Source: Candidatus Multivoraceae bacterium
Lineage (GTDB): Bacteria > Acidobacteriota > Thermoanaerobaculia > Multivoradales > Multivoraceae
Length of the DNA: 64,000 nt
Assembly (NCBI GenBank): GCA_965223385.1
Contig: CBDCWR010000007.1
Location: forward strand, 2,498,301 to 2,562,300
Reading direction: 5' to 3'
Shown here: positions 1 to 64,000 of the stretch, one piece after another
Layout of the letters: each line of letters starts with the position of its first letter
Position numbering within the stretch: the first letter of the stretch is position 1
The notes under the pieces: model-generated
What the model saw: the letters and a program-made list of their open reading frames with translations, nothing else
Told to the model about the DNA's origin: nothing
Databases searched by the model: none
Position numbers and translations under genes: made by a program

Positions 1-95
1 CGGACCTGGCCGAGCTCTGTGCCGAGGCTCCCGATCTGCGTCCAGAGCTCGAGACACTGGTCCGTGAGTACCACGAGCTCGACGGCTCGTTTGGC

Positions 96-881
96 ATGCC
101 GGCCAAGGACCTGGTGGGGAAGTCGATCGGCTCCCTCCGGCTTCTGAAGCGGCTCGGGTCGGGTGTCGTCAGCGACGTCTACGACGGCCTCGACGTGGGT
201 GCGGCAACTGCGCGGGTCGCGGTCAAGGTGTTCCCGGCCTTCGTGCTCGCGGAGGCCGGCGCGCGAGAGCGGTTCGAGCGGCTGCAGCGCCTCGCTGCGC
301 AGGAGCAGCCGCCGGGCTGTTGCGCGCTCCATCGCTGCGGCGAGGGAGAAGGGGTGGCCTTCCTGTGCCTGGAGCGTTGCGAGGGCGGAGTCTGGCGGCC
401 CGAGGACCCCTTGCGCGACGGCCGGAGAATCCTGCAGGCACTGACCAACCTCCACGGCCACGTGGTTGCAGTGGGTGACCTCCGGCCGGCCGCGATCGTC
501 GGCGGGCCACGGGGCGCCACTCTGCTCGCCTACGGCGTCTCGAGCCTGAGGGGCGGCCACCTTCCACGGGGGCAAGGCGCCTACCCGTTGAGTGCTGCGG
601 CTTTTGCGGCTCCGGAGCAGCTCGACGGCGCGGCGGAGATCACGACGGCTGCCGACCTCTTCTCCTGGGCGAGTCTCGTCGCGTTCTGGCTCACGGAGGA
701 GCTGCCGTTCGACGGGGCGAGCCGCCAGGAGATGCGTGACGCCATGCGCGACGCTGCGCCTCCGGTGGCGGCGGGCGAGGCGCGCGACCTGCTGCAGAGG
801 TGCTGGAGCGAGCGCCCTGCGGATCGTCCCTCGGCTGCGCAGGCGTCCGACGAGCTGTCCCGCGTGCTTTCGACGACCTGA
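96..881 (+). CDS. Ser/Thr protein kinase-like protein, probably a catalytically impaired pseudokinase. The reading frame is open back to the window start, so the true 5' end may lie upstream.
   Basis: Gly-rich loop LGSGVVSDVY and VAVK lysine motif are present. The catalytic loop is VGDLRPAAIV in place of HRDLKPxN (the Asn is lost). LAYG replaces DFG. The C-lobe is recognisable (DLFSWASLVAFWLTEELPF). Confidence 0.5.
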   Translation: MPAKDLVGKSIGSLRLLKRLGSGVVSDVYDGLDVGAATARVAVKVFPAFVLAEAGARERFERLQRLAAQEQPPGCCALHRCGEGEGVAFLCLERCEGGVWRPEDPLRDGRRILQALTNLHGHVVAVGDLRPAAIVGGPRGATLLAYGVSSLRGGHLPRGQGAYPLSAAAFAAPEQLDGAAEITTAADLFSWASLVAFWLTEELPFDGASRQEMRDAMRDAAPPVAAGEARDLLQRCWSERPADRPSAAQASDELSRVLSTT

Positions 882-910
882 GGGCGCCTCCGGTTCCCGC
901 CAAGACCACC

Positions 911-943
911 AAAAAAGGAGGGCGCTGCCCGAAGGCAGCGCCC
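911..943 (-). terminator. Rho-independent terminator for the minus-strand gene that ends at 965, possibly bidirectional.
   Basis: Perfect 10-bp GC stem GGGCGCTGCC/GGCAGCGCCC with a 4-nt loop (cgaa, GNRA-like). An A6 tract sits on the plus strand, so it reads as U6 after the hairpin on the minus strand. Confidence 0.6.
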
Positions 944-964
944 AGCGAGAGACCGTCGTCTCTC

Positions 965-1606
965 CTACATGGAGGCGAGGATGCTCTCGACCAGCTCCTT
1001 GACCACCGGCTTGAGGACGCGGTCGAACTGCGCCTCGTCGTCGACGCCGCCGCCGAAGCCGGCCACGCGCACCTTCATGGAGCTCGACACACCGCGCGCC
1101 TCGTCGGCCCAGATGATCTCTCCGGTCTCCGCGTCGATCATGCGTGCGTTCATCGCGCTCTGGAACTTGTTCCGCTTCACGCCGAAGGAGGGGATCCTCT
1201 TGAAGCCGGGGCCGCTGGCCTCGGAGGTGCTCTGACCGTACTCGGTGACGGCGCCCGTGAGGATGTACTTCACCCCCAGCAGGCGACCCGCGCGAACAGC
1301 CGTCGCCGGCGAGACGTCGCCTGACAGGGCCAGATTCTTCTCGCGCATCAAGGCGTCCAGCTGCTCGCGCTCGATGACCCGGAACTTGCCGCTCTTGACG
1401 AGCTGGGTCACGAAGACGTCCTGCGCCGCCGCGGCGCCCCCCTGGTTCCAGGAGTGCCACCAGTCCTGATCGGCTTTGGCCTTGAACTCGATGACGGCGA
1501 CGCGGGGCTTGTCGGCCGCGGTTGCGGGCGGTGCGGCTGCGAGGGCGAAGACGCAGGCCGCCACTGCGAACGAGGCGAGACGCTGGAGCTTGATGGGGTT
1601 CTTCAT
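965..1606 (-). CDS. CsgG/LpoB-like periplasmic lipoprotein (TolB-N-like fold).
   Basis: Signal peptide with a possible lipobox (VAAC). About 213 aa. Motifs SGKF.V.ER.QL, GVKYILTGAVTEYG and TGEIIW recall the CsgG/LpoB C-terminal domain. Confidence 0.5.
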   Translation of the reverse strand: MKNPIKLQRLASFAVAACVFALAAAPPATAADKPRVAVIEFKAKADQDWWHSWNQGGAAAAQDVFVTQLVKSGKFRVIEREQLDALMREKNLALSGDVSPATAVRAGRLLGVKYILTGAVTEYGQSTSEASGPGFKRIPSFGVKRNKFQSAMNARMIDAETGEIIWADEARGVSSSMKVRVAGFGGGVDDEAQFDRVLKPVVKELVESILASM

Positions 1607-1703
1607 CGTTTCGGTTCCTATGGAGGGGCGGTGAGGAAGTCCGCCGTGGATTTCGTGTCCTTCGCCTCAAGGACGATGCGACGCTCCAGGAGCGAACGCA
1701 GCA

Positions 1704-2654
1704 ATGTGGACTTTTTTGGGCGCGCCGCGCGCCGCTCCAGAGCTAGGATCTGTCTGGAGGGGGATTCGACCCGTGAGACTGCGTCTGCAGCTGGCCGCTC
1801 TGGGGGCTCTGATCGCGACCCTCTGGGCCGCCTACACGCTGGCTCTGGGGCCTCGGATCGGGTGGCCACCGGCGGCCCTTCTCGGGGTGCTCGGCAGCCT
1901 CTTCCTGCTCCTCCTCGTGAGCGGGGCCGTTCAACTCGTGCGCGGGATGCGGCTCCGGGCTCTGCTCGGCCGTGCGCCCGACCGAGCGCTCCGGGAAGAC
2001 GGACCGGTGGCCTGGAGCGGCCAGGTCGCTCCGTTACGGGAGGCTTCTCGGGCGCCGCTCTCCGGGAAGCCTTCGCTCGCCTGGGAGTACGAGTTCGAGG
2101 AGAAGCTCACCGGAGGCTCGGCCGACCCGCGCCGCTGGTTCGGTATGGGTCAGGTTCCCTTCGTGATCGGAGCGCCCCACGGAGACGTGGAGGTGCGCTG
2201 CGGAGTTCTGCCGGACGCGTTGCGATGGAAGACGCCTCGGGGCGCCGACTGGGGCAGCGCGGCACGCGCGCTCACCGAGCGCTCCGACGCGGCTGATGCG
2301 TCGGGAATCGGGTCCGGCCTGGCCATGCTCGCGCGGCTCGAAGAGCTCCTCGGCGACGAGGACGGCGATGCGCGGCTCGAGTGGCGGACGGGGGACGCTG
2401 GGGGCGTGGGTGACGTCCAGGGTCTGCGAGAGCGTCGGCTCGAGCCCGGGCAGCAGGTCACGGCAGTGGGCTGGTACTCCGCCAGCCGACGTGCCTTCGT
2501 GCCCCACGCGAAGGGCCTCCAGCTTTTCCTGGACGACGCCGAGGCCGTGCGCAAGGGTGCTCTGGCGAGCGCTTGGGGGACGCTTGCGTTTGCGCTGCCG
2601 ACGAACGTCCTGATCCAGGGGCTCGTGCTGCTGGCCTGGTTTCGCGCGCCGTGA
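1704..2654 (+). CDS. Hypothetical membrane protein (two N-terminal TM helices plus a soluble domain).
   Basis: ORF with AGGAG located 11 nt upstream, hydrophobic N-terminus, high-GC codon bias in this frame. No recognisable family. Confidence 0.45.
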   Translation: MWTFLGAPRAAPELGSVWRGIRPVRLRLQLAALGALIATLWAAYTLALGPRIGWPPAALLGVLGSLFLLLLVSGAVQLVRGMRLRALLGRAPDRALREDGPVAWSGQVAPLREASRAPLSGKPSLAWEYEFEEKLTGGSADPRRWFGMGQVPFVIGAPHGDVEVRCGVLPDALRWKTPRGADWGSAARALTERSDAADASGIGSGLAMLARLEELLGDEDGDARLEWRTGDAGGVGDVQGLRERRLEPGQQVTAVGWYSASRRAFVPHAKGLQLFLDDAEAVRKGALASAWGTLAFALPTNVLIQGLVLLAWFRAP

Positions 2655-2657
2655 CGC

Positions 2658-3233
2658 TCAGAGGCGCCAGTTGGCCTCGCCGAGGAGGTCGACGAGCTTC
2701 GAGGCGGCTTGCCTCCAGCTGGTTCGCTCCATGGCGAGCGTGAGATCCGCCTTCGTGAAGCGCCGGTTCCACTGCCGGTACACGGCACGCAGCGCTTCGG
2801 GCCCCGGGGCCTGCAGGACCCAGAGCGGCGCCTCGGCACGGTAGGTCGTCGTGAGCCGTCGGTAGGCGTCGCGGACGTCGTAGCTCAGCGCGACGAAACT
2901 CGCGCGCCGCTCCACGGCCCGCTTGACGGAGCGGAGCGAGAGGAGCCGGTCGGGAAGCGAGACGATGCCAAAAGGCTCGTCTCGGAACAGGGCCTCGGCA
3001 ACCTGGCGCTCGAGTCGGTGGATCTGGGCGTCGGTCTGCGCCTCGCGGAGCGCGGCCCGCGAAGCTCCGGCGCTGTGCTCCAGGGCGGCATCGAAGTCGG
3101 TGAAGCGGATGCCGTGCAGGCTGGCGACCCGGTGCGCGACCTGCCGCGTTTCCGTGCCGATCATTCCGCTCACCACGAGCGGACGCTCGAGGGTGACGGT
3201 CGGGAACGGGTCGTAGTAGGAGGAAGGGTCCAT
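2658..3233 (-). CDS. Shikimate kinase-like protein with a degenerate P-loop.
   Basis: The N-terminus LVVSGMIGTETRQVAHRVASLHGIRFTDFDAALE parallels AroK [30 protein letters not shown]. The Walker A is GMIGTET instead of GxxGxGKS/T, so the lysine is lost. Confidence 0.5.
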   Translation of the reverse strand: MDPSSYYDPFPTVTLERPLVVSGMIGTETRQVAHRVASLHGIRFTDFDAALEHSAGASRAALREAQTDAQIHRLERQVAEALFRDEPFGIVSLPDRLLSLRSVKRAVERRASFVALSYDVRDAYRRLTTTYRAEAPLWVLQAPGPEALRAVYRQWNRRFTKADLTLAMERTSWRQAASKLVDLLGEANWRL

Positions 3234-3352
3234 GGCGTTGCGGAGCAGGGGGGCGCAGGCCTCGGTAGGGTGAGCGTGCCTCTGAAGATTCGGCGCGCGA
3301 GGCGCATCGGTTTGCGGGCTGTGTCACACTGCGACGTCGCGACGATGCTCTC

Positions 3353-4249
3353 ATGACCGCCGACCGCAAGGCTTGGGCCGACGGCCCCTTCCAGCCCCGT
3401 TTCACGCAGTGGCGGGTGCCGCGGCGCCTTCAGGGCTTCGTGCGCGAGATCTCGGTCTCCCAGTCGCAGACGGTGCCGGAGACCGCCGAGACCTTCACGC
3501 TCGTCGCCGAAGGTACGGCCGAGATCCTCTGCACGCTTCCCCTGGATCCCGAGGGTCGCCCGCGCGACGTCGCGCAGATCGAGCTGTGGGGGCCCAAGAC
3601 CAGCCCGCGGATCGTCGGGAGCGAAGGCCCCTGCTGGAAGGTTGGCCTGCGGCTGGAGACAGCCGCCATGTCCAGGATCACGCGCCGACCCGCGACCGAG
3701 GTCTGCGACCGGGCGGTCAGCCTCGATGAGCTGCTGGGGCGGCCGGCGAAGCACAGCCTGCGCGCGCTGTCGGCGAGTCTGGCGGAGCGCCGCGGTGCAC
3801 CTCAGGCGTTCGGCGACGTGCTGCGCTGGGCGGGTGATCTTCGCGCCGCCGCGGCGGACGGCGGCCGCGCGGAGGGCGAACGAGCTCTCGTCCGTGCGGC
3901 GGCGGAGGCGCTGAGGGTGCCCGACGCGCGGGTGGAGCGGCTGTGCCTGGATCTCGGGGTCTCCCGCCGGCGGCTCGAGCGCATCTTCCTGCGCCGGGTC
4001 GGCATGGCGCCCAAGCGCTTCGCACGCATCGGCCGCTTCCAGGAGGCCTGGCGGCGGGTCCAGGCGGGTGGCAGGACCCTCGACGTGGCGCTCGACCTCG
4101 GGTACTACGATCAGTCGCACCTCGCGCGCGATCTACGGGAGCTCGGCGTCGGTCCCGGGCGCGACACCCCGAGTGACGCATTTTTCCTAGATCGGCCGGC
4201 GCTGGCTCGCGAGGATGATCCTCCAAACCCTAGGAAGGAGAGGTCATGA
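3353..4249 (+). CDS. AraC family transcriptional regulator.
   Basis: C-terminal tandem HTH (LGVSRRRLERIFLRRVGMAPKRFARIGRFQEAWRRV...LGYYDQSHLARDLRE). The stop overlaps the next start (ATGA). Confidence 0.7.
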   Translation: MTADRKAWADGPFQPRFTQWRVPRRLQGFVREISVSQSQTVPETAETFTLVAEGTAEILCTLPLDPEGRPRDVAQIELWGPKTSPRIVGSEGPCWKVGLRLETAAMSRITRRPATEVCDRAVSLDELLGRPAKHSLRALSASLAERRGAPQAFGDVLRWAGDLRAAAADGGRAEGERALVRAAAEALRVPDARVERLCLDLGVSRRRLERIFLRRVGMAPKRFARIGRFQEAWRRVQAGGRTLDVALDLGYYDQSHLARDLRELGVGPGRDTPSDAFFLDRPALAREDDPPNPRKERS

Positions 4250-4641
4250 CCGACGACAGAGCAGCGGATGCGGGTCCATTCCTGGGGCTCCGCACGTGCA
4301 TCTACACCGTGGACGACATGAGCGAGGCCAAACGCTGGTATCGCGAGGTTTTCGGGGCGGAGCCCTACTTCGACGAGCCGTTCTACATGGGCTGGAACAT
4401 CGGGGGATACGAGCTGGGCCTGACCCCCCGCAAGGAGGGGGCAACCGCCGAAGTGGGCGGCGTCGAGACCTACTGGGGCACGACCGACGTGCCGGCCACG
4501 GTCGCGCGGCTGATTGCGCTCGGCGCGCGGCCCCACAGCGAGCCTCAGGACGTGGGCGACGGGATCGTGGTGGCCACCGTGCTCGACCCGTGGAACAACA
4601 TCGTGGGAGTGATCGACAACCCCCACTTCACGCTGCCCTGA
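4246..4641 (+). CDS. VOC family (glyoxalase/bleomycin-resistance fold) protein.
   Basis: 131 aa with a paired beta-alpha-beta-beta-beta module pattern. Translationally coupled to the AraC gene. Confidence 0.7.
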   Translation: MTDDRAADAGPFLGLRTCIYTVDDMSEAKRWYREVFGAEPYFDEPFYMGWNIGGYELGLTPRKEGATAEVGGVETYWGTTDVPATVARLIALGARPHSEPQDVGDGIVVATVLDPWNNIVGVIDNPHFTLP

Positions 4642-4657
4642 GGGCGCCGCGCCAGGC

Positions 4658-6112
4658 TCAGTCGTCGAAGCCGGGTGGCGGCTCGAAGCGGAACCCGGCC
4701 CGCTCGAGAAAACGGGCGGCCTCGATCGTGTCGAGGTCGGCGTACTCGGCGCCGACGATCTGCACGCCGATCGGCAGACCGTGGTCGTCGAGGCCGGTTG
4801 GCACGACGGTCGACGGCAGGTAGGACACGCCCGTCAGGCCAGCCCAGAAGACCTGCTCGAAGTAGGGTCGCTCTTCGCCGTCGACGCTCGTGGTGCGCTT
4901 GCCGAAGGCCGAGTGGTCGTGGGGGAAGGCCGAGGTTGCCATGACCGGGGTGACGATCACGTCCCACTGCTCGAAGAAGCGATGCCAGGCCCAGCGCAGA
5001 TGGGTGCGCGTCTCGTTGGCCTGGATCCAGCTCCTGTGGCGTGCCGTCTGGCTGCGGAAGACGAGCGCACGCTGGCTGGTGTCGCTCGGGTCGAGGGCCT
5101 CCGCCTTCGCGATGAGCACGTCGAAGTCGGCGTCAGGCATGCGGGCCGCCATCACCGGCTGCAGGAGCCGGTGATAGGTCTCGTGGGACTCCGCCGGGCT
5201 GAAGTCGGGCCGGGCCGTGTCCGAGACCTCGGCGCCGGCGTCGGCGAAGGCATCGCCGACCTTGCGCACGCGGGCCTGGGTCTCCTGGGAGACCGGTGCG
5301 ACGGCGTCACTGGGCCAGAGGGCCACCTTCCACTCGCAGATGGGCTTGGGTGTGCGCTTCAGCTCCAGTCGAAGGCCGCGGCTCTCGATCTCGTTCGGGC
5401 CCGCCATGGCGTGCACACCCAGCTCGAGGTCACCCGCCGAGCGGGCCATCGGTCCGATCACGCTGATGTCGGACGGCGTGAGAACACCTGGTGGTGCGTG
5501 CCCGCGCGGCGGCAGCAGGTTCCAGGTGGGTTTGTGCCCGAACACGCCGCAGTAGTGCGACGGGTTGCGGATCGAGCCACCGATGTCGGAGCCCGTCTCG
5601 AAGCCGGTCAGCCCCGCTGCCAGTGCCGCGGCGGAGCCGCCCGAGGAGCCGCCGGGGGTGCGCTCCGTGTCGTACGGGTTGTTGGTCGTGCCGTAGATGT
5701 CGTTGTAGCTCTGGAAGTCGGCGAGTCGCAGCGGCACGTTGGTCTTGCCGAAGATCACGACGCCCGCAGCGTTGACCCGGTCGATGGAGAGCGCATCCAG
5801 GTCGGGGACGTTGTCCGCGAGCTCGGGAATCCCGTGGGTGGAGGGGAGTCCGGCGACGTCGTAGCTGTCTTTCACGGTCATGGGCACGCCGTGAAGTGGC
5901 CCCCAGATCTCGCCCCTCGCGATGGCGGCGTCGGCCTCCCGGGCGCGGACGCGGGCGCGCTCCCGGTCGTCGACGACGATGGCGTTCACGGTGTCGTTGT
6001 AGCGATCGGTGCGCGCCAGGAAGTACTCGAGGAGCTCCTCGGCGGTTGCATCGCCGCGACGGATGGCTTCGGCGATCTGGGTGGCCGACTGAAAGGCCCA
6101 GGGGGTACTCAT
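4658..6112 (-). CDS. Amidase (amidase-signature family).
   Basis: GGSSGGSAAA signature, a conserved Ser-cisSer-Lys context and KTN motif; 484 aa. Confidence 0.9.
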   Translation of the reverse strand: MSTPWAFQSATQIAEAIRRGDATAEELLEYFLARTDRYNDTVNAIVVDDRERARVRAREADAAIARGEIWGPLHGVPMTVKDSYDVAGLPSTHGIPELADNVPDLDALSIDRVNAAGVVIFGKTNVPLRLADFQSYNDIYGTTNNPYDTERTPGGSSGGSAAALAAGLTGFETGSDIGGSIRNPSHYCGVFGHKPTWNLLPPRGHAPPGVLTPSDISVIGPMARSAGDLELGVHAMAGPNEIESRGLRLELKRTPKPICEWKVALWPSDAVAPVSQETQARVRKVGDAFADAGAEVSDTARPDFSPAESHETYHRLLQPVMAARMPDADFDVLIAKAEALDPSDTSQRALVFRSQTARHRSWIQANETRTHLRWAWHRFFEQWDVIVTPVMATSAFPHDHSAFGKRTTSVDGEERPYFEQVFWAGLTGVSYLPSTVVPTGLDDHGLPIGVQIVGAEYADLDTIEAARFLERAGFRFEPPPGFDD

Positions 6113-6206
6113 GGACGGTCCTCTCTCGAGCTGGTTGTGGACGGCCAGACTACCGCGCTCCGCAGGCCCGGGGGCCCGAAGAACGAATCGCGACCGAGGT
6201 GCGGCG

Positions 6207-6974
6207 CTAGCTCTGCAGGTAGCGGTTCGGCACGTTGCGCAGCTCGGGCCCCGCGCGCCCCGCGGCAGCGAGAAGGCGCAGCACGTTGCTCTTCGTGTCT
6301 TCTTCGCGACGGTGAAACTGCGGCAGCATTCCGAACTGGGTATACGAGATCGGCGTCAGGTCGAGCAGCGTGGTCTCCCAGTCCATGTCGTGGCCCCAGG
6401 TGACTCCCGCCACGCGAAACTGCGGGTCGGCTCCGGCCTCGAGCAGGAGCTCCATGACGGGGCGCGCATAGTTGGCGTTCGAGCTCACGGTGTGAAAGAG
6501 CGGCGTGTGCCCGTTCAGGCCGTGCGCGTCGGTGCCGGCTGGAGCGTCGACGTCGGCTCCGGCCGCGAGCAGCGTGCGGACGGAAGCCTCGCACACGAAC
6601 TCGGCCGCGACGTGCAGCAGCGTGGCGCCGTAGAGAGGCGTGAACGCGCAGCGCAGATCCACGCGGTGCTGGAGGAGGGTCGGCTCCTCTTCCAGGGCTC
6701 GAGCGAGCGCCGCCCCGTCGTCGAGCAGCACCAGCTCGAGGGCGCGATCGCCGTCGGAAACGCCCTGATCCAACAGCAAGCGGACGCAGTCGCCGAAGCG
6801 CGGCGACCGCGTGTACATCTCCGTCATCCAGGCGAACAGCGTGCGCCCGCGGCACACGTGGTCGGGCTTCATGCCGGCCTGGAAGACGGCTTCGAGCTCC
6901 CCGAGGTCGTGGGTCTCGAGGGCGTCGAGGTAGCGCTGGTCGAGCTGCTGCATGGTCGCGGTGTACCCGCCCAT
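6207..6974 (-). CDS. Ankyrin-repeat protein.
   Basis: Repeats of G.TLLH.AA......V..LL.AGAD. Confidence 0.7.
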   Translation of the reverse strand: MGGYTATMQQLDQRYLDALETHDLGELEAVFQAGMKPDHVCRGRTLFAWMTEMYTRSPRFGDCVRLLLDQGVSDGDRALELVLLDDGAALARALEEEPTLLQHRVDLRCAFTPLYGATLLHVAAEFVCEASVRTLLAAGADVDAPAGTDAHGLNGHTPLFHTVSSNANYARPVMELLLEAGADPQFRVAGVTWGHDMDWETTLLDLTPISYTQFGMLPQFHRREEDTKSNVLRLLAAAGRAGPELRNVPNRYLQS

Positions 6975-7006
6975 GTTCTCTCGAGACCAGCCGTTCGGCC
7001 AAACCA

Positions 7007-7038
7007 GGCCTCCTCGGTCCGATCGGGCCGAGGAGGCT
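7007..7038 (-). terminator. 32-bp near-perfect palindrome (GGCCTCCTCGG tccgatcgg GCCGAGGAGGC). Candidate terminator for the upstream minus-strand gene, or a protein-binding site.
   Basis: 11-bp GC-rich arms with a GATC-centred inner palindrome. On the minus strand it is followed by UGGUUUGG. Confidence 0.4.
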
Positions 7039-7099
7039 GGGTGAGGCTCCGCGACGGCGTGGCTTCCTGGAAGCCTCGCCGCTGCGGCCGTGGAGCTGG

Positions 7100-8747
7100 C
7101 TACTGGCTCTCGAGGGCCAGGATCCGCTCTTGCAGTGTCTGGATCAGATCCTCCTGGGCTTCGTTTGACTCGACTTGCGCATCGAGCAGCCGCTGCTGCT
7201 CCTGGACCACACGGGTCAGGAGCGCAACCACCTCGATGGCCGCCATGCCGCTGCGGTCGGGCGTCGCCACGATCTCGGGGACGTCCTCGGCGATGAAGCC
7301 GAGCTGCGGGTCGTCAGGTGCCACCTTGTAGTTGTAGTGAACGGGCTCGAGCGCTGCCAGCGCCTGGAGGGCTGTCTGCGCGGTGATGGGCCCGATGTTC
7401 TCCTTGAGTGCACGGCTGGACGCGTTGGTCCAGACGCCGGCGGCGGTGAGCCGAGCTCCGGACAGCTGCGCGTGGATGGGGTGGGCCGGGTTGAAACCGT
7501 TCGCGAAGATGCCATCCTGATCGACGGCCAGGTAACCCTGGTTGTCGATCGTGAGGCGCTCCACGTTGCCGGTCATGAAGTAGATCGCGGGGTTCGGCGC
7601 GACCGCTCCGGCGCCCGGGCGCACGTTGAAGAAGCCCGACCTCGCGCCGAACGAGGAGCCCGAGTAGCCGAAGTTCAGTGCGTCCGAAGCGCCGTTGGGG
7701 CCGACGGCGTTGAAGGTGTCGGCCGACTGCGCGCCGAAGATGTGGAGGTTGCCGACGGGGTTCGAGGTGCCGATGCCTACGGCACCGGTGTCAGCGAGCA
7801 CCAGCTGGTCGACGTTGCTCGCGCCGGAATCATCTTCGACGATGAGAGCGATTGTCGAAGTCGCCGTCCTTGACCTGGAACGAGTTGCTGTCGACCTCGA
7901 GCTCCCACCGAGGGCTACCGGTCTGCTCGAGGATCACCTCGGGCGCGTTGCTGTCCATGATGTGGAGCGAGCCTCCCGGCGTGGTCGTTCCCATGCCGTT
8001 GTAGATGCCGTTGCTGTTGACACCTTGCATGTGGAGGCGGACATAGGCGCCGGTCTGATCCTGAACCTGAAAGGCGTCGCCGTCGTTCTCGAGGAAGATG
8101 CCGGTACCCGAGGTGTTCCGGAGGCTCAACAGCGTCCGGTTGTCGGCCTCGTTGTCGTCGATGCGGATGAAGTCGTCCGTGGCGTAAGACGCCATGGCCA
8201 CGTGGTGGAGTCCTCCGTTCTCGGCCTCCCCGTGCTGGCTCGCGGCGCGCTGATCGGCTGCGTCGACCTCTGCCTGGATGAGCTCTCTGCGGTTGGCAGC
8301 GAGCCTCTGCTGCATCTGGTCGCGCGACACGGCGCTTCCGGCCACGCTGAAGAACAGGCCTCGGTCGGTCGCGAGGGCTTCGCCGGAGCTCTTCAGGTGC
8401 ACGAGCTCCCAGCTGTAGCGACCGTCGGGAAGGCTCTCCAACGCGATCCCTTGTCGCCTTTCGGACGCCCCCCCTGCTCCGCGTTCGAGGAATCGGGCTC
8501 CATCGCCGAGGAGGTCGACGTTGATGCTCTCAGTGACGGCAAACGTCCGCTCCAGCCGGTACCCGTTCGGGCCGGAGATCTTGAGGACCGCCCTCTCGCC
8601 GCGGGCGTCGGCTTGAACCGTGAACGTCGTCGCCGCGAGATGTGCCGTCGCGGACTGGCGCTTCTCGGCCTCTGCGCTGAACGCCGTGCCCGAGAGTAGA
8701 AGTGCCATGAGGACACTCAGCAAGCACTGGATCTTGGATACCTTCAA
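7100..8747 (-). CDS. Secreted tail-fiber-domain protein with a C-terminal peptidase S74 intramolecular-chaperone domain. It is split by an apparent frameshift near 7802-7860 (ORFs 7830..8747 and 7100..7801).
   Basis: Signal peptide MKVSKIQCLLSVLMALLLSGTAFSAEA. The upstream ORF ends ..SFQVKDGDFDNR, and the next frame continues ..ADTGAVGIGTSNPVGNLHIF, which is the tail-fiber GNVGIGTt.P motif. The C-terminus (KENIGPITAQTALQALAALEPVHYNYK...GFIAEDVPEIV...EVVALLTRVVQEQQRLLDAQ) matches the S74 chaperone domain. Confidence 0.6.
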
Positions 8748-8955
8748 TTGTCTCTCCTTCCCGCGCTCGTCTCGGCGCGCATGGTGGCGGACTGCCGGGG
8801 GTCGCCCGGCGAGCCGACGCAGTCATGAATTGACGTGTGGCTATCTCGGACTACGGAGTGCCCAAGGAAATCCGGACAGGGGGCCGTCGATTTCCTTGCG
8901 GCCCAGGAGTTTTCGTAGGGACCGGAGGTTTTGGGGTCGCTGGCTGCGGTCGAGC

Positions 8956-9084
8956 CGGGCGCTCGTACAACGCACCGCGAGCCGCCAGCGCGTCGAGGAT
9001 CGGAGCTCGTGCCGACGCGTAGCCGTAGGCTCCCAGATGGTCCGCGCGCGTCGGATCGAGCGTGATCAGGAGGATGTGGCGCGG
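8956..9084 (-). pseudogene. Remnant of a sulfatase N-terminus (about 43 codons, no start, diverges after the motif).
   Basis: The minus-strand frame reads RPRHILLITLDPTRADHLGAYGYASARAPILDALAARGALYERP. This matches the sulfatase/alkaline-phosphatase N-terminal motif (ILLI..D..RADHLG.YGY...PNLD.LA..G..F) and then degenerates. Confidence 0.35.
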
Positions 9085-9176
9085 CCGCTCGTGGCCGCAG
9101 CCGATTGCGGACCGAGGAGCTTCGCGAGCGCGAGCCGCGGGGTCACCTCGGAGTCGATCGACCGGGTCGTGCAGCC

Positions 9177-9890
9177 CTAGCTGGAGCCGTCAGCTTCTTC
9201 GCCGAGGGGCGCAGGCTGACGGCTCCTGCGGCTCCGTAGGGCCGAGACCAGGACAATGGCCAGGACGATCCACGGCAGGAACTTCACGGCGCCCGAGTTG
9301 AACGCCTCGGCGACCTGCGCCATGGCGTCGAAGAAGTAGACCAGGCCAACGACCGACAGCACGTGGCCGCTGAACACCGAAGCGAAGACGACGGACGGCC
9401 GCATGCCGAGGAGGTAGCCCACGACACCTCCGATCAGGGCGCCGGTGCTCCAGAAGGGGAAGAAGACGAAGATCCAGAGGCCCAGGGCCCCGAGGGGCTC
9501 GACCTTCGCCTTGTGCAGCTCGGCTGTCTGCCGCACCGCCTCGAGCCGCCGGCCGACGAAGGTCTTCTGGGCTGCTCCCTGACAGACGGCGACGAGCGGA
9601 GGGTAGGCGACCAGCAGCAGGATGATGTCCTGGAGGCCCGACTGGAAGAGCAGGTAGCTCTTCGAGAAGCCCAAGGCCACGCCGTCGGCCACGTTCACGA
9701 GACGCCCGAGGAATGCGAGCTCGAGGACGAGCCGCCAGCCCTGCGCGTAGGGGTCTGGGTGGAAGATGCCCCAGGCCACGAGCACCGTTGCCCAGAAGGC
9801 GAACAGAGCCCAGCCGACGGGCGCGATCCAGGCCGGCGCCTGCGCGGTCGGGGGCTGCGATTCTGAGGCGGTGGAGGTCACGGGGTCCAA
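9177..9890 (-). CDS. Hypothetical polytopic membrane protein.
   Basis: 237 aa with 5-6 predicted TM helices. No diagnostic motif was recognised. Confidence 0.5.
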   Translation of the reverse strand: MDPVTSTASESQPPTAQAPAWIAPVGWALFAFWATVLVAWGIFHPDPYAQGWRLVLELAFLGRLVNVADGVALGFSKSYLLFQSGLQDIILLLVAYPPLVAVCQGAAQKTFVGRRLEAVRQTAELHKAKVEPLGALGLWIFVFFPFWSTGALIGGVVGYLLGMRPSVVFASVFSGHVLSVVGLVYFFDAMAQVAEAFNSGAVKFLPWIVLAIVLVSALRSRRSRQPAPLGEEADGSS

Positions 9891-10049
9891 CGAGACTACG
9901 CGGGAAGTGCTTCGGAGTTACGACGAGCGCCCGCCGCGGCGCCGCCACCGCGTTCGATTCGGCCCGGATCCCGGCGCTTTGCACCGGCTTGTCGCCCGCC
10001 CGTGGCGGCCGCCCGCTACAGTGGTGAGGGTACTTCCGGGAGAAAAGCC

Positions 10050-12458
10050 ATGTCCTCGTTCCTCACGCAGCTCACTCAGGACACCCGCTACGCCGTGCGC
10101 GGCCTCCTCCGGCGGCCCGGCTTCACGCTCCTCGGCATCGCAACCCTCGCGCTGGGGATCGGTGCGGTGGTGGCCATGTGGAGCGCAGTCGACGCGGTCC
10201 TGCTGGAGCCGCTGCCGTACGCCGATCCGGATCGGCTCGTCGTGGTGTGGCAGGACCACCAACAGGTCGAAGGACCCCGGGACGAGTGGGTTTCGGCCGA
10301 CAACTTCTTCGTCTGGCGCGAACAGAGTCGCCTCCTGGACGGGATGTTTCTCATCGGGGGCACCGCCCCCACCCTCCAAGGCTCGGCGGGCATCCTTCCC
10401 GAGCGTCTTCAGGGCGCCGCGGTCTCGCATGGCGCACTCGAAAGCCTCGGGGTCACCCCGGAGTTGGGACGCACCTTCTCCGAAGAAGAGAACCGCGCGG
10501 GCGGGGAGCGCGTGGCTCTGCTCGGGCACGCGCTCTGGACCCGGCGCTTCGAGGCGGATCCTGCAGTCGTCGGCGCGAAGATCTCGCTGGACGGGATGCC
10601 GACCACGGTGGTCGGGGTCGCGCCCGCGGGCTTCGAGGTGCCGTTCGTGGGTGCGGTCGACATCGTGCTGCCTGCGGCAGTCGATTCGACGAACTCCTGC
10701 GGACACGGGTGCGTGACGTTCCGCAGCGTGGCGCGCCTCGCCCCCGGGGCGTCTCTCGAGGCCGCACAAGGGGAGATGGACGCGATTCAGGCGCAGCTCG
10801 CGCAGGACTTCGCCGCCAACCGCGACATCGGCATCTGGCTCGAACCGCTCGGGATGCGGGCGACAGCGCCGTATCGGACGGGTCTCTGGGTGCTTCTCGG
10901 AGCGGTGGCGGCAGTCCTGTTGATCGCGTGCACGAACGTGGCGAACCTCACGCTCGCGCGGCTCGCTGGGCGTGACCAGGAGATCGGCGTGCGCGTCGCC
11001 CTCGGAGCCGGGCGGCGCCGTGTGGTGAGCCAGATGCTCTGCGAGTCGCTGGTGCTCGCCGCTGCAGGTGCCCTGGCCGGGCTGGGGCTCGCCGTTCTCG
11101 GAGTCCGGCTGCTGCGCGAGATGGCACCCGCCAGCGCGACGCGCTTTCAGGAGATCTCGCTGAGTGGCCAGGCGCTGGGCCTGGCTCTCGGTCTGGCGGT
11201 GCTCACCGGCCTGGGGGCCGGGCTTGCGCCGGCGCTGCGGTCGGGAGCTCGAGCGGCAGCCGCGCGGGGGGGCCTCGGTGCGGGAGCCCGGCTGCGCCGC
11301 GCGCTCGTCGTGGTCCAGGTCGCTCTCGCGACCGTCCTGCTCATTGGCGGAGGGCTGTTGGCGCGGAGCTTCGCCGAGCTGATGCAGGTCGATCCGGGCT
11401 TTCGGACGGACGGGCTCCTGACCCAGCAGATCTTCCTCCCGCCGGGTGGCTACCCCGAGATGGGCGACGTGCGCTCCTTCGTGGAGCGCCTGGAGCAATC
11501 GGTGCAACGGCTCCCGGGCGTGGTCGAGGCGGGAGTCGTGAACAGCCTTCCACTCACCGGGGCCGACGGCGACCAGGGCTTCCTGATCCAGGGCCGGCAG
11601 CGGGCCCAGGGGGAGCGACCGCCGGTCGCGTGGACCCGCCTCGTGAGCAGTGGGTATCTGCGCGCGGCGCAGCCGCCCCTCGTCGCAGGGCGCCTCCTCG
11701 CCGCCTCGGACGGTGCCGAGGCACCGCCTGTCGCGCTGGTGAACGAGGCCGCGGCGCGCCGCTACTGGCCGGACGGCGACGCCTTGGGGGCTCGCATTCT
11801 CCTGAGCCGTAGCGGCCCAGAGATCGAGGTGGTGGGGATCCTGGGTGACGCGCGTCAGTTCGGGATCGCCGAGCCCGACCGCCCGGCGCTCTATCTGCCG
11901 TTTGCGCAGCAGCCCGGACGGTTCATGAGCGTCGTCCTGCGCAGTGAAGGGCCGCCCGAGGCGCAGGCGCCGCACGTGGCCGCCGTCGTGGCGGCTCTCG
12001 ACCCGACTCTCGCCGTTTCCGGCGTCTCGACCATGCGCGAGCTCGTGCGCCAGTCGGTGTCCGTCCCGAGGCTGCTGCGCACCGTTCTGGTGGGCTTCGC
12101 GGCGGTCGCGATGCTTCTTGCAGCGATGGGGATCTACGGCATCATGGCCTTCACCGTGCGGCGGAGCCAGTCCGAGCTCGGTCTGCGCATGGCGCTCGGT
12201 GCATCACCAGGGCAGGTGCTCGGCCGGGTCCTCGCGTCGGGCGCCGCTCTCGCGGGGGTGGGTCTCCTGCTCGGGCTGCTGGTCGCTCTGGGCTCGGCAC
12301 GCCTCCTCGCGTCGCAGCTCTTCGCGGTGAGCCCCTACGACGCGCTCACCTTTGCCGGCGTGATCGCGACGCTCCTGGCGGCGGCTCTGCTGGCGACGCT
12401 CCTGCCCGCGCTGCGGGCCATGCGCGTGGATCCGCAGTCGGCGCTGCGCCAGGAGTAG
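10050..12458 (+). CDS. ABC transporter permease, ADOP-type duplicated FtsX/MacB-like permease.
   Basis: RBS GGGAGAAAAGCC precedes the ATG at 10050 (M17 of the track ORF). The N-terminus is ..RYAVRGLLRRPGFT. There are two FtsX-like 4-TM modules, each with a large periplasmic domain. No adjacent ABC ATPase gene. Confidence 0.85.
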   Translation: MSSFLTQLTQDTRYAVRGLLRRPGFTLLGIATLALGIGAVVAMWSAVDAVLLEPLPYADPDRLVVVWQDHQQVEGPRDEWVSADNFFVWREQSRLLDGMFLIGGTAPTLQGSAGILPERLQGAAVSHGALESLGVTPELGRTFSEEENRAGGERVALLGHALWTRRFEADPAVVGAKISLDGMPTTVVGVAPAGFEVPFVGAVDIVLPAAVDSTNSCGHGCVTFRSVARLAPGASLEAAQGEMDAIQAQLAQDFAANRDIGIWLEPLGMRATAPYRTGLWVLLGAVAAVLLIACTNVANLTLARLAGRDQEIGVRVALGAGRRRVVSQMLCESLVLAAAGALAGLGLAVLGVRLLREMAPASATRFQEISLSGQALGLALGLAVLTGLGAGLAPALRSGARAAAARGGLGAGARLRRALVVVQVALATVLLIGGGLLARSFAELMQVDPGFRTDGLLTQQIFLPPGGYPEMGDVRSFVERLEQSVQRLPGVVEAGVVNSLPLTGADGDQGFLIQGRQRAQGERPPVAWTRLVSSGYLRAAQPPLVAGRLLAASDGAEAPPVALVNEAAARRYWPDGDALGARILLSRSGPEIEVVGILGDARQFGIAEPDRPALYLPFAQQPGRFMSVVLRSEGPPEAQAPHVAAVVAALDPTLAVSGVSTMRELVRQSVSVPRLLRTVLVGFAAVAMLLAAMGIYGIMAFTVRRSQSELGLRMALGASPGQVLGRVLASGAALAGVGLLLGLLVALGSARLLASQLFAVSPYDALTFAGVIATLLAAALLATLLPALRAMRVDPQSALRQE

Positions 12459-12475
12459 ATGCGCGGGGTGCGCGG

Positions 12476-13531
12476 TCAGACGAGGGAGTCCGCAGCCGTT
12501 GTCACCCGCGAGCTCCCCAGCAGCGGGCCACACAGGGCATAGTCCCGCACGGCGACGACGCGGCTCTCCGAGGCATCGGCTTCGGCCGAATTCTTCGCGA
12601 CGTGAACGCGGATCGCCCAGGCCGGTGTCTCGCCGCCCAGGTCCTCGGGCCGCCCCGAGCGGAAGCAGAGGAGGACCGGCTCGCCCTCGACCCAGCCTGG
12701 TTCCAGGCGGAACGAGCCCTCGAGGAGGCCGTAGTTGACGACGTAGCGGTCGAGCAGGACCTCGCGCGTGCCGTCTTCGAGCACCCCGACCACGTCGAGC
12801 TTGAGATCGTCGGCGAGAAGCTCGGCCAGCGCGGGCCAGTCGCGGGCGTTGAACCGGTTGCAGTACTCCTGCAGCAGCTCGAGCGTTTCACGGTCTCCGG
12901 CGTGGGTCCGCGGGAAGCCGGCGGGGTGCGCCTTGCGGAGAGCTTCGAGCTTCGCGCGACCCCGATGGAGCGCGGCCTTCACCGCGCCACGCGTACAGCC
13001 GACGCTGGCCGCCACCTCGTCGAGCGAGAGGTCGAGGACGTCCTTGAGCACCACGCACGAGCGCTCGCGCGGCGGCAGCTCGGTGACGAGGTGCTCGAGA
13101 GCGCGAGTGGCCTGTTGACGGTGGTCGAGGACGTCCTCGGCCCGGCGGGTGCACGGCTCCGCCGCCTCGTCTTCGAGACCATCGCTGTTGGCCGTGAAGC
13201 GCTGGCGCCGCAGGCCGTCGATGCATCGGTTGTGTGCGATGCGGTAGAGGAGTGGTGCGAGGGGGCGGCTGGAGTCGAGAGTGTCGAGACGGAAGAAGGC
13301 GGCCGCGAGCGTGTCCTGCACGACGTCTTCGCCATCGAGAGGGGAGCCCATCATGCGGGTGCAGTAGCGATGGAGTGCGCCTCGCAGCGGCTCCACCTCG
13401 GCGAGAAAGCGCGCCTGGGCGCTGGCTGGATCGCGAAAAGGGGGCGCGTCACGCACGCCGCTCGCGCGCGGGGCGAGATCGTCGGCCTGGTCTCCCCGTC
13501 CAGGGGCGCGAGAAGAGGGTTCTGGGGTCAT
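12476..13531 (-). CDS. ECF (sigma-70 family) RNA polymerase sigma factor with a ~150-aa C-terminal NTF2/SnoaL-like extension.
   Basis: Sigma region 2 (LHRYCTRMMGS..DGEDVVQDTL) and region 4 (LPPRERSCVVLKDVLDLSLDEVAASVGCTRGAVKAALHRGRAKL). GGAGG RBS. Confidence 0.75.
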   Translation of the reverse strand: MTPEPSSRAPGRGDQADDLAPRASGVRDAPPFRDPASAQARFLAEVEPLRGALHRYCTRMMGSPLDGEDVVQDTLAAAFFRLDTLDSSRPLAPLLYRIAHNRCIDGLRRQRFTANSDGLEDEAAEPCTRRAEDVLDHRQQATRALEHLVTELPPRERSCVVLKDVLDLSLDEVAASVGCTRGAVKAALHRGRAKLEALRKAHPAGFPRTHAGDRETLELLQEYCNRFNARDWPALAELLADDLKLDVVGVLEDGTREVLLDRYVVNYGLLEGSFRLEPGWVEGEPVLLCFRSGRPEDLGGETPAWAIRVHVAKNSAEADASESRVVAVRDYALCGPLLGSSRVTTAADSLV

Positions 13532-13815
13532 GAGGCCTCCGGGATCTTGATGGATGTGCCGGGCGCGATCGCACTCCGCCTGGTGCGGGAGCGCCTTTTG
13601 TTCTACGAACGAGAGGCCACGGAAGATACGCCGCGCGAGGTTGCGGTCCGGACTGGGGTGAATGGTGCCGGTCGCGGGACGGGTGAACGACTCCTTCGCG
13701 CGGCCTGACGCGTGTCACACCCGAACCTCGGGCGCGCGTGCGTCGATCGGGAGCCGGCGCGCATTCGGCGGGTCGGGACCCGGTGTCGCAGCGGCCGCAG
13801 ATCAGGAGACACGGA

Positions 13816-14511
13816 ATGATGACGAAGTGGCTAGAACGGCGGCATCCCTCAGGAAGTGCGCGGCGCGCTCTGCAACCGGCGAGGTGTCTGGTCGGCGCAG
13901 TAGGGCTCGTCTGGGCGGGCCTCGTCTGCGCGGCCGGCGCTGCGTCAGCGGGTGCAGGTGATGACTTGGAGCCCGAAACGCTGAGCTTCGAGACGCGAAC
14001 CGAGCTCGTTCAGATGCTGCTCGCGTCGCAGGCCCGGACGCTCGAGCTCGCGCAGCAGGTGCCAGAGGATGCCTGGAATGTGAGAGCTCGAGAGGGGCGA
14101 TGGTCGGTGGGAGAGATCGTGGAGCACCTCGCGCTCGCCGAAGGCCAGGTGATGGGCGTGGTGCAGAGGCTGATCGAGGGTGAGAGACACCCCGACTGGC
14201 AGACGCTCGACCGACTCCCGCTGCGCCGGATCGTCGAGCTCGGGGCGGATCGGGGGCGCAGGTTCGAGGCTCCCGAGCCCTTGGAGCCCAGCGGGAAGCT
14301 CGCGCGTCGCGACGTGCTCGAGAGCTGGGTGGTGGCACGTGCGGAGTCGGTGCGCTTCGTGCTCGAGACGCAGGCCGCCCTGCGCACCGTCGCCGCGCAG
14401 GCGCCAATCGGCCAGGTGCTCGACGGAGAGGGCTGGCTGGCGCTCCTCGCGGCGCACAACCAGCGTCACAACGCGCAGCTCGAAGAGGTCGTGCGCGCCC
14501 TGAACCGCTGA
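13816..14511 (+). CDS. DinB/YfiT-like family protein.
   Basis: RBS AGGAGA lies 6 nt before the ATG at 13816. It has a four-helix-bundle signature with His residues (EHLALAEGQ ... HNQRHNAQLEE). Confidence 0.65.
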   Translation: MMTKWLERRHPSGSARRALQPARCLVGAVGLVWAGLVCAAGAASAGAGDDLEPETLSFETRTELVQMLLASQARTLELAQQVPEDAWNVRAREGRWSVGEIVEHLALAEGQVMGVVQRLIEGERHPDWQTLDRLPLRRIVELGADRGRRFEAPEPLEPSGKLARRDVLESWVVARAESVRFVLETQAALRTVAAQAPIGQVLDGEGWLALLAAHNQRHNAQLEEVVRALNR

Positions 14512-14527
14512 GGAGCCCGGCCCGGCG

Positions 14528-17500
14528 TCAGTTTCCGGCGCCAACCTCCACGCCGGGCCACGCGCTCCACCACCACTGCGCGGGAAGCGGCTTCTCCTCC
14601 GGGTAGACCTGGTCGAGGGTCTCCGCCTCGTACAGCTCGCCATTCTTCATCACGTGCTCCACCGTGTTGGTGAGACGGATGTCGTCGAGAGGGTTGCCGC
14701 CGAGCACCACGAGATCGGCGATCTTCCCGGGGGTGATGCTTCCCAGGTCCTGAGCCAGGCCGATGATCCGTGCTCCCCCGAGCGTGGCGGCGTAGAGCAC
14801 CTCCCGTGGGGTCATGCCACCGGCCGCGAGTGACTCCATCTCCCAGTGGTAGCCGAGCCCCTGGAGCTGGCCGTGGGCGCCGACGCCGACGCGCCCGCCG
14901 GCGCGGTGGATGCGACCCGCCGACTCCGCGAGCATCGGGAAGACGTGCTCGTCGGGCCGGAACCAGATGCGCTTGCGCGAGACCCCGTCGATGAGGTCGT
15001 GTGGCATGAAGCGCCGCAGGCGCGCGTCGTCGTGGGGCGCGTCGCGCGTGAAGAACGCGTTCTCGGCCCAGGGCCCACCGTAGGCGACGAGAAGGGTCGG
15101 CGTGTAGCTCGTACCCTCCGCGTAGAGCTCGACGACATCCTTGTAGAGCGGCACCACGGGCAGGGAGTGCTCGTTGCCCGTGAAGCCGTCGATGGCGTGG
15201 GTGAGGTCCATCTCCATGTCGAGACCACCCTCGGTGGTGGGCATCATTTCGAGCTCGTAGGCCGCCTGTGCGAGCAGCTGACGCTGCTTGCGGTTGCCGG
15301 TGAGGTAGGCCTTCAGGTTGCGCGCGCCGTAGTGGTCCCGATACCTCCGCAGCACGCCTTCGGCCTGCGCCTTCGTCTTGAAGTCGTTGTCGGAGAAGAC
15401 GCCCGGGCCGGTGGAGTACGCCCTTGGGCCGAGCACCTCGCCCGCGTCGATCAGATCCTGGTAGGCGAACATGTCGTTGGACATGGTCTGCACGTCGAGA
15501 CCGGTGGTGACTCCCCACGCGAGCGACGCGAGAAACGGCCACGACTCGACGTCGAGCACGCGCCGGCGGATCTCGGTCCAGTGCGCGTGGGTGTCGACGA
15601 ACCCGGGGAGGACCGTCTTGCCGGACGTGTCGATGCGGCGCGTGCCCTCGGGGACGTCCAGGGATCCGCTCGCGCCCACGGCCTCGATGCGGCGCCCACG
15701 GACGAGCACGTCGCCTCGTTCGAAGACTTCGTCGCCGTTCATCGTGACCACCCGCCCGCCGGTGAGAAGCACCGTTCCCGACGGCTCCGCCCGCGGCAGC
15801 TCGGCCACGAGGTCGATGCGCGTGGCCTCGGGGAAGTCCGGGCCGTCGGCTTCTTCCTCGGCCTCCTCGCTGTCCTCCGAGGCATCGTCTGCGGAGTCGC
15901 CCGTGCTCTCGCCGTCCCCCGGCGTCTTGGGCTCCCAGTCGAGGTCGGCGAGAGGCGTGGAGTAGAAGGCGGCGCCCACGGCCCAGGCAATGGTGTCGCC
16001 GCCGTCCGCCCAGTGCATCAGATCGGCACCGAGGTCGCTCAGCTGCTTCACGGGCACACTCGGGGAATCGATGTTCACCACGGGAGCCTTGCCGACCCGG
16101 GGAACCGCGACCACGTAGAAGCGGTTGCTCACGCGGGCGATGGCCCAGCCGCCTCCTGGATGAATCTGGATCTCCTGGGCCGAGACCGGCTCGGACGCCG
16201 AGTAGAAGCCCGGCCCTTTCACTTCGAGGTGGGTGCGGCGATCCGTGCCGTCGAGCTTCATGGAGATGAGGCCCTGACCGGAGACCACGTAGATGCGGTC
16301 CGGCTCCGGCCCGAAGTGAGGCGTGGCGACGCCGCGCGACGGAGCGATGAGACGCGCCGCGCCGCCCGTGCTCGGGATCTCGACGAGATCGAGCTGAAGA
16401 GGTGAGCGGCCGAACTCTCCCGGCATCTCGAGGCGCGCGTGCCGGCCGCCGCGCAAGCTCACGATCGTCTCGCCGTCCGGGGCCCAGACGGGCTGGGCGT
16501 AGAAGGCGGGGCGGTTGGTCAGCTGCTGCGGTGTGCCCCCCGCAGCCGGCACGCGCCACACGTGGCCGCCGTCGCGCTCCCACGTGACGTAGGCGACCGA
16601 CGCGCCGTCGGGTGACCAGGCGGGTTGGAAGGCTCTCTGACCTTCGGCCGAGATCTGACGTGACGTACCGTCGCCGTCGGTCACGAACAGGCGGGTGAGT
16701 GCCGAGAAGGCCACCGTGTCGGACGTGGGCGAAGAGACGGCGCCCTGGACGGTGCGTGCGCGGACGGGGCCCTCCTCGACGCGGCGCGGGAAGTCGAGCA
16801 GCGGCGCGAGCTTCTGGTCGATCTGCGCAGTGAACGGGATGTCCGCCACGTCACCCGACAAGACGTTCACGCGCTTGAGCTTGCCGCCCCAGCTGACGAT
16901 GAGCTCGGATCCGTCGCTCGTGAACGCGTAGCCGGGGTAGAGGTCGCGCGAGAACAGCGACTCCTGCTCGTCGCGCTGCACGGGGTAGGCCAGCCAGCGC
17001 TCGTCGCCCGTCTCGAGGTCGCGCACCTTGATCCCGGTCTGGTTGTCGAGGCGCGTGGCGTAGGTGAGCAGCTTGCCGTCGGGGGAGAGCGCCGGGCGCA
17101 CCGCGCTGCCCTGCGCCGCCGTGAGGACGTCTTCGTCGCCGGTGTCGAGATCGCGCCGGGCGATCTGCCAGGCGGGAAAGTCCAGGTTGTAGGCGAAACC
17201 GCCGTTGCGCCGGGCGTAGTAGAGGTACTTGCCGTCCGGTGACGCCACCGCACCGAGCGCGTTGTGCTGCTGGCTCCGTGGCGTGTCCGGACCTGCCGCG
17301 GCCGTGGTCACCTGCACCCCGCTGCCCCCGTTGCGGTGGAAGGCGAAGATCTCGTAGGTGCGTTTGCCCTTGCCCATCGTCGACACGTAGACGTACTGCG
17401 CGTCGGCGGACCAGGAGGGCGACGTGAACGATCCGGCCGTCGCCTTGGAGAGCTTGCGCGGCGTGCGCGCGCCGTCGGCGTCGGGCTCGAGGGGCATCAC

Positions 17501-17905
17501 CCAGAGGTTCTGGGCCCCGTCGCGATCGCTCGTGAAGGCGATGAGCTCACCGTCGTGCGACACCGAAGGCTGCGAGTCGAAGCCCATGCCTTCCGTCAGG
17601 CGCTCGGCGGCACCGCCGCTCGTGGGAATGCGGTAGAGGTCACCCAGGATGTCGACCACTGCGTAGGCGTCGTCCGGCGTGAGCGATGCGGAGAGCCACG
17701 TGACCTCGTCTGTCTCGAGCGAGAAGGAGCGGAGGTTCTCGGAGTCCTCGAGCGGCAGACCGTCCTTCTTCTTGTCGGCCGTGCTGGCCGGCCCGGCCAG
17801 GAGAAGAGTAGCCGCCGCGAGCCCGAGGGTGGACCGCGCCCTGCGGGCGGCGCCCCGGGAGCGACGGACGAGGGTCGAGTGGGAGTGCGGTCGTGATTCA
17901 GGCAT
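14528..17905 (-). CDS. Periplasmic fusion protein: N-terminal TolB-like (PD40/WD40-like) beta-propeller plus C-terminal amidohydrolase.
   Basis: RBS AGGAGAGG upstream of the ATG at 17905. Signal peptide with an RR motif. Repeated S/T-P-DG-..-A propeller repeats. The C-terminus carries PGFVDTHAHW ... metal-binding His/Asp typical of the amidohydrolase superfamily. Confidence 0.8.
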   Translation of the reverse strand: MPESRPHSHSTLVRRSRGAARRARSTLGLAAATLLLAGPASTADKKKDGLPLEDSENLRSFSLETDEVTWLSASLTPDDAYAVVDILGDLYRIPTSGGAAERLTEGMGFDSQPSVSHDGELIAFTSDRDGAQNLWVMPLEPDADGARTPRKLSKATAGSFTSPSWSADAQYVYVSTMGKGKRTYEIFAFHRNGGSGVQVTTAAAGPDTPRSQQHNALGAVASPDGKYLYYARRNGGFAYNLDFPAWQIARRDLDTGDEDVLTAAQGSAVRPALSPDGKLLTYATRLDNQTGIKVRDLETGDERWLAYPVQRDEQESLFSRDLYPGYAFTSDGSELIVSWGGKLKRVNVLSGDVADIPFTAQIDQKLAPLLDFPRRVEEGPVRARTVQGAVSSPTSDTVAFSALTRLFVTDGDGTSRQISAEGQRAFQPAWSPDGASVAYVTWERDGGHVWRVPAAGGTPQQLTNRPAFYAQPVWAPDGETIVSLRGGRHARLEMPGEFGRSPLQLDLVEIPSTGGAARLIAPSRGVATPHFGPEPDRIYVVSGQGLISMKLDGTDRRTHLEVKGPGFYSASEPVSAQEIQIHPGGGWAIARVSNRFYVVAVPRVGKAPVVNIDSPSVPVKQLSDLGADLMHWADGGDTIAWAVGAAFYSTPLADLDWEPKTPGDGESTGDSADDASEDSEEAEEEADGPDFPEATRIDLVAELPRAEPSGTVLLTGGRVVTMNGDEVFERGDVLVRGRRIEAVGASGSLDVPEGTRRIDTSGKTVLPGFVDTHAHWTEIRRRVLDVESWPFLASLAWGVTTGLDVQTMSNDMFAYQDLIDAGEVLGPRAYSTGPGVFSDNDFKTKAQAEGVLRRYRDHYGARNLKAYLTGNRKQRQLLAQAAYELEMMPTTEGGLDMEMDLTHAIDGFTGNEHSLPVVPLYKDVVELYAEGTSYTPTLLVAYGGPWAENAFFTRDAPHDDARLRRFMPHDLIDGVSRKRIWFRPDEHVFPMLAESAGRIHRAGGRVGVGAHGQLQGLGYHWEMESLAAGGMTPREVLYAATLGGARIIGLAQDLGSITPGKIADLVVLGGNPLDDIRLTNTVEHVMKNGELYEAETLDQVYPEEKPLPAQWWWSAWPGVEVGAGN

Positions 17906-18105
17906 CAGCTCACCTCTCCTGGCCTTGCGGCAGGCGGGCTCGTTCATGGGTGCCGAGCTGCTCGCGTGCCCCCCGGCCTGCGCGAAATCGGCGTTCGGAT
18001 CGTGGGAGCCGTCATGCTAGCGGCTCGCCGAGGCTTCGGATAGCGCCGGGAGCACGGGCAGCTGAGCGTCGACATCTGGCCTCGACGTGGGCCGGCGCCC
18101 AGAGC

Positions 18106-20553
18106 CTAGGCGTCGGATCGGAGCGGCAGGAACCGCTTCAGGATGTTCTCTGTCTGCGTGGAGAACATCTCCCATCCGTAGCCTCCCGGAAGCTCTTGTG
18201 CGAAGAGATCGATGCCTCGGCCTCTCAGCTTCGGCAGGAGGCGCGCCACGGGCTCCTTGACCGACGTCGCTTCCAGATGCGCCTCGGAGTCGCGTGCGCA
18301 CCAGTCGATGTAGACCCGGGGCGTGTCGGTCGCACTCTCGAGGATGCGCTCGAGGTTGCGCTCGAAGGCGGCGTTGAGGTTCGGCGACTGTGCCGCCACG
18401 GCGCCGAACACGTCCGGGTGCCGCAGCGCGATGTCGAGCACGCGCGCGCCGTGCAGCATCGTGCCGGTGAGCACGCGGTCGGAGGCCTTCGTGGACAGGC
18501 TGTAGCGCTCCTCGAGCCACGGCAGCAGCTCCTCGAGGATCATGCGGGAGAAGAGCGGCCCTCGACTCGCCAGCGTCTCGTAGAACACGTTCATCTCGGC
18601 CGGCTCCGGGAGGTCGACGAACACGGCCACAGCCGGCTCCACCGAAACTCCCATCACGGCATCCAGGATCTCCGGCGTGCGCCCGAGGATGCGGTCGATG
18701 CCGCTCGCCACCAGGAGGAGCGGGTATTTGTGCCCCCCGTCGTAGCCGGCTGGTAGGTAGACGGTGACGTTGCGCTCGTTCTCGAGGATCGCGCTGGCGA
18801 AGTTGTGGTCTTCGGTGGTGCCGCGCTGCGCCGGCTCGGGGGCGCCGGGCGCGAGGGCCTCGGCCGGCTCGTAGTCGGGCATCAGCAGCAGCGACGACGG
18901 CAGCATGTTCGGTGAGCGCCGGGCGTTGTGCGGGTCGACCGTGGAGCGCTCGCCATCGACCTCGAAGCTGTACACGTACGCGCCCCGTCGGTCGAGGCTC
19001 TCGGTGCGGAACCAGAGGTCACCCGCAACCCGCTCCATCGGAACGGCGGACTCGACCGGCACGCCACCCGGGATCAAGGCGACGTCTTCGGCGTCGCTCC
19101 GAAACAGGAAGGTGACGGTGCCGTCGTCGTCGACCAGTGGAATCTCGTGCTCCCCGAGGAACGAGCTCGTGAGGGCGCCCCGCGCGTCTTCCGGCGCGGC
19201 CTCCCAGGCGTCGACGAACGAGGCGAGCCGGCCTGTGGGAACGAGGGCCGGATCGGTGTCGGTGACGAGCGCGCCCCTGCCGGGCGTGAGGCGGACGCGG
19301 AGCAGGCGATCGGGGGCGCGCAAGAGGAGGCCGTCGCCGGTCCAGGTCGGATTGGTCAGACTGGCGTTGTCGAGCAGCTGCGTTTCGCCGAGGAGACCCA
19401 GGCCTTCGCTCGATGGGTCGGCGAAGAGCAGGCGGCCGTCGACGGTCCACAGCGCGAGCATGCGATCGAGGAGCAGCGCCGAGCCGGGCCCCACGCCGCG
19501 GATCTTCCAGTGCCGCTCTCCGGTCGCGGCGTCGAGGCCCACGAAGAAGTCGCGACTCCAGCCGTACAGGTTGCCACCCTGCACCACGGGAATCCCGTAG
19601 CTCCTCTTGAGATCGCTGTTGCGCCACGTCTCCTCGACGGTCGTCGTGCCGCCCGCGCTCGACAGCCGGAAGCCGGCGACGTCGATCTGAGTGGTCACGG
19701 CGTAGGAGTCCGAGCCCGTCACGACGACGGTGTTGGAGTGGTTCTCGGGCTCGTTGCGGTACTGCGACTGCCAGAGGACGGTTCCTTCACTGGAGTCCAG
19801 GCCGAGCACCTTCGTCCCCGTCACGGCAACCAGCTGGCGGCGCCCCTGAAGATCGGCGAGGAGCGGAGACTGGTAGGCGACCCGGTCGTCGCCCGTCTGC
19901 CAGGCGACCTTTCCGGTCTTCGCCTCGAACGCCATCACGCTCCGGCCGTCGTCGCCGCCGTTCTGCACGACGAGCAGGTCACCGAGCAGAAGTGGCGACG
20001 TGGAGACGCCGTAGCTGAACGGCCGCGCGCCATGCTCCTCCGTGAGCTCGGTCTGCCATGCCGGCGTGCCCGTGTCGGTTCGGAGCGCAAACAGGCGACC
20101 GCGCGGGCCGAGGCCGAAGACGAGGCCGTCGCTCACGGCGGGCGAGCTGATCGGTCCGTCATCCGAGCCGTCGCGCCCCTTCCACGTGGGGCCCATGTCG
20201 TAGGTCCAGAGCTCTTCGCCCGTTTCGAGAGAGAGCGCCGCGAGGATGTCGCGCGTGCCGTCCGAGTAACCGAGGAACGCGCGCGCACCTTCCAGCGCGA
20301 CCTGGGTGTAGCCGGGGCCGAGCGGGCGGCTCCAGACCGTCTCCACGACGGGCGGGCCTTGGGCCGGGTCGAGCCCGGTCCCCTCGACGTGCAGGTTGAC
20401 GCCCGCGCCGCCCATGAACTGGCTCCAGGGGCCTTCGGATGTGGTGGCTCGCGCAGGAGCGTTGCCGACGAGCAGGGCGAAGAGAAGGGTGGCTCCGGCA
20501 CGGGTCGCCATTCGACGGGGTGCAGATTGGAACCGACGCTGCGTTGGACTCAT
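18106..20553 (-). CDS. Secreted PQQ-like beta-propeller fused to a C-terminal esterase (enterochelin-esterase/esterase-D-like) domain.
   Basis: RBS GGGAGAAA sits before the ATG at 20553, followed by the signal peptide MATRAGATLLFALLVGNAPARA. Repeated G.L.ALD..TGE.LW motifs are present. The C-terminal 350 aa resemble putative esterases (PLLLV..G...........D.....G). Confidence 0.7.
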   Translation of the reverse strand: MSPTQRRFQSAPRRMATRAGATLLFALLVGNAPARATTSEGPWSQFMGGAGVNLHVEGTGLDPAQGPPVVETVWSRPLGPGYTQVALEGARAFLGYSDGTRDILAALSLETGEELWTYDMGPTWKGRDGSDDGPISSPAVSDGLVFGLGPRGRLFALRTDTGTPAWQTELTEEHGARPFSYGVSTSPLLLGDLLVVQNGGDDGRSVMAFEAKTGKVAWQTGDDRVAYQSPLLADLQGRRQLVAVTGTKVLGLDSSEGTVLWQSQYRNEPENHSNTVVVTGSDSYAVTTQIDVAGFRLSSAGGTTTVEETWRNSDLKRSYGIPVVQGGNLYGWSRDFFVGLDAATGERHWKIRGVGPGSALLLDRMLALWTVDGRLLFADPSSEGLGLLGETQLLDNASLTNPTWTGDGLLLRAPDRLLRVRLTPGRGALVTDTDPALVPTGRLASFVDAWEAAPEDARGALTSSFLGEHEIPLVDDDGTVTFLFRSDAEDVALIPGGVPVESAVPMERVAGDLWFRTESLDRRGAYVYSFEVDGERSTVDPHNARRSPNMLPSSLLLMPDYEPAEALAPGAPEPAQRGTTEDHNFASAILENERNVTVYLPAGYDGGHKYPLLLVASGIDRILGRTPEILDAVMGVSVEPAVAVFVDLPEPAEMNVFYETLASRGPLFSRMILEELLPWLEERYSLSTKASDRVLTGTMLHGARVLDIALRHPDVFGAVAAQSPNLNAAFERNLERILESATDTPRVYIDWCARDSEAHLEATSVKEPVARLLPKLRGRGIDLFAQELPGGYGWEMFSTQTENILKRFLPLRSDA

Positions 20554-20747
20554 GTTTCTCCCGAGTGGCAGAGACTCCGTCTTCGTTCGCGAAGGCTCAC
20601 GTTCGAGACAACGTCGGGCTCGCCGCGATTCGGACATGGCGACACATCGTCCGAGGCTGCGGTTCCCGACGACCGCAGAATAGCCTCCTCCGACGACCAG
20701 CGTGTCCATCTGGGAATCCGAATTCCGTGAACTGTGTCGAGGTCACC

Positions 20748-22452
20748 ATGCCCGAGCGACACGCCCGACAGCCCTGCGCAGAGTCATCCCGGGTCGCCCG
20801 GAGCGCTGCCCTTGCGGCCGCGCTGCTCCTTCTGGCTGCGGCCAGCGGGCTGGCGCAGCCGAGCCCCGCGCTCGACTGCGCCGACCTCTGGGAGGCCGGC
20901 TTTCCGTCGCACGGTTTCCTGGCGGATCTCACGTCGTTTCCCTGCGAGCCGGTCGATGCGGGCCTCTCTGGCCTCGCCTATCCAGGGCAGCTCTATCGGT
21001 CCACACTGCCTCGGGCCGGGACCGACCCGCTGGGCGCCGAAGGTCTCCAGGATCTCCTTGGCGCTTTGGAGCACTCGAGCCAGACCTTCGCCAAGTACGG
21101 CACGGTTCCAGAGATGGCCGTGATTCTGGTCGACGAGGAGTCGCCGAGGCTCACGTCCGCCGCAACAGCCTTTCTGGGCCATGCCCGGGCCGAAGAGCCC
21201 TGCCCCGTCATCGTGTGGAAGGCGAACGCCGAGCTTGACCTGGACCGTGCGTCGCAGACCGTCGCGCACGAGGTCTACCACTGCTTCCAATGGGCGAACT
21301 TCGGCGTCTCGGAGACGCTGTGGTGGGTCGAAGGCACCGCCGAGTACTTCAGCAACGTGGCCTATCCCAGCGCGAACTGGGAGCATGCGGAGACCGTGGA
21401 GTATTCCCAGTACGCGACGCCTGAAGCCGCGAACTACGGGAGTGCGGCTCTGTTTCAGGCGCTCGTGAACCAGGAGGGCTTCGATCACGCGGCGCTCATG
21501 GAGCTGCAGCGACGCCTGATCTCCGACATTTCGTGGGCCTGCGTGCTGGCGACCTGGGCGGGGATGCCCGAGCTCTTCCACGAGTTTGGCCAGGGCTTTG
21601 CCCAGAGGTTCGTCGCCGACACGGGGGGGTGGCTCCATCGCGCTCAGCGAGCCGAGCTACGGGCACGTGGTCGACCTGTTCGGCGATCGCACGAACTTCA
21701 GGAGCTACGGCGACGGAAGCGCTCCAGTGGATGTCGGGACCAAGACGGAGCTCGAGATCGATCCCTACGATCTGCACACCGTCGCGTTGGGCTTCTGGGA
21801 GCCCGGGGTGTACCACCTTCGCTGGACCGCAGACAACGAGAGCTTCCGAGTGTCGAGTCTGGAGCTCAACAGCTCGACCTGGCAGTCGGGAGAGCTCGTC
21901 GTGGCCGCCTGCGAAGATCTGTCCTACGAGGTCCTCCTCACCGCGCTGTCGGAGGCTCCGGACCAGCCGGTCCGCGTGACGCTCGAGGTCGAGTTCGAGA
22001 AGGGTTGCGCCTGCGAACGCGCCGTACGGGGGTGTCTCGAGGGAGTTTGGGAGATGGCCCCAGACTCGTTGATCGCGTCGGTCTACGGAGGCTCGGGTGA
22101 CGTCGAGCTCTTCGAAGGGGCGCTGCGTCTGCGCATCGCACCAGACGGAAGCGTGCTGAAGCACTTCGACGAGGTTCGTTTCGTCGCGAACGGAGGTGCT
22201 CTCGACTTCCTGACCGACGGCGTCGTCGCGGCCTGCTTTCGGGCCGTGGGCCCGGGCTTCATGAAGGTGAACGAGATCTTCGATCGCGTGGTGCGCACGA
22301 ACATCATCACCCACGAGGGGCGAGGGCCCGAGCGGTCCGAGCTCCCGGGTGAGAACCCGTTGACGCGCTGGAAAGGGATGGTGCGCTACACCTGCCGCGG
22401 CGACATTCTGAAGATCGGCAACCGCCAGTACGATCGCGTGCCCATGGAGTAG
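20748..22452 (+). CDS. Secreted HExxH zinc-metalloprotease-like protein, interrupted by an apparent +1 frameshift at a G7 run (about 21621-21632).
   Basis: Signal peptide MPERHARQ..AALAAALLLLAASGLAQP. HEVYH...WWVEGTAEYF (HExxH plus a downstream Glu). The frame-0 translation degenerates into Arg-rich nonsense after ..FVADTGG. Frame +1 continues a plausible protein (SIALSEPSYGHVVDLF...) to 22452. Confidence 0.55.
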
Positions 22453-22462
22453 GGGCGCTCGC

Positions 22463-23212
22463 TCAGGACCAGAGTCCGCGCTCCGCAAGCACCTCGCGGA
22501 GCAGGGCAGGCTTGTCGGTCATGATGCCGTCGACCCCGCGATCGAGCAGGCGCTCCATCTGGCGGCGCGTGTCGATGGTCCACACGTGCACGGCGATGCC
22601 GAGCCGCTGAGCACTGCGGATCATCCACCGGTCGGTCAGCGGGATGCCGCGATGACTCGTCGGGATCTGTGCGACGCGGCCCGCGGCGCGCCGGGGGGAA
22701 AGGCCCAGCCGCAGGCGACGCACGGCGCGGGGGCCGAGGCCGAGGCAGAGGCGATGTCCGAAGCGGTCGGAGAAGCGGCGCAGCCGCTCGTCGCTGAACG
22801 CGCCGACGCAGACCCGGTCCAGGTTCGTCTGCGCGAGCACGCGCATCAGCGGCTCGGCCACCCGATCGTCTTTGGGGTCGATGGTCAGGCGCAGTTCGGG
22901 AAAGGTGCTCAGGATCTCTTCCAAGAGGGGGATCGCCTGCCCGCCCGCGAGGCGGATCTTGCGGAGCTGGCCCCATGTGAGCTCACCGATGTGGCCGAGA
23001 TGCTTGCCTCCGGTGACGCGCGCGAGGTTGTCGTCGTGGAATGCGACCACGCGGCCATCGGCGCTGGCGTGCACGTCGGTCTCGGCGTAGCGGTAGCCCA
23101 ACTGGACCGAGTGCTCGAACGCCGCCATCGTGTTCTCGACGTTCTCGAGCGCGCCGCCGCGATGGGCGATGGCAACCGGGCCGGGGTGGTCGAGAAAGGC
23201 GTGGCGGGTCAC
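22463..23212 (-). CDS. Glycerophosphodiester phosphodiesterase (GDPD family).
   Basis: IAHRGG...ENT..AF motif and E.D......DG..V..HD. Confidence 0.85.
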   Translation of the reverse strand: MTRHAFLDHPGPVAIAHRGGALENVENTMAAFEHSVQLGYRYAETDVHASADGRVVAFHDDNLARVTGGKHLGHIGELTWGQLRKIRLAGGQAIPLLEEILSTFPELRLTIDPKDDRVAEPLMRVLAQTNLDRVCVGAFSDERLRRFSDRFGHRLCLGLGPRAVRRLRLGLSPRRAAGRVAQIPTSHRGIPLTDRWMIRSAQRLGIAVHVWTIDTRRQMERLLDRGVDGIMTDKPALLREVLAERGLWS

Positions 23213-23262
23213 GATCGTCCGAGTCTACGCCTGGGCAGGAGCCGCGCTTGTGCCACCTCGCC

Positions 23263-24030
23263 TCAGCCGCCGCTCAGGATGCTCGCTCCCGCAACACCGA
23301 AGACGAAGGCGAGTCCGAGAAGCATCGGGGTCGCGGCGAGGAGCACGAAGAAGCCGACCGCCAAGAGGCCGCGCCAACCTGGTGGGCTGCGATCGGGCTC
23401 CCGCACGACCACGGTATCGGCCACCATGTCGAAGGCGCGTTGCTTCTTCTCGCTGAACGGCACGAAGAGGGCGTCGAGCGCGAGGAACTCGAAGTAGAGC
23501 GACAGCCGGCGGACGATCGCCTGCCCCCAGCCGATCTCCGCGCCGCTCTCGTCGCGGACGCGCAGGCGCATCAGGTGTTTGCCGGGCGTCTTGCCGAAGC
23601 GCTTCTCGAACACCGGGAAGTACAGGACGGCGATGCCGACGTAGGCCATGCCGAGGGCCATGATGGCGGCGACGGCGAAGATGGCTGGGAGCTCCACGTC
23701 GCTCGACCCGTCGAGCGCCTGCAGGCGCGGCAGCAGGAGGAGCACCAGGCCGAAGATCGGCAGAGCTCCGGTCACCAGAACGCCGAGGTCGGCGAAGAAG
23801 GCCGCGACGCGACGCCAGAAGCCCGCGTGCTCCAGCTCGACATCCTCCATGAGCTCGGCGGCCACGTCGTCGGGTGCGCCGAGTCGCGCCGCGACGGCGG
23901 CGGCCGATTCGCCGTCTTCCCGTGCCCGCGCGAAGTGGGCGCGCAGGTCGCTCTCGATGCTCGCGCGACGCGACTCCGGGACCCAGATGCGACGCAGCAC
24001 GTTGTGGACATAGCGATCTTCGATGGGCAT
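23263..24030 (-). CDS. Transmembrane protein with an N-terminal HAAS-like helical domain and a C-terminal RDD-family domain.
   Basis: RBS AAGGAAGGAAG before the ATG at 24030. The start overlaps the PadR stop (TGATG). The N-terminus (Y.HNVLRRI..P......DLRAHF....EDG.S...V.A.LG.P..VA.EL) fits the PadR-associated HAAS pattern. TM helices follow, then ..RFGKTPGKHLMRLRV.. of the RDD domain. Confidence 0.65.
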   Translation of the reverse strand: MPIEDRYVHNVLRRIWVPESRRASIESDLRAHFARAREDGESAAAVAARLGAPDDVAAELMEDVELEHAGFWRRVAAFFADLGVLVTGALPIFGLVLLLLPRLQALDGSSDVELPAIFAVAAIMALGMAYVGIAVLYFPVFEKRFGKTPGKHLMRLRVRDESGAEIGWGQAIVRRLSLYFEFLALDALFVPFSEKKQRAFDMVADTVVVREPDRSPPGWRGLLAVGFFVLLAATPMLLGLAFVFGVAGASILSGG

Positions 24031-24401
24031 CAGCTTCCTTCCTTTCGGGTGCTGTCGAGGAGTCGGTCGACGTGGTCGCGGTAGCTGCGCCACTCGTCTT
24101 CGAGGTGCCGTTTGCGGACGTGACCCGTGTTGGTGAGGCGGTAGTACTTGCGTGGCACGCCACGGTCGGGCTTCGACCACTCGGGCGCGATGTGCCCCTG
24201 ATCTTCGAGGCGGTAGAGCACCGGGTAGACGGTGCCCTCCTTGAGCTCGAGGCCGCCACTGCGCTCTTCGAGCTCGGAGACCAGCTCGTAGCCGTACTTC
24301 GGACGCTCTTCCAGGAGCGAAAGGAGGAGCAGCTCCAGGGTGCCGCGGCGCAGCTCGCGGGCGAGCCCGACGCGGGGCCTGGCTGCGCGTTTTCGAGGCA
24401 C
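24030..24401 (-). CDS. PadR family transcriptional regulator.
   Basis: GTG start at 24401. The winged HTH (LELLLLSLLEERPKYGYELVSELEERSGGLELKEGTVYPVLYRLE) is the PadR hallmark. Confidence 0.8.
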   Translation of the reverse strand: MPRKRAARPRVGLARELRRGTLELLLLSLLEERPKYGYELVSELEERSGGLELKEGTVYPVLYRLEDQGHIAPEWSKPDRGVPRKYYRLTNTGHVRKRHLEDEWRSYRDHVDRLLDSTRKEGS

Positions 24402-24422
24402 GACTAGATATACGGTATGAGC

Positions 24423-24447
24423 ATGTACTTGGTTGCGCCAAGTATAC
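24423..24447. promoter_or_regulatory. Candidate PadR operator: inverted repeat TACTTGG-n5-CCAAGTA in an AT-rich leader upstream of the PadR gene.
   Basis: 7-bp perfect arms with a 5-nt spacer. The site is embedded in ATGTACTTGGTTGCGCCAAGTATAC, in the only AT-rich stretch of the region. Confidence 0.45.
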
Positions 24448-24481
24448 TCTGACCCAGCACGATGCCGCTGGAGGCCTGCCC

Positions 24482-25141
24482 TCAGAAGCGGTAGCCGAGG
24501 CCCACGGCGACCGAGACCGGGTCGAGATCGAGATCCTCGCCGGCTCGCTCCGATTCGAGCAGGAGCGCGCTGGCGCGAAGCTCCGTGTTCAAGAACCAGG
24601 CGTCGCCGAGCGGGATGTCCGCCCCGACCTTGAGACCGAAGCCGAGATCGTCGTCGAACCGCAGCTTGGTCTCCCGGGTGGTCCCCGCGAAGAAGGTGAC
24701 GTCGGAGAAGTTGCCCTGGGTAACGAAGGGGCCGAGGGTCCAGTCGACCCGGGAGTCGCGGGAGGCGAACGGATGCCAGTCGAAGCCGACGAGCCACGCA
24801 TACGTGCTCATCGACCGGGTCTCGCGGAGGCCGGCACTGGCGCCGACCCCGGTGAGCTCGTTGTCGAATTCGCCGATCTGGGCACCGATCTCGAGACTGA
24901 ATCGGGGGGAGAACGCGTACTCCAGGGAGATGCCCAAGGCGAGCCCTTCACCGCTCGTGTCGTGGTCGGCGCGGAGGTCGGGTGGCTCGATGCGTGTCGG
25001 ATCGCTCGCCAGAGTGAGGAGGCTGGCCGAGGCCTGCACCTTCCACTTGTCCTCCCAGATCTGAGCATGGAGTGCGGTCGTGCCGAGGAGGGCCGTTACG
25101 AGAACGACGAGGGGTTTCGAGGGCCCGGTTCCGAGCTTCAT
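24482..25141 (-). CDS. OmpW-family outer-membrane beta-barrel protein.
   Basis: Signal peptide, alternating beta-strand hydrophobicity, and a C-terminal ..GLGYRF. Confidence 0.7.
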   Translation of the reverse strand: MKLGTGPSKPLVVLVTALLGTTALHAQIWEDKWKVQASASLLTLASDPTRIEPPDLRADHDTSGEGLALGISLEYAFSPRFSLEIGAQIGEFDNELTGVGASAGLRETRSMSTYAWLVGFDWHPFASRDSRVDWTLGPFVTQGNFSDVTFFAGTTRETKLRFDDDLGFGLKVGADIPLGDAWFLNTELRASALLLESERAGEDLDLDPVSVAVGLGYRF

Positions 25142-25271
25142 CTGGGAGCTCCGTGACGGCGGATGTCCGCCGAGCCAAGTGATCGGAAGAGTGCCGCTGC
25201 GTGCAGCAGCCGGCTCCCTCCTGAAGATGCGAGTGGAGGGGAGATCCTCTGTGCCGGCGCGCAGGGGATGA

Positions 25272-28200
25272 TCACTCGTCGGCGTCGCGCGACGGGCTGC
25301 CGTGCCCGCCGGTCTCGATCTTCTTCAGCGCGCTGACGAGGTCCTTGAAGCGGTCCACCTGCTTCAAGGTCCGCTCCGTGAGCTGCTCGAGGCGAGCGTC
25401 GGGCTCGATCTCCTGGCGCTTCATCCAACGGGAGAGGTCCTTGAGCACGTCCATGACGCCGGTGTCGATGTTTTCCGAGAGCTCGTCGATGAGGTCGTAG
25501 ACGCCGGGCTGCAGCGTCTGCACCACCCGCACCGTCTCGCCGCTCCCCTGCGGCAGCTGCACGTTGGCGATGGCGCCGCCGATGGCCTGCATGCCGCGGA
25601 CGAGCCGGTCCAGCTGCCGGGTCACGGCTTCCACCTGGGCCGAGGAGATCGAGCCCGGGGCGGGTGAGGAGCTCGTCGGCGGCAGCGTCATGCTGCTCGA
25701 GCGTCGCTTCCCGCCGGTCTCCTCCGGCTCGGGCAGCTCCATGAGTGCGGGGGACTCGGCGGGGGCAGGCGCCGGCGCCCGGCTCGCCGCAACGTGCGTC
25801 GCCTGGGCCGTGGCCTGTGCCAGGGTGTCGAGCGTCTCCTGCAGCTTGTCCACGTAGGGGCCGAGGTCGAGCTCCACGCGCTGTGGCTCGGTGGACGAGG
25901 CTTCGGCCGCCTCGGCCCGGCGCTCCATGCGCTGGGCGATCGCGGCGTCGACACGGGCCGACACGAGCCGCGAGAGGCGCTCCTGCGAGGGCTCCGCGTC
26001 GTCTTCACGCGTGTCGGACTCTCTCTGCGCTTCGGACGCCGCCTCGATGCTCGCCCCGATCGTGCTGCCGATCTCTCCGAGCCGATCGGACAGCAGGCCG
26101 AGCGTGCCGGTGACGCGGGTGACCGGGTCGTCCTCGGCACCACCCATTGCCCGCGTGCGGAGGAACCCCTGCTTGATGCTCTCCCAGCGCGCAGCCTCTT
26201 CGTCGGTGAGCACGCCGCGCAGCTCGCGCAGCTTGAGGATGTTCTGCTCGGCTCCGGTGGTCAGCGTCTGCGCCTCGCCGGCGTAGTGGTCGTCGAGGAG
26301 GGCCTCCATCTCTTCGTCGTTCATCACGGCGACGATCTTCTCCGCAAGCTTGTTCATGTTGCGGTAGGAGCCCTGCAGCTGGAACGGCGGCTCGGTGCGG
26401 TAGTTGTCGTCCTGCGCGGCGGAGGCGATGTACTGCTGGTTGACCGCGAGCAGCACCTCCTGTGCACGCAGCAGCTTGCGCAGTACGGCCAGGATCTCGT
26501 TCACCTCTGCAGCCGAGTACGGATGTGAAAGCTGGTCGATGGCTGCGGGTTCCGACCCGACCTGGACCGACTTTCCTTTGGCCATGTCGACCAGCTGATG
26601 GACGTCTTTCGGGTCCCGTCCGGCCAGCGGTGCGAGCACCGGGTTGGAGGTGAGCGAGTTCTCGATGTAGCTGAGCGCAAAAAGATCGTCTTTGCCTTCG
26701 AGCACGTCACCCAGGTTGTAGACGTCGGCGCGGTTGGCCAGCATGTCGGGAATCTGGAAACGCTCACCGGCCTCCGTGTACGGGTTGCCGGCCATGCACA
26801 CGGCGAACTTCTTGCCGCGCAGGTCGTACGTCTGCGTGCGTCCCTTCCACACACCCTCCACGCGGCGTTGCGCGTCGCACAGCGAGATGAACTTCTGCAG
26901 CAGCTCGCTCGACGTGTGCTGGATGTCGTCGAGGTAGAGCAGCACGTTGTTGCCGAGCTCGAAGGCGAAGTTGATCTTCTCGACCTCCTGGCGCGCGGTG
27001 GCGTTCGGCGCGTCGGCCGGGTCGAGCGAGTTGACGCCGTGGCCCAGGGCCGGGCCGTTCACCTTCACGAACACGAGGCCGAGCCGGTTTGCGACGTACT
27101 CCATGACCGTCGTCTTGCCATAGCCGGGCGGCGAGATCAGCAGCAGGAGGCCCATGAGGTCGGTGCGCTTGGCATCGCCGAAGGCCCCGATCTGCTTCGC
27201 GAGGTTGTCGCCGATGAGCGGCAGGTAGACCTCCGACAGGAGACGGTTGCGCACGAACGAGCTCATCACCCGCGGCTGGTACTCCGAGATGCGGAGCCGC
27301 TCCCGCTGCCCCTCGAGCAGCTCGTGGCGCTGGGCCTGGAAGTTGCGGAAGCCCGGAGCGGTCTCCGCCACGTGGGAGTCGATGCGCGCGAGGAAACGGT
27401 CGAGGCGTAGGTCGAGCTCGCCGCGCTCGACGCGCGGGTGCTGACCCAGGAGCCCGCGCACCGTGGAATGGGTGCGCGCGTGACTCTCGAGACGGCTCAG
27501 CCCTTCGCCGGCGGTCACGAGAAGGGCTGCCAGCTCGAGCTCGGGGCCGGGTCCGATCGTGTCGGGGGTTGCGGCTTCGGTGCCCGAAGCAGCGTCGCCC
27601 GGCGCGCTCGGCACGATCACGCTGCGAATCCATGCCCGCGCCAGCGCGATCCGCTCGCGCAGTGACGAGAGCTTGCGGAGGTCGCCGTCGAGCTCGCGCT
27701 CGAGCTGGTGGTCGCGCAGCGCCCGATCGAGGGAGTCGCGGAGCGCGAGCGCTTCCGGTCCGAGCACGAACTCGAGCCGATCGCGCCCCAGCTCTTCCGC
27801 GAGGTAGTGTCCGGCGGCGACCGAGGAGAAGGCGGGGAAGTCGAGAGCCTGCGCCTCGACGAAGGTCACGACCTCGGCTCCGATCTCCCGGGCCAGGTCG
27901 GTGATGGCTCGGCTCTGGCCGAGCGCTCCGCGAAGACGAACGAGGCTCTGGGCCCGCGTCTGGAGGGTCTCCTGAGCCTCGCGCTCGAGGCCGTACGTCC
28001 AGTAGAGGATCGCGGCGGCGCGTGCGGTGCCGCTGTAGCGCAGGAGGCCGCCAGTGGATGCGAGCGACAGCGCCTGCGTCAGGATGAGCGCTGCATCAGC
28101 GTCGTGGACTCCGCGCTCGTAGCCCTCGTCGTAGCGCTCCGTGGTGACCTCGCGCACGAGGTCGAGCACCGTTTCGGTCTCCACGGCCTCGTGCAGCCGC

Positions 28201-31052
28201 TCGAGGCTCAGACCGTCCTCCTCATGCTCGGCGGCGCGCAGGATGGACCCTGCGAGGTACTCGGCGCGGTAGAGGTCTCCCGTCTCGGAGACGGTGGGCT
28301 GCTGCCAGTAAGGCCGCGTACTCTCGAACTCGGGATCGTCGATCTCCTCGTAGAAGTCGGTCCCGGTCAGGTGCAGCGCCATCGTGTCGGCACGGGGCAC
28401 GAGAGTGAGGTCGAACGGTTGGGTGTTCACGGAGAAGCGGTGCTTGCCGAGGCGCAGCACGTCGCCCTCCTCGAAGATCTCCTGGCGATCGCGGAACCCG
28501 CGCGTCGCCTCCTGCTGGGTCGACTTGATCCGACTCGTGATCTCGTCGGCGCGCACCGAATCGCCGAGCTCGCGCAGGTCCTCCGCGAGGCTGCGCACCT
28601 TCATGACCATGGCGTCGGAGGCGAAAAACGCGCCCAGCTCGGCGGCGTCTTCGAATGTCTGGCCGCGCCTGGCGACGCTCTCGAGGATGCGGTCCGCGGC
28701 CTCGGAGAGGCGCTCGGCGCGGCGCTGCCGCTCGTCGAGCAGCAGCTGCTTCTTCGCGCTGAAGGCCTCGTAGACCTCCTCCCGCTTGGTGACGAGCTGG
28801 GTGAGGAACTCGTCGAAGTCGGCATAGCGGCTCTCCAGCTCCTCGAGCTGGAGCATCTGACGGGCGAGCGCCTCGTCGCACTCTTCGGGAGTGGTCGCCA
28901 GGGCGATGGCGGAGGAGACGGCCTGGCCGTACAGCTTGAACTCCGCACCGAACTCGGCCGTGGCCTCGCGGGACCGCAGCTCTTTGGAACGGTTCTGCGT
29001 CAGCGCGCGCACCCGATTGGTGGCTGCAAGTACCTCGGAGATCCGCTCGAGTAGCGCTGCGCGAACCGTGGCGTCGTCCACCTCCAGGGTGCCGACGATC
29101 TCGGTCAGGAGGCGCAGGCCTTCGTCGAGACGATCGATCTGCTCGGTGGTCTCCGCCGCGTCTTTGACGGTGGAGAGGCTCTCGAGACTCGTTTCGATCT
29201 CCTGCGCGCGCCGGTGGTAGGGGTCGAGGGCCTTCTCGTCGGCCAGGAAGGCGACCGTACGCTCACTGATGTCGTCGAAGGCCGCCGCGCACCGCTCCTC
29301 GAGAGTGGCCAGCGCCTCCTCGTCGATGTAGCGCAGCTCCCGCAGCGTGATGAGCTGGCCGCGCTGCCGGCGGAGCTGCGCCAGCGCGTCGGTGAACTGC
29401 GTGGCCTCCGACCACGAGTCGGGCTGCAGCCCGCGGCGAATCTCCGCCATCTCGGCTTCGGCCTCGGCCAGTGCCTTCGACGACTGGGCGCGGATGGCCT
29501 GCACCTTCTCGAACTCGTCGACGATGAGCTCGGCCGTATCCCGGACCGCCCCGACTCCTTCCGCGATCCCGGCCGCGTCTTCGTGCTCGAGCCAGTGATA
29601 GGCGTCGAGCGTCCGCGTGCAGCTGCGGATGAGCTCCTCGTACAGCTCGACCGACTCCGAGGGCTCCGAGATCGCACGCTCGATCGCGAGCGCATCGGAG
29701 ATACCGCGTACGAGCTCTGCGTTGCCGATCTGCTCGAGGTAGGTGCCGGCTTCACCGGAGGCCGCCTGTGCTGCGAACTCCTCCGAGCAGAAGGGCGACT
29801 GCCAGACCTGCATGGTGTGCACGCGCGTCGGCTCGTCGGAGGTGGCGCGGAAGACGATCAGACGCCCGCTGTCGAAGACCGAGTAGCCGTGGCAGTCGAT
29901 GGGTGTCTGGATCTCCTTGCGCAGCAGGTTGTAGGGCAGCAGCTGGAAGCGCCCGCTCGCACGGTGGTGAAAGACGTAGAGCACGTCCTCGCCGTTCGGC
30001 GAGCGGATGCGCTTGACGTACTCGAGGTCGGAGACGTCCGCAGCGAAGGTCTTCGACTCGCCCGAGGCCAGGGCGTAGCCGCCCGGGAAGATCACGCCGT
30101 GGTCTTCGGGCAGCTGCTGACAGGCCAGGCCAATCGCATCGACGCGGAAGACCTTCTTGGTCAGGCAGCTGAAGACGAAGTAGCGCCACTTGCTCTCGCG
30201 AAAGGGAAGGATGCGGAAGAGGATGAGGCTCCCCAGGCGCGCGTACTCGTACTCGGCGTCGTCGAGTGCCTGATCGGCGTCGTCCACCGGCTCGCGATAG
30301 ATGCCGAGGCCGTCTTCGGTGTTGTTCTCGACCTTCACCGTCAGGTCGCCGCCGACGGTCTCCACGAAGACCTCACCCAGAATGTCCACGTGCGGGTGGG
30401 CGCCGTGCACGTGATCGTCCCGCGACGCCGGTTTCCACTCGAAGTCGTGGGCGGACTCGAAGACGTGGTCGCGCTCGCCGCGGTTGTCGACGTAGGTGGC
30501 GACCCCGTCGGCGTCGACGCTCCACCGCAGAACCTTGACGTCGAGCGCCGTCGCTCCGGTCTGGAAGATGGCCAGCAGCTGGCCGCCGAAGTTGCGCAGC
30601 TGCAGCAGGCGCGCGGACGCGTAGTAGGTGTACAGCTCGCGGAAGTCGGCGACGAAGCGGGGGTCGGACAGGAACGGCGCCTCGGCGTCCTCGAACGCGA
30701 AGGTGCCGTCGTCTCTCTCGACGAAGCGCTGCGACGAGAAGACGTCGTGCACGTCCGTCTCCTTCTTCAGCCCGAGGAAGACGTTGTAGCCGAAGACGAG
30801 CGTGTCGCCCACCTGCGCGATGTCGCGCGGGACGCAGTTGTTCTCCGTGCGGATGCGGAGGCTGCCCGTGACCTCGAACGGGGTTCCTCCGAAGAGCTCG
30901 AGGCGCTTCTGGTTGAGCGCCTCGGCCCGGTCGCGCAGATCCGCCGCCTGGCTGACCAGGCGGTCGCGGACGATCTCGTAGGTTGCCCGCTCGATCTGCG
31001 GCCCGGACTCTTCCGTGGGCTCCGCGGTCGCCGACTTGGCGTCGTCAGCCAC
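25272..31052 (-). CDS. Giant (1926 aa) coiled-coil protein with an embedded AAA+ ATPase domain (AAA_5/MoxR-dynein-like). Its start overlaps the flotillin stop.
   Basis: Walker A ISPPGYGKTT, Walker B NVLLYLDDIQ and sensor region KFAVCMAGNPYTEAGERFQIPDMLANRADVYNLG at about aa 1380-1570. More than 700 aa of E/R/A/L-rich heptad-like sequence precede it. No TM or signal peptide. Confidence 0.8.
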   Translation of the reverse strand: MADDAKSATAEPTEESGPQIERATYEIVRDRLVSQAADLRDRAEALNQKRLELFGGTPFEVTGSLRIRTENNCVPRDIAQVGDTLVFGYNVFLGLKKETDVHDVFSSQRFVERDDGTFAFEDAEAPFLSDPRFVADFRELYTYYASARLLQLRNFGGQLLAIFQTGATALDVKVLRWSVDADGVATYVDNRGERDHVFESAHDFEWKPASRDDHVHGAHPHVDILGEVFVETVGGDLTVKVENNTEDGLGIYREPVDDADQALDDAEYEYARLGSLILFRILPFRESKWRYFVFSCLTKKVFRVDAIGLACQQLPEDHGVIFPGGYALASGESKTFAADVSDLEYVKRIRSPNGEDVLYVFHHRASGRFQLLPYNLLRKEIQTPIDCHGYSVFDSGRLIVFRATSDEPTRVHTMQVWQSPFCSEEFAAQAASGEAGTYLEQIGNAELVRGISDALAIERAISEPSESVELYEELIRSCTRTLDAYHWLEHEDAAGIAEGVGAVRDTAELIVDEFEKVQAIRAQSSKALAEAEAEMAEIRRGLQPDSWSEATQFTDALAQLRRQRGQLITLRELRYIDEEALATLEERCAAAFDDISERTVAFLADEKALDPYHRRAQEIETSLESLSTVKDAAETTEQIDRLDEGLRLLTEIVGTLEVDDATVRAALLERISEVLAATNRVRALTQNRSKELRSREATAEFGAEFKLYGQAVSSAIALATTPEECDEALARQMLQLEELESRYADFDEFLTQLVTKREEVYEAFSAKKQLLLDERQRRAERLSEAADRILESVARRGQTFEDAAELGAFFASDAMVMKVRSLAEDLRELGDSVRADEITSRIKSTQQEATRGFRDRQEIFEEGDVLRLGKHRFSVNTQPFDLTLVPRADTMALHLTGTDFYEEIDDPEFESTRPYWQQPTVSETGDLYRAEYLAGSILRAAEHEEDGLSLERLHEAVETETVLDLVREVTTERYDEGYERGVHDADAALILTQALSLASTGGLLRYSGTARAAAILYWTYGLEREAQETLQTRAQSLVRLRGALGQSRAITDLAREIGAEVVTFVEAQALDFPAFSSVAAGHYLAEELGRDRLEFVLGPEALALRDSLDRALRDHQLERELDGDLRKLSSLRERIALARAWIRSVIVPSAPGDAASGTEAATPDTIGPGPELELAALLVTAGEGLSRLESHARTHSTVRGLLGQHPRVERGELDLRLDRFLARIDSHVAETAPGFRNFQAQRHELLEGQRERLRISEYQPRVMSSFVRNRLLSEVYLPLIGDNLAKQIGAFGDAKRTDLMGLLLLISPPGYGKTTVMEYVANRLGLVFVKVNGPALGHGVNSLDPADAPNATARQEVEKINFAFELGNNVLLYLDDIQHTSSELLQKFISLCDAQRRVEGVWKGRTQTYDLRGKKFAVCMAGNPYTEAGERFQIPDMLANRADVYNLGDVLEGKDDLFALSYIENSLTSNPVLAPLAGRDPKDVHQLVDMAKGKSVQVGSEPAAIDQLSHPYSAAEVNEILAVLRKLLRAQEVLLAVNQQYIASAAQDDNYRTEPPFQLQGSYRNMNKLAEKIVAVMNDEEMEALLDDHYAGEAQTLTTGAEQNILKLRELRGVLTDEEAARWESIKQGFLRTRAMGGAEDDPVTRVTGTLGLLSDRLGEIGSTIGASIEAASEAQRESDTREDDAEPSQERLSRLVSARVDAAIAQRMERRAEAAEASSTEPQRVELDLGPYVDKLQETLDTLAQATAQATHVAASRAPAPAPAESPALMELPEPEETGGKRRSSSMTLPPTSSSPAPGSISSAQVEAVTRQLDRLVRGMQAIGGAIANVQLPQGSGETVRVVQTLQPGVYDLIDELSENIDTGVMDVLKDLSRWMKRQEIEPDARLEQLTERTLKQVDRFKDLVSALKKIETGGHGSPSRDADE

Positions 31053-32950
31053 TACGACCGGTCCTCAGGCTGCGCCCCTCCTTCGGCGAGCAGCTTGCCG
31101 AGCTGGTCCTGCGTGACACCCTGGTCGCGCAGCATCTTGGCGATCATCGCGAAGAGCGCCAGGTTCTGGGCGCCGTCGGTGCCGCCGCCGATCAGGCCCT
31201 GGAGGTCTTCGGGCAGGCGGGCCTTGCCGTCCATGTAGTCGGAGAGCAGGGCCTTCACCGTGTCCGACCGGTCGACGAAGCCGTCGACCGACTTGCCCAT
31301 CGCGATGGAGTTCACGAGGCGATCGAGGAAGACGCCGTCGCCGCCCACGATGTCGATGTTGGCCTCCTGCAGCGCCTGCGAGAGCACCGCGGCCTGCGCT
31401 TCGGCGACCGCCTTGCGCGCCTCGATCTCTTCGCTCTCGATGGCCCGGTCCTTCTCGAGGCGGAGCCGGAACTCCTCGTGACCGCGGGTCGCTTCGTCGA
31501 GCGCGGCCATGGCCGCTGCCTTCTTCTCGATGCCGGCCGCCTCGGCGGTGAGCTTCTCCTGGATCGCGGACGCCTCGGCGGAGCCCTGCTCGCGGAGCAC
31601 GGCGGCCTCGGCGCGGCCCTGCTTCTCGACGGCGGTCGCATCCTGCTCCTTCACCCGGACCTCAGCCAGCCCTTCGGCAGCAGCCTCGGCCTGCACGCCT
31701 TCGGCCAGGCGGATCTTGGCCTGCGCCTCCTTGTCCGAGGCTTCGAGCTCGGCGTCGGCCAGGATCAGACGCTGGCGTGCCTGGAACTTCGCCGCCTCTT
31801 CCTGGGCCTCGGCGGCCTTGATGTCCTTGACGAGGTTCTCCTGCGCGGCGGCTTCGGCGGTGATGATGGTCGCCTGCTTCTGCCGGTTCGCCTCCTCGAC
31901 GACGCGCAGCTCCTTGATGCGCTCTTCTTCTTCGGCGACGGTGCGGTCGACGGCCACACGCTCGCGGATGACGTCGGCGATGGCCTTCTTCTCGACCTCG
32001 ACCTCCTTCTCCTTGGCGATCGTCTGCAGCTCGGTCTCGCGGTCGCGCGAGATCACCTCGAGCATGCGGTCCTTCTCGACGCGCTCCCCCTCGACGGCGA
32101 TGACGCGCTCCTTGTTCTTGGCGGCCACCTCCACCTGGCGGAGGCGGTTCTCCTCGTTGATCTGGATCTCTTCGTCGGCGCGGATACGGGCGTTCTCCGC
32201 CTTGAGGCGCTCTTCGGACTGCACCTTCGCGATCTCGGCCTGCTCGCGGGCCTGCACCGTGGAGATCTCGCGCTGCTGCCGCGCCTCGGCGTCGGCCTGC
32301 TGCCGCTCGAGCTCGAGGATCGCCTCTGTGGCCTCCACGTCCTGCTTCTTGATCTGCTTCTTCTCGAAGTTCTCGAACTCGTTCGTCTTCACGTGCTCGG
32401 TGGCGGTGAGCTCGGTGATCTTGCGGATGCCCTGCGCGTCGAGGATGTTGTAGGTGTCGAGTGCGGTCATCGGCGTCTGCTCGAGGTAGTCGATCGCCGC
32501 GTCCTCGAGGAAGTAGCCGTTCAGGTCGCGGCCGATGACCCCGATGATCTGATCGCGGAACTCCTCGCGCTTCGTGTAGAGGTCGACGAAGTCGAGCTGC
32601 TTGCCGACCGTCTTGAGCGCCTCGGAGAACTTGGCGGAGAAGAGCTGCTCGAGAGTGTTGGGGTCGGAGGCGCGCTTACAGCCGATCGCCTGGGCGACGC
32701 GGATGACGTCTTCGGCCGACTTGTTCACGCGCACGAAGAAGGCGACCTTGATGTCGGCCCGGATGTTGTCGCGACAGATCAGACCCTCGGTGCCGCGCCG
32801 GTCGATCTCGATCGTCTTGAGCGAGATGTCCATCTCCTCCACCTTGTAGAGGAGCGGCCAGACCACCCTCGGGGTGAACGAGACGCTGATGTTCCCTGGG
32901 CGCGTGAGCACGAGGGCACGACCTTGTTCGACTTTCCGGTACCACCACAT
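31052..32950 (-). CDS. Flotillin-family (SPFH/Band 7) protein.
   Basis: RBS AAGGAG. An N-terminal hydrophobic hairpin and an SPFH domain are followed by a long E/A/K/R-rich flotillin-type coiled coil. Confidence 0.85.
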   Translation of the reverse strand: MWWYRKVEQGRALVLTRPGNISVSFTPRVVWPLLYKVEEMDISLKTIEIDRRGTEGLICRDNIRADIKVAFFVRVNKSAEDVIRVAQAIGCKRASDPNTLEQLFSAKFSEALKTVGKQLDFVDLYTKREEFRDQIIGVIGRDLNGYFLEDAAIDYLEQTPMTALDTYNILDAQGIRKITELTATEHVKTNEFENFEKKQIKKQDVEATEAILELERQQADAEARQQREISTVQAREQAEIAKVQSEERLKAENARIRADEEIQINEENRLRQVEVAAKNKERVIAVEGERVEKDRMLEVISRDRETELQTIAKEKEVEVEKKAIADVIRERVAVDRTVAEEEERIKELRVVEEANRQKQATIITAEAAAQENLVKDIKAAEAQEEAAKFQARQRLILADAELEASDKEAQAKIRLAEGVQAEAAAEGLAEVRVKEQDATAVEKQGRAEAAVLREQGSAEASAIQEKLTAEAAGIEKKAAAMAALDEATRGHEEFRLRLEKDRAIESEEIEARKAVAEAQAAVLSQALQEANIDIVGGDGVFLDRLVNSIAMGKSVDGFVDRSDTVKALLSDYMDGKARLPEDLQGLIGGGTDGAQNLALFAMIAKMLRDQGVTQDQLGKLLAEGGAQPEDRS

Positions 32951-33185
32951 ACAGAAACTCCTTCCCTCGGCTCAGCGTTGGATGGTCCAGGTGTGCCCTG
33001 GATGTCCCCCGATGGAGTGCTCGAGGCGCAGGTCGACGCGGCCCCCAGGGGGGCGGGTCGCTCTCGGCTCCCGCTGGCGCGGGGCTCGGTCGTCTCGGAG
33101 CAGGCTCATGGTCCCCTTCGGCCGGCTCGATTAGGCCGCCCTACGAGATCTAACGCAGTTTGGTTGCGACGATCGACAGAATCAT

Positions 33186-33204
33186 CTTCGCAGGATCTGC
33201 GAAG
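33186..33204. promoter_or_regulatory. 19-bp palindrome CTTCGCAG-gat-CTGCGAAG in the divergent promoter region between the flotillin operon and the nitroreductase gene.
   Basis: 8-bp perfect arms. Located 235 bp upstream of the flotillin start and 187 bp upstream of the nitroreductase start. Confidence 0.35.
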
Positions 33205-33390
33205 GGGGGCCAGGGAAAGACGTGTCGCTCGGGAACGATCGGCGCGTGGGGCGTCCCCGAGGTCCTCTCGGGGACCGGGCGAGGAGTACACTGAGCGTCC
33301 CCAACGCAATCCGAGCTCGCGCGGAGGGGTACGGCGCCCCGGGGGTGTCGTGCTTTCGGGTCTGCCGCGAGCGACGCCAGGAGAGTCGCG

Positions 33391-34026
33391 ATGACGGAAG
33401 AGATTGGCCTGTTCGACGCCCTGTTCCACTGCCGGGCGATGCGCAAGATCAAGCCGGACGCAGTACCGGAGGAGATGCTGGTGCGCCTGATCGAAGCCGG
33501 CAACCAGGCCCCGAGCGGGTCGAACCTGCAGGGAGCCCGCTGGATCGTGGTGCGCGACCCGGACGTGAAGGCGGAGCTCGCCCGCCTCAACAAGATCGGG
33601 GTCGAGGAGTACATCGGGCCGATGGACGGCCAGGGTGCGTCGTTGCCCCACCAGAATGCCGACAAGCGTCAGCGCATGATCAACGCCGTGCTCTGGCAGG
33701 CGGAGCACATGCACGAGATCCCCGCGCTCGTCATCGCATGCATGAAGTTCGGGCGCGAGGTGACGGAGCTCGAGCGCGCGCAGGCGGGCGGCTCGATCTG
33801 GCCGGGCATCCAGAACGTGCTGCTCGCGGCTCGAGGGCTCGGCCTCGGCGCCGCGCCGACCACGCTGGGGCTGCGCGACCGCGCCGCGGTGAAGGAGGCG
33901 CTCGCCCTGCCGGACGACATGGAGGCGATCTGCCTCATTCCGGTCGGCTGGCCCATGGGCAACTTCGGTCCGGTCACCCGGCTGCCGGTCGAGCAGACCA
34001 TGCGCTGGGATCGCTGGTCGGCGTAG
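33391..34026 (+). CDS. Nitroreductase-family protein.
   Basis: RBS AGGAGA. Nitroreductase-fold motifs are present (R.IKPD..P.E.L..LIEAG..APSGSN.Q..R...V). Confidence 0.8.
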   Translation: MTEEIGLFDALFHCRAMRKIKPDAVPEEMLVRLIEAGNQAPSGSNLQGARWIVVRDPDVKAELARLNKIGVEEYIGPMDGQGASLPHQNADKRQRMINAVLWQAEHMHEIPALVIACMKFGREVTELERAQAGGSIWPGIQNVLLAARGLGLGAAPTTLGLRDRAAVKEALALPDDMEAICLIPVGWPMGNFGPVTRLPVEQTMRWDRWSA

Positions 34027-34056
34027 CTGACTTCCGTGGTGGTACCACGGGTCAGC
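34026..34056 (+). terminator. Candidate terminator hairpin overlapping the nitroreductase stop codon.
   Basis: Imperfect 13-bp stem GCTGAC(TT)CCGTGGT-GG-TACCACGGGTCAGC. No clear U-tract. Confidence 0.35.
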
Positions 34057-34151
34057 TACCGATGTTGATGCTCCTGCCGCTGACGCGGCATGCGCGCTCC
34101 AAGCTCGCTGCGCTCGCGTCGCTTGCCGCGGCCCCTATTTGAGGAGGAGAC

Positions 34152-34376
34152 GTGTCGGCGAAGTCGATCGGGTTGGTGCTCATTGCCGGTGGCGGAGTTC
34201 TCGTGCTCGTCGGCATCGCGACCTACCTGGGCTGGCTGTCCTGGTTCGGGCGGCTGCCGGGCGACGTCCGGATCGAGGGTGAGCGCACCCGGGTCTACTT
34301 CCCGGTGGTCACCATGCTCGTGATCTCCGTGGTCGCGACCCTGCTCCTGAACCTGCTGCTCCGGCTCTTCAAGTGA
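34152..34376 (+). CDS. DUF2905-family small membrane protein.
   Basis: GTG start with RBS GAGGAGGAG. 74 aa with a central GRLPGDVRIE motif between two TM helices. Confidence 0.6.
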   Translation: MSAKSIGLVLIAGGGVLVLVGIATYLGWLSWFGRLPGDVRIEGERTRVYFPVVTMLVISVVATLLLNLLLRLFK

Positions 34377-34394
34377 GGCCGCGCGCGGAGTCGA

Positions 34395-34799
34395 TCAGGA
34401 TCTGCGTGCTCCGTTGGGCGGCCACGCGACGAGGACAGCCAGCAGCGCGAGCGCGATGACGAGGCCGAGGAACTCGCGCGTCTCCTCGATGTAGGGCTTG
34501 TCGGGGCTCATGGTCCCGGTGATCGACTCGAAGTCGTGCTCGAACATCCAGTCGAAGAAGCCCGGTGCGACCGAGAGTGCAAGTGCACCCAGGAGTGCGA
34601 CGTTGAGCCAGGTGAGCACGCGGTGGGAGTGGCCACACGCCGCGAGGGTGAACACCCCGGCCGTGAGCGCGTAGACCGCGACCCAGAGCGCCGGGTCGGG
34701 GTCGTTCAGCTGCAGCCACGCGAAGGCCGCCATGGCGAGCGCAAACGCCGCGAAGGTGGCGCGCTGTGCCGGCGAGGTCGAGCGATCGGACGCGGACAT
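34395..34799 (-). CDS. Hypothetical membrane protein (4 TM helices).
   Basis: Hydrophobic segments. No known motif. Confidence 0.45.
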   Translation of the reverse strand: MSASDRSTSPAQRATFAAFALAMAAFAWLQLNDPDPALWVAVYALTAGVFTLAACGHSHRVLTWLNVALLGALALSVAPGFFDWMFEHDFESITGTMSPDKPYIEETREFLGLVIALALLAVLVAWPPNGARRS

Positions 34800-34811
34800 G
34801 CTCTAAGAGCC

Positions 34812-35792
34812 TCAGGCTGCGACTTCGTACACGATCTCGTCGCCGGAGGCCTGGCGTGCGATCTCGCCGCGCTCCTCGAGGTAGCGGAGGTGCGCGATCG
34901 CCTCGCCGGTGGCGAACCAGCGCTGCATGATGGGGAAGTCGTCCCAGCTCTTCGCGCGAATCGACCAGCGCATGGCCCCCGCAGTGTCGTACGCGTTGCG
35001 TGGCCGCTCGGCGAGGAGGTCCTTGGCCTCCTGCGCGCGCTCGACATGGTGCTCCTGCAGCTCCGTGACGCGGCCGTGGAAGTCGCGGATGAGGCGGCGG
35101 TGGCCCGGCAGGCAGAGATCGACGTCGAGCTGGGCGACCTTGCGGAGGCTCTGCATGAACGTCTCGAGCGGGTCGTGCTCGTCGGACCACGCCTGGATGT
35201 TCGGGGTGATGTCGCCCAGGACGTGGTCCCCGGCGACGAAGAGCCGGTGCTGCGCGTCGTAGAGCGAGATGTGGCCGAAGGTGTGGCCCGGCGTATCGAT
35301 CACTTCGAGCGAGTAGTCGCCGATCTCGACCCTGTCGCCTTCGACCAGCGGCTGGTAGTCGACGGCGCTACCTGAGCCCCACTTCGAGGCGGGGTGATTC
35401 CTGAACGAAGCCTCCAGCTCGGCGGCCGGGAATCCGCTCCGCGCGAGGTAGCGGCCCATGTCGCTCTCGGCGCTCCAGGAGAACTTGCGCCCCAGAGCCG
35501 CGGCGTCGACGGCGCCCATGGAAGCTTCTCGCCCGGGCTTCAGGAGGTGCGGGATCAGGCCGCAGTGGTCGGCGTGCAGGTGCGTCGCCAGGAAGTCCGT
35601 CTTCTCGAGATCGACGCCGATCTCCGCCAGGCCTTCGTCCATCGCCGCGCGGCACTCGGGGCGGTTCATGCCGGTGTCGACGACGAGGTTGCGGTCTTCG
35701 GCGACGAAGACGAAGGAGTTGATCTCCCGGAGCGGGTTGTCCGGCAGCGGAACGACGATCTGGAAGACGGAGGGGAGGATCTCGGTGGCCAT
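34812..35792 (-). CDS. MBL-fold metallo-hydrolase.
   Basis: THLHADHCG (HxHxDH) metal-binding motif. Start taken at M16 of the track ORF. Confidence 0.8.
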   Translation of the reverse strand: MATEILPSVFQIVVPLPDNPLREINSFVFVAEDRNLVVDTGMNRPECRAAMDEGLAEIGVDLEKTDFLATHLHADHCGLIPHLLKPGREASMGAVDAAALGRKFSWSAESDMGRYLARSGFPAAELEASFRNHPASKWGSGSAVDYQPLVEGDRVEIGDYSLEVIDTPGHTFGHISLYDAQHRLFVAGDHVLGDITPNIQAWSDEHDPLETFMQSLRKVAQLDVDLCLPGHRRLIRDFHGRVTELQEHHVERAQEAKDLLAERPRNAYDTAGAMRWSIRAKSWDDFPIMQRWFATGEAIAHLRYLEERGEIARQASGDEIVYEVAA

Positions 35793-35892
35793 GGGGGCTC
35801 CTGACGGGAGGCTGGGCGGACGTCGCGCAGAGGGCACGGGCGCGACGGCCTACCCTAGCGCAGGCGCCGGCTGCCGCCGCGCGGCCGGCGCT

Positions 35893-38544
<2,652 letters not shown>

Positions 38545-38853
38545 GATGTGTCGTGTCCGGCGCGTGTTGGATCGCGCATGGGCCGATCCTGCGGGGCAGG
38601 CCCGCCCGCCGGACGTCGGGGGCGGTCGCCGAACGGCGTTTTGCAAGTCTACGCATCAAAGACGCGATTTGCTAGTTTTTTTGGATTTACGTCGCCGCTC
38701 TGCGGCACACGTCGCGGTTGGATGTGCAAATCGCTGCACGTCGCGGGAGATCTCGGCGATCGAGCCCCCTCGCTCGCCTCCGCTTGCTGTTGCTATGGTT
38801 ACGGCCTTCTTGGAATGCGCCGCGCGGCGCACGACAACCTCTGGAACACGGTC

Positions 38854-39960
38854 ATGAACGTTGCATTCGTCGGTTGGCGCGGGATGGTTGGATCCGTCCT
38901 GCGTGAGCGCCTCGCGGAATCGGGCGAGAGCGGCTTCGAGTGGACGTACTTCTCCACATCGGCTGCAGGAGGCGAGGGCCCGGACGGCCAGCCTCTCCGT
39001 GACGCCCTCGACGTGTCTCTCCTCGAGACGCACGACGTCGTGCTGACGTGCCAGGGTGGCGGCTACACCTCGGAGGTCCACCCGCAGCTCAGGGATCGCG
39101 GCTGGGACGGCTTCTGGATCGACGCGGCGTCGACGCTCCGCATGCGCGAGGACGCGATCATCGTTCTCGATCCCGTCAACGGCCAGCGCATGGAGGCGGC
39201 CATCGAGCGCGGTGTGCGCGACCTCATCGGCGGCAACTGCACCGTGTCGCTCATGCTCATGGCCGCGGCTCCGCTGTTCGAGCAGGGCTGGGTGGAGTGG
39301 CTGAGCTCGATGACCTACCAGGCCGCGTCCGGCGCCGGGGCGGCGGCGGTTCGTGAGCTCGCGGCGCAGACCCGCTTCCTCGGCGAGCGCACCTCCGACG
39401 TTCTCGACGATCCGGCGCGCGCGATCGCCGAGCTCGACCGCGCCGCGCTGAACGCGCAGCGCAGCCCAGACTTCCCGACCGCCGACATCGGCTACCCCCT
39501 TGCGGGGAGCCTGTTGCCGTGGATCGACCGCGACGTCGGTGGCGGTCAGTCCCGCGAGGAGTGGAAGGGTGGGGTCGAGTCGAACAAGATCCTCGGCCTC
39601 GATCCGCCGGTCCCCGTGGATGGCATCTGTGTGCGCGTGGGCTCGATGCGCTGTCACGCGCAGGCGCTGCAGTTCAAGCTGACCGAAGGCGTGCCGCTCG
39701 ATGAGATCGAAGAGGTGCTCTCCGAGGCGCATCCCTGGTGCGAGGTGGTTCCGAACACCCCCGAGGAGTCGCTCGCGCGCCTCACGCCAGCCGCGGTCAC
39801 CGGGTCGCTCCAGGTACCGATCGGCCGCCTGCGCAAGCCGGCGATGGGCGACGACTACCTGTCGGCGTTCACGGTCGGCGACCAGCTGCTCTGGGGAGCG
39901 GCAGAGCCGCTGCTGCGTGCTCTCGTGATGGTGCGCGAGATGTCGGCGGTGACGGCCTAG
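38854..39960 (+). CDS. asd: Aspartate-semialdehyde dehydrogenase.
   Basis: NVAFVGWRGMVG Rossmann N-terminus. Catalytic ..GGNCTVSLMLMA.. Cys motif. 368 aa. Confidence 0.85.
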   Translation: MNVAFVGWRGMVGSVLRERLAESGESGFEWTYFSTSAAGGEGPDGQPLRDALDVSLLETHDVVLTCQGGGYTSEVHPQLRDRGWDGFWIDAASTLRMREDAIIVLDPVNGQRMEAAIERGVRDLIGGNCTVSLMLMAAAPLFEQGWVEWLSSMTYQAASGAGAAAVRELAAQTRFLGERTSDVLDDPARAIAELDRAALNAQRSPDFPTADIGYPLAGSLLPWIDRDVGGGQSREEWKGGVESNKILGLDPPVPVDGICVRVGSMRCHAQALQFKLTEGVPLDEIEEVLSEAHPWCEVVPNTPEESLARLTPAAVTGSLQVPIGRLRKPAMGDDYLSAFTVGDQLLWGAAEPLLRALVMVREMSAVTA

Positions 39961-40237
39961 GGGCCTGATGAAAAAGTCTCGCAGGCCTGGCGCAAGGAGT
40001 TTCGGTTCGTGGCAAGGCGTTTCTCCGCAAGCGATGCCACTGCCCATCGTTGAGGAGAAAGAACGCAGTCCACGGGCCGAAAATCCTTGCGCCCCAAGGG
40101 GTTGTGGCCGGCGCGGACGCATCTGCTACGTTCTTTTCTCTCCACGATGGCACCGCATCGAGTTCGAGAAAACGCCTTGCATCTACGCCCGCGGCGACCA
40201 CAACCAGGCCCGCGAGACTTTTCCATCAGGCCCCTAG
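39957..40237. repeat. 281-bp imperfect palindromic element (MITE-like or a long structured hairpin) between convergent asd and SSF genes.
   Basis: Terminal arms CTAGGGGCCTGATGAAAAAGTCTCGC / GCGAGACTTTTCCATCAGGCCCCTAG. The arms are about 80% self-complementary over roughly 2 x 120 nt. Mirror-image 89-aa ORFs on both strands are an artefact of it. Both flanking stop codons lie in the terminal CTAG. Confidence 0.8.
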
Positions 40238-41676
40238 ACCGGGTCGCGCCGGCGCTCGAGCCACGACACCCCGACGCAGAGCGCGACGTTCAGCACGAGC
40301 CCCAACAGGCCCGTGTGGATGCCGTAGACCTTGCCGTAGCCCAGGAGCTTGGTGCCCGCGGCGACGCTCGTGCCGGCGGCCAGACCAATCAGCGCCCCGC
40401 GCGCGGTCAGCCCGCGCCAGCCGACCCCGAGGAAGAAGAGGGGGGACACCTGGCAGAGCAGCTCGTTCTTCAGCTCCGCGAGACCCCAGAGCGTGAGCCG
40501 CGGGACGAGGGCCACGGCGACCAGGGCGGCCATGATCGCCCACGACAGCGTCTTGCCCCACCGGGTGAGCTTCGCCTCGTCGGCGTCCTTCAGGAGGCCA
40601 CGCCCCAGCACGTCCTTGGTCAGGATCGACGACAGACTGAGAAGCACCGAGTCGGCGGTCGACATGATCGCGGCCATCGCGCCCAGGAGAACGAGCGACG
40701 CCGAGATCGCAAACAGCGGCGAGCCCTGCGTCCACTCCCGCAGCAGCATCGGCATGACCTGGTCGGCACCAATCTCCCCGAGCTCCCCGTCGTAGCGCCG
40801 CACGCCGTACAGGCCGACCAGGACCACGACGGGCATGGTCACGAGCGGCATGAAGGCCATGATGCCGAGGGAGCGGCGCAGTACCCGTGCGCTGCGTGCG
40901 GCGTAGATCCTCTGGATGGCCTGGGGATACACGGCGGCCGCGAAGCCGACGGTCAGGATGTTGCTCATCCACGTGCGCAGGAGATCGGGCTCGGGCCGCT
41001 GCACGAGCTCCGGCCGGTTCTCGGTCAACCATTCGGTGAGTCCGAACAGCCCACCCGAGCTGGTGAGCACCGCAGCCAGGATTCCGGCGAGGCCGATGAG
41101 CAGCAGCACACCTTGCAGTGCGTCGGTCCAGGCCACGGCCCGCAGACCACCGAGTGTCTCGTAGAGCACGATCACCACCGCGAACAGGAGGACGCCCGCG
41201 GCGTAGGGGATGGCGCCGTCGCTGATGCCTTCGGTGAGGTGGCCGATCGCCATGAGCTGCGCGAGCAGGTAGTTCGTGATGGCCACGATCAGGAGCAGGT
41301 TGGCGCAGTGGGTGAGGAGCGGGCTGCCCCAGCGGTGGTCGAACCAGTCGGCCGGCGTGACGAAGGCGTGCTCGGAGGCGGCCTGTTTGAGCCCCGGCGC
41401 GAACGTCAGGTACACGACCACCACGGCCATCATGAAGCTGGCCGACATGATCCACGCGAACCCCATGCGGTAGGCCTCGCCGGGGTAGCCGATGAGCGAG
41501 TTGCCGCTGTATTGCGTGGCGTACAGCGTGAGCACGAGCACCGGCACGCCGAGGCCGCGGCCGGCGAGGTAGAAGTCGGAGAGCGAGCCGGCCGTGCTGG
41601 CACGCCGCGAGAGGAACGCGATCAGGGCCAGCGCGCCAGCGTAGATCGCGAGGAGAGCGATCGCTCCCGGGCTCAT
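40234..41676 (-). CDS. Sodium:solute symporter family (SSF) transporter.
   Basis: About 13 TM helices. SSF-like motifs are present (GR.LG.......YA..YSG.SL.G.PG). Confidence 0.8.
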   Translation of the reverse strand: MSPGAIALLAIYAGALALIAFLSRRASTAGSLSDFYLAGRGLGVPVLVLTLYATQYSGNSLIGYPGEAYRMGFAWIMSASFMMAVVVVYLTFAPGLKQAASEHAFVTPADWFDHRWGSPLLTHCANLLLIVAITNYLLAQLMAIGHLTEGISDGAIPYAAGVLLFAVVIVLYETLGGLRAVAWTDALQGVLLLIGLAGILAAVLTSSGGLFGLTEWLTENRPELVQRPEPDLLRTWMSNILTVGFAAAVYPQAIQRIYAARSARVLRRSLGIMAFMPLVTMPVVVLVGLYGVRRYDGELGEIGADQVMPMLLREWTQGSPLFAISASLVLLGAMAAIMSTADSVLLSLSSILTKDVLGRGLLKDADEAKLTRWGKTLSWAIMAALVAVALVPRLTLWGLAELKNELLCQVSPLFFLGVGWRGLTARGALIGLAAGTSVAAGTKLLGYGKVYGIHTGLLGLVLNVALCVGVSWLERRRDPV

Positions 41677-41882
41677 TCGTCGGTCCAGTACCGCCGCATC
41701 AGGGCGTTCACGGTCAGTGCGACGAGCAGGCCGAAGAACAGCGCGGTCACCACCCAGCGCGGGGCGCCGAACCAGAGTACCGGCGGCGTCTCCTGCGGCA
41801 GCCACCACGGAATTGCGAGGGCGTACAGGGCCGCCAGAAGAGGCCAGGCCCAGGCGGGGAAGGTGGGGGAGGGTCGCTGCAT
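41673..41882 (-). CDS. Small two-TM membrane protein (DUF3311/DUF485-like) translationally coupled to the SSF symporter.
   Basis: 69 aa from M78 of the track ORF, two TM helices, stop overlapping the symporter start (ATGA). Confidence 0.5.
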   Translation of the reverse strand: MQRPSPTFPAWAWPLLAALYALAIPWWLPQETPPVLWFGAPRWVVTALFFGLLVALTVNALMRRYWTDE

Positions 41883-42124
41883 CGGCCGGAGCGCCTCGTC
41901 GTGCGTGCGGATCGTGGAAGTGAAGGGTGCGACTCTACAGGAGGCCGAGTGAAGAGCCTCGGCTCGTGTGCATCCCGCGGCCAGCGCCGAGATCGGCCCG
42001 CACGGGGCCGGTTTTGCCGACCCCGCAGGTCGGCGATCCGACCAATCCGCGGCGTGCTCTCCGACGGAGAAGTGGGTGGAATGCGCGGCGACGGGCTGCG
42101 CCCGGCACTTCAAGGAGACTCACC

Positions 42125-42598
42125 ATGAGTTCACATATTTCGCCTCGACGCTTCGTTCTCGCCGCACTGCTGTCCTGCGTTGCGGTCGCCTTCCTCCCGG
42201 GAGCCGTGCTCGCCGAGGACCCGATCTACACCGCGCGCTTCAGCGACGTCGCGATCAAGGGGTACGACCCGGTCGCCTACTTCAAGGCCAAGGCACCGAC
42301 CAAGGGTGACAGCGCGCATGCCTTCGAGTGGAAGGGCGCCGAGTGGCGCTTTGCATCTGCCGAGAACCGCGACCTCTTCGCCGCGGATCCCGAGAAGTGG
42401 GCGCCCCAGTACGGCGGCTACTGCGCTTGGGCCGTGAGCCAGGGCTACACGGCGGGCATCGATCCGGATGCATGGACGGTCGTGGGCGACAAGCTGTACC
42501 TGAACTACAGCAAGAAGATCCAGTCGCGCTGGGAGAAGGACCGCAACGCCAACATCGAGAAGGCCGACGCCAACTGGCCTGCGGTTCTCGACAAGTGA
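42125..42598 (+). CDS. Secreted YHS-like domain protein.
   Basis: Signal peptide. GYDPVAYF...G....Y.G..WRFAS..N...F..DP.KW.PQYGGYCA resembles a Cys-less YHS domain. Confidence 0.45.
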   Translation: MSSHISPRRFVLAALLSCVAVAFLPGAVLAEDPIYTARFSDVAIKGYDPVAYFKAKAPTKGDSAHAFEWKGAEWRFASAENRDLFAADPEKWAPQYGGYCAWAVSQGYTAGIDPDAWTVVGDKLYLNYSKKIQSRWEKDRNANIEKADANWPAVLDK

Positions 42599-42609
42599 GG
42601 GCCGAGAGC

Positions 42610-43032
42610 ATGAGCACCCCCGATGTGGCTCTCGACTCCCGCGCGCCCTCGAAGGGAGCCCGCGCCGGGCTCTTCCTGCTGCAGCTCGTCGTGGCCGGCA
42701 TCCTCCTGCAGACCCTCTTTTTCAAGTTCACGGGCGCTGCCGAGAGCGTGTGGATCTTCACGCAGCTCGGGGCGGAGCCTTGGGGCCGATGGGCCTCCGG
42801 GCTCGCGGAGCTGCTCGCCAGCGCTCTCCTCTTCGTTCCCGGAAAGCGAGTCTTCGGCGCGCTGCTGGCGCTGGGAGTGATGGCCGGCGCGATCGTCAGT
42901 CATCTGACCGTCCTCGGCATCGAGGTCCAGGGGGACGGTGGTCTCCTGTTCGCCCTGGCCTGTACGGTTCTGGCGAGCTCCGCCGTTCTCGCCTGGGCGT
43001 CGCGGCACGAGCTGCCTCGGCTGAGCCGATGA
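42610..43032 (+). CDS. DoxX-family membrane protein.
   Basis: 4 TM helices with a DoxX-like arrangement (LRLVVAGILLQTLFFKFTGA...). Confidence 0.6.
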   Translation: MSTPDVALDSRAPSKGARAGLFLLQLVVAGILLQTLFFKFTGAAESVWIFTQLGAEPWGRWASGLAELLASALLFVPGKRVFGALLALGVMAGAIVSHLTVLGIEVQGDGGLLFALACTVLASSAVLAWASRHELPRLSR

Positions 43033-43054
43033 CCCCGGTTCGGGCCTGATCGTC

Positions 43055-43080
43055 TGCGCGCCGCCTTCTGGCGGCGCGCA
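43055..43080 (+). terminator. Candidate terminator hairpin after the DoxX gene.
   Basis: 11-bp stem TGCGCGCCGCC-ttct-GGCGGCGCGCA, followed by GCTCTCGT. Confidence 0.4.
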
Positions 43081-43118
43081 GCTCTCGTGGCGGGACTCGG
43101 AGCAGCTAGCATCGAGCC

Positions 43119-43904
43119 GTGCACGTCACCCACGATCCCCAACAGGGCCTCGTTCGCGTCCAGCTCGACGACGATGCCGCGCTCGATGCCAAGCTGACCG
43201 AATGGCGGTCGTTTCCTCGGCTCCGCTTGGAGGAGAGGGCGGAAGAGGGGAGCACCCTGCGGGTCACGCTCGCCTCGCGGGCTCGCGAAGTGGTGCTCCC
43301 GTGCCGGGTGAAGCAGGTCTTCCGGAGCGGCCAGACGCACTGGGGCACCATGCTGGAGGTGCTCGATTGGGCTGCTGCGGAGGCCAACGTCGCGCCGCAG
43401 GCCGAGCCAGAGGACTCCGACGAGGACACGCAGGGGGACGCCACGGAGGTGACCGAGACGCAGGACGGCGTCGGGCGCGACGAGACGCGCGGCGTGTCTC
43501 CCATCTTCGAGATCCGCCAGATGAACGTCACCCAGAAGTCGCTCCTGGCGCCCAAGGCGAGCCGCCCCCAGCGGCAGATCCTGCTGCGCGACCCGAATCC
43601 GCAGGTGCTGCTGGCGCTCCTCAACCACCCGCGTATCGAGGCCAAGGAGGTGCTGGCGCTGGTGAAGAACACGCAGGCGCCGAGCGGCCTCCTGCAGCGC
43701 GTCGCCGGCGACAAGCGGTTTGCGTCGAACTACGAGATCCAGGCGGCCCTCGTCCGCAACCCAAAGACTCCGACGCCCATCGCAATTCGCCTGGTGGAGC
43801 TCCTGCGCCCCAACGACCTGCGCGACCTGGCCAAGAACCAGGGCATTCGCGAGGAGCTGCGGAAGGTGATCCTGCGCGTCCACCTCCGTCGGACCCAGCG
43901 CTGA
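43119..43904 (+). CDS. Hypothetical protein with C-terminal HEAT-like helical repeats.
   Basis: ORF with high GC3. The C-terminus carries repeats (LLALLNHPRIEAKEVLALVKN ... ALVRNPKTPTPIAIRLVELL). Confidence 0.45.
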   Translation: MHVTHDPQQGLVRVQLDDDAALDAKLTEWRSFPRLRLEERAEEGSTLRVTLASRAREVVLPCRVKQVFRSGQTHWGTMLEVLDWAAAEANVAPQAEPEDSDEDTQGDATEVTETQDGVGRDETRGVSPIFEIRQMNVTQKSLLAPKASRPQRQILLRDPNPQVLLALLNHPRIEAKEVLALVKNTQAPSGLLQRVAGDKRFASNYEIQAALVRNPKTPTPIAIRLVELLRPNDLRDLAKNQGIREELRKVILRVHLRRTQR

Positions 43905-44162
43905 CGGTCGTGCTCGGGCTGATGGATTTCAGCCCTGCGCTCGCCTGATGTCGATGCTCCGTCCCCTGTGGGGACTTCGCGCTCCATGCTCGCTGCGCGC
44001 GCGCCCTGCGGGCGCGTTGCAGTTTGGCGGACCAAACGTGCTGCGCGTCGCTTGACGGTCTCGGCGTGGTGAGTACCCCGCCTGCGCTCGTCCTGAGTTG
44101 ATGCTCTGCCGCTCGCGCGAAGAGAGGAGGACGTGTCAGAGTCAGTGCGGTAGGAGGGAGGC

Positions 44163-45740
44163 ATGGGACGTCGGCAGGTGCTGAGCACGATGGGCGTGAG
44201 GTCAGGCGGGCGTCGCGGCAGGCCCGCGGTCGCCGCGAGCGCGCTCCTCGTTCTGTCGCACCTGCTGACTCCGGCCGCGCACGGTCAGAAGGTGGCAATT
44301 TCCGGAGCCGATGCCGCCGCGGACGTCCGCGAGCTGCAGCGACTGCTGGAGGTCGAGTCGTCCTACGCGCGGCTCGCCGATCAGTCCTGGCGCTCCCGCC
44401 TCGAGAGTCTGGCGACCAGGGTCGAGAGCGAGCCGGTGGTGCAAGTTCACACGCTCCGTCTCTTGCTCGCCGACGTCCTGGGCGACCTGGGAGACCGACA
44501 CTCCGGCATCCGCCCCGCGCGCACCCGTGGACGAACGGCCGCACCTCCGATCCGGTACGGAGAGCTGCCGGTGGCGCTGGCTCGCCTGGGCGAGCGACTT
44601 CTCGTGTTGCGTCCGGTCGGTGAGCGCTTTCAGCCGCTGGACGCCGAGTACCCCTTCCTCGCGGCGATCGACGGGGTACCGATTCGAGAGGCGATCGCGG
44701 CGTGGACTCCCGAGAATCGCGCCGCTCCGCCGTTGTCGTCCTTGGCGAACGGTGCCCGGTCGCTCCGGAGGCTGGGCGCGCTGCGCTCGCTCCGGGTCGG
44801 TGACGAGGTTCAATTGACTCTGGCCGGTGCGGGCGACGAAGCGTCAGCCAGTCGTCGTGACGTGAGTGTCGAGCTGGTCGAAGAGGGTCCACTCCACACC
44901 GACGGCTCCACGCTCTGGTCCGTTTACCGCGACGCGATGCGGGAAGAACGCCTCGAAGCGCTTGCGCGACGTCTGGGCGAGCGGATCGGCTACATCGCCA
45001 TCCCCGACATGGTCTCTCTCGAGCGGACGCCGGCGATGGCTCGTTCACTGCGCAGCGCGATGGAGAGCATGCGAGACCTCGCTGCCCTGGTACTCGATGT
45101 GCGAGGCAACGGCGGCGGCACGCGCGAGATCCTCTGGCTCCTGGCGCCCTACCTGGTGCCGAGGGACGTGGCGCCGTGGGTGGCGAACGTCGCGTACCTA
45201 CGCAGCGACCAGCAGCTCGACGAGGAGCTGGAGAGTCTCACCAGCCGCTACCTCCTTCCTCAGGGTTCGGGCCGGTTCGACGACCGTGACCGGGCCGTGA
45301 TGCAGCGTTTTCTGGAGTCTTTCAGCCCGCGCCGCCCAGTGCCCTCCGACCGCTTCAGCGCTCCCTACGTGATGCTGCTGCACTCGGGCCCTGAGCCCTT
45401 CGACGGCCGCGTCTACGTGCTGGCCAACGAGCAGACCTTCAGCGCCGCCTCGGTCTTTGTCGCCGCGCTCGAAGGCCTACCCAACGTCACGTTGGCGGGA
45501 GTGCGCACCGACGGGTCGAGCGGCAGGTCCAGGCGGCACCAGCTGCCCAACTCGCAGCTCGAGGTCCGCCTGTCGACGATGACCAGCTACCAGCGCGACG
45601 GCACCACGCTCGACGGAAACGGCACAGTACCCCATCTCGAGATCGACGTGACTCTCGAGCAGCGCCTCACCGGTCGGGACCTGCAGCTCGAGGCGTTGGT
45701 GGCCGAGATCGAGCGCCGCCTGGCTTCCTCCGCTCCCTAA
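44163..45740 (+). CDS. S41-family peptidase (C-terminal processing protease-like).
   Basis: RBS GGAGGGAGG, signal peptide, LDVRGNGGG motif, and the catalytic Ser/Lys region typical of S41. Confidence 0.75.
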   Translation: MGRRQVLSTMGVRSGGRRGRPAVAASALLVLSHLLTPAAHGQKVAISGADAAADVRELQRLLEVESSYARLADQSWRSRLESLATRVESEPVVQVHTLRLLLADVLGDLGDRHSGIRPARTRGRTAAPPIRYGELPVALARLGERLLVLRPVGERFQPLDAEYPFLAAIDGVPIREAIAAWTPENRAAPPLSSLANGARSLRRLGALRSLRVGDEVQLTLAGAGDEASASRRDVSVELVEEGPLHTDGSTLWSVYRDAMREERLEALARRLGERIGYIAIPDMVSLERTPAMARSLRSAMESMRDLAALVLDVRGNGGGTREILWLLAPYLVPRDVAPWVANVAYLRSDQQLDEELESLTSRYLLPQGSGRFDDRDRAVMQRFLESFSPRRPVPSDRFSAPYVMLLHSGPEPFDGRVYVLANEQTFSAASVFVAALEGLPNVTLAGVRTDGSSGRSRRHQLPNSQLEVRLSTMTSYQRDGTTLDGNGTVPHLEIDVTLEQRLTGRDLQLEALVAEIERRLASSAP

Positions 45741-45742
45741 AG

Positions 45743-47388
45743 CTAGGCGGTCGCGATCCTGGTCAGACCTCCGGTCTCGGGATCCGGGGCGTAGAAGTCG
45801 TTCCCCTTGTCGTCGACGACGATGAACGCGGGGAAGTCCTCCACCTCGATCTTCCAGACGGCCTCCATGCCGAGCTCGGGGAACTCGAGCACCTCGACCT
45901 TCTTGATCGAGTGCTCGGCCAGCCGCGCCGCCGGGCCGCCGATCGAGCCCAGGTAGAAGCCGCCGTGCTTGGCGCATGCGTTGCGCACCTGCGCGGAGCG
46001 GTTGCCCTTCGCGAGCATGACCAGAGAGCCGCCGTGCTGCTGGAAGAGGTCGACGTAGGAGTCCATGCGGCCCGCGGTGGTGGGGCCGAACGATCCGGAG
46101 GCGTAGCCCTCCGGCTTTTTGGCCGGGCCGGCGTAGTACACCGCGTGGTCCTTCATGTACTGCGGGAACTCACCGCCTTCGTCGAGGCGCTCCTTGATCT
46201 TGCGTGCGCGATGTCCCGCGCCACCACCAGGGTACCCGTGAGCGACAGGCGGGTCGACACCGGGTGCTTCGAGAGCTCCTCACGGATCTCCTTCATCGGG
46301 CGTGACAGGTCGATGGAGACCACGTCGCCGTCGAGGTCGGCCGTCTCCACCTCCGGCAGGAACTGCGCCGGGTTCGTCTCCAGCTGCTCGAGGAAGACTC
46401 CGTCGCGCGTGATCTTGCCGAGCACCTGACGATCCGCCGAGCACGACACTCCGAGCCCGACCGGGCACGACGCGCCATGGCGTGGCAGGCGAATCACGCG
46501 GACGTCGTGGGCGAAGTACTTGCCCCCGAACTGGGCGCCGATGCCGGTCTCCTGGCAGAGCTCGAACACGCGCTCCTCCCACTCGAGGTCGCGGAAGGCA
46601 CGGCCGTACTCGTTGCCGGTGGTCGGCAACGTGTCGAGGGAGTGGGTCGACGCGAGCTTGAGCGTCTTCATGGTGGCTTCGGCCGACGTCCCGCCGATCA
46701 CCAGTGCGAGGTGGTACGGCGGGCAGGCCGATGTGCCGAGGGAGCCGAGGTGTGTTCTCACCCACTCCTCGAGAGAGGCCTCGTTGAGCAGCGCTTTCGT
46801 CTCCTGGTGCAGGAACATCTTGTTGGCACTGCCGCCGCCTTTTGCGATGAAGAGAAAGTGGTACTCGTCGCCCGGGTCGGCATGAATCTCGATCTGGGCC
46901 GGGAGATTGGTGCCCGTGTTCTTCTCCAGGAACATGTCGAGCGGTGCCATCTGCGAGTAGCGCAGGTTGCGCGTGGCGTATGCCTGGAAGATGCCCCGCG
47001 AGAGCACCTCCTCGTCGTCCACGCCGGTGAACACGTTCTCGCCCTTGTGGCCGTGCACGATGGCCGTGCCGGTGTCCTGGCAGCCGGGCAGGACGCGCCC
47101 TGCCGCGATGTTTGCGTTCTTGAGCAGCTCGAGCGCCACGAAGCGGTCGTTGCTCGAGGCCTCCGGGTCGTCGAGGATCTTGCGCAGCTGCTGCAGGTGG
47201 CTCGTGCGCAGCAGATGCGTCACGTCGTCGAGGGCCTGCTCGGCGAGGAGCTCGAGGGCCTTCGGGTCGATCTCGAGGATCTCGCGGTCCCCGCATCGCG
47301 TGGTCGTGACGTAGTCGGAGGTGAGCTGACGGTACTCGGTGTCGTCGTGGCCGAGCTCGAAGAGCGGCTGGTACTTGAAGTCAGGCAT
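45743..47388 (-). CDS. Class I fumarate hydratase (FumA/FumB type), split by an apparent 1-nt deletion near 46200-46212 into ORFs 46153..47388 and 45743..46156.
   Basis: 411 + 137 aa equals 548, the length of FumA. ORF1 ends ..RDIAHAR. The ORF2 frame upstream of its Met reads [30 protein letters not shown], which reproduces the FumA linker [30 protein letters not shown]. The break falls inside gcgcacgcaag. Confidence 0.8.
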
Positions 47389-47624
47389 AGCGCCGAGAGT
47401 CTAGCGGGCTGGTCGCGGGGCTCCCAGCCCCCGACGGTCGCTCGACCATCCAGCGCCTGGCTCTGCGAGCCGGCCTGGCTGCTCACTCCGTTGTTCAGAA
47501 GAACCTGTGCTCCGAGTCATCAGCGTCTGGGTGCCTTCATCGTGAAGAAGGGTTGGTAGCCAGGCACTGCGATCTGCACCTCGTCTTCCTGCGAGAGCCG
47601 GGACTCCTCACGGACTCCCGGCAG

Positions 47625-47720
47625 AAGCAGGTAGGGCATGACAACGGGTCACTCCGTCGCCTCTCGAAGTTTCACGTCGGCTGTGACGGTCCAACGATCT
47701 GGCGTGGTCCGGGCCCGCGA
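47625..47720. repeat. Degenerate third copy of the ~97-bp repeat unit seen at 49055-49250.
   Basis: GAAGTTTCACGTCGGCTGTGACGGTCCAACGATCTGGCGTGG aligns with GAAGTTTCTCGGCTGCGCGACCAACCGCTCACGATCTGGCGCGG. The upstream GGCAGAA.. block also matches. Confidence 0.5.
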
Positions 47721-47783
47721 CAAAGGTTGATCGCCTGGCCTGAACCTCTCTCAACGACGTCTCGAGAAGCCAGAGCTCGCGGG

Positions 47784-48046
47784 CTACCCTTCGGTCAGCG
47801 AGGCCAGGACCTCCTCGAAGAGTGCCACCCAGTCGCTCGACCCCAGCGCGCCGTAGCTCTTGCCGAAGCGCACGATCGCGATCTCGTGCTCCGGGGCGAG
47901 GAAGAGGAACTGACCGAAGTTGCCCTCGGCGTAGGGGTGCGGATGGGCGTCGCGGCCGTCGTACTGGCTGAGCCACCACATGTACTGGTCCGACGGAGCC
48001 CCTCCTTGGGTTGCAGATCCGTTGGGTGAGGACGGAAAGGAGCGGC
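47784..48046 (-). pseudogene. C-terminal fragment (about 70-85 aa) of a beta-lactamase-family serine hydrolase, with no N-terminal portion.
   Basis: ..YMWWLSQYDGRDAHPHPYAEGNFGQFLFLAPEHEIAIVRFG.. resembles the C-terminal GxGGQ.l.v.P...lvvV region of class C beta-lactamase-like hydrolases. Upstream in this frame is Arg-rich nonsense that overlaps the NMO gene. Confidence 0.4.
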
Positions 48047-48985
48047 TCAGGACACGTAGGTCTCGGCGAGGTCGCCGACGACGTCCTCGAACTCCGTGAC
48101 CATGTCGCCGATGATGTCGGCCACGGGGCGGACCGCGTCGATGCGGCCGGCGACCTGGCCGGTCAGCGCGACGCCGTTGTCGAGCTTGCCCTCGAAATAG
48201 ACGTCGCGCATGCCCTGCCCGAGCGCTGTCATGGGGTCTCCGCCTTCGCTTTCGAGGCGGTTCGTGCATTTGGTGCGAAGTGCGCGGAGCGCCGGTCCGC
48301 GCTCGCCGCGCAGCATGACGGTGTCGGTCTCTTCGGCTCCGACGATCGCGTGCTTCCAGTTCTCGTGGATGGGGCTCTCCGCGGCCGACACCATGCGCGT
48401 GCCGAGCTGTACCCCTTCGGCCCCGAGGGCGAAGGCCGCCGCCATGGACCTGCCGTCGCAGATACCGCCGGCGGCGATGATGGGCACGTCGACCTGGCTC
48501 CGCACGAGCGGCAGGAGGACCATGGTGGACACCTCGCGAGGATTCTTGAAGCCACCGCCTTCACCACCTTCGACCACGAGTCCGTCCACGCCGGCCTCCA
48601 CGGCGCGCAGCGCCGCCTTGAGGCTGGGGACCACGTGGAAGACCGTGAGCCCGGCGTCTTTGAGCACCGCGGTGAACTTGCGGGGATCACCCGCCGATGT
48701 GGTGGCGAATTTCACGCCCTGGTCGATGACGAAGTCGATGATGCTCGGATCCCGGATGAACGCCTGCGCGATGTTCACGCCGAAGGGTGCGTCGGTCAGC
48801 TCGCGCATCTTCGCGATCTCGCCCCGGATCTCGTCGAGCGCGCCGCTCGAGGTCTCGATGATGCCGAGTGCGCCGGTCTTGGAGACGGCGGACGCGAGCT
48901 GAGCCCGGGCGATGTACCCCATGGGCGCCTGGACGATGGGAATGTCGACCCCGAGCATGTCGGTGATGCGGTTGCTGAACTTCAT
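48047..48985 (-). CDS. Nitronate monooxygenase / NAD(P)H-dependent flavin oxidoreductase (NMO family).
   Basis: IVQAPMGYIA...LGII, GGEGGGF and IIAAGGI motifs. Start at M40, with the RBS AAGGGG upstream. Confidence 0.85.
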   Translation of the reverse strand: MKFSNRITDMLGVDIPIVQAPMGYIARAQLASAVSKTGALGIIETSSGALDEIRGEIAKMRELTDAPFGVNIAQAFIRDPSIIDFVIDQGVKFATTSAGDPRKFTAVLKDAGLTVFHVVPSLKAALRAVEAGVDGLVVEGGEGGGFKNPREVSTMVLLPLVRSQVDVPIIAAGGICDGRSMAAAFALGAEGVQLGTRMVSAAESPIHENWKHAIVGAEETDTVMLRGERGPALRALRTKCTNRLESEGGDPMTALGQGMRDVYFEGKLDNGVALTGQVAGRIDAVRPVADIIGDMVTEFEDVVGDLAETYVS

Positions 48986-49054
48986 GATCTGACCCCTTGA
49001 GGTTCCTGGAGCGGCGGTGGCGGGGAGAATACCTCGGCACGCGCGGCCTGGCGC

Positions 49055-49250
49055 GGCCTGACGGCCGCGTTGGCAGAACCTGCGGTTCTGCTGCGCACTC
49101 AACCCAGGAAGTTTCTCGGCTGCGCGACCAACCGCTCACGATCTGGCGCGGCCTTCGGCCGCGTTGGCAGAGCCTGCGGCTCTGCTGCGGGGGCTCTTAG
49201 CCCAGAAAGGTGTTGGGCTCGGACGACCAGCCGCTCACAATCTGGCGGGC
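49055..49250. repeat. Two tandem copies of a ~97-bp repeat (49055-49151 and 49152-49250), each containing an 8-bp-stem hairpin.
   Basis: Copy 1 hairpin GCAGAACC-tgc-GGTTCTGC (about 49074-49092). Copy 2 hairpin GCAGAGCC-tgc-GGCTCTGC (about 49167-49185). The A>G and T>C changes are compensatory. Overall identity is about 80%. Confidence 0.75.
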
Positions 49251-49616
49251 CGCCGTCAGGAACTCGGGGCGGATGGCCTCGTCCTGGCGAATCTCGCAGA
49301 GGAGGGAGGCCTGGTCGGCGACGTGCTCGAGCCACTGGGTCATGGCCGGTTGGAGCTCACGCCAGAGATCGCGGTCGCGCTCGAAGGCGTGCACGCGCGG
49401 CTCCAGGAACTCGGCCAGCGCATCGCGCGCCTCTCCGCTCACGGGGAAGCGACACCTCGCGCAGAAGAGGCGTTCGAAGTACTGCAGAAGGTCGGGCATG
49501 GGGTCTGGCAGGCCGCGTCGGTGCGCTTCGGAACGGGACAAGAGGCTCCAGAAGCCACGGACTCCTCCCAGCGATGGGGCGGGTGCGACCGGATGTGTCG
49601 TGTGGGTCGTCGGCAT
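49197..49616 (-). CDS. Hypothetical protein (start uncertain; alternative Met at 49499).
   Basis: Non-repetitive amino-acid composition, but no RBS and no family match. Its last ~15 codons lie inside repeat copy 2, and a diverged duplicate of that tail occurs in copy 1. Confidence 0.3.
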   Translation of the reverse strand: MPTTHTTHPVAPAPSLGGVRGFWSLLSRSEAHRRGLPDPMPDLLQYFERLFCARCRFPVSGEARDALAEFLEPRVHAFERDRDLWRELQPAMTQWLEHVADQASLLCEIRQDEAIRPEFLTAARQIVSGWSSEPNTFLG

Positions 49617-49807
49617 GTGCAGCGGCGCAGCGGCAGTCGCTTGCGCCTCGGGTGCAGGTCCTTCTGGACTCCTTCACGAAAAGCACGCGCCTTTTGCGAC
49701 ACGAGCAGCACGATTCGGGGATGTCGTCTGCTCTCGCCGTAGCTCACGGCCTCGGCAGAGCTCAACGCGGACGTCGCGACGGCCGTACGCGAGGCCGGCC
49801 AGGGCTC

Positions 49808-51496
<1,689 letters not shown>

Positions 51497-51562
51497 GCGG
51501 GCTCCTCGCATCGATGGGCGTTGGACGATCGTAGCGGCGGCCGGAAGCCTATCTCGCACGGT

Positions 51563-52831
51563 CTAGGGGGACGCAGAGACGTCGTACACCCGAAGTTGGT
51601 TCTGGTTGCGCACGTAGAGGCGGCCCCCGCTGACCACGGGGTACGCCCACGCGGGGAGTCCCAGGTCGTCGATCCGGAAGCGCCCGCCTTCCTCGTAGCC
51701 GTCCGGGGTTGCTCTCGCGACAGCGACGGAGTGCCGCTCGCCCAGGAGGTAGAGCTTGCCGTCGGCGAGGGACAGCGAGCCTTTGCCCACGCTCCGAGCG
51801 CGCCAGCGGATCTCGCCGGTCGCGAGCTCCACGCAGGCGAGCGCCGGGCCGAAGAAGCCGTACACGAAGCCGTCTTTCTCGACGACCCCGCCGTGGTGGT
51901 TCTGCAGGTTCGTGCGGAACCACGCCTCCTCCGACGTCACGCCGTCGCCGGCCGCCTTGACCCGCAGCGCTCCGCCGCCGGTTCCGTACGCGGACGTGAA
52001 GAACGCGAGGTCGCCCGCGAAGACCGGCGCCGCCGCGTTGGCCGTGCGGTTGGCGGGGGTCGTGTAGCGAAACAGGAGCTCGCCGTTGTCGGCGCGCACC
52101 GCGACGCCCGCCTTCTGGGTGAAGCCGAGGATCGCGCGAACGGAGCCGACGTCGGCCGCGATGAGCGACGAGTAGCTCATGGCGTCCTTCAGATCGGTCG
52201 AGCGCCAGAGCGTCTCCCCGGTGCTGCGGTCGAGGGCCGCAATGGCTCCCTTGGAGCCGCCGGGCATGACGTACAGGCGATCGCCCTCGACGAGTGGTGA
52301 CTCGCTCACGCCCCAGCGAATGTTGCTCGATCCGAAGCGGTCGAGCATGTTGAACTGCCAGTTGACGCCGCCGGTGGCCGCCTGCAGCGACGCGAGCTCG
52401 CCCATGCCGTTGAGCACGTACACCGTGTCCCCGACCACCGTCGGCGTGGAGCGGGGACCGTTGCCTTTGTCCTGGATCAGCTTGGGCCCCAGGACGTGCT
52501 TCCAGAGGCGCTCTCCGTCCCCCGTGGACAGGGCGACGATGATGCTGTCGCTGCCTTCGGTGCCCTGCACGTAGACCCGGTCGCCGACGACCGCGGGCGT
52601 GCCGTAGCCTTCACCGAGGTCGTCGACGCCCCAGACGAGCGGCGGTCCCGCGGCGGGCCACTGATCGGCGAGGCCCGTTTCGGACGAGACGCCGGTGCGG
52701 TCCGGACCGCGGAACTGGGGCCAGTCGGATGCGGCGAGAGCGGGGCCGGCGAGCGCGAGGGCGAGGGCCGCCGCCGGCAGAAAGGCAGTGGTGCGGAACC
52801 GCGCGCAGGAGTACGTCGAGAGTCTTGACAT
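51563..52831 (-). CDS. Secreted PQQ-like beta-propeller repeat protein.
   Basis: RBS GGAGG, signal peptide ..ALALAGPALAASDWPQFRG, and repeated A.D..TG..LW / G.LY....G motifs. Confidence 0.8.
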   Translation of the reverse strand: MSRLSTYSCARFRTTAFLPAAALALALAGPALAASDWPQFRGPDRTGVSSETGLADQWPAAGPPLVWGVDDLGEGYGTPAVVGDRVYVQGTEGSDSIIVALSTGDGERLWKHVLGPKLIQDKGNGPRSTPTVVGDTVYVLNGMGELASLQAATGGVNWQFNMLDRFGSSNIRWGVSESPLVEGDRLYVMPGGSKGAIAALDRSTGETLWRSTDLKDAMSYSSLIAADVGSVRAILGFTQKAGVAVRADNGELLFRYTTPANRTANAAAPVFAGDLAFFTSAYGTGGGALRVKAAGDGVTSEEAWFRTNLQNHHGGVVEKDGFVYGFFGPALACVELATGEIRWRARSVGKGSLSLADGKLYLLGERHSVAVARATPDGYEEGGRFRIDDLGLPAWAYPVVSGGRLYVRNQNQLRVYDVSASP

Positions 52832-52926
52832 CGAAGGGCCTCCGTGTGGACGTCGAACGACGAGTCTACCGAGGGACTGTGAGGGTGTCGGATCGGTTCC
52901 CGAATCGGGACGGATGGTGCGGTCGG

Positions 52927-53376
52927 TCACGCGAGGAGATCGACGACCGCGAGGAGCCAGACCCCGGTCCAGAAGACCGCGCGGTGCACGTTGGCACGTA
53001 CGAGACGGTCGACGTAGGGGCGCGGGTCGAGGGTTGCCGTCGCGATCCGGGTGAGCGCCCGGTGTGCCGGCACCGCCTGGGCGAAGGTGGAGGCCCAGGC
53101 GGCGATCACGAGGGTCGCCGAGGCGACCGAGAACGCGTTTGGCTGCTGGAGCTGCAGGCCAACCGCCACAGCCTGCAGGATCATCAGGGGGGCGACAAAA
53201 CGGGAGATGAGACCCATGTACCTCGCGTGCCAGGAGGCCAGACTCTGCCTCCGGGTGTAGCGGAAGCTGGGGTAGATGATGCTCTGGACCAGCCAGATCA
53301 AGACCAGCATTCCGGAATCGGTGCCGATGCGTGCAATCTGGAGCACGGAGGGGTCGAGGACCTGCGACGGGCTCAT
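52927..53376 (-). CDS. Small membrane protein (DUF1772-like, 4 TM helices).
   Basis: 149 aa from M51 of the track ORF. Hydrophobic helices. No strong RBS. Confidence 0.4.
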   Translation of the reverse strand: MSPSQVLDPSVLQIARIGTDSGMLVLIWLVQSIIYPSFRYTRRQSLASWHARYMGLISRFVAPLMILQAVAVGLQLQQPNAFSVASATLVIAAWASTFAQAVPAHRALTRIATATLDPRPYVDRLVRANVHRAVFWTGVWLLAVVDLLA

Positions 53377-53495
53377 GTGGGACACTTTCGTCGTACGACC
53401 GTGAACCGATGTCGCGACCGAGGAGACGACCCCCACGGCGCGTTGCCCCGTCCGATGTCGATCCGCCCTCCGGGGCGGGAGCTGAGGAGCCCCCC

Positions 53496-55067
53496 GTGAA
53501 CAAGACCCCACGCCTCGTCCTCGCAATTCTGGTGGGTGTCGTGGCGCTGGGCGCCGCGAGCCTCCAGGCGTCCACCGATGTGATCGATACCTCGTCTGGA
53601 CCGGTGCAGGGTGTGGTCGAGGGCGACCTTGCGGTCTTTCGCGGCATCCCCTACGCGAGCGCGCCCGTCGGGGACCTGCGCTGGCAGCCGCCGCGCGCCG
53701 CCGGCTGGTCGGAGGTGCTCGACGCCTCGAGCTTCGGATCCGCGTGCCCGCAGACGCCGCGACCCGGGTTGCCCGCCGAGCGGATGAGCGAAGACTGCCT
53801 CACCCTCAACGTCTGGACCCGCAAAGACGCGCTCGGCGGAGCGTCCCGGGAGCTGCCCGTGATGGTGTGGATCCACGGCGGTGGCTTTCGCGGCGGCACC
53901 GGGGCGAGCGCAGCGGCCGACGGGTCCCACTTCGTGCGGGACGGCGCGGTGCTGGTGTCGATCAACTACCGCCTCGGCGCCCTCGGCTTCTTCGCGCACG
54001 ACGCCATCCGCAAGTCGGCCGCCGGCGTGCCTGGGGGCAACTACGGTGTGATGGACATGATCGCCGCGCTGGAATGGGTGCGGGGCAACATCGACGAGTT
54101 TGGCGGAGATTCGTCGAACGTCACCATCTTCGGCATGTCGGCGGGAGGCATGGCCGTGCAATTGCTCATGGTGGCGCCACGGGCCGAAGGTCTCTTCCAC
54201 CGGGCCATCTCGATGAGCGGCTACGGTACGTGGCCCCTCCCGCGCACGGGCGAGGCGGTGTTCGGGCACCCGCGCGCCGAGGACCTCGGCGCGCGCATCG
54301 CAACGCGCGCCGTCGGCGGCGATCCGGACGCGCCGCAGAAGATGTCGATGCGGCAGCTCCGCGCGCTCCCGGCCGAAGATCTCGTCCGGGGCGTCGTGAG
54401 CCTGCATCTGCCACTCGTCGATGGCGAGATCATCCCCGATGAGCCGGCGTCCCTGTTTGCCGCCGGCAAGCAGCACGACGTGCCGTTCATGACCGGTGGC
54501 GCGAGCTACGACGGCGCCATCATGCCGATGGCGCGGATCCCCCACGCCCCTTTTCTGGAGTCGCTGGGCGAAGACGAGGCGGCCTTTCGCGAGCTCTATC
54601 GCGACGACTTCGCGGTGAGCGACGAGCTGGGTGCGAGCCGGCTGTTCGGCGACGCACGCTACCTCGTGGCCTCGAGGTTCCTCGGCAAGAGGATGGACAC
54701 GGTGTCGTCGCCGGCTTACCTCTACTACTACCACTTCGTGCCGATGGAGAAGCGGGTCGAGTGGCCCGGCTCACCGCACGGTGCCGAGGTGCCGCCCCTG
54801 TTCGGCAACTTCCTCGCGCCCAACGGGCCGAGCGACGACGAGACGAGGCGCGTGGGTGCGCAGCTGCGCGAGGCGTTCGTGAACTTCGCGCGCACCGGGG
54901 CTCCCGCGGCGGAGGCGATGCCGGAGTGGCCCGCGTACACCGCGGAGAACGATGCGTGGATGGTGATCGGCTCGCGACCGGTCGTGCGCCGCGGAGTGAT
55001 CCGCGGACGCCTCGACCTCATCGAAGAGCGGTACCTGCGCCGGGTCAAAAGTCGATCCGGGCGCTGA
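53496..55067 (+). CDS. Carboxylesterase/lipase type B family protein (secreted), a paralog of 49808..51496.
   Basis: GTG start with RBS GAGGAG, signal peptide NKTPRLVLAILVGVVALGAASLQA, EDCLTLNVW, HGGG and GMSAG motifs. Confidence 0.8.
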   Translation: MNKTPRLVLAILVGVVALGAASLQASTDVIDTSSGPVQGVVEGDLAVFRGIPYASAPVGDLRWQPPRAAGWSEVLDASSFGSACPQTPRPGLPAERMSEDCLTLNVWTRKDALGGASRELPVMVWIHGGGFRGGTGASAAADGSHFVRDGAVLVSINYRLGALGFFAHDAIRKSAAGVPGGNYGVMDMIAALEWVRGNIDEFGGDSSNVTIFGMSAGGMAVQLLMVAPRAEGLFHRAISMSGYGTWPLPRTGEAVFGHPRAEDLGARIATRAVGGDPDAPQKMSMRQLRALPAEDLVRGVVSLHLPLVDGEIIPDEPASLFAAGKQHDVPFMTGGASYDGAIMPMARIPHAPFLESLGEDEAAFRELYRDDFAVSDELGASRLFGDARYLVASRFLGKRMDTVSSPAYLYYYHFVPMEKRVEWPGSPHGAEVPPLFGNFLAPNGPSDDETRRVGAQLREAFVNFARTGAPAAEAMPEWPAYTAENDAWMVIGSRPVVRRGVIRGRLDLIEERYLRRVKSRSGR

Positions 55068-57705
55068 GCGTGGCCGACCATCCGTAGATCTCGTCCTGGA
55101 TCGTCCGGAGCTCGTCCCCCTCGTACACGCGGTACTCCTCGTCGCCCAGGTTGATGACGTCGAGCAGGAGCGACCACTTGCCGAAGCTCTGACGCAGCGA
55201 CAGATCGAGCTGACCGTGGTCGTCCACGATCTGATCTTCGCTCGCGTCGCCTCCCACTTCGAGGATCCAGTCGCTCGTGAGGTTGTACGAAAGGCGGCCC
55301 GAAAAGCCGCTGCGCTCGTAGCTCAGGGCGAAGTTGACCACCGTGTCGGCCTGGCCCGGCAGGCGGGTGTCCGGCCGGCCCGTGTACCGCGCCTCGGAGT
55401 CGATGAAGGTGGCGTTGCCGTACAGGCCGAGCCCCGACCACGCGCCCGGAAGCGAGCGGAAGCGGTTCTGGAACGCGAGCTCCAGCCCCTGGATCTCACC
55501 GCCTTCGCCGTTCAGTGGCCTCGTCACCTCGAAGGTCTCACCGCCTCGCAGCTCTTCGCTCGTACCGAGGAACACGTTGTCGGAGATGTCCTTGTAGAAG
55601 ATGCCCGCGGAGAAGACGCCGACCGACGTGAAGTACTTCTCGTAGAGGAGGTCGAGGTTGATCGAGGTGGTGAACTCGAGATCGGGGTTCCCGCGCTCGA
55701 TCTCCAGATCCTCCTGGATGAGGAGCTGAAAGGGCACGAGATCGGAGAAGCGGGGGCGGGAGAGCGTTCGGCTCGCGGCCGCCCGGAAGTTGCTCGAGTC
55801 GTCGATCTCGTAGGTGAGGTGGACGCTGGGAAGCAGCTCGGAGCTGTCCCGCGAGCCGCGCTGGAGCGTCGTGCCGGCGAAGTCGCCGTCCTCGTCGAAG
55901 ACGAGCTCGGACGACGTGTAGTCGGTGTCGTTCTGCTCGAAACGAACGCCGCCCGCGAGCGTGACGCGATCGGTCAGGAGCGCCTCTGCCATCGCATAGG
56001 CCGCCAGCGTGTCTTCACTGGCCTCGTAGTCGGCCAGGTCCTCCTCGATGTCCTTCTCGGGCACCAGGCCGAGCTCGCGAATGAGGCGTCGCGGCGCAGC
56101 AGGGTCGATCACCTGGCCCAGCGCGTAGCGACCGTCGAAGAAGGGCGACGGATTGCGAAAGGAGTTGTCGCGGAAGCTCGCGATGGTGACGTCGTCCGCC
56201 TCGAACACGTTCACCTCGACGTCCTGGTTCTTTTCCTTGAAGCGACCCTTGACGCCGAACTTCCAGAGACCGTTCTCGCCGAGCGGGAGGCTGACGTCCA
56301 GCTGCGCCGAAAGCTCCTCGTCGGTCGTGAGGTTGTCCTCCTGCACGATGTCGTCGAGCTCGTAGCCGTCGGGATCTTCTCCGATGGCGTCGGCGATGAT
56401 GTCGTTCGGATCGATGAAGTCGGGTGTGACGTTGGTCAAGAAGGGCACGTCCTCCTGCACGAACTTGGTGTCGAGCCGGCCAGGCTCCTCCTCCTCGGCG
56501 GAGCTGAAGGCCACCTTGTACTCGAGCAACGTGCTGCCGCCGAGCAGGTTGTTGCCGCCGAAGCTGGTGGAGAGGATCTCCTGCTCCTCGTAGCGGTCTT
56601 TGAGCTCGCGCTCCACCTCGTCGTCGGCGACGACCCGTGTGTTGCGGCGGCGAAACTCCTGGTCGCCGAACTCGTTCCAGATGCCGTTCCAGCGGATCTG
56701 GGAGCTGTCGCTGACGTTGTGGTCGATGCCTGCCGTGAGACCGTAGCGCTCGCGCGTGATGGTGTAGTCGCGGAGGTCGAGCTCTTCGAGCTCACCGTCG
56801 TCGTAGGAGGCCTCGAAGTTGTCCGAGCCGCGGTCCGTCTCGAAGGCGCTCCCAGCGAGGATGACGCCCGTCCTGCCGTCGCCGAAGCGGCCGCCGTAGG
56901 TGACGTTGCCGAGTTGGATCCCGTCGTCCATCAGGTCGTTGTGACCGGCCCCGAGCGCGGCCGAGATGCGCGTGTTCTCCGGCGCGACCTTGGTGATGAG
57001 GTTGACCACACCGCCGATCGCGTCTGCGTCCATGTCGGGCGTGACCGCCTTGGTGACCTCGATGGCCTCCATCAGATCCGCCGGGATGACGTCGAGCGCG
57101 ACATCGCGGCCGCCACCCTCGGGAGAAGGCAGGCGAACTCCGTTGATCTGCACGGAGCTGTCGCCCGGTGAGGCGCCGCGGATGCTCACGTAGCGGCCCT
57201 CACCCTGGTCGCGCTGGAGCGCGATGCCGGGGATGCGCTGTGCAGCCTCCGCCGCGTTGGGATCGGGGAAGCGACCGATCTGGTCCGCTGCGACGATGCT
57301 CTTGATGTTGAGCGCGTTCTTCTGCTGGTTGAGTGCCCTCGCCTGGCCCTGCAGCTGCCAGTTGCCCTGCACGGTGAGCGCCTCCTCGAAGACGGTGCTC
57401 TCGAGGCGGATGTCGGCGGTGGCGATGCCGCCCTCCGGTACGTCGACCTCCTGGGTCACGGGATCGAAACCGAGGTACTCCACCTCGAGTGTGATCTTGC
57501 CGGCGGGCAGGCCGGTCAGGGTGTAGCTACCGTCGGCGTCAGCGGCGACCCGCGCACCACTTTCGGTCGCCGTGACGCGGGCTCCCGGGAGCGGGTTGCC
57601 GGCCGCGTCGAGGACCAGGCCTCGGACGCCGCCGTCGGCCAGCATGGCCGTTGCCGAAAGGAGGAGGAGGGAGAGGAGGAAGATGGATCGTCGGGTGGTG
57701 GTCAT
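55045..57705 (-). CDS. TonB-dependent receptor with an N-terminal carboxypeptidase-regulatory-like (CarbopepD_reg) domain.
   Basis: Signal peptide, GVRGLVLDAAGNPLPGARV...DGSYTL..LP.G, plug domain and a 22-strand barrel region. Ends with ..SARIDF (terminal Phe). Confidence 0.85.
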   Translation of the reverse strand: MTTTRRSIFLLSLLLLSATAMLADGGVRGLVLDAAGNPLPGARVTATESGARVAADADGSYTLTGLPAGKITLEVEYLGFDPVTQEVDVPEGGIATADIRLESTVFEEALTVQGNWQLQGQARALNQQKNALNIKSIVAADQIGRFPDPNAAEAAQRIPGIALQRDQGEGRYVSIRGASPGDSSVQINGVRLPSPEGGGRDVALDVIPADLMEAIEVTKAVTPDMDADAIGGVVNLITKVAPENTRISAALGAGHNDLMDDGIQLGNVTYGGRFGDGRTGVILAGSAFETDRGSDNFEASYDDGELEELDLRDYTITRERYGLTAGIDHNVSDSSQIRWNGIWNEFGDQEFRRRNTRVVADDEVERELKDRYEEQEILSTSFGGNNLLGGSTLLEYKVAFSSAEEEEPGRLDTKFVQEDVPFLTNVTPDFIDPNDIIADAIGEDPDGYELDDIVQEDNLTTDEELSAQLDVSLPLGENGLWKFGVKGRFKEKNQDVEVNVFEADDVTIASFRDNSFRNPSPFFDGRYALGQVIDPAAPRRLIRELGLVPEKDIEEDLADYEASEDTLAAYAMAEALLTDRVTLAGGVRFEQNDTDYTSSELVFDEDGDFAGTTLQRGSRDSSELLPSVHLTYEIDDSSNFRAAASRTLSRPRFSDLVPFQLLIQEDLEIERGNPDLEFTTSINLDLLYEKYFTSVGVFSAGIFYKDISDNVFLGTSEELRGGETFEVTRPLNGEGGEIQGLELAFQNRFRSLPGAWSGLGLYGNATFIDSEARYTGRPDTRLPGQADTVVNFALSYERSGFSGRLSYNLTSDWILEVGGDASEDQIVDDHGQLDLSLRQSFGKWSLLLDVINLGDEEYRVYEGDELRTIQDEIYGWSATLSARIDF

Positions 57706-57806
57706 GTCGAAGCTCCGTTCTGTGGGCCTGCGCCGAGCGCGGCCCGACGAAAGGGCAAAGAAACGAAGTGAAGGGAAGTCGTCGAGAGGTGAAACGTGCG
57801 CGGCCT

Positions 57807-58967
57807 CTAGTCGGCGGTCGTGCACTCGGCGGGCAGGAGCGGTGTGAGCTCCTCGCCGCGGATCGCGGCGACTCCGGAGTCGTCGTGGACCGCAAAAAGG
57901 GCGCCGTGCGGGTAGCCGGCGAGGGGAGTGGAGGTGAGTGCGATGCCGTCCGTGTTGGCGGTCGTGCGCCCGCGGAACGCGCCGAGGTGGGCGAAGCTCG
58001 AGCGGTCGAGCACGTGAAAGACCGTCGACGTGTCGCCCTGATCGGTCACGATCCAGGCTCCGCCGGCTCCGCACTCCCACAGGCCGATGCCCTCCGGCTC
58101 GTAGCTGAGCCACTCACGACCGAGGGTCTTCCGATGGTTGCCGTCGAGGTCGAACACCTGGACCGACATGATCGGAGTGTGCTCTTCGGCCACGAGGAGT
58201 ACGTCGTTGCGGGCATCGAGCGCGAGGCTCTCCACCTTGGCGAGCGCGGTGGGTGCGGCGGTCGGTCCGTGGAGGCTGTGACTCTGCAGCTCGAGCGTGC
58301 TCGGATGCACCACGAACCGCTGGAGACGTCCTGCGAGGTCGGTTCCCTCCTGTGCAGGCTCCGGGTCGTCCCCGGGCGCAACCTCCTGACCTGGGGCGGC
58401 AACCTCGTAGTTGTCGGTGACCCAGACCTCGATCTGGTCCGGGGTCAGTTGACGTGCCGCGAGTCCGTAGGGCCGTCGGAGCACGTCGCCGCCGAACACC
58501 CCCACCGGTGTGAGATCCGGCAGACGCAGGGCCTGGACCCTGTGGTTGTCACGCTCCACCACCAGGGCGAGGTCTGCGACGACGGCGATGCCGTTTGGCC
58601 GATCGAACTGGCCCGCCTGGGCCCCCGGGCCTCCCGAAGGAGTGCTGGTCTTCTTGCCCTCGACGTCGAGGACCCAGAGGCGATCGGTCTCTTTGGCCGT
58701 GGCGAGGAGGAGCCCCTGCGTCTCGCCCGTCCAGATCGCCAGGGAATCGATGTTCTCCGAGGGCGCATCCGCCAGGAGCAGCTGATCCTGGACGACCAGA
58801 GCATCGCCCGGATGCAGCGACGCCGCACCCGGGCTCGCGGCGCTCGGCCCGCTCCCGGGTGTGGGTGAGCAGGCGAGGGCGGTCGCGGCGGCAGCTGCGA
58901 GCGTGGCGTTTGCGAAGCGCGGCTTCGCGCGCGGGGCCAGCCGCGCCCCTTCGGTCGAGCGGCACAT
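57807..58967 (-). CDS. NHL-repeat beta-propeller lipoprotein.
   Basis: Lipobox ALACS. Repeated NHL-like blades (FDRPNGIAVVADLALVVERDNHRVQAL and others). Confidence 0.55.
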   Translation of the reverse strand: MCRSTEGARLAPRAKPRFANATLAAAAATALACSPTPGSGPSAASPGAASLHPGDALVVQDQLLLADAPSENIDSLAIWTGETQGLLLATAKETDRLWVLDVEGKKTSTPSGGPGAQAGQFDRPNGIAVVADLALVVERDNHRVQALRLPDLTPVGVFGGDVLRRPYGLAARQLTPDQIEVWVTDNYEVAAPGQEVAPGDDPEPAQEGTDLAGRLQRFVVHPSTLELQSHSLHGPTAAPTALAKVESLALDARNDVLLVAEEHTPIMSVQVFDLDGNHRKTLGREWLSYEPEGIGLWECGAGGAWIVTDQGDTSTVFHVLDRSSFAHLGAFRGRTTANTDGIALTSTPLAGYPHGALFAVHDDSGVAAIRGEELTPLLPAECTTAD

Positions 58968-59093
58968 GTCGCTCTTCTAACGGCCGGCCGCCGCGTCCGC
59001 ATGAAGATCTGGCGCACCTCTGGTGAAGTTGAAGCGAGCGGCGTCTTTACATGCGTCGCAGAGCTCACCGGCCGGCGGCCGCCCGGGCTTCGC

Positions 59094-60542
59094 CTATCGA
59101 GTGCCGTTCCCGAACCGCTCGAGGATCCAGCTCGACATGTGATCGAGCGCGACGGGAGCGATCGTCTCCTCGATCAGCTGGTACTCGTTCGGGCTCCCGG
59201 TTTGCGCCGTCTGGAAGAGGTGGTTCAGGCTCTCGAGACGGACCGTGGTCACATCCTGGTTGCCGGCTTCACCGAGCGCCTTCTCGATCTCGGGGAGGTT
59301 CTGTTCGGCGTCGACCTGAAGGTCGAGAGCGCCGTTGAGCGCCAGCACCGGCACACGGGTCTTGCGCAGCGCGGTGCGTGGGTCGAACGACAGAAAGAAC
59401 TTGAACCACGGGCTGGTCAGCTGTGAGATTCCGGCCTGGATCGCCTGCTCGCGGGCGTCACCCTCGGGCTGGCCCTGGGGGTTCACCTCGAGCTGCTTCT
59501 CGATGATCGTGCGGAGTTTCCGCGCGATCTCGTCGTCGGAGGCGTCGGAGGTTGCCACGGCGATCGCCTCCTTCTGAAGCTCGTTGAGCTGCGTCACCAT
59601 GCGCTGGGGAGTGCCGTTCGCCTCGAGGATGAGCTTCTGCTGCAGAGCGAGGATCTCGGACCCTGGAACACCGGTTCCTGCCATGAGAACGCAGAACGCG
59701 ACCTCGTCGCTACGGGCCGCGACCATCGGCGCGATCATCCCGCCTTCGCTGTGGCCGATCAGGCCGACCCGACCCGGGTCGATGCCGCTCTGCTGGCGCA
59801 GGTAGCGGACGCTCGCCAGCACGTCCGTGGCGTAGTCCTCGCTCGTCGCGGTTGCCGGGTCTCCGGTGCTCCCGCCCACGCCCCGGTCGTCGACACGCAG
59901 CACCGCGATGCCGTTGCGCGTCAGGTGGTCCGCGAGCACGAGGAACGGCTTGTGGCCAACCAGGGACTCGTCGCGGTCCTGTGCGCCGCTCCCGGTGATG
60001 AGGACGGCAGCCGGGAAGGGCCCGTCCCCTTCGGGCTTCGTGAGCGTGCCGGCCAGGGTGACGTCGCCGTTCGTGTACGTGTGCTCGCTGACCTCGTAGG
60101 GAAGCGGCAAGGCCGGCTCCTGTGGGCGCTTGGGGCGCTCGACGGCGTCACGCCCCAGCCGGAACGGCAGCGTCGCCGGCCCCTGCTTGAAGTTGCCCCG
60201 GAGCTCGCCGTCTTCGAGCTTCCCCTCGAAGGTCGGCTCACCCGGAACGCCGGAAATGCGGAAGGTCGCAGTGTCCGGGCCGATCTCGATGGCGTCGAGG
60301 GGCAGGCCTTTGGCCCCCTGCATCGGGATGTCGATCGTGCCGGTCCATGTGTCGCCGTCGCGTGTCAGGTCGACCATGACCTGCAGCGGGGTGCCGGGAG
60401 CCGAGATCTCGCCCTCCCAGTGCCCCTGCAGATCCGGACTCTGGGCGCCCGCGACCGAAACGACCAGGAGCGTGGCGAGCACGTGGAGCGCCGCAATGCG
60501 ACGCCCGATGTGCGGTTGGAAGCGGTTGGGGGTCGGCGACAT
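59094..60542 (-). CDS. Secreted alpha/beta-hydrolase (S9/dienelactone-hydrolase-like) with an N-terminal beta-sandwich domain.
   Basis: RBS GAGGAG, signal peptide, GHSEGG nucleophile elbow, and downstream Asp/His. Confidence 0.75.
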   Translation of the reverse strand: MSPTPNRFQPHIGRRIAALHVLATLLVVSVAGAQSPDLQGHWEGEISAPGTPLQVMVDLTRDGDTWTGTIDIPMQGAKGLPLDAIEIGPDTATFRISGVPGEPTFEGKLEDGELRGNFKQGPATLPFRLGRDAVERPKRPQEPALPLPYEVSEHTYTNGDVTLAGTLTKPEGDGPFPAAVLITGSGAQDRDESLVGHKPFLVLADHLTRNGIAVLRVDDRGVGGSTGDPATATSEDYATDVLASVRYLRQQSGIDPGRVGLIGHSEGGMIAPMVAARSDEVAFCVLMAGTGVPGSEILALQQKLILEANGTPQRMVTQLNELQKEAIAVATSDASDDEIARKLRTIIEKQLEVNPQGQPEGDAREQAIQAGISQLTSPWFKFFLSFDPRTALRKTRVPVLALNGALDLQVDAEQNLPEIEKALGEAGNQDVTTVRLESLNHLFQTAQTGSPNEYQLIEETIAPVALDHMSSWILERFGNGTR

Positions 60543-60663
60543 GGCGGATCTCCTCAGGAAGAGCTCACCGGGCGGTTGCCACGGATCGTGCTGGGTACGG
60601 CTCGGTGCCGCGTTCTATTCCGTGCACGGAGGCAAGGTCCACGGTGCCGGAACGCGCGCCGGA

Positions 60664-61038
60664 TCACCCGTCCGCCGGGGGTGCAGTGCACACTTCGATC
60701 GTGTGGCCGTCCGGATCGCGGAGGTAGATCTGCTCCGCACCATCGGGCCGCACCTGGCGCCGCGCGATCTGCCCGCCGCGCTGCTCCAGCGTGGCGACGG
60801 CCGCGTCCATGTCGTCGACCATGAGGGCGAAGTGGTTCGCTCCGGAGCGCGTTTGCGTGTCGCCGCCCTGGCAGATCAGATGCAGCTCCTGATCGTCTCC
60901 GAGGCGGTACCACGCGCCGGGGAAGTCGAAGTTGGGCCGTCCGATGGGCTCGAGACCGAGGACGTTCTCGTAGAACGCGCTGCTGCGAGACACGCTGGCT
61001 ACGAGGAGTGCGACGTGGTTCAGATGGATGTGCTTCAT
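60664..61038 (-). CDS. VOC-family (glyoxalase-fold) protein. An alternative TTG start at 61074 would overlap the upstream gene.
   Basis: HVALLV...FY...LG.. ... H.AL.V.D.D.A...L...G pattern. Confidence 0.6.
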   Translation of the reverse strand: MKHIHLNHVALLVASVSRSSAFYENVLGLEPIGRPNFDFPGAWYRLGDDQELHLICQGGDTQTRSGANHFALMVDDMDAAVATLEQRGGQIARRQVRPDGAEQIYLRDPDGHTIEVCTAPPADG

Positions 61039-61066
61039 GCCCGGAGTCTGGCAGCCGCGCAGCGCC

Positions 61067-62542
61067 TCAATCAACGTGGAGCCCGATCCGGGCCGAGAGG
61101 TCGGTGCGCAGGATGCCCTCGGGATCGACCTGGGACCTGAGCCTGCGCAGCGTCGCCAGCGCGTCGTCGCCGATCATGCGGCGGAAGTCCTGCGGCCGCA
61201 GGACCTGGTCCTTCGCGGGATAGAACTTGCCCCCCGCGTCGAGGACGAGGTCGTTGAACTCGTGGCACATCTTCCAGAGCTCGGCGCGATTCGAGGCCGT
61301 GACCGGGTAGTCGAGCGCCATGCTGTAGCCGTCGAGCCCGTGACTCAGCAGGAAGTCGTCGGGCCGGTAGCGCTTCAGCACGCCGAGATAGCTCATGATG
61401 CCGCGCTTGCGCGAGGTGTCGAAGATCTCGCGGAACACGTCGCCAGCGGATTCCGCGGGCACGAACGGCTGGTACTGGATGAAGCCGCCGGGCTGGTAGG
61501 CGTAGCGGAAGCCGGGCATCTGGTCGAGGAGGAAGTGGAAGGCGGCGTGCGGCTGGTAGTAGGTCTTCCCGGAGGCGATCCTCGACGCGACCCACTTGAC
61601 GGTGTTCGTGAGCCAGACGCCGGCGTTGTGCTTGTACAGGATGCCGAGGACGACTGGGACGAGCGGCGCCGGCACGCCAAGCATCGAGCTCGGGAGCTCC
61701 TGCGCGTCGACCGCAAGCGTCGCCCCGCCCTCCGGGTCATTCCCTTCTGCCGTGTAGTCCGCCCAGTGCATCTGGCTGCGGCCCTTGGCCCGGGCGCCGA
61801 TGCAGTCGCACCAGCCGACGTAGTAGTCGTGGTCGGGAGCGTCCTCGAACGACCGGATTGCGCTGGCCAGATCGGGCTCGACCCACTCCTTGACCCAGAG
61901 CCGGCCGCCGTAGACGCGCTCGAGCTGCAGACGGATGCGCGTGAAGCACCCCAGCATTCCGAAGCCGCCAATCGCGGCGTGGAAGAGCTCGGAGTTCTCG
62001 CTGCGTGAGAGCGTCAGGAGCTCTCCTGACGGCGTCACGAGATCGACCTCCTGAATCCAGTCGCCCAGACCGCCCACCTTGTAGTGGTTCTTGCCGTGGA
62101 CGTTCATCGCAGCCGCGGCTCCCAGCGTGGGCCAGCTGGTGCCGGTCGTGACCGGTGGCCACCAGCCGTCCGGCAGGACGTGGCGCCACATCTCGTCGAT
62201 CGACAGGCCGGGCTCGCAGTCGAGGATGCCGTTCTCCGGGTCCCAGGAGAGCACCCGCTTCATGCGCCGCATGTCGAGGAGCAGGTTGCCGGTGTTCATG
62301 GCGGCGTCGCCGTAGCTGCGACCGTGGCCGCGCATGGACACGGGCACTCCCTCTTCCGAGGCGCGGCGGAAGAGCGTGGCCACCTCCTCGGCCGACCGTG
62401 GCTCTGCGAAGGCCGCCTCTCCGCGCAGCGCAGCGCCGAAGCCGTCGAAGACACGGCGCGGAAGCGTGCGCAGCGACGGGCCGGCGGGGGCCGGTTGGGC
62501 CGCAGTCGCGGGCTGGGTGGCGGTGGGGGCGGAGGTGGTCAC
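61067..62542 (-). CDS. DprE1-like FAD-dependent oxidoreductase (decaprenylphosphoryl-beta-D-ribose 2'-oxidase homolog).
   Basis: MRGHGRSYGDAA, VHGKNHY, GGLGDWIQEVDLVTPSGE and LFHAAIGGFGMLG align with M. tuberculosis DprE1 (ARGLGRSYGD, IHGKNHH, GSFGNHVRSMDLLTADGE, LFWATVGGNGLTG). The C-terminus GGKFYPAKD..VDP compares with GGRLYTAKD..VDP. Confidence 0.7.
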   Translation of the reverse strand: MTTSAPTATQPATAAQPAPAGPSLRTLPRRVFDGFGAALRGEAAFAEPRSAEEVATLFRRASEEGVPVSMRGHGRSYGDAAMNTGNLLLDMRRMKRVLSWDPENGILDCEPGLSIDEMWRHVLPDGWWPPVTTGTSWPTLGAAAAMNVHGKNHYKVGGLGDWIQEVDLVTPSGELLTLSRSENSELFHAAIGGFGMLGCFTRIRLQLERVYGGRLWVKEWVEPDLASAIRSFEDAPDHDYYVGWCDCIGARAKGRSQMHWADYTAEGNDPEGGATLAVDAQELPSSMLGVPAPLVPVVLGILYKHNAGVWLTNTVKWVASRIASGKTYYQPHAAFHFLLDQMPGFRYAYQPGGFIQYQPFVPAESAGDVFREIFDTSRKRGIMSYLGVLKRYRPDDFLLSHGLDGYSMALDYPVTASNRAELWKMCHEFNDLVLDAGGKFYPAKDQVLRPQDFRRMIGDDALATLRRLRSQVDPEGILRTDLSARIGLHVD

Positions 62543-62546
62543 GGGG

Positions 62547-63269
62547 TCAGATGTTGGTCTTGCGGAAGATGAACGACGGGACGCAGCGGATGATCGTCAT
62601 GATGGGCCACCAGATGAGCGGCACGTAGCCCGAGCCGGTGCCTCTGCGCGCGAGCTCGAGCACGCCTTCCGCGGCCTGGTCTGCGCTGATCATGAACGGC
62701 ATCTTCATGCCTTCGGTCATGGGAGTCTCCACGGGGCCCGGCTTCACGGTCACCACGTGCACGCCGTAGCGGTGGATGCGATTCCGCAGCGCCTCGAGGT
62801 ACGTGATGAGCCCGCCCTTGCTGGCGGTGTACACGGGGGAGCCCCTTCGGCCGCGGTCGCCAGCGACGCTCGCGATGCCGACGATGGTTCCGGAGCGCTT
62901 CGCCTCCATGTGTGCCGCGGCCAGGTTGAGCCACGCAACGGCGCCCACGAGGTTCACCTCGAGCTGCGCGCGGTCCTTCTCGAAGTTGTACTCGTGCTCT
63001 TCGATCTCGGGCATCACGCCCGCGCTGTAGACGATCAGGTCGATCGCGCCGAGCTCCTCGTGGATGCGGTCGAAGAGCAGCGGTGCCGCGTCGTAGTCCG
63101 TGACGTCGTGCACGTAGGCGGAGATGTTCTCGGACGAAGAGGCGAGCTCGTCGAGCTCGTCCCGGCGGCGCGCGAGGGCGGCCACCTTCGTTCCCTGCCG
63201 GGCGAGCTTTTGGGCAAGAGTCGCGCCGATGCCGCTCGAAGCACCGACCACGATCGCAGTCGACCACAT
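62547..63269 (-). CDS. DprE2-like short-chain dehydrogenase/reductase.
   Basis: SDR Rossmann motif GASSGIG and YxxxK (YTASK). The C-terminal tail ..IRCVPSFIFRKTNI matches DprE2 ..LRHIPRSIFRKLPI. Located 5 bp upstream of the DprE1-like gene. Confidence 0.7.
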   Translation of the reverse strand: MWSTAIVVGASSGIGATLAQKLARQGTKVAALARRRDELDELASSSENISAYVHDVTDYDAAPLLFDRIHEELGAIDLIVYSAGVMPEIEEHEYNFEKDRAQLEVNLVGAVAWLNLAAAHMEAKRSGTIVGIASVAGDRGRRGSPVYTASKGGLITYLEALRNRIHRYGVHVVTVKPGPVETPMTEGMKMPFMISADQAAEGVLELARRGTGSGYVPLIWWPIMTIIRCVPSFIFRKTNI

Positions 63270-63420
63270 GGCCTTGGAAGGCTATCGCGCTTCGGCCCTC
63301 GAGTGTTGCCCAAGGCCCGTTTTTTCAACGAGATAGGGGGTGTGGCTCGAGGCGGATAGCATGCGCGCCCAAACCCCTACCGCGTCGCCCCGAGCGTCGA
63401 GGTGTCTCAAGGAGCGTGTG

Positions 63421-64000
63421 ATGAAGAATCTCTTCGACATTTCAGGGCGAGTCGCGGTCGTGACCGGCGGCTCGCGCGGCATCGGCAAGATGATCGCGCA
63501 GGGCTTCGTGGAGAACGGGGTCAAGACCTACATCTCGTCGCGCAAGAGCGACGTCTGTGACGCCGCTGCAGAGGAGCTGTCTGCGCACGGCGAGTGCATC
63601 TCCGTCCCGATGGACCTGTCGACGGTGGAAGGGTGCGAGGCACTCGCCGAGAAGATCAACGACCTCGAGGACAAGCTCGACATCCTGGTGAACAACGCGG
63701 GTGCCACCTGGGGCGCTCCGATCGACTCGTTCCCGGAGCAGGGCTGGGACAAGGTGATGGACATCAACCTCAAGGGCCCGTTTTTCCTCACGCAGCGGCT
63801 CCTGCCTCTACTGCGCGCGGCGGCCACGTACGACGAGCCGGCGCGTGTGATCAACATCGCGTCGATCGACGGCTACAAGAACAACGCCATCGAGACGTAC
63901 TCGTATGCGGCGAGCAAGGCCGGCATGGTGCACCTCACCCGGCACATGGCGCGAAACCTCGCGCCCGACAACATCCTCGTGAACGCAATTGCTCCAGGGC
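63421..64000 (+). CDS. SDR-family oxidoreductase (FabG-like), 3' partial at the window end.
   Basis: RBS AAGGAG. VAVVTGGSRGIG Rossmann motif, NNAG, and YSYAASKAG catalytic motif. Confidence 0.8.
   Translation, partial: MKNLFDISGRVAVVTGGSRGIGKMIAQGFVENGVKTYISSRKSDVCDAAAEELSAHGECISVPMDLSTVEGCEALAEKINDLEDKLDILVNNAGATWGAPIDSFPEQGWDKVMDINLKGPFFLTQRLLPLLRAAATYDEPARVINIASIDGYKNNAIETYSYAASKAGMVHLTRHMARNLAPDNILVNAIAPG

Follow-up and report, generated by a model that had tools for sequence, protein, structure and literature searches.

The two genes at positions 25272–32950 of the 64,000-nt stretch of DNA analysed here (the window) form a two-gene operon encoding a flotillin and a giant AAA+ ATPase. 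The locus is a reduced form of a YqiJ (NfeD-like)/YqiK-type flotillin/DUF3686 AAA+ module, and the same module constitutes the bacC-bacD-bacE core of the Pseudomonas aeruginosa "biofilm-associated cluster" bacABCDEF (PA3732–PA3727/PA14_16140–16200; Wallart et al. 2024, PMC10948618). The explanation favoured here as a whole, held with moderate confidence, is that this reduced bac-type module would carry out ATP-driven remodelling of a flotillin (plus PspA) scaffold in membrane stress. The core observation of a preliminary description of this DNA, a coupled flotillin and giant-ATPase gene pair, was confirmed, and its interpretation was supported in part.

Gene organisation and the flotillin

Both genes lie on the reverse strand. 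The first (32950..31052, 632 aa, ATG start; from ORF and translation) encodes a flotillin/YqiK-type SPFH protein, and the second (31052..25272, 1926 aa, GTG start) encodes a DUF3686 AAA+ ATPase, labelled "DNA repair ATPase" by NCBI. The flotillin stop overlapping the start of the 5.8-kb ORF, as previously described, was seen in the sequence TAGTG (31050..31054, reverse strand), in which the TAG (31054–31052) and the GTG (31052–31050) have base 31052 in common, a one-base overlap, with GAGGA at 31066–31062, 9 nt 5' of the giant-ATPase GTG. GC3 was 0.93 for the flotillin ORF and 0.90 for the giant ORF, in a sequence of 68% GC, which is the signature of real genes. The proposed palindromic operator, CTTCGCAG-ATC-CTGCGAAG, exists at 33186–33204 but is not exceptional, the window containing 32 perfect 8-nt inverted repeats of this kind versus 11–27 in shuffled sequences, and the closest relatives lack it in their syntenic intergenic region.

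Scanning the full-length 632-aa flotillin matched zero Pfam models. A scan of residues 1–200 matched Band_7 (PF01145, 45.6 bits against a cut-off of 23.6 bits, E 1e-11) at residues 6–149 (32504..32935, reverse strand), so the earlier SPFH assignment of this gene is right. BLASTP against E. coli YqiK (E 1e-33, 28% identity over 423 aa) aligned residue 3 of the window flotillin with YqiK residue 32 and covered the SPFH domain and the Glu/Ala-rich helical region, and homologues carry the names flotillin family or YqiK; by this homology the protein is classed as a YqiK-type flotillin.

Most flotillin homologues carry an N-terminal TM helix of ~25 aa. The window flotillin begins with MWWYRKVEQG, 2 residues ahead of the SPFH core, behind a Shine-Dalgarno sequence read as GGAAGGAG (32958..32965, reverse strand, 7 nt 5' of the ATG), and an in-frame TGA at 32974–32972, 24 nt 5' of the ATG, excludes a longer N-terminus. 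Given the start near the SPFH core, the strong GGAAGGAG and the in-frame TGA, this flotillin is an anchorless form, missing the N-terminal membrane helix. TM-like hydrophobic stretches were found in neither the flotillin nor the giant ATPase (Kyte-Doolittle mean <1.6 in every 19-residue segment), in agreement with the absence of a TM segment noted earlier for the giant protein. The earlier term "membrane-microdomain-anchored" does not suit the window copy, whose flotillin has neither a TM helix nor a YqiJ partner.

Conservation of the gene pair and known relatives

Among 80 loci, a flotillin homologue was found directly 5' of the giant ATPase gene on the same strand in 77, and the remaining three contain scarcely any sequence, or none, 5' of it, although in one of them (L079) the 3' end of a flotillin gene is still visible, 10 nt from the giant gene. 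Conservation of the pair, a check suggested in the preliminary description, was found in every testable locus and in five or more phyla (taxa including Acidobacteriota, Myxococcota, Actinomycetota, Gammaproteobacteria and Planctomycetota), and in 32 of the 77 the stop and start codons overlap or lie ≤10 nt apart. These data support the flotillin and giant ATPase genes being a functional unit, and from gene linkage alone we infer physical contact between the two proteins.

A YqiJ homologue lies 5' of the flotillin gene in 72 loci (upstream gene compared with E. coli YqiJ by hhalign, probability 92%, E 5e-7). DUF2170 and PspA_IM30 genes are added in 17 loci, this dyad being confined to gammaproteobacterial loci, and PLD (9 loci) and rhomboid (8 loci) genes, 3' of the ATPase, likewise occur in Gammaproteobacteria only and are not present in the window. 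The membrane-remodelling role put forward earlier fits this sharing of operons with PspA, YqiJ, PLD and rhomboid genes in Gammaproteobacteria. No YqiJ/NfeD gene was found in the whole 64-kb window or in the close relatives L081, L082 and L085–L087, no PspA or DUF2170 homologue was detected in the window using HMMs built from the 17 loci, and no VWA-domain gene was found among the scanned window neighbours or in related loci; the neighbouring genes in the window and its relatives have ordinary functions in metabolism, regulation or the envelope. Loss of the flotillin TM helix together with absence of the YqiJ/NfeD gene, which is universal elsewhere, in the acidobacterial clade of the window is new here. 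With neither feature, membrane contact, if any, would be peripheral or via a partner encoded elsewhere, and a membrane role is least secure for the window copy, which lacks an anchor and has neither YqiJ nor PspA in its 64 kb.

The window giant protein is 51% identical over 1646 aa to P. aeruginosa P0251, located in the bac operon, and the window flotillin is 50% identical to a 688-aa P. aeruginosa protein, its residue 3 aligning with residue 30. The gene order at the P. aeruginosa locus (DUF2170, PspA_IM30, 213 aa, 688 aa, 1746-aa DUF3686, PLDc_2, yaeQ, recJ, lasB) agrees with the bac operon as given in PMC10948618 and with the position of PA3732–PA3727 5' of lasB. By sequence comparison, the window flotillin is the counterpart of BacD (PA3729/PaFlo3) and the giant protein that of BacE (PA3728/PA14_16190), the identification of BacE coming from locus order in the present analysis and not from Wallart et al. 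2024 (PMC10948618). In that work bacA-F were co-transcribed, and BacB-F were up 6–13 fold in a bacA mutant. Elsewhere, deletion of paFlo3 (bacD) in P. aeruginosa made biofilm only ~20% lower, with no stress phenotype. The bac operon and the window share gene order, with the flotillin immediately 5' of the ATPase, whereas BacA (DUF2170/CesT-like), BacB (PspA/IM30), BacC (YqiJ-like) and BacF (PLD) have no equivalent in the window, BacD has an N-terminal TM helix that the window flotillin, starting near BacD residue 30, lacks, and no sigma-54 site like the one proposed 5' of bacA was found upstream of the window operon.

The giant protein, which the preliminary description could not place in a named family, belongs to DUF3686, the NCBI "DNA repair ATPase" family, and its operon appears in Ravi et al. 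2024 (PMC11237479) as a class with CesT/DUF2170, PspA, YqiJ, a TM-flotillin, a "novel AAA+ ATPase with coiled-coil and beta-propeller" and sometimes PLD. The window has the flotillin and the propeller/coiled-coil/AAA+ ATPase in common with this class and is an abbreviated form without PspA, its clade also being without the TM helix and YqiJ; a further difference is the domain order in the window model, which runs propeller, helices, AAA+. The flotillin/AAA+ pairing was already published, and the equation of this operon class with bacABCDEF is made here.

Other SPFH systems resemble the window pair in part. E. coli yqiJ-yqiK and B. subtilis yuaF-floT are NfeD-SPFH2 operons (Hinderhofer et al. 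2009, PMC2636767). E. coli YqiK is homologous to the window flotillin and YqiJ to the upstream gene of related loci, but E. coli has no giant ATPase gene after yqiK and the window has no yqiJ, and the window flotillin has a longer C-terminus than YqiK and is missing its first ~30 residues (TM). A precedent for an anchorless SPFH protein acting at the membrane, coupled to PspA, is B. subtilis PspA-YdjGHI (SamGHI), in which YdjI, without a hydrophobic anchor, links PspA to the membrane (PMC8581546). YdjI, however, is of a different SPFH subfamily and is recruited by YdjG/YdjH from the same operon, whereas no such membrane partner adjoins the window genes, and this system has no AAA+ ATPase. The HflK/C cage pairs with AAA+ FtsH, and QmcA with the NfeD partner YbbJ (both as cited in PMC13086221). 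HflK/C-FtsH resembles the window pair in functionally matching an SPFH scaffold with an AAA+ machine, but FtsH is anchored in the membrane and is an AAA protease of the classic clade, whereas the giant protein has a MoxR/dynein-clade AAA+ module and neither a TM segment nor a protease domain, and the homology of HflK/C and QmcA to the window flotillin is limited to the SPFH domain.

Architecture of the giant ATPase

The N-terminal domain, previously called unrecognised, matched Pfam DUF3686 (PF12458, E 2.9e-195, 649.5 bits) at residues 38–486 (29595..30941, reverse strand, as are all features below), followed by DUF7902 (PF25472, 85.6 bits) at residues 607–691 (28980–29234). In AF2 models of the giant protein (pLDDT 85.5 and 78.4), the chain runs from propeller through helices to a single AAA+ module. 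The DUF3686 region forms an N-terminal helix and then a roughly 7-bladed beta-propeller (residues 60–418, pLDDT mostly >85), with Foldseek matches to the beta-propellers of Elp1, IFT-A, the clathrin N-terminus and prolyl oligopeptidase. A coiled-coil-like stalk with helices of 45–57 residues (residues 487–857; 28482..29594) contains DUF7902; very long helices cover ~430 aa (residues 424–857), rather than the >700 aa of coiled coil estimated previously, the remaining helical parts being globular domains. A middle domain (residues 881–1146; 27615..28412; pLDDT 85–96), modelled as a small beta sheet and a helical bundle, contains the motifs HRFSVNTQ and RYDEGYERG.HD.DAA as invariant columns among homologues, and had no Pfam match and no known relative.

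The AAA+ module (~residues 1270–1500; 26553..27245) comprises Walker A PGYGKTT, Walker B LLYLDDIQ, sensor-1 AGNPY, preceded by a beta-hairpin ahead of the sensor-1 strand, and the NRAD arginine; the motifs reported earlier (GYGKTT, LLYLDDIQ, AGNPY..IPDMLANRAD) are present in the translated ORF. Structure comparison placed the core fold nearest MoxR, midasin and dynein modules, with MoxR proteins (NorQ, CbbQ) closest, bearing out the earlier AAA_5 (MoxR/dynein) assignment. The family has a chain length of ~1600–1950 aa and 752 clusters at 50% identity, and among 240 homologues PGYGKTT was found in 240, hhhhDDIQ in 237, NRAD/NRSD in 240 and DMLANRAD in 234. The Walker B has Asp where the catalytic Glu is expected; the canonical Asp-Glu is replaced by Asp-Asp in the same 237/240 members, which suggests a slow or switch-like ATPase, and the substitution could mean weak or no hydrolysis. 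MoxR proteins are ~250–350 aa, are normally paired with VWA-domain partners and have a DE Walker B; the giant protein instead carries DD, has its AAA_5 module far along a 1926-aa chain, and has no VWA gene nearby. The C-terminal helical region (residues 1501–1926; 25275..26552; from AF2 and conservation) is conserved and confidently modelled to ~residue 1640, the tail consisting of low-complexity, low-confidence helices.

Proposed mechanism and alternatives

In the proposed mechanism, the flotillin would oligomerise via its SPFH domain and Glu/Ala-rich helices, like other SPFH proteins, to give a scaffold shaped as a large ring or dome, and the giant ATPase would form a ring through its MoxR/dynein-type AAA+ module, with the long helical stalks keeping the N-terminal propellers at a distance from this ring. 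The propellers may dock on the flotillin scaffold, and also on PspA polymers where PspA is present, and ATP binding and slow hydrolysis would drive scaffold assembly, disassembly or reshaping under membrane or envelope stress, akin to Vps4 acting on ESCRT-III or to the AAA+ protein that works with the HflK/C cage. Counting against this reading are the mild effect of paFlo3 deletion, the Asp-Asp Walker B, the missing VWA partner and, for the window copy, the lack of an anchor, YqiJ and PspA.

Client-directed quality control, in which the flotillin scaffold would gather membrane proteins that are damaged or unassembled, for the ATPase to extract or unfold instead of reshaping the scaffold, analogous to HflK/C with FtsH, is a credible but unlikely alternative. 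SPFH cages enclosing an AAA+ protease (in a literature summary within PMC13086221) and S. aureus FloA-NfeD, which stabilises unfolded proteins, are in its favour, as are the rhomboid protease and PLD genes 3' of the ATPase, which would complete the task in some operons. Those genes are, however, gammaproteobacterial and missing from the window, and Pfam scans detected no protease domain in the giant protein. MoxR ATPases such as NorQ and CbbQ, its nearest structural relatives, act by remodelling a partner and do not thread substrates. That the adjacency of two unrelated genes arose by chance, a reading with nothing behind it beyond the single window, is of negligible probability and was refuted by the same order and strand in all testable loci, across several phyla, and by the frequent overlaps.

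Anti-phage defence or abortive infection, in which a large NTPase would work with a membrane scaffold, is very improbable; a defence role was also raised in the preliminary description. The patchy, HGT-like distribution within Pseudomonas (PMC13086221) and a superficial likeness to STAND or AVAST-type proteins, the giant protein being a large ATPase whose propeller looks sensor-like, would agree with it, but the suggested PADLOC check (PADLOC-DB v2) returned insignificant matches only (mad8, E 0.002, no stretch past threshold; LmuB, E 0.0085), no mobile-element or defence genes were found in the ordinary surroundings in the window and relatives, and the pair lacks effector domains of any kind, such as nuclease, protease or TIR. 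Cross-phylum identity of ~50% over 1650–1900 aa, with so few clusters at 50%, far exceeds that of typical arms-race proteins, and the genes that regularly share the operon are those for PspA, YqiJ and PLD. A DNA repair ATPase akin to RuvB-type motors, as the Pfam DUF3686 description and NCBI product name imply, is extremely doubtful: weak RuvB P-loop matches, Foldseek matches to RuvB at E 2e-6 and recJ two genes 3' of the P. aeruginosa operon stand against an NCBIfam RuvB score of 18.2 bits (cut-off 282), no DNA-binding or nuclease domain detected in Pfam scans of the giant protein, and conserved partners that are all membrane-associated. DUF3686/PF12458 is unmentioned in the literature searched, leaving the "DNA repair" name without a traceable experimental basis. 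A role of the module in remodelling flotillin/PspA scaffolds during membrane stress is likely.

Gene organisation and conservation of the pair

The pair lies on the minus strand of the window, in DNA of uniform GC content (~68%), and consists of a flotillin ORF (32950..31052, 632 aa, ATG start) and the ORF of a giant AAA+ ATPase (31052..25272, 1926 aa, GTG start), the only two ORFs of the region showing the expected codon-position GC pattern (GC3 of 0.93 and 0.90, GC2 of 0.37 and 0.43, for flotillin and giant, respectively). At the junction, ...GTCG TAG TG GCT..., the flotillin stop TAG (31054-31052) overlaps the giant's start GTG (31052-31050) by a single base, which bears out the stop/start overlap reported in the preliminary description, and GAGGA is found 9 nt upstream of the GTG. 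Since GGAAGGAG precedes the flotillin ATG with a spacing of 7 nt, and an in-frame TGA is present 24 nt upstream of the ATG, the flotillin ORF cannot extend further 5′. Upstream of flotillin, a divergent nitroreductase gene follows beyond a 440-bp spacer.

Related loci were collected by a scan with one genome per species, which produced >600 matches, and 80 loci were retained, from Acidobacteriota, Myxococcota, many Actinomycetota, Planctomycetota, and Gammaproteobacteria (Pseudomonas, Xenorhabdus, Lysobacter, Pseudoalteromonas, Methylomonas). A same-strand flotillin homologue was present upstream of the giant gene in 77 of the 80 loci, directly overlapping it or separated by ≤10 nt in 32 of the 77, and 3.4-6.4 kb upstream, not directly adjacent, in two of them (L046 and L078). 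The remaining three lack upstream DNA or include very little of it, and in L079, one of these, the 3′ end of a flotillin gene is still visible 10 nt ahead of the giant gene. The pairing suggested from the single genome is thus conserved across genomes, chance adjacency is excluded by the conserved upstream flotillin, and the two genes constitute a genuine, functionally linked pair. In the closest relative, L085, the giant gene is called ~400 nt past the flotillin stop (L085:8296-8697), versus the overlap in the window; the gene caller probably placed this start too far downstream.

An 8-3-8 palindrome, described initially as a candidate operator, does exist in the upstream region of the pair, but the window contains 32 such repeats in all (11-27 in shuffles), and unrelated sequence takes the place of the palindrome in syntenic relatives, so the operator was rejected. 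Closer to the gene, ~160-200 nt ahead of the start of flotillin, a ~45-nt block (CTCGTAGGGC..CGAGCCGG..GGGGACCA.GA, window ~33108-33150, minus strand) is conserved with the syntenic relatives L085 and L087, with flanks that are not conserved, and may be a promoter or 5′-UTR element. Scans of 24400-33500 returned no promoter-like sigma-70 site and one terminator-like match, which lies within flotillin on the strand opposite to the gene, and a sigma-54 -24/-12 search gave matches at chance level, none on the correct strand upstream of the operon.

On the same strand, 130 nt downstream of the giant gene, lies a gene for an OmpW-family outer-membrane beta-barrel (24482-25141). A PadR-like regulator (PF03551, 82.7 bits, within ORF 24797..24030) is followed directly by a HAAS and RDD membrane protein (ORF 24441..23263), and this PadR-HAAS pair (23263-24350, minus strand), two genes downstream of the giant ATPase, is of a kind listed among PSP-associated signalling modules by Ravi et al. 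2024 (PMC11237479). The PadR-HAAS pair does not adjoin the flotillin/ATPase pair in relatives L081, L082, and L092, and both the OmpW-like and PadR-HAAS genes were rejected as operon members, not being conserved in relatives. Further along the minus strand, two large secreted-looking proteins, one with a PD40 beta-propeller and an amidohydrolase domain (14528-17947) and one with a PQQ-like propeller and an esterase domain (18106-20709), appear unrelated to the pair.

Domain identity of the two proteins

Full-length flotillin gave no match in Pfam or NCBIfam, nor in PDB sequence searches with either the single sequence or a profile of homologues (alignment A4). Residues 1-200 alone matched Band_7/SPFH at 45.6 bits (cut-off 23.6), the full-length Pfam search having missed it because the Glu/Ala-rich remainder masked the match. 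By BLASTP, the protein aligned with E. coli YqiK (from MG1655) at E 1e-33 over 423 residues, and homologues in the databases carry the names "flotillin family protein" or YqiK, in agreement with its initial assignment as a flotillin. A typical homologue is 660-700 aa long and has a ~25-residue hydrophobic helix ahead of a conserved F-Y-R-K-V-E-Q-G motif; ~20 of the closest 120 homologues, including all nearest relatives of the window copy, start directly at this motif. YqiK residue 32, just past the YqiK TM segment, aligns with residue 3 of the window protein. Judged from these alignments, the first protein of the pair is a flotillin that lacks an N-terminal anchor.

For the giant protein, Pfam assigned DUF3686 ("ATPase involved in DNA repair", residues 38-486, E 3e-195), DUF7902 (residues 607-691), and AAA/AAA_5 (residues 1303-1426), so that the ~550-aa N-terminal domain first taken as unrecognised belongs to a catalogued family. 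The full architecture, at 1600-1950 aa, is found in >5000 clusters at 90% identity under the NCBI label "DNA repair ATPase"; clustering at 50% identity leaves only 752 representatives with a match to the N-terminal domain, and in full-length proteins the DUF3686-type domain is N-terminal in every case. Matches to PDB sequences were limited to P-loop stretches and low-complexity helices.

Two AF2 models were used to span the chain (residues 1-1200, pLDDT 85.5; residues 1001-1926, pLDDT 78.4). They predict an N-terminal helix (residues 19-54), a beta-propeller of about seven four-stranded blades (60-418), very long helices (424-857), a small beta unit (881-903), a helical bundle with invariant motifs (929-1146), an AAA+ core with a beta-hairpin ahead of the sensor-1 strand (~1270-1500), a conserved helical region to residue ~1640, and a low-confidence helical tail (~1640-1926). 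The AAA_5 assignment made at the outset holds, in both the Pfam match and the MoxR/dynein-type fold, and the motifs quoted for the giant protein were all found in its translation; of the >700 aa of coiled coil described initially, only the very long helices at 424-857 (~430 aa) appear in the models, the other helical parts being globular domains. Neither protein of the pair has a TM-like hydrophobic window, as had been claimed for the giant. Of 240 homologues, all have the Walker A sequence PGYGKTT, 234 have DMLANRAD, and 237 have hhhhDDIQ as Walker B, in which Asp replaces the usual catalytic Glu. This Asp-Asp (D1375-D1376, window 26927-26932) suggests, as a reading of the motif, a slow or switch-like ATPase.

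Operon context and the anchorless clades

All-against-all clustering of locus ORFs revealed a third conserved gene, for a multi-TM protein of ~180-290 aa with a beta domain at its C-terminus, directly upstream of flotillin in 72 loci, that is, in all loci with enough upstream DNA. By hhalign, its profile matched the short NfeD-type protein YqiJ of E. coli (probability 92%, E 5e-7, 173 columns), and one family member reached the Pfam YqiJ_N cut-off. No YqiJ homologue, and no PspA, DUF2170, PLD, or rhomboid gene, was found in the 64-kb window; a marginal PspA-HMM match at 2661-3323 proved to be a shikimate-kinase-like ORF. The closest relatives (L081, L082, L085-L087) resemble the window in that their flotillin is short and YqiJ is absent. 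YqiJ is retained (HMM E 1e-52 to 1e-65) in a second anchorless lineage, L089-L091, so TM-helix loss is not always coupled to YqiJ loss, and joint loss as a general rule was rejected; both are missing only in the window's clade. With these two known anchoring elements missing, membrane attachment of the window copy is unproven.

In L089-L091, a conserved 760-830 aa protein (L089:1634-3913, L090:1330-3612, L091:1596-4088) with a Rossmann-like N-terminus (FGGTGAVGG), no Pfam match, and 55-61% mutual identity precedes YqiJ, flotillin, and the ATPase, and may be a further member of the operon. L090 also has, between its genes for YqiJ and full-length anchorless flotillin, a stand-alone 164-aa Band_7 fragment resembling the flotillin N-terminus (L090:4462-4956), which may be a partial duplication.

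In 17 gammaproteobacterial loci, DUF2170 and PspA/IM30 genes precede the module, with downstream genes for a PLD-like protein in 9 loci and for a rhomboid protein in 8, assignments that Pfam confirmed. Exactly this operon class has been described, along with widespread abbreviated operons without PspA (Ravi et al. 2024, PMC11237479). The locus of a 1746-aa P. aeruginosa homologue, P0251, reads DUF2170, PspA_IM30, 213 aa, 688 aa, P0251, PLDc_2, then yaeQ, recJ, and lasB, which fits PA3732-PA3727, the bacABCDEF operon. These genes are co-transcribed, and BacB-F rise 6-13 fold in a bacA mutant, in a study that does not state the nature of BacE (Wallart et al. 2024, PMC10948618); from the P0251 locus, BacE is the DUF3686 ATPase. 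BacE is 51% identical to the window giant, and BacD (PaFlo3) 50% identical to the window flotillin. Deletion of paFlo3 gives mild phenotypes only, and the bac locus is patchily distributed within Pseudomonas (PMC13086221). Classical NfeD-SPFH2 operons (yqiJK, yuaF-floT) contain no ATPase (PMC2636767; E. coli locus inspected), and in B. subtilis the anchorless SPFH protein YdjI acts at the membrane with PspA via YdjG/H (PMC8581546).

Possible functions and their implications

The analysis establishes the domain identities, the linkage, which includes co-transcription in the P. aeruginosa bac operon (PMC10948618), the MoxR/dynein-type fold, and strict conservation of the nucleotide-binding motifs with an Asp-Asp Walker B. 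In the mechanism inferred as most likely, flotillin would make a ring or dome scaffold, the ATPase would assemble into a ring through its AAA+ module, stalk-borne propellers would dock on the flotillin scaffold, and on PspA where present, and nucleotide turnover would remodel the scaffold under membrane stress. In a variant that the present data do not tell from scaffold remodelling, the ATPase would act on clients bound by the scaffold. A more speculative reading, to which we give a small chance of being correct together with its consequences for the front end and the window's clade, would make the DUF3686 giant a bacterial counterpart of Vps4 or of coat-uncoating ATPases, an ATP-driven motor dedicated to assembling and disassembling the flotillin scaffolds of bacteria (and PspA/ESCRT-III-like ones).

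An anti-phage defence system, raised as a suggestion in the preliminary description, is disfavoured by the lack of a significant PADLOC match, of an effector domain in the pair, and of defence-island context among window neighbours and relatives, as well as by very high sequence conservation. A role as a DNA repair ATPase draws on the database name, a product name for which no experimental basis could be traced; scores against the RuvB family fall well short of the cut-off, and literature searches found no paper on DUF3686 or PF12458, nor on "flotillin + DNA repair ATPase", relevant papers being reached only through PspA/NfeD/YjfJ terms.

The pairing itself is already known, from comparative genomics and from the studied P. 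aeruginosa operon; new here are the explicit identification of BacE as the DUF3686 ATPase, the predicted structural layout of the giant protein, and the window as a clade-specific minimal variant without the flotillin TM helix and YqiJ. Flotillins and PspA have central roles in the organisation and repair of bacterial membranes, and to our knowledge no energy-consuming partner of either has been experimentally shown except HflK/C-FtsH. The DUF3686 protein is large, conserved across phyla on a par with core housekeeping proteins, and invariably paired with a flotillin gene, and the link to BacE provides a genetically tractable model in P. aeruginosa. If the giant is an assembly/disassembly motor, its front end of propeller and helical stalk would represent convergence with eukaryotic coat proteins, and in the window's clade, which has lost both TM helix and YqiJ, the pair would amount to a membrane-independent SPFH particle, a flotillin cage that is soluble or attached only peripherally and that the motor services. 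The anchorless, YqiJ-less clade offers two soluble proteins as a naturally minimal system, for which reconstitution and structure determination should therefore be easier, and it raises the question of whether a flotillin scaffold can be functional without membrane embedding.

Follow-up and report, generated by a model that had tools for sequence, protein, structure and literature searches.

A palindromic, MITE-like element between convergent asd and symporter genes in an Acidobacteriota-like genome

Results

The asd-symporter junction

The DNA analyzed here, called the window throughout, is a single stretch of 64 kb (64,000 nucleotides). Between two convergent genes, asd and a sodium:solute symporter gene, it holds an element of 281 bp (39957 to 40237) that fills exactly the interval from one stop codon to the other. 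The features of the locus are as follows.

38854 to 39960, + strand: asd, aspartate-semialdehyde dehydrogenase, the left neighbor (Pfam PF01118 and PF02774, Semialdhyde_dh and Semialdhyde_dhC; 100% match to P0001)
39957 to 39960, no strand: left CTAG, with the asd stop TAG at 39958 to 39960 and the TA at 39958 to 39959 as candidate target duplication
39957 to 40226, - strand: mirror 89-aa open reading frame, spurious, no Pfam match
39960 to 39990, no strand: left terminal inverted repeat GGGGCCTGATGAAAAAGTCTCGCAGGCCTGG, the 5' strand of stem P1, homologous to the arm GGGGCTTGAGGAAGAACTCGCG of the related copies L043 and L005
39968 to 40237, + strand: 89-aa open reading frame, spurious, no Pfam match and no homologues
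39989 to 40093, no strand: hairpin P2, with 41 pairs and a tip, CGATGCCACTGCCCATCG, at 40032 to 40049; it varies more within the family than P3 does; z -7.9
40094 to 40099, no strand: junction linker CCAAGG, the center of the global palindrome
40100 to 40205, no strand: hairpin P3, with 34 pairs and a tip, CGATGGCACCGCATCG, at 40145 to 40160; no other part of the family is as well conserved; z -6.8
40204 to 40234, no strand: right terminal inverted repeat CCAGGCCCGCGAGACTTTTCCATCAGGCCCC, the 3' strand of stem P1
40234 to 40237, no strand: right CTAG, with the symporter stop (CTA on the + strand) at 40234 to 40236 and the TA at 40235 to 40236 as candidate target duplication
40234 to 41676, - strand: sodium:solute symporter (SSF), the right neighbor (Pfam PF00474; full-length C terminus)

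A sequence-only reading had placed the element between convergent genes with both stop codons inside the terminal CTAG tetranucleotides, and this is borne out by the sequence and by Pfam matches for both genes. The two proteins have C termini within a few residues of the ends of their homologues, and the symporter is 82 to 83% identical to those of two other genomes, L003 and L043. Other convergent gene pairs in the window are spaced 2 to 17 bp apart and have no hairpin spacer. The element occurs once in the window, is the strongest inverted repeat in its whole 64 kb, and has a GC content of 60.5%, compared to 68.7% for the window. The idea that it is the leftover of a missing GGDEF gene was rejected, as tblastn gave no match.

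The mirror-image 89-aa reading frames described earlier as spurious are indeed present on both strands, and Pfam, GC3, and codon positions all mark them as noncoding. Their GC3 is 0.58 to 0.61, compared to 0.80 to 0.93 for the real genes of the window, and the differences between the plus-strand frame and the related copy L009 are spread 19, 19, and 28 over the codon positions, with no codon-position bias; a real small protein is ruled out by this evidence. A protein search with the plus-strand frame gave no homologues, a search with a three-sequence profile likewise gave nothing, and a match to P0121 (E = 2e-10) is an artifact of five identical repeats, each matching 12 of 35 residues. The pair of frames is apparently uncalled in the source annotation. 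Products derived from the element are called as genes in relatives, with 182 aa in L009 and with 64 and 71 aa in L005 and L045.

Arms and fold

Reverse-complementary terminal arms are present, but not with the 23 nt and 21 of 23 matches first given for them: the strings quoted are 26 nt long and 25/26 complementary, and the full arms (inverted repeat I1) are 38 nt long and 92% complementary. The terminal inverted repeats are ~31 nt and read 5'-GGGGCCTGATGAAAAAG...CCCC-3', and the order of repeats within the element is A B C D B' / E D' C' E' A'. The interior had been called largely self-complementary, and the match quoted for this is real (I5, 80%), but the element is not one long palindrome. 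Its best fold is Y shaped, with a terminal stem, P1, of 30 pairs in the minimum-energy fold (39957 to 39988 with 40206 to 40237) and two hairpins of ~105 nt (39989 to 40093 and 40100 to 40205), and at -166.9 kcal/mol it is better than a single rod-like hairpin at -153.2 kcal/mol.

Folding, which had been proposed as a check, gave a stable structure for both strands compared to shuffled sequence: z is -12.8 for the plus-strand RNA and -15.9 for the minus strand (-186.1 kcal/mol), the DNA fold has a z of -12.6, and no shuffle equals any of the three. G.U pairs number 7 and 4 by strand, which is uninformative on strand preference. The tips CGATG...CATCG are kept in all hairpins, and the conserved cores of the family are GGGGCYTGAKGAA and CGATG-N6-8-CATCG. 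In the window copy an A5...T4/T5 pair flanks the GC-rich inner stem.

Related copies and a filled and empty site

The relative MAGs are GCA_038748275.1, GCA_039026915.1, and GCA_039193275.1. The copy in L043, an Acidobacteriota MAG, is 488 bp long (arms of 34 nt at 94%; z -14.1) and sits between the stop of a GGDEF gene and the stop of the same symporter as in the window, and a short form of ~299 bp is found in L005 and L045, sister genomes of L043. The arms are homologous between copies, and the 17-nt tip of hairpin P3 of the window is identical in L005. The GGDEF/SSF junction is filled in L043, L005, and L045 and empty in L003, a presence/absence polymorphism. When the left flank of L043 is joined to its right flank, the product aligns colinearly with the element-free L003, with a difference of 1 nt at the junction between the reconstructed empty site and L003. 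Judged from these alignments, L043 and L003 are a filled-versus-empty site pair, with the insertion on the TAG that terminates the GGDEF gene. In L043 the symporter closes with GLYG and a stop, and the window and L003 proteins run ~18 to 22 residues further; the insertion cut the L043 symporter ~18 codons short. Measured from the symporter, the window copy is placed 66 bp farther out than the L043 copy, and it abuts asd rather than GGDEF; because the insertion points differ, the two look like separate insertions. For one convergent junction to be hit twice independently is a coincidence that speaks against mobile insertions unless copies are numerous in each genome or the target is strongly preferred.

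A third, decayed copy was located via its translated open reading frame (library-wide E = 3.5e-4) in L009, from another metagenome, where it occupies a divergent intergenic region of an unrelated locus from CTAG to CTAG (8443 to 8717; 275 bp). Its DNA local alignment with the window copy scores 54, compared to 28.7 +/- 2.6 for shuffles, and the similarity begins exactly at the terminal CTAG. The homology is significant yet modest, being clearly alignable only over the first ~130 nt, and most of the fold is lost (z -1.2). Across genomes, then, the copies occupy three different sites. The MITE-like insertion envisaged from the sequence gains support from the related copies, the filled/empty comparison, and this decayed copy at an unrelated locus.

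Four of the five short-read contigs of the L043 clade terminate at or inside the element, and these breaks fit a repeat or a long palindrome. Assemblers can create or break palindromes, and the same breaks could be taken to point to an assembly artifact such as a foldback chimera. Against this, the palindrome is imperfect and has distinct internal hairpins, its flanking genes are both intact, and homologous elements are present in five independent assemblies, and we regard an artifact as barely credible.

The stems differ between copies yet remain paired: 27 pairs are altered on both sides, compared to 5 to 15 in slid controls. When P3 is compared between the window and L009, all seven pairs changed on both sides still pair (7/7), and all nine broken pairs changed on one side only (9/9); both in L009 and in the L043/L045 copies P3 is conserved, with changes that compensate each other. 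Covarying internal stems are not required by a simple cut-and-paste MITE and hint at an additional structural constraint. This covariation, the P3 pairs preserved in L009, and the conservation of the hairpin tips throughout would suit a family of structured noncoding RNA genes, in which the Y is a three-way junction, P3 the functional core, and the palindromy of the DNA a by-product. Such a family is nevertheless quite improbable, given that the strands fold equally well without strand preference, that the terminal inverted repeats adjoin the TA duplication, that the L009 fold is mostly lost, and that positions among relatives are patchy. The element has no match in Rfam 15 at E <= 1, nor the whole window a match at gathering score, and no sigma-70-like promoter was found for the element. 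A hammerhead-like CUGAUGA in the arm was also set aside, having no Rfam match and being kept neither in the opposite arm nor in the related copies.

The element could also be a structure evolved by the host, never mobile and inherited vertically at the symporter's 3' end, that acts as an insulator, terminates transcription in both directions, or stabilizes the 3' ends of the two convergent transcripts. Its position between convergent genes beside the same symporter in two distant lineages argues for this, as do the very strong folding of both strands, the covarying stems, and the A5...T4/T5 pair around the GC-rich stem, with one weak terminator-like site on the minus strand (39996 to 39978). 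The two junctions are 66 bp apart, however, the L043 insertion truncates the symporter, the L003 flanks are contiguous without the element, and one of the related copies occupies a divergent intergenic region at an unrelated locus. Nor is the T-tract conserved, the L043 arm reading GTTCTTCC; the length of 281 to 488 bp far exceeds what a terminator needs, and the other convergent pairs of the window do without any hairpin spacer. A scan for intrinsic terminators, defined by a short GC-rich hairpin with a loop of 3 to 8 nt and a U-tract directly after it on each strand, found two weak sites inside the element compared to 0.6 +/- 0.8 expected, and a canonical bidirectional terminator is not among them. 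We consider an immobile host structure unlikely.

A ~97-nt module is present in both hairpins of L043 and missing from both in close relatives. This symmetrical gain or loss, the T/Y-like arrangement of a stem and two hairpins, and the strength of the DNA fold recall a structural site acting at the DNA level, either a recombination or replication cruciform or what is left of the terminal palindrome of a single-stranded or hairpin-ended replicon that integrated. The element stands isolated between housekeeping genes, though, with no replication or recombinase gene nearby and no similarity to any plasmid or phage record, and we hold such a site to be very improbable. The plasmid and phage comparison was made by BLAST with the window, L009, and L043 copies and with a 33-nt arm, and it gave nothing or chance matches.

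Target site and proposed mode of insertion

YTAG flanks all three copies (window, L043, and L009): the window and L009 have CTAG at both ends, and in L043 the left flank is TTAG and the right one CTAG. All three have flanks that fit a target duplication, TA within YTAG. Because CTAG is itself palindromic, a duplication and a lengthening of the repeats look alike in the window copy taken by itself; the TTAG/CTAG of L043 implies that TA (or TAG) inside YTAG is duplicated and that the duplication need not span the full tetranucleotide. The idea of CTAG as a duplicated target survives in this narrower form. TA with the element ends GGGGC...GCCCC fits the flanks, and TAG (3 bp) fits equally. CTAG occurs 19 times compared to 184 expected, a depletion of ~10-fold, and 8 of the 19 are stop codons. 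Since CTAG is rare and mostly on TAG stops, a YTAG-seeking element would be funneled to gene ends, and since the flanking TA and the terminal G of the element make TAG on both strands, both convergent genes keep or acquire a stop.

The element is probably a nonautonomous, noncoding foldback transposable element of the MITE type, belonging to an undescribed family of Acidobacteriota-like genomes. It has terminal inverted repeats, a small and noncoding body (273 to 281 bp), and TA within CTAG on both flanks, and its relatives show presence/absence polymorphism. A transposase acting in trans would recognize both arms, insert the element at the TA of YTAG, and duplicate TA (or TAG). A duplication of TA would point to an IS630/Tc1-mariner-like enzyme, and one of 3 to 4 bp to an IS5-family-like enzyme. 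The scarcity of CTAG and its location in stop codons would steer insertions toward gene ends, where TAG would be rebuilt on both strands by the flanking TA plus the terminal G. In the window the site before insertion would have read GCC-TA-GAC (GCCTAGACC), a single CTAG being shared by the overlapping stops of asd and the symporter; this arrangement fits the 2- to 17-bp spacing of the other convergent pairs. Because both of its strands fold strongly, the insert may also stop or stabilize both convergent transcripts, and we regard terminator and structured-RNA functions as possible secondary roles.

A more tentative proposal is that the Y fold is itself selected, either in a foldback element propagating via a hairpin or single-stranded intermediate or in a MITE that the host has co-opted to insulate transcription in both directions and to give both convergent genes their stops. 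It is suggested by the stem and P3 pairing, kept through two-sided changes in three copies, and by the ~97-nt module, present in both hairpins or in neither. We think it doubtful, at present, next to the MITE-type reading.

No transposase gene and no full-length insertion sequence with matching ends was found in any locus examined. A scan with an exact 19-base arm pattern, GGCCTGATGNNAAAGTCTCGC, gave two chance matches in GTDB representative genomes, none in IMG/VR, and two chance matches within coding sequences in JGI metagenomes; the pattern is too specific to the window copy, and as the scan did not return the window itself, it is silent on the source genome. Further patterns run on IMG/VR gave chance or coding matches only, without extended similarity. 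In the literature the arm sequence matches unrelated primers only, and the literature searched describes no comparable element in this Acidobacteriota-like, mostly uncultured phylum.

The element adds a mobile-element family to that phylum. In a high-GC, CTAG-depleted genome, a YTAG-seeking element is steered to gene ends and can come to lie between convergent genes, or even within their tails, with little damage. It also yields spurious open reading frames and coincides with contig ends in short-read assemblies. Its covarying hairpins offer a concrete way to test whether mobility or use by the host maintains such palindromes.

Comparison with known systems

SPRITE and REP-type small repeats are enriched between convergent genes (PMC3184786). 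Both are much smaller (~105 nt for SPRITE and 20 to 40 nt for REP) and resemble simple terminators, whereas the element and its relatives have 281 to 488 bp, several branches, long terminal repeats, and no canonical U-tract. REP/REPIN and IS200/IS605-type elements are recognized by hairpins of 20 to 40 nt with a GTAG/CGTC tag or by subterminal hairpins without terminal repeats or a duplication, and they are excluded by the ~31-nt terminal inverted repeats, the TA/YTAG duplication, and the length of 281 bp; no Y1 transposase was present among the neighbors scanned. The ERIC and Correia repeats of enterobacteria and neisseriae are imperfect palindromes over their whole length and are cotranscribed with neighboring genes, and Correia elements carry a TA duplication. 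The element has no sequence relationship to either, comes from a different host phylum, is 2 to 4 times larger, and differs in its two-hairpin Y and its long and short forms.

The element's GGGGCCTGATG resembles the Tn3 end, GGGGTCTGACG. TIMEs, which derive from Tn3 (PMC4133298), are likewise about 260 to 290 bp long with long terminal repeats starting GGGG. They have a 5-bp duplication outside their ~38-bp GGGG... repeats, as the Tn3 family duplicates 5 bp, yet the 5 bp outside the GGGG ends of the element are GCCTA and TAGAC, with no repeat, and a Tn3-derived TIME is excluded.

MITEPsy1 of Pseudomonas syringae, an IS5-derived element of 100 nt with 18-nt repeats, inserts at and duplicates CTAG or YTAA (PMC3189936). 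With the start of the element placed behind CTAG, its end, GGGCCTGATGAAAAAGTC, agrees with that of MITEPsy1, GGAAGGTCTGAAAAAGCC, at 11/18 positions in register, a post hoc likeness that depends on where the end is drawn. Elements mobilized by the IS5 group are recognized by a 4-bp YTAR duplication and GG... ends; the match to the end of Escherichia coli IS5 is 8/16. Unlike MITEPsy1, the TTAG/CTAG of L043 does not fit a clean 4-bp duplication, and the window has no IS5-like transposase.

The MITEs of the IS630/Tc1-mariner group differ from the element in that it is a Y-shaped palindrome with covarying hairpins, for which no IS630-family transposase or full-length element with its ends was found. 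They share with it a small, noncoding build with terminal inverted repeats and flanks that fit a TA duplication in YTAG, a likeness of flanks and build. IS630 itself favors TA lying within 5'-CTAG-3' (Tenzen and Ohtsubo 1991, as cited in PMC2170065). The element exemplifies a known kind of element rather than new biology.

Position and ends of the element

The 281-bp element between the convergent asd and symporter genes (window 39957-40237), on a source contig of 4.4 Mb, is bordered by a CTAG at each end. In the left one lies the TAG stop of asd, whose product has both aspartate-semialdehyde dehydrogenase domains and falls into a cluster of one in sequence clustering, and in the right one the minus-strand TAG stop of a sodium:solute symporter gene; the C-terminal ends of both products lie within a few residues of those of their homologues. 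This placement, with both stops in the terminal CTAGs, had been proposed in a sequence-only reading and is borne out by the sequence and the domain matches. The element is the top-scoring inverted repeat of the 64-kb window. Its arms, put by that reading at 23 nt with 21/23 complementary, are real, but the figures were wrong: the strings quoted are 26 nt long with 25/26 complementary, and the full terminal arms comprise 38 nt at 92% complementarity.

The element end TAGGGGCYTGA, present in the window (39957-39971) and in L043 (5732-5746), a relative's contig with an asd/GGDEF/symporter locus, spans 11 nt and, on either strand, places stops in two of the three frames, the TGA lying in the second frame, so that translation running into the element would be halted early in those two frames. 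The third frame is the source of long spurious ORFs. The two 89-aa ORFs described earlier are present and, as claimed, spurious: neither matches Pfam, the plus-strand ORF has no homologues in the protein search, and their GC3 is ~0.6, compared to 0.80-0.93 in real window genes.

Predicted fold

Folding recovered the stable structure that had been anticipated. The plus-strand RNA folds at -166.9 kcal/mol (z = -12.8 versus shuffles), the minus-strand RNA at -186.1 kcal/mol (z = -15.9), and the DNA fold has z = -12.6; no shuffled sequence equals the element's fold. The interior does consist of self-complementary repeats, in the order A B C D B' / E D' C' E' A', but not of one single palindrome, since the minimum-energy fold is Y-shaped:

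39957-39988 with 40206-40237, terminal stem P1, 30 pairs
39989-40093, hairpin P2, 41 pairs
40094-40099, linker CCAAGG, no pairs
40100-40205, hairpin P3, 34 pairs

A single rod-like hairpin is very stable (-153.2 kcal/mol), yet weaker than the Y shape. Folded singly, P2 and P3 each have z of about -7 to -8; they are alike in the distal half and the tip motif CGATG-N6-8-CATCG, but the sequences of the lower stems show no relationship.

CTAG and convergent junctions

CTAG is about 10-fold under-represented in the window (19 sites, where base composition predicts 184), and 8 of these sites are stops of genes that GC3 supports; the 41 window ORFs end in TGA (24), TAG (15), or TAA (2). Most other convergent pairs are 2 to 17 bp apart, with one gap of 83 bp and one 23-bp overlap.

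Remaining convergent pairs (gene ends)
881/965
4641/4658
12458/12476
14511/14528
22452/22463
45740/45743
55067/55045

None of these junctions has a hairpin spacer, so canonical intrinsic terminators seem to be rare at them. The sole other long convergent gap (34026-34395) holds a DUF2905 gene (34152-34376; Pfam E = 6.6e-19), which is too small for ORF lists with a 90-aa floor. Because CTAG is often found at stops and convergent pairs are closely spaced, a pre-insertion site GCC-TA-GAC, in which the asd and symporter stops shared one CTAG, is plausible; as read from the sequences, TA and the terminal G of the element would then make TAG on both strands.

Filled and empty sites

A relative's locus without the element, the comparison called for earlier, is found in L003, whose Asd is 73% identical to that of the window and 76% to that of L043; there, the GGDEF gene shares 57 nt with the symporter gene. 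When the left and right flanks of L043 are joined, they align colinearly with L003 across the junction, which reads GACATTCGCCAGTAG followed directly by GCCGTAGAG in L003, and GACGTTGAGAGTTAG, the element, CTAG, and then CCATAGAG in L043; at the junction, the reconstructed site and L003 are 1 nt apart in sequence. The insertion point in L043 is the GGDEF stop codon, and the copy fits exactly between that stop (TAG in TTAG) and the symporter stop (CTA in CTAG). These flanks fit a duplication of TA (or TAG) with element ends GGGGC...GCCCC; the duplicated CTAG suggested at first survives to that extent, but the L043 flanks, TTAG at the left and CTAG at the right, do not support a clean duplication of 4 bp. 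The L043 symporter ends GLYG*, while that of L003 goes on to LLANVAVCVLVSRLAKRQ* and that of the window to LVLNVALCVGVSWLERRRDPV*, so the L043 element truncated the symporter and provided its new stop codon.

Copies in relatives

A covariance model of the hairpin gave a 37-bit match directly 3' of the GGDEF gene in L005, a contig of an Acidobacteriota MAG with an Asd 71% identical to that of the window. The L005 copy begins GGGCTTGAGGAAGAACTCGCG after TTAG, the window copy GGGCCTGATGAAAAAGTCTCGC after CTAG, and the L005 hairpin has the same tip, TCGATGCGGTGCCATCG, as P3 of the window. L005 terminates within the element; the sister MAG contig L043 covers all of it (488 bp, 5732-6219), with 34-nt arms at 94%, a fold of -286.9 kcal/mol (z = -14.1), and the same plan of a stem and two hairpins. 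L005 and another relative's contig, L045, have a short form of ~299 bp, about 99% identical to L043 apart from a module of ~97 nt with two small hairpins, which is present in both main hairpins of L043 in mirror arrangement (5806-5905 and 6049-6150). The short form has GGA and GCA in its place; hairpin 1 lacks the module in L005 and L045, as does hairpin 2 in L045 (L005 ends earlier). Complementarity between the two L043 modules is only about 76%, and this symmetric double indel might be due, for instance, to exchange with a further copy in the genome. Of five short-read contigs from the L043 clade, four end at or in the element (L005, 7412; L044, 7318; L045, 6005; L046, 2518), as would be seen with a multi-copy repeat or with a long palindrome that breaks the assembly graph.

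By Asd identities, the window is an outgroup to L003, L004 (a further relative's contig), and L043. In L003, L004, L005, and L043, asd is preceded by CoA-transferase and HMGL-like genes and followed directly by a GGDEF gene. Both arrangements are missing from the corresponding stretches of the window (38647-38853 and 39960-40234), and its 64 kb hold no GGDEF homologue; a histidine kinase adjoins asd, and the element stands in GGDEF's place, so that the window copy adjoins asd rather than GGDEF. The gene was either lost in the window lineage or gained in the relatives. The window copy lies 66 bp further out from the symporter, which is full length, than the L043 copy. The simplest reading is that the window and L043 copies are two separate insertions of one family, with a third in the metagenome contig L009.

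The minus-strand ORF of the element matches P0122, a spurious 182-aa ORF encoded on L009 (ENA), with a library-wide E of 3.5e-4 in an exhaustive protein search. L009 8443-8574 aligns to the element at about 70% DNA identity (local score 54; shuffles 28.7 +/- 2.6, maximum 37), the similarity starting precisely at CTAG, and a second CTAG closes a unit of 275 bp; a MAFFT alignment with the window has 219 columns without a gap. Its neighbours encode an amino-acid kinase and an OmpA-like protein, a locus not syntenic with the window, and the fold is mostly gone (z = -1.2). The surrounding intergenic region seems degenerate. Directly left of the decayed copy, 8190-8433 on the minus strand encodes an apparent N-terminal fragment (CRRCDAEL..FCAACGQ), presumably of a zinc-ribbon protein, that continues into the kinase gene in another frame. 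A weak hairpin-model match at L009 16691-16790 (23.5 bits, E about 0.003-0.006), mainly intergenic beside a Peptidase_M48 gene and reaching ~24 nt into its 3' end, could be a more diverged family hairpin or chance.

Conservation of pairing

We compared the copies on the structure taken from the window sequence, with two or three sequences and slid partners as controls. On the minus-strand fold, 79.3% of cells pair between the window and L009 (slid controls, 36-41%), and 13 pairs are altered on both sides (controls, 2-6). Within P3, 19 pairs are unchanged, 5 are kept despite a one-sided change, 7 are kept through two-sided change, and 9 are broken; every two-sided change preserved its pair. With three sequences (the window, L009, and a full short form that is a composite of L045 and the L043 right end), 76.4% of cells pair (slid, 36-42%) and 27 pairs are altered on both sides (5-15 in slid controls), P1 and P3 being the best preserved. 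On this model, the structure appears conserved beyond sequence alone. G.U pairs show no strand bias (7 versus 4) and thus give no indication of a one-strand RNA; pairing could be constrained at the level of DNA (mobility), in RNAs from both strands, or via exchange between copies.

Database searches

The element is the only copy in the 64-kb window by blastn, Smith-Waterman against shuffles, and the covariance model. A 113-nt inverted repeat at 13030-13142 (I3, 23-nt arms, 87%) scored 30.3 bits (E = 2e-4) with hairpin model R1; it sits within the coding gene 12476-13714 (minus strand) and is probably a chance palindrome. The exact arm pattern gave chance matches only in GTDB representative genomes, JGI metagenomes, and IMG/VR, a scan that is silent on copy number in the source genome, as it did not recover the window itself, which was either masked or from a genome outside the collection. 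Plasmid and phage collections held nothing similar. The match of an element ORF to P0121 (469 aa, six tandem 79-aa units; E = 2e-10) is a repeat-inflated false positive, since it adds up five identical units with 12/35 matching residues apiece; P0121 is probably a translated tandem DNA repeat.

Comparison with known systems

Rfam gave no match, and the element fits none of the described Rfam families; nor does it have the make-up of a canonical terminator, and its flanks lack the 5-bp duplication expected of a Tn3-derived element. It has terminal repeats, is small and non-coding, is flanked by a duplication, and varies in presence at an orthologous site (empty in L003); these are defining features of MITEs and support the MITE-like insertion proposed at the outset. 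Its target behaviour agrees with that of IS630, cited as preferring TA in CTAG (reference list of PMC2170065), and is compatible with the IS5-type YTAR targeting of MITEPsy1 (PMC3189936); the similarity of its ends to those of IS5 and MITEPsy1 is weak and varies with where the end is drawn. Other small repeats, such as SPRITE and REP, are known to be enriched between convergent genes (PMC3184786). The element is unusual in its Y-shaped, modular, covarying palindrome and in the symmetric module difference between close relatives, which justify a modest reading beyond an ordinary MITE.
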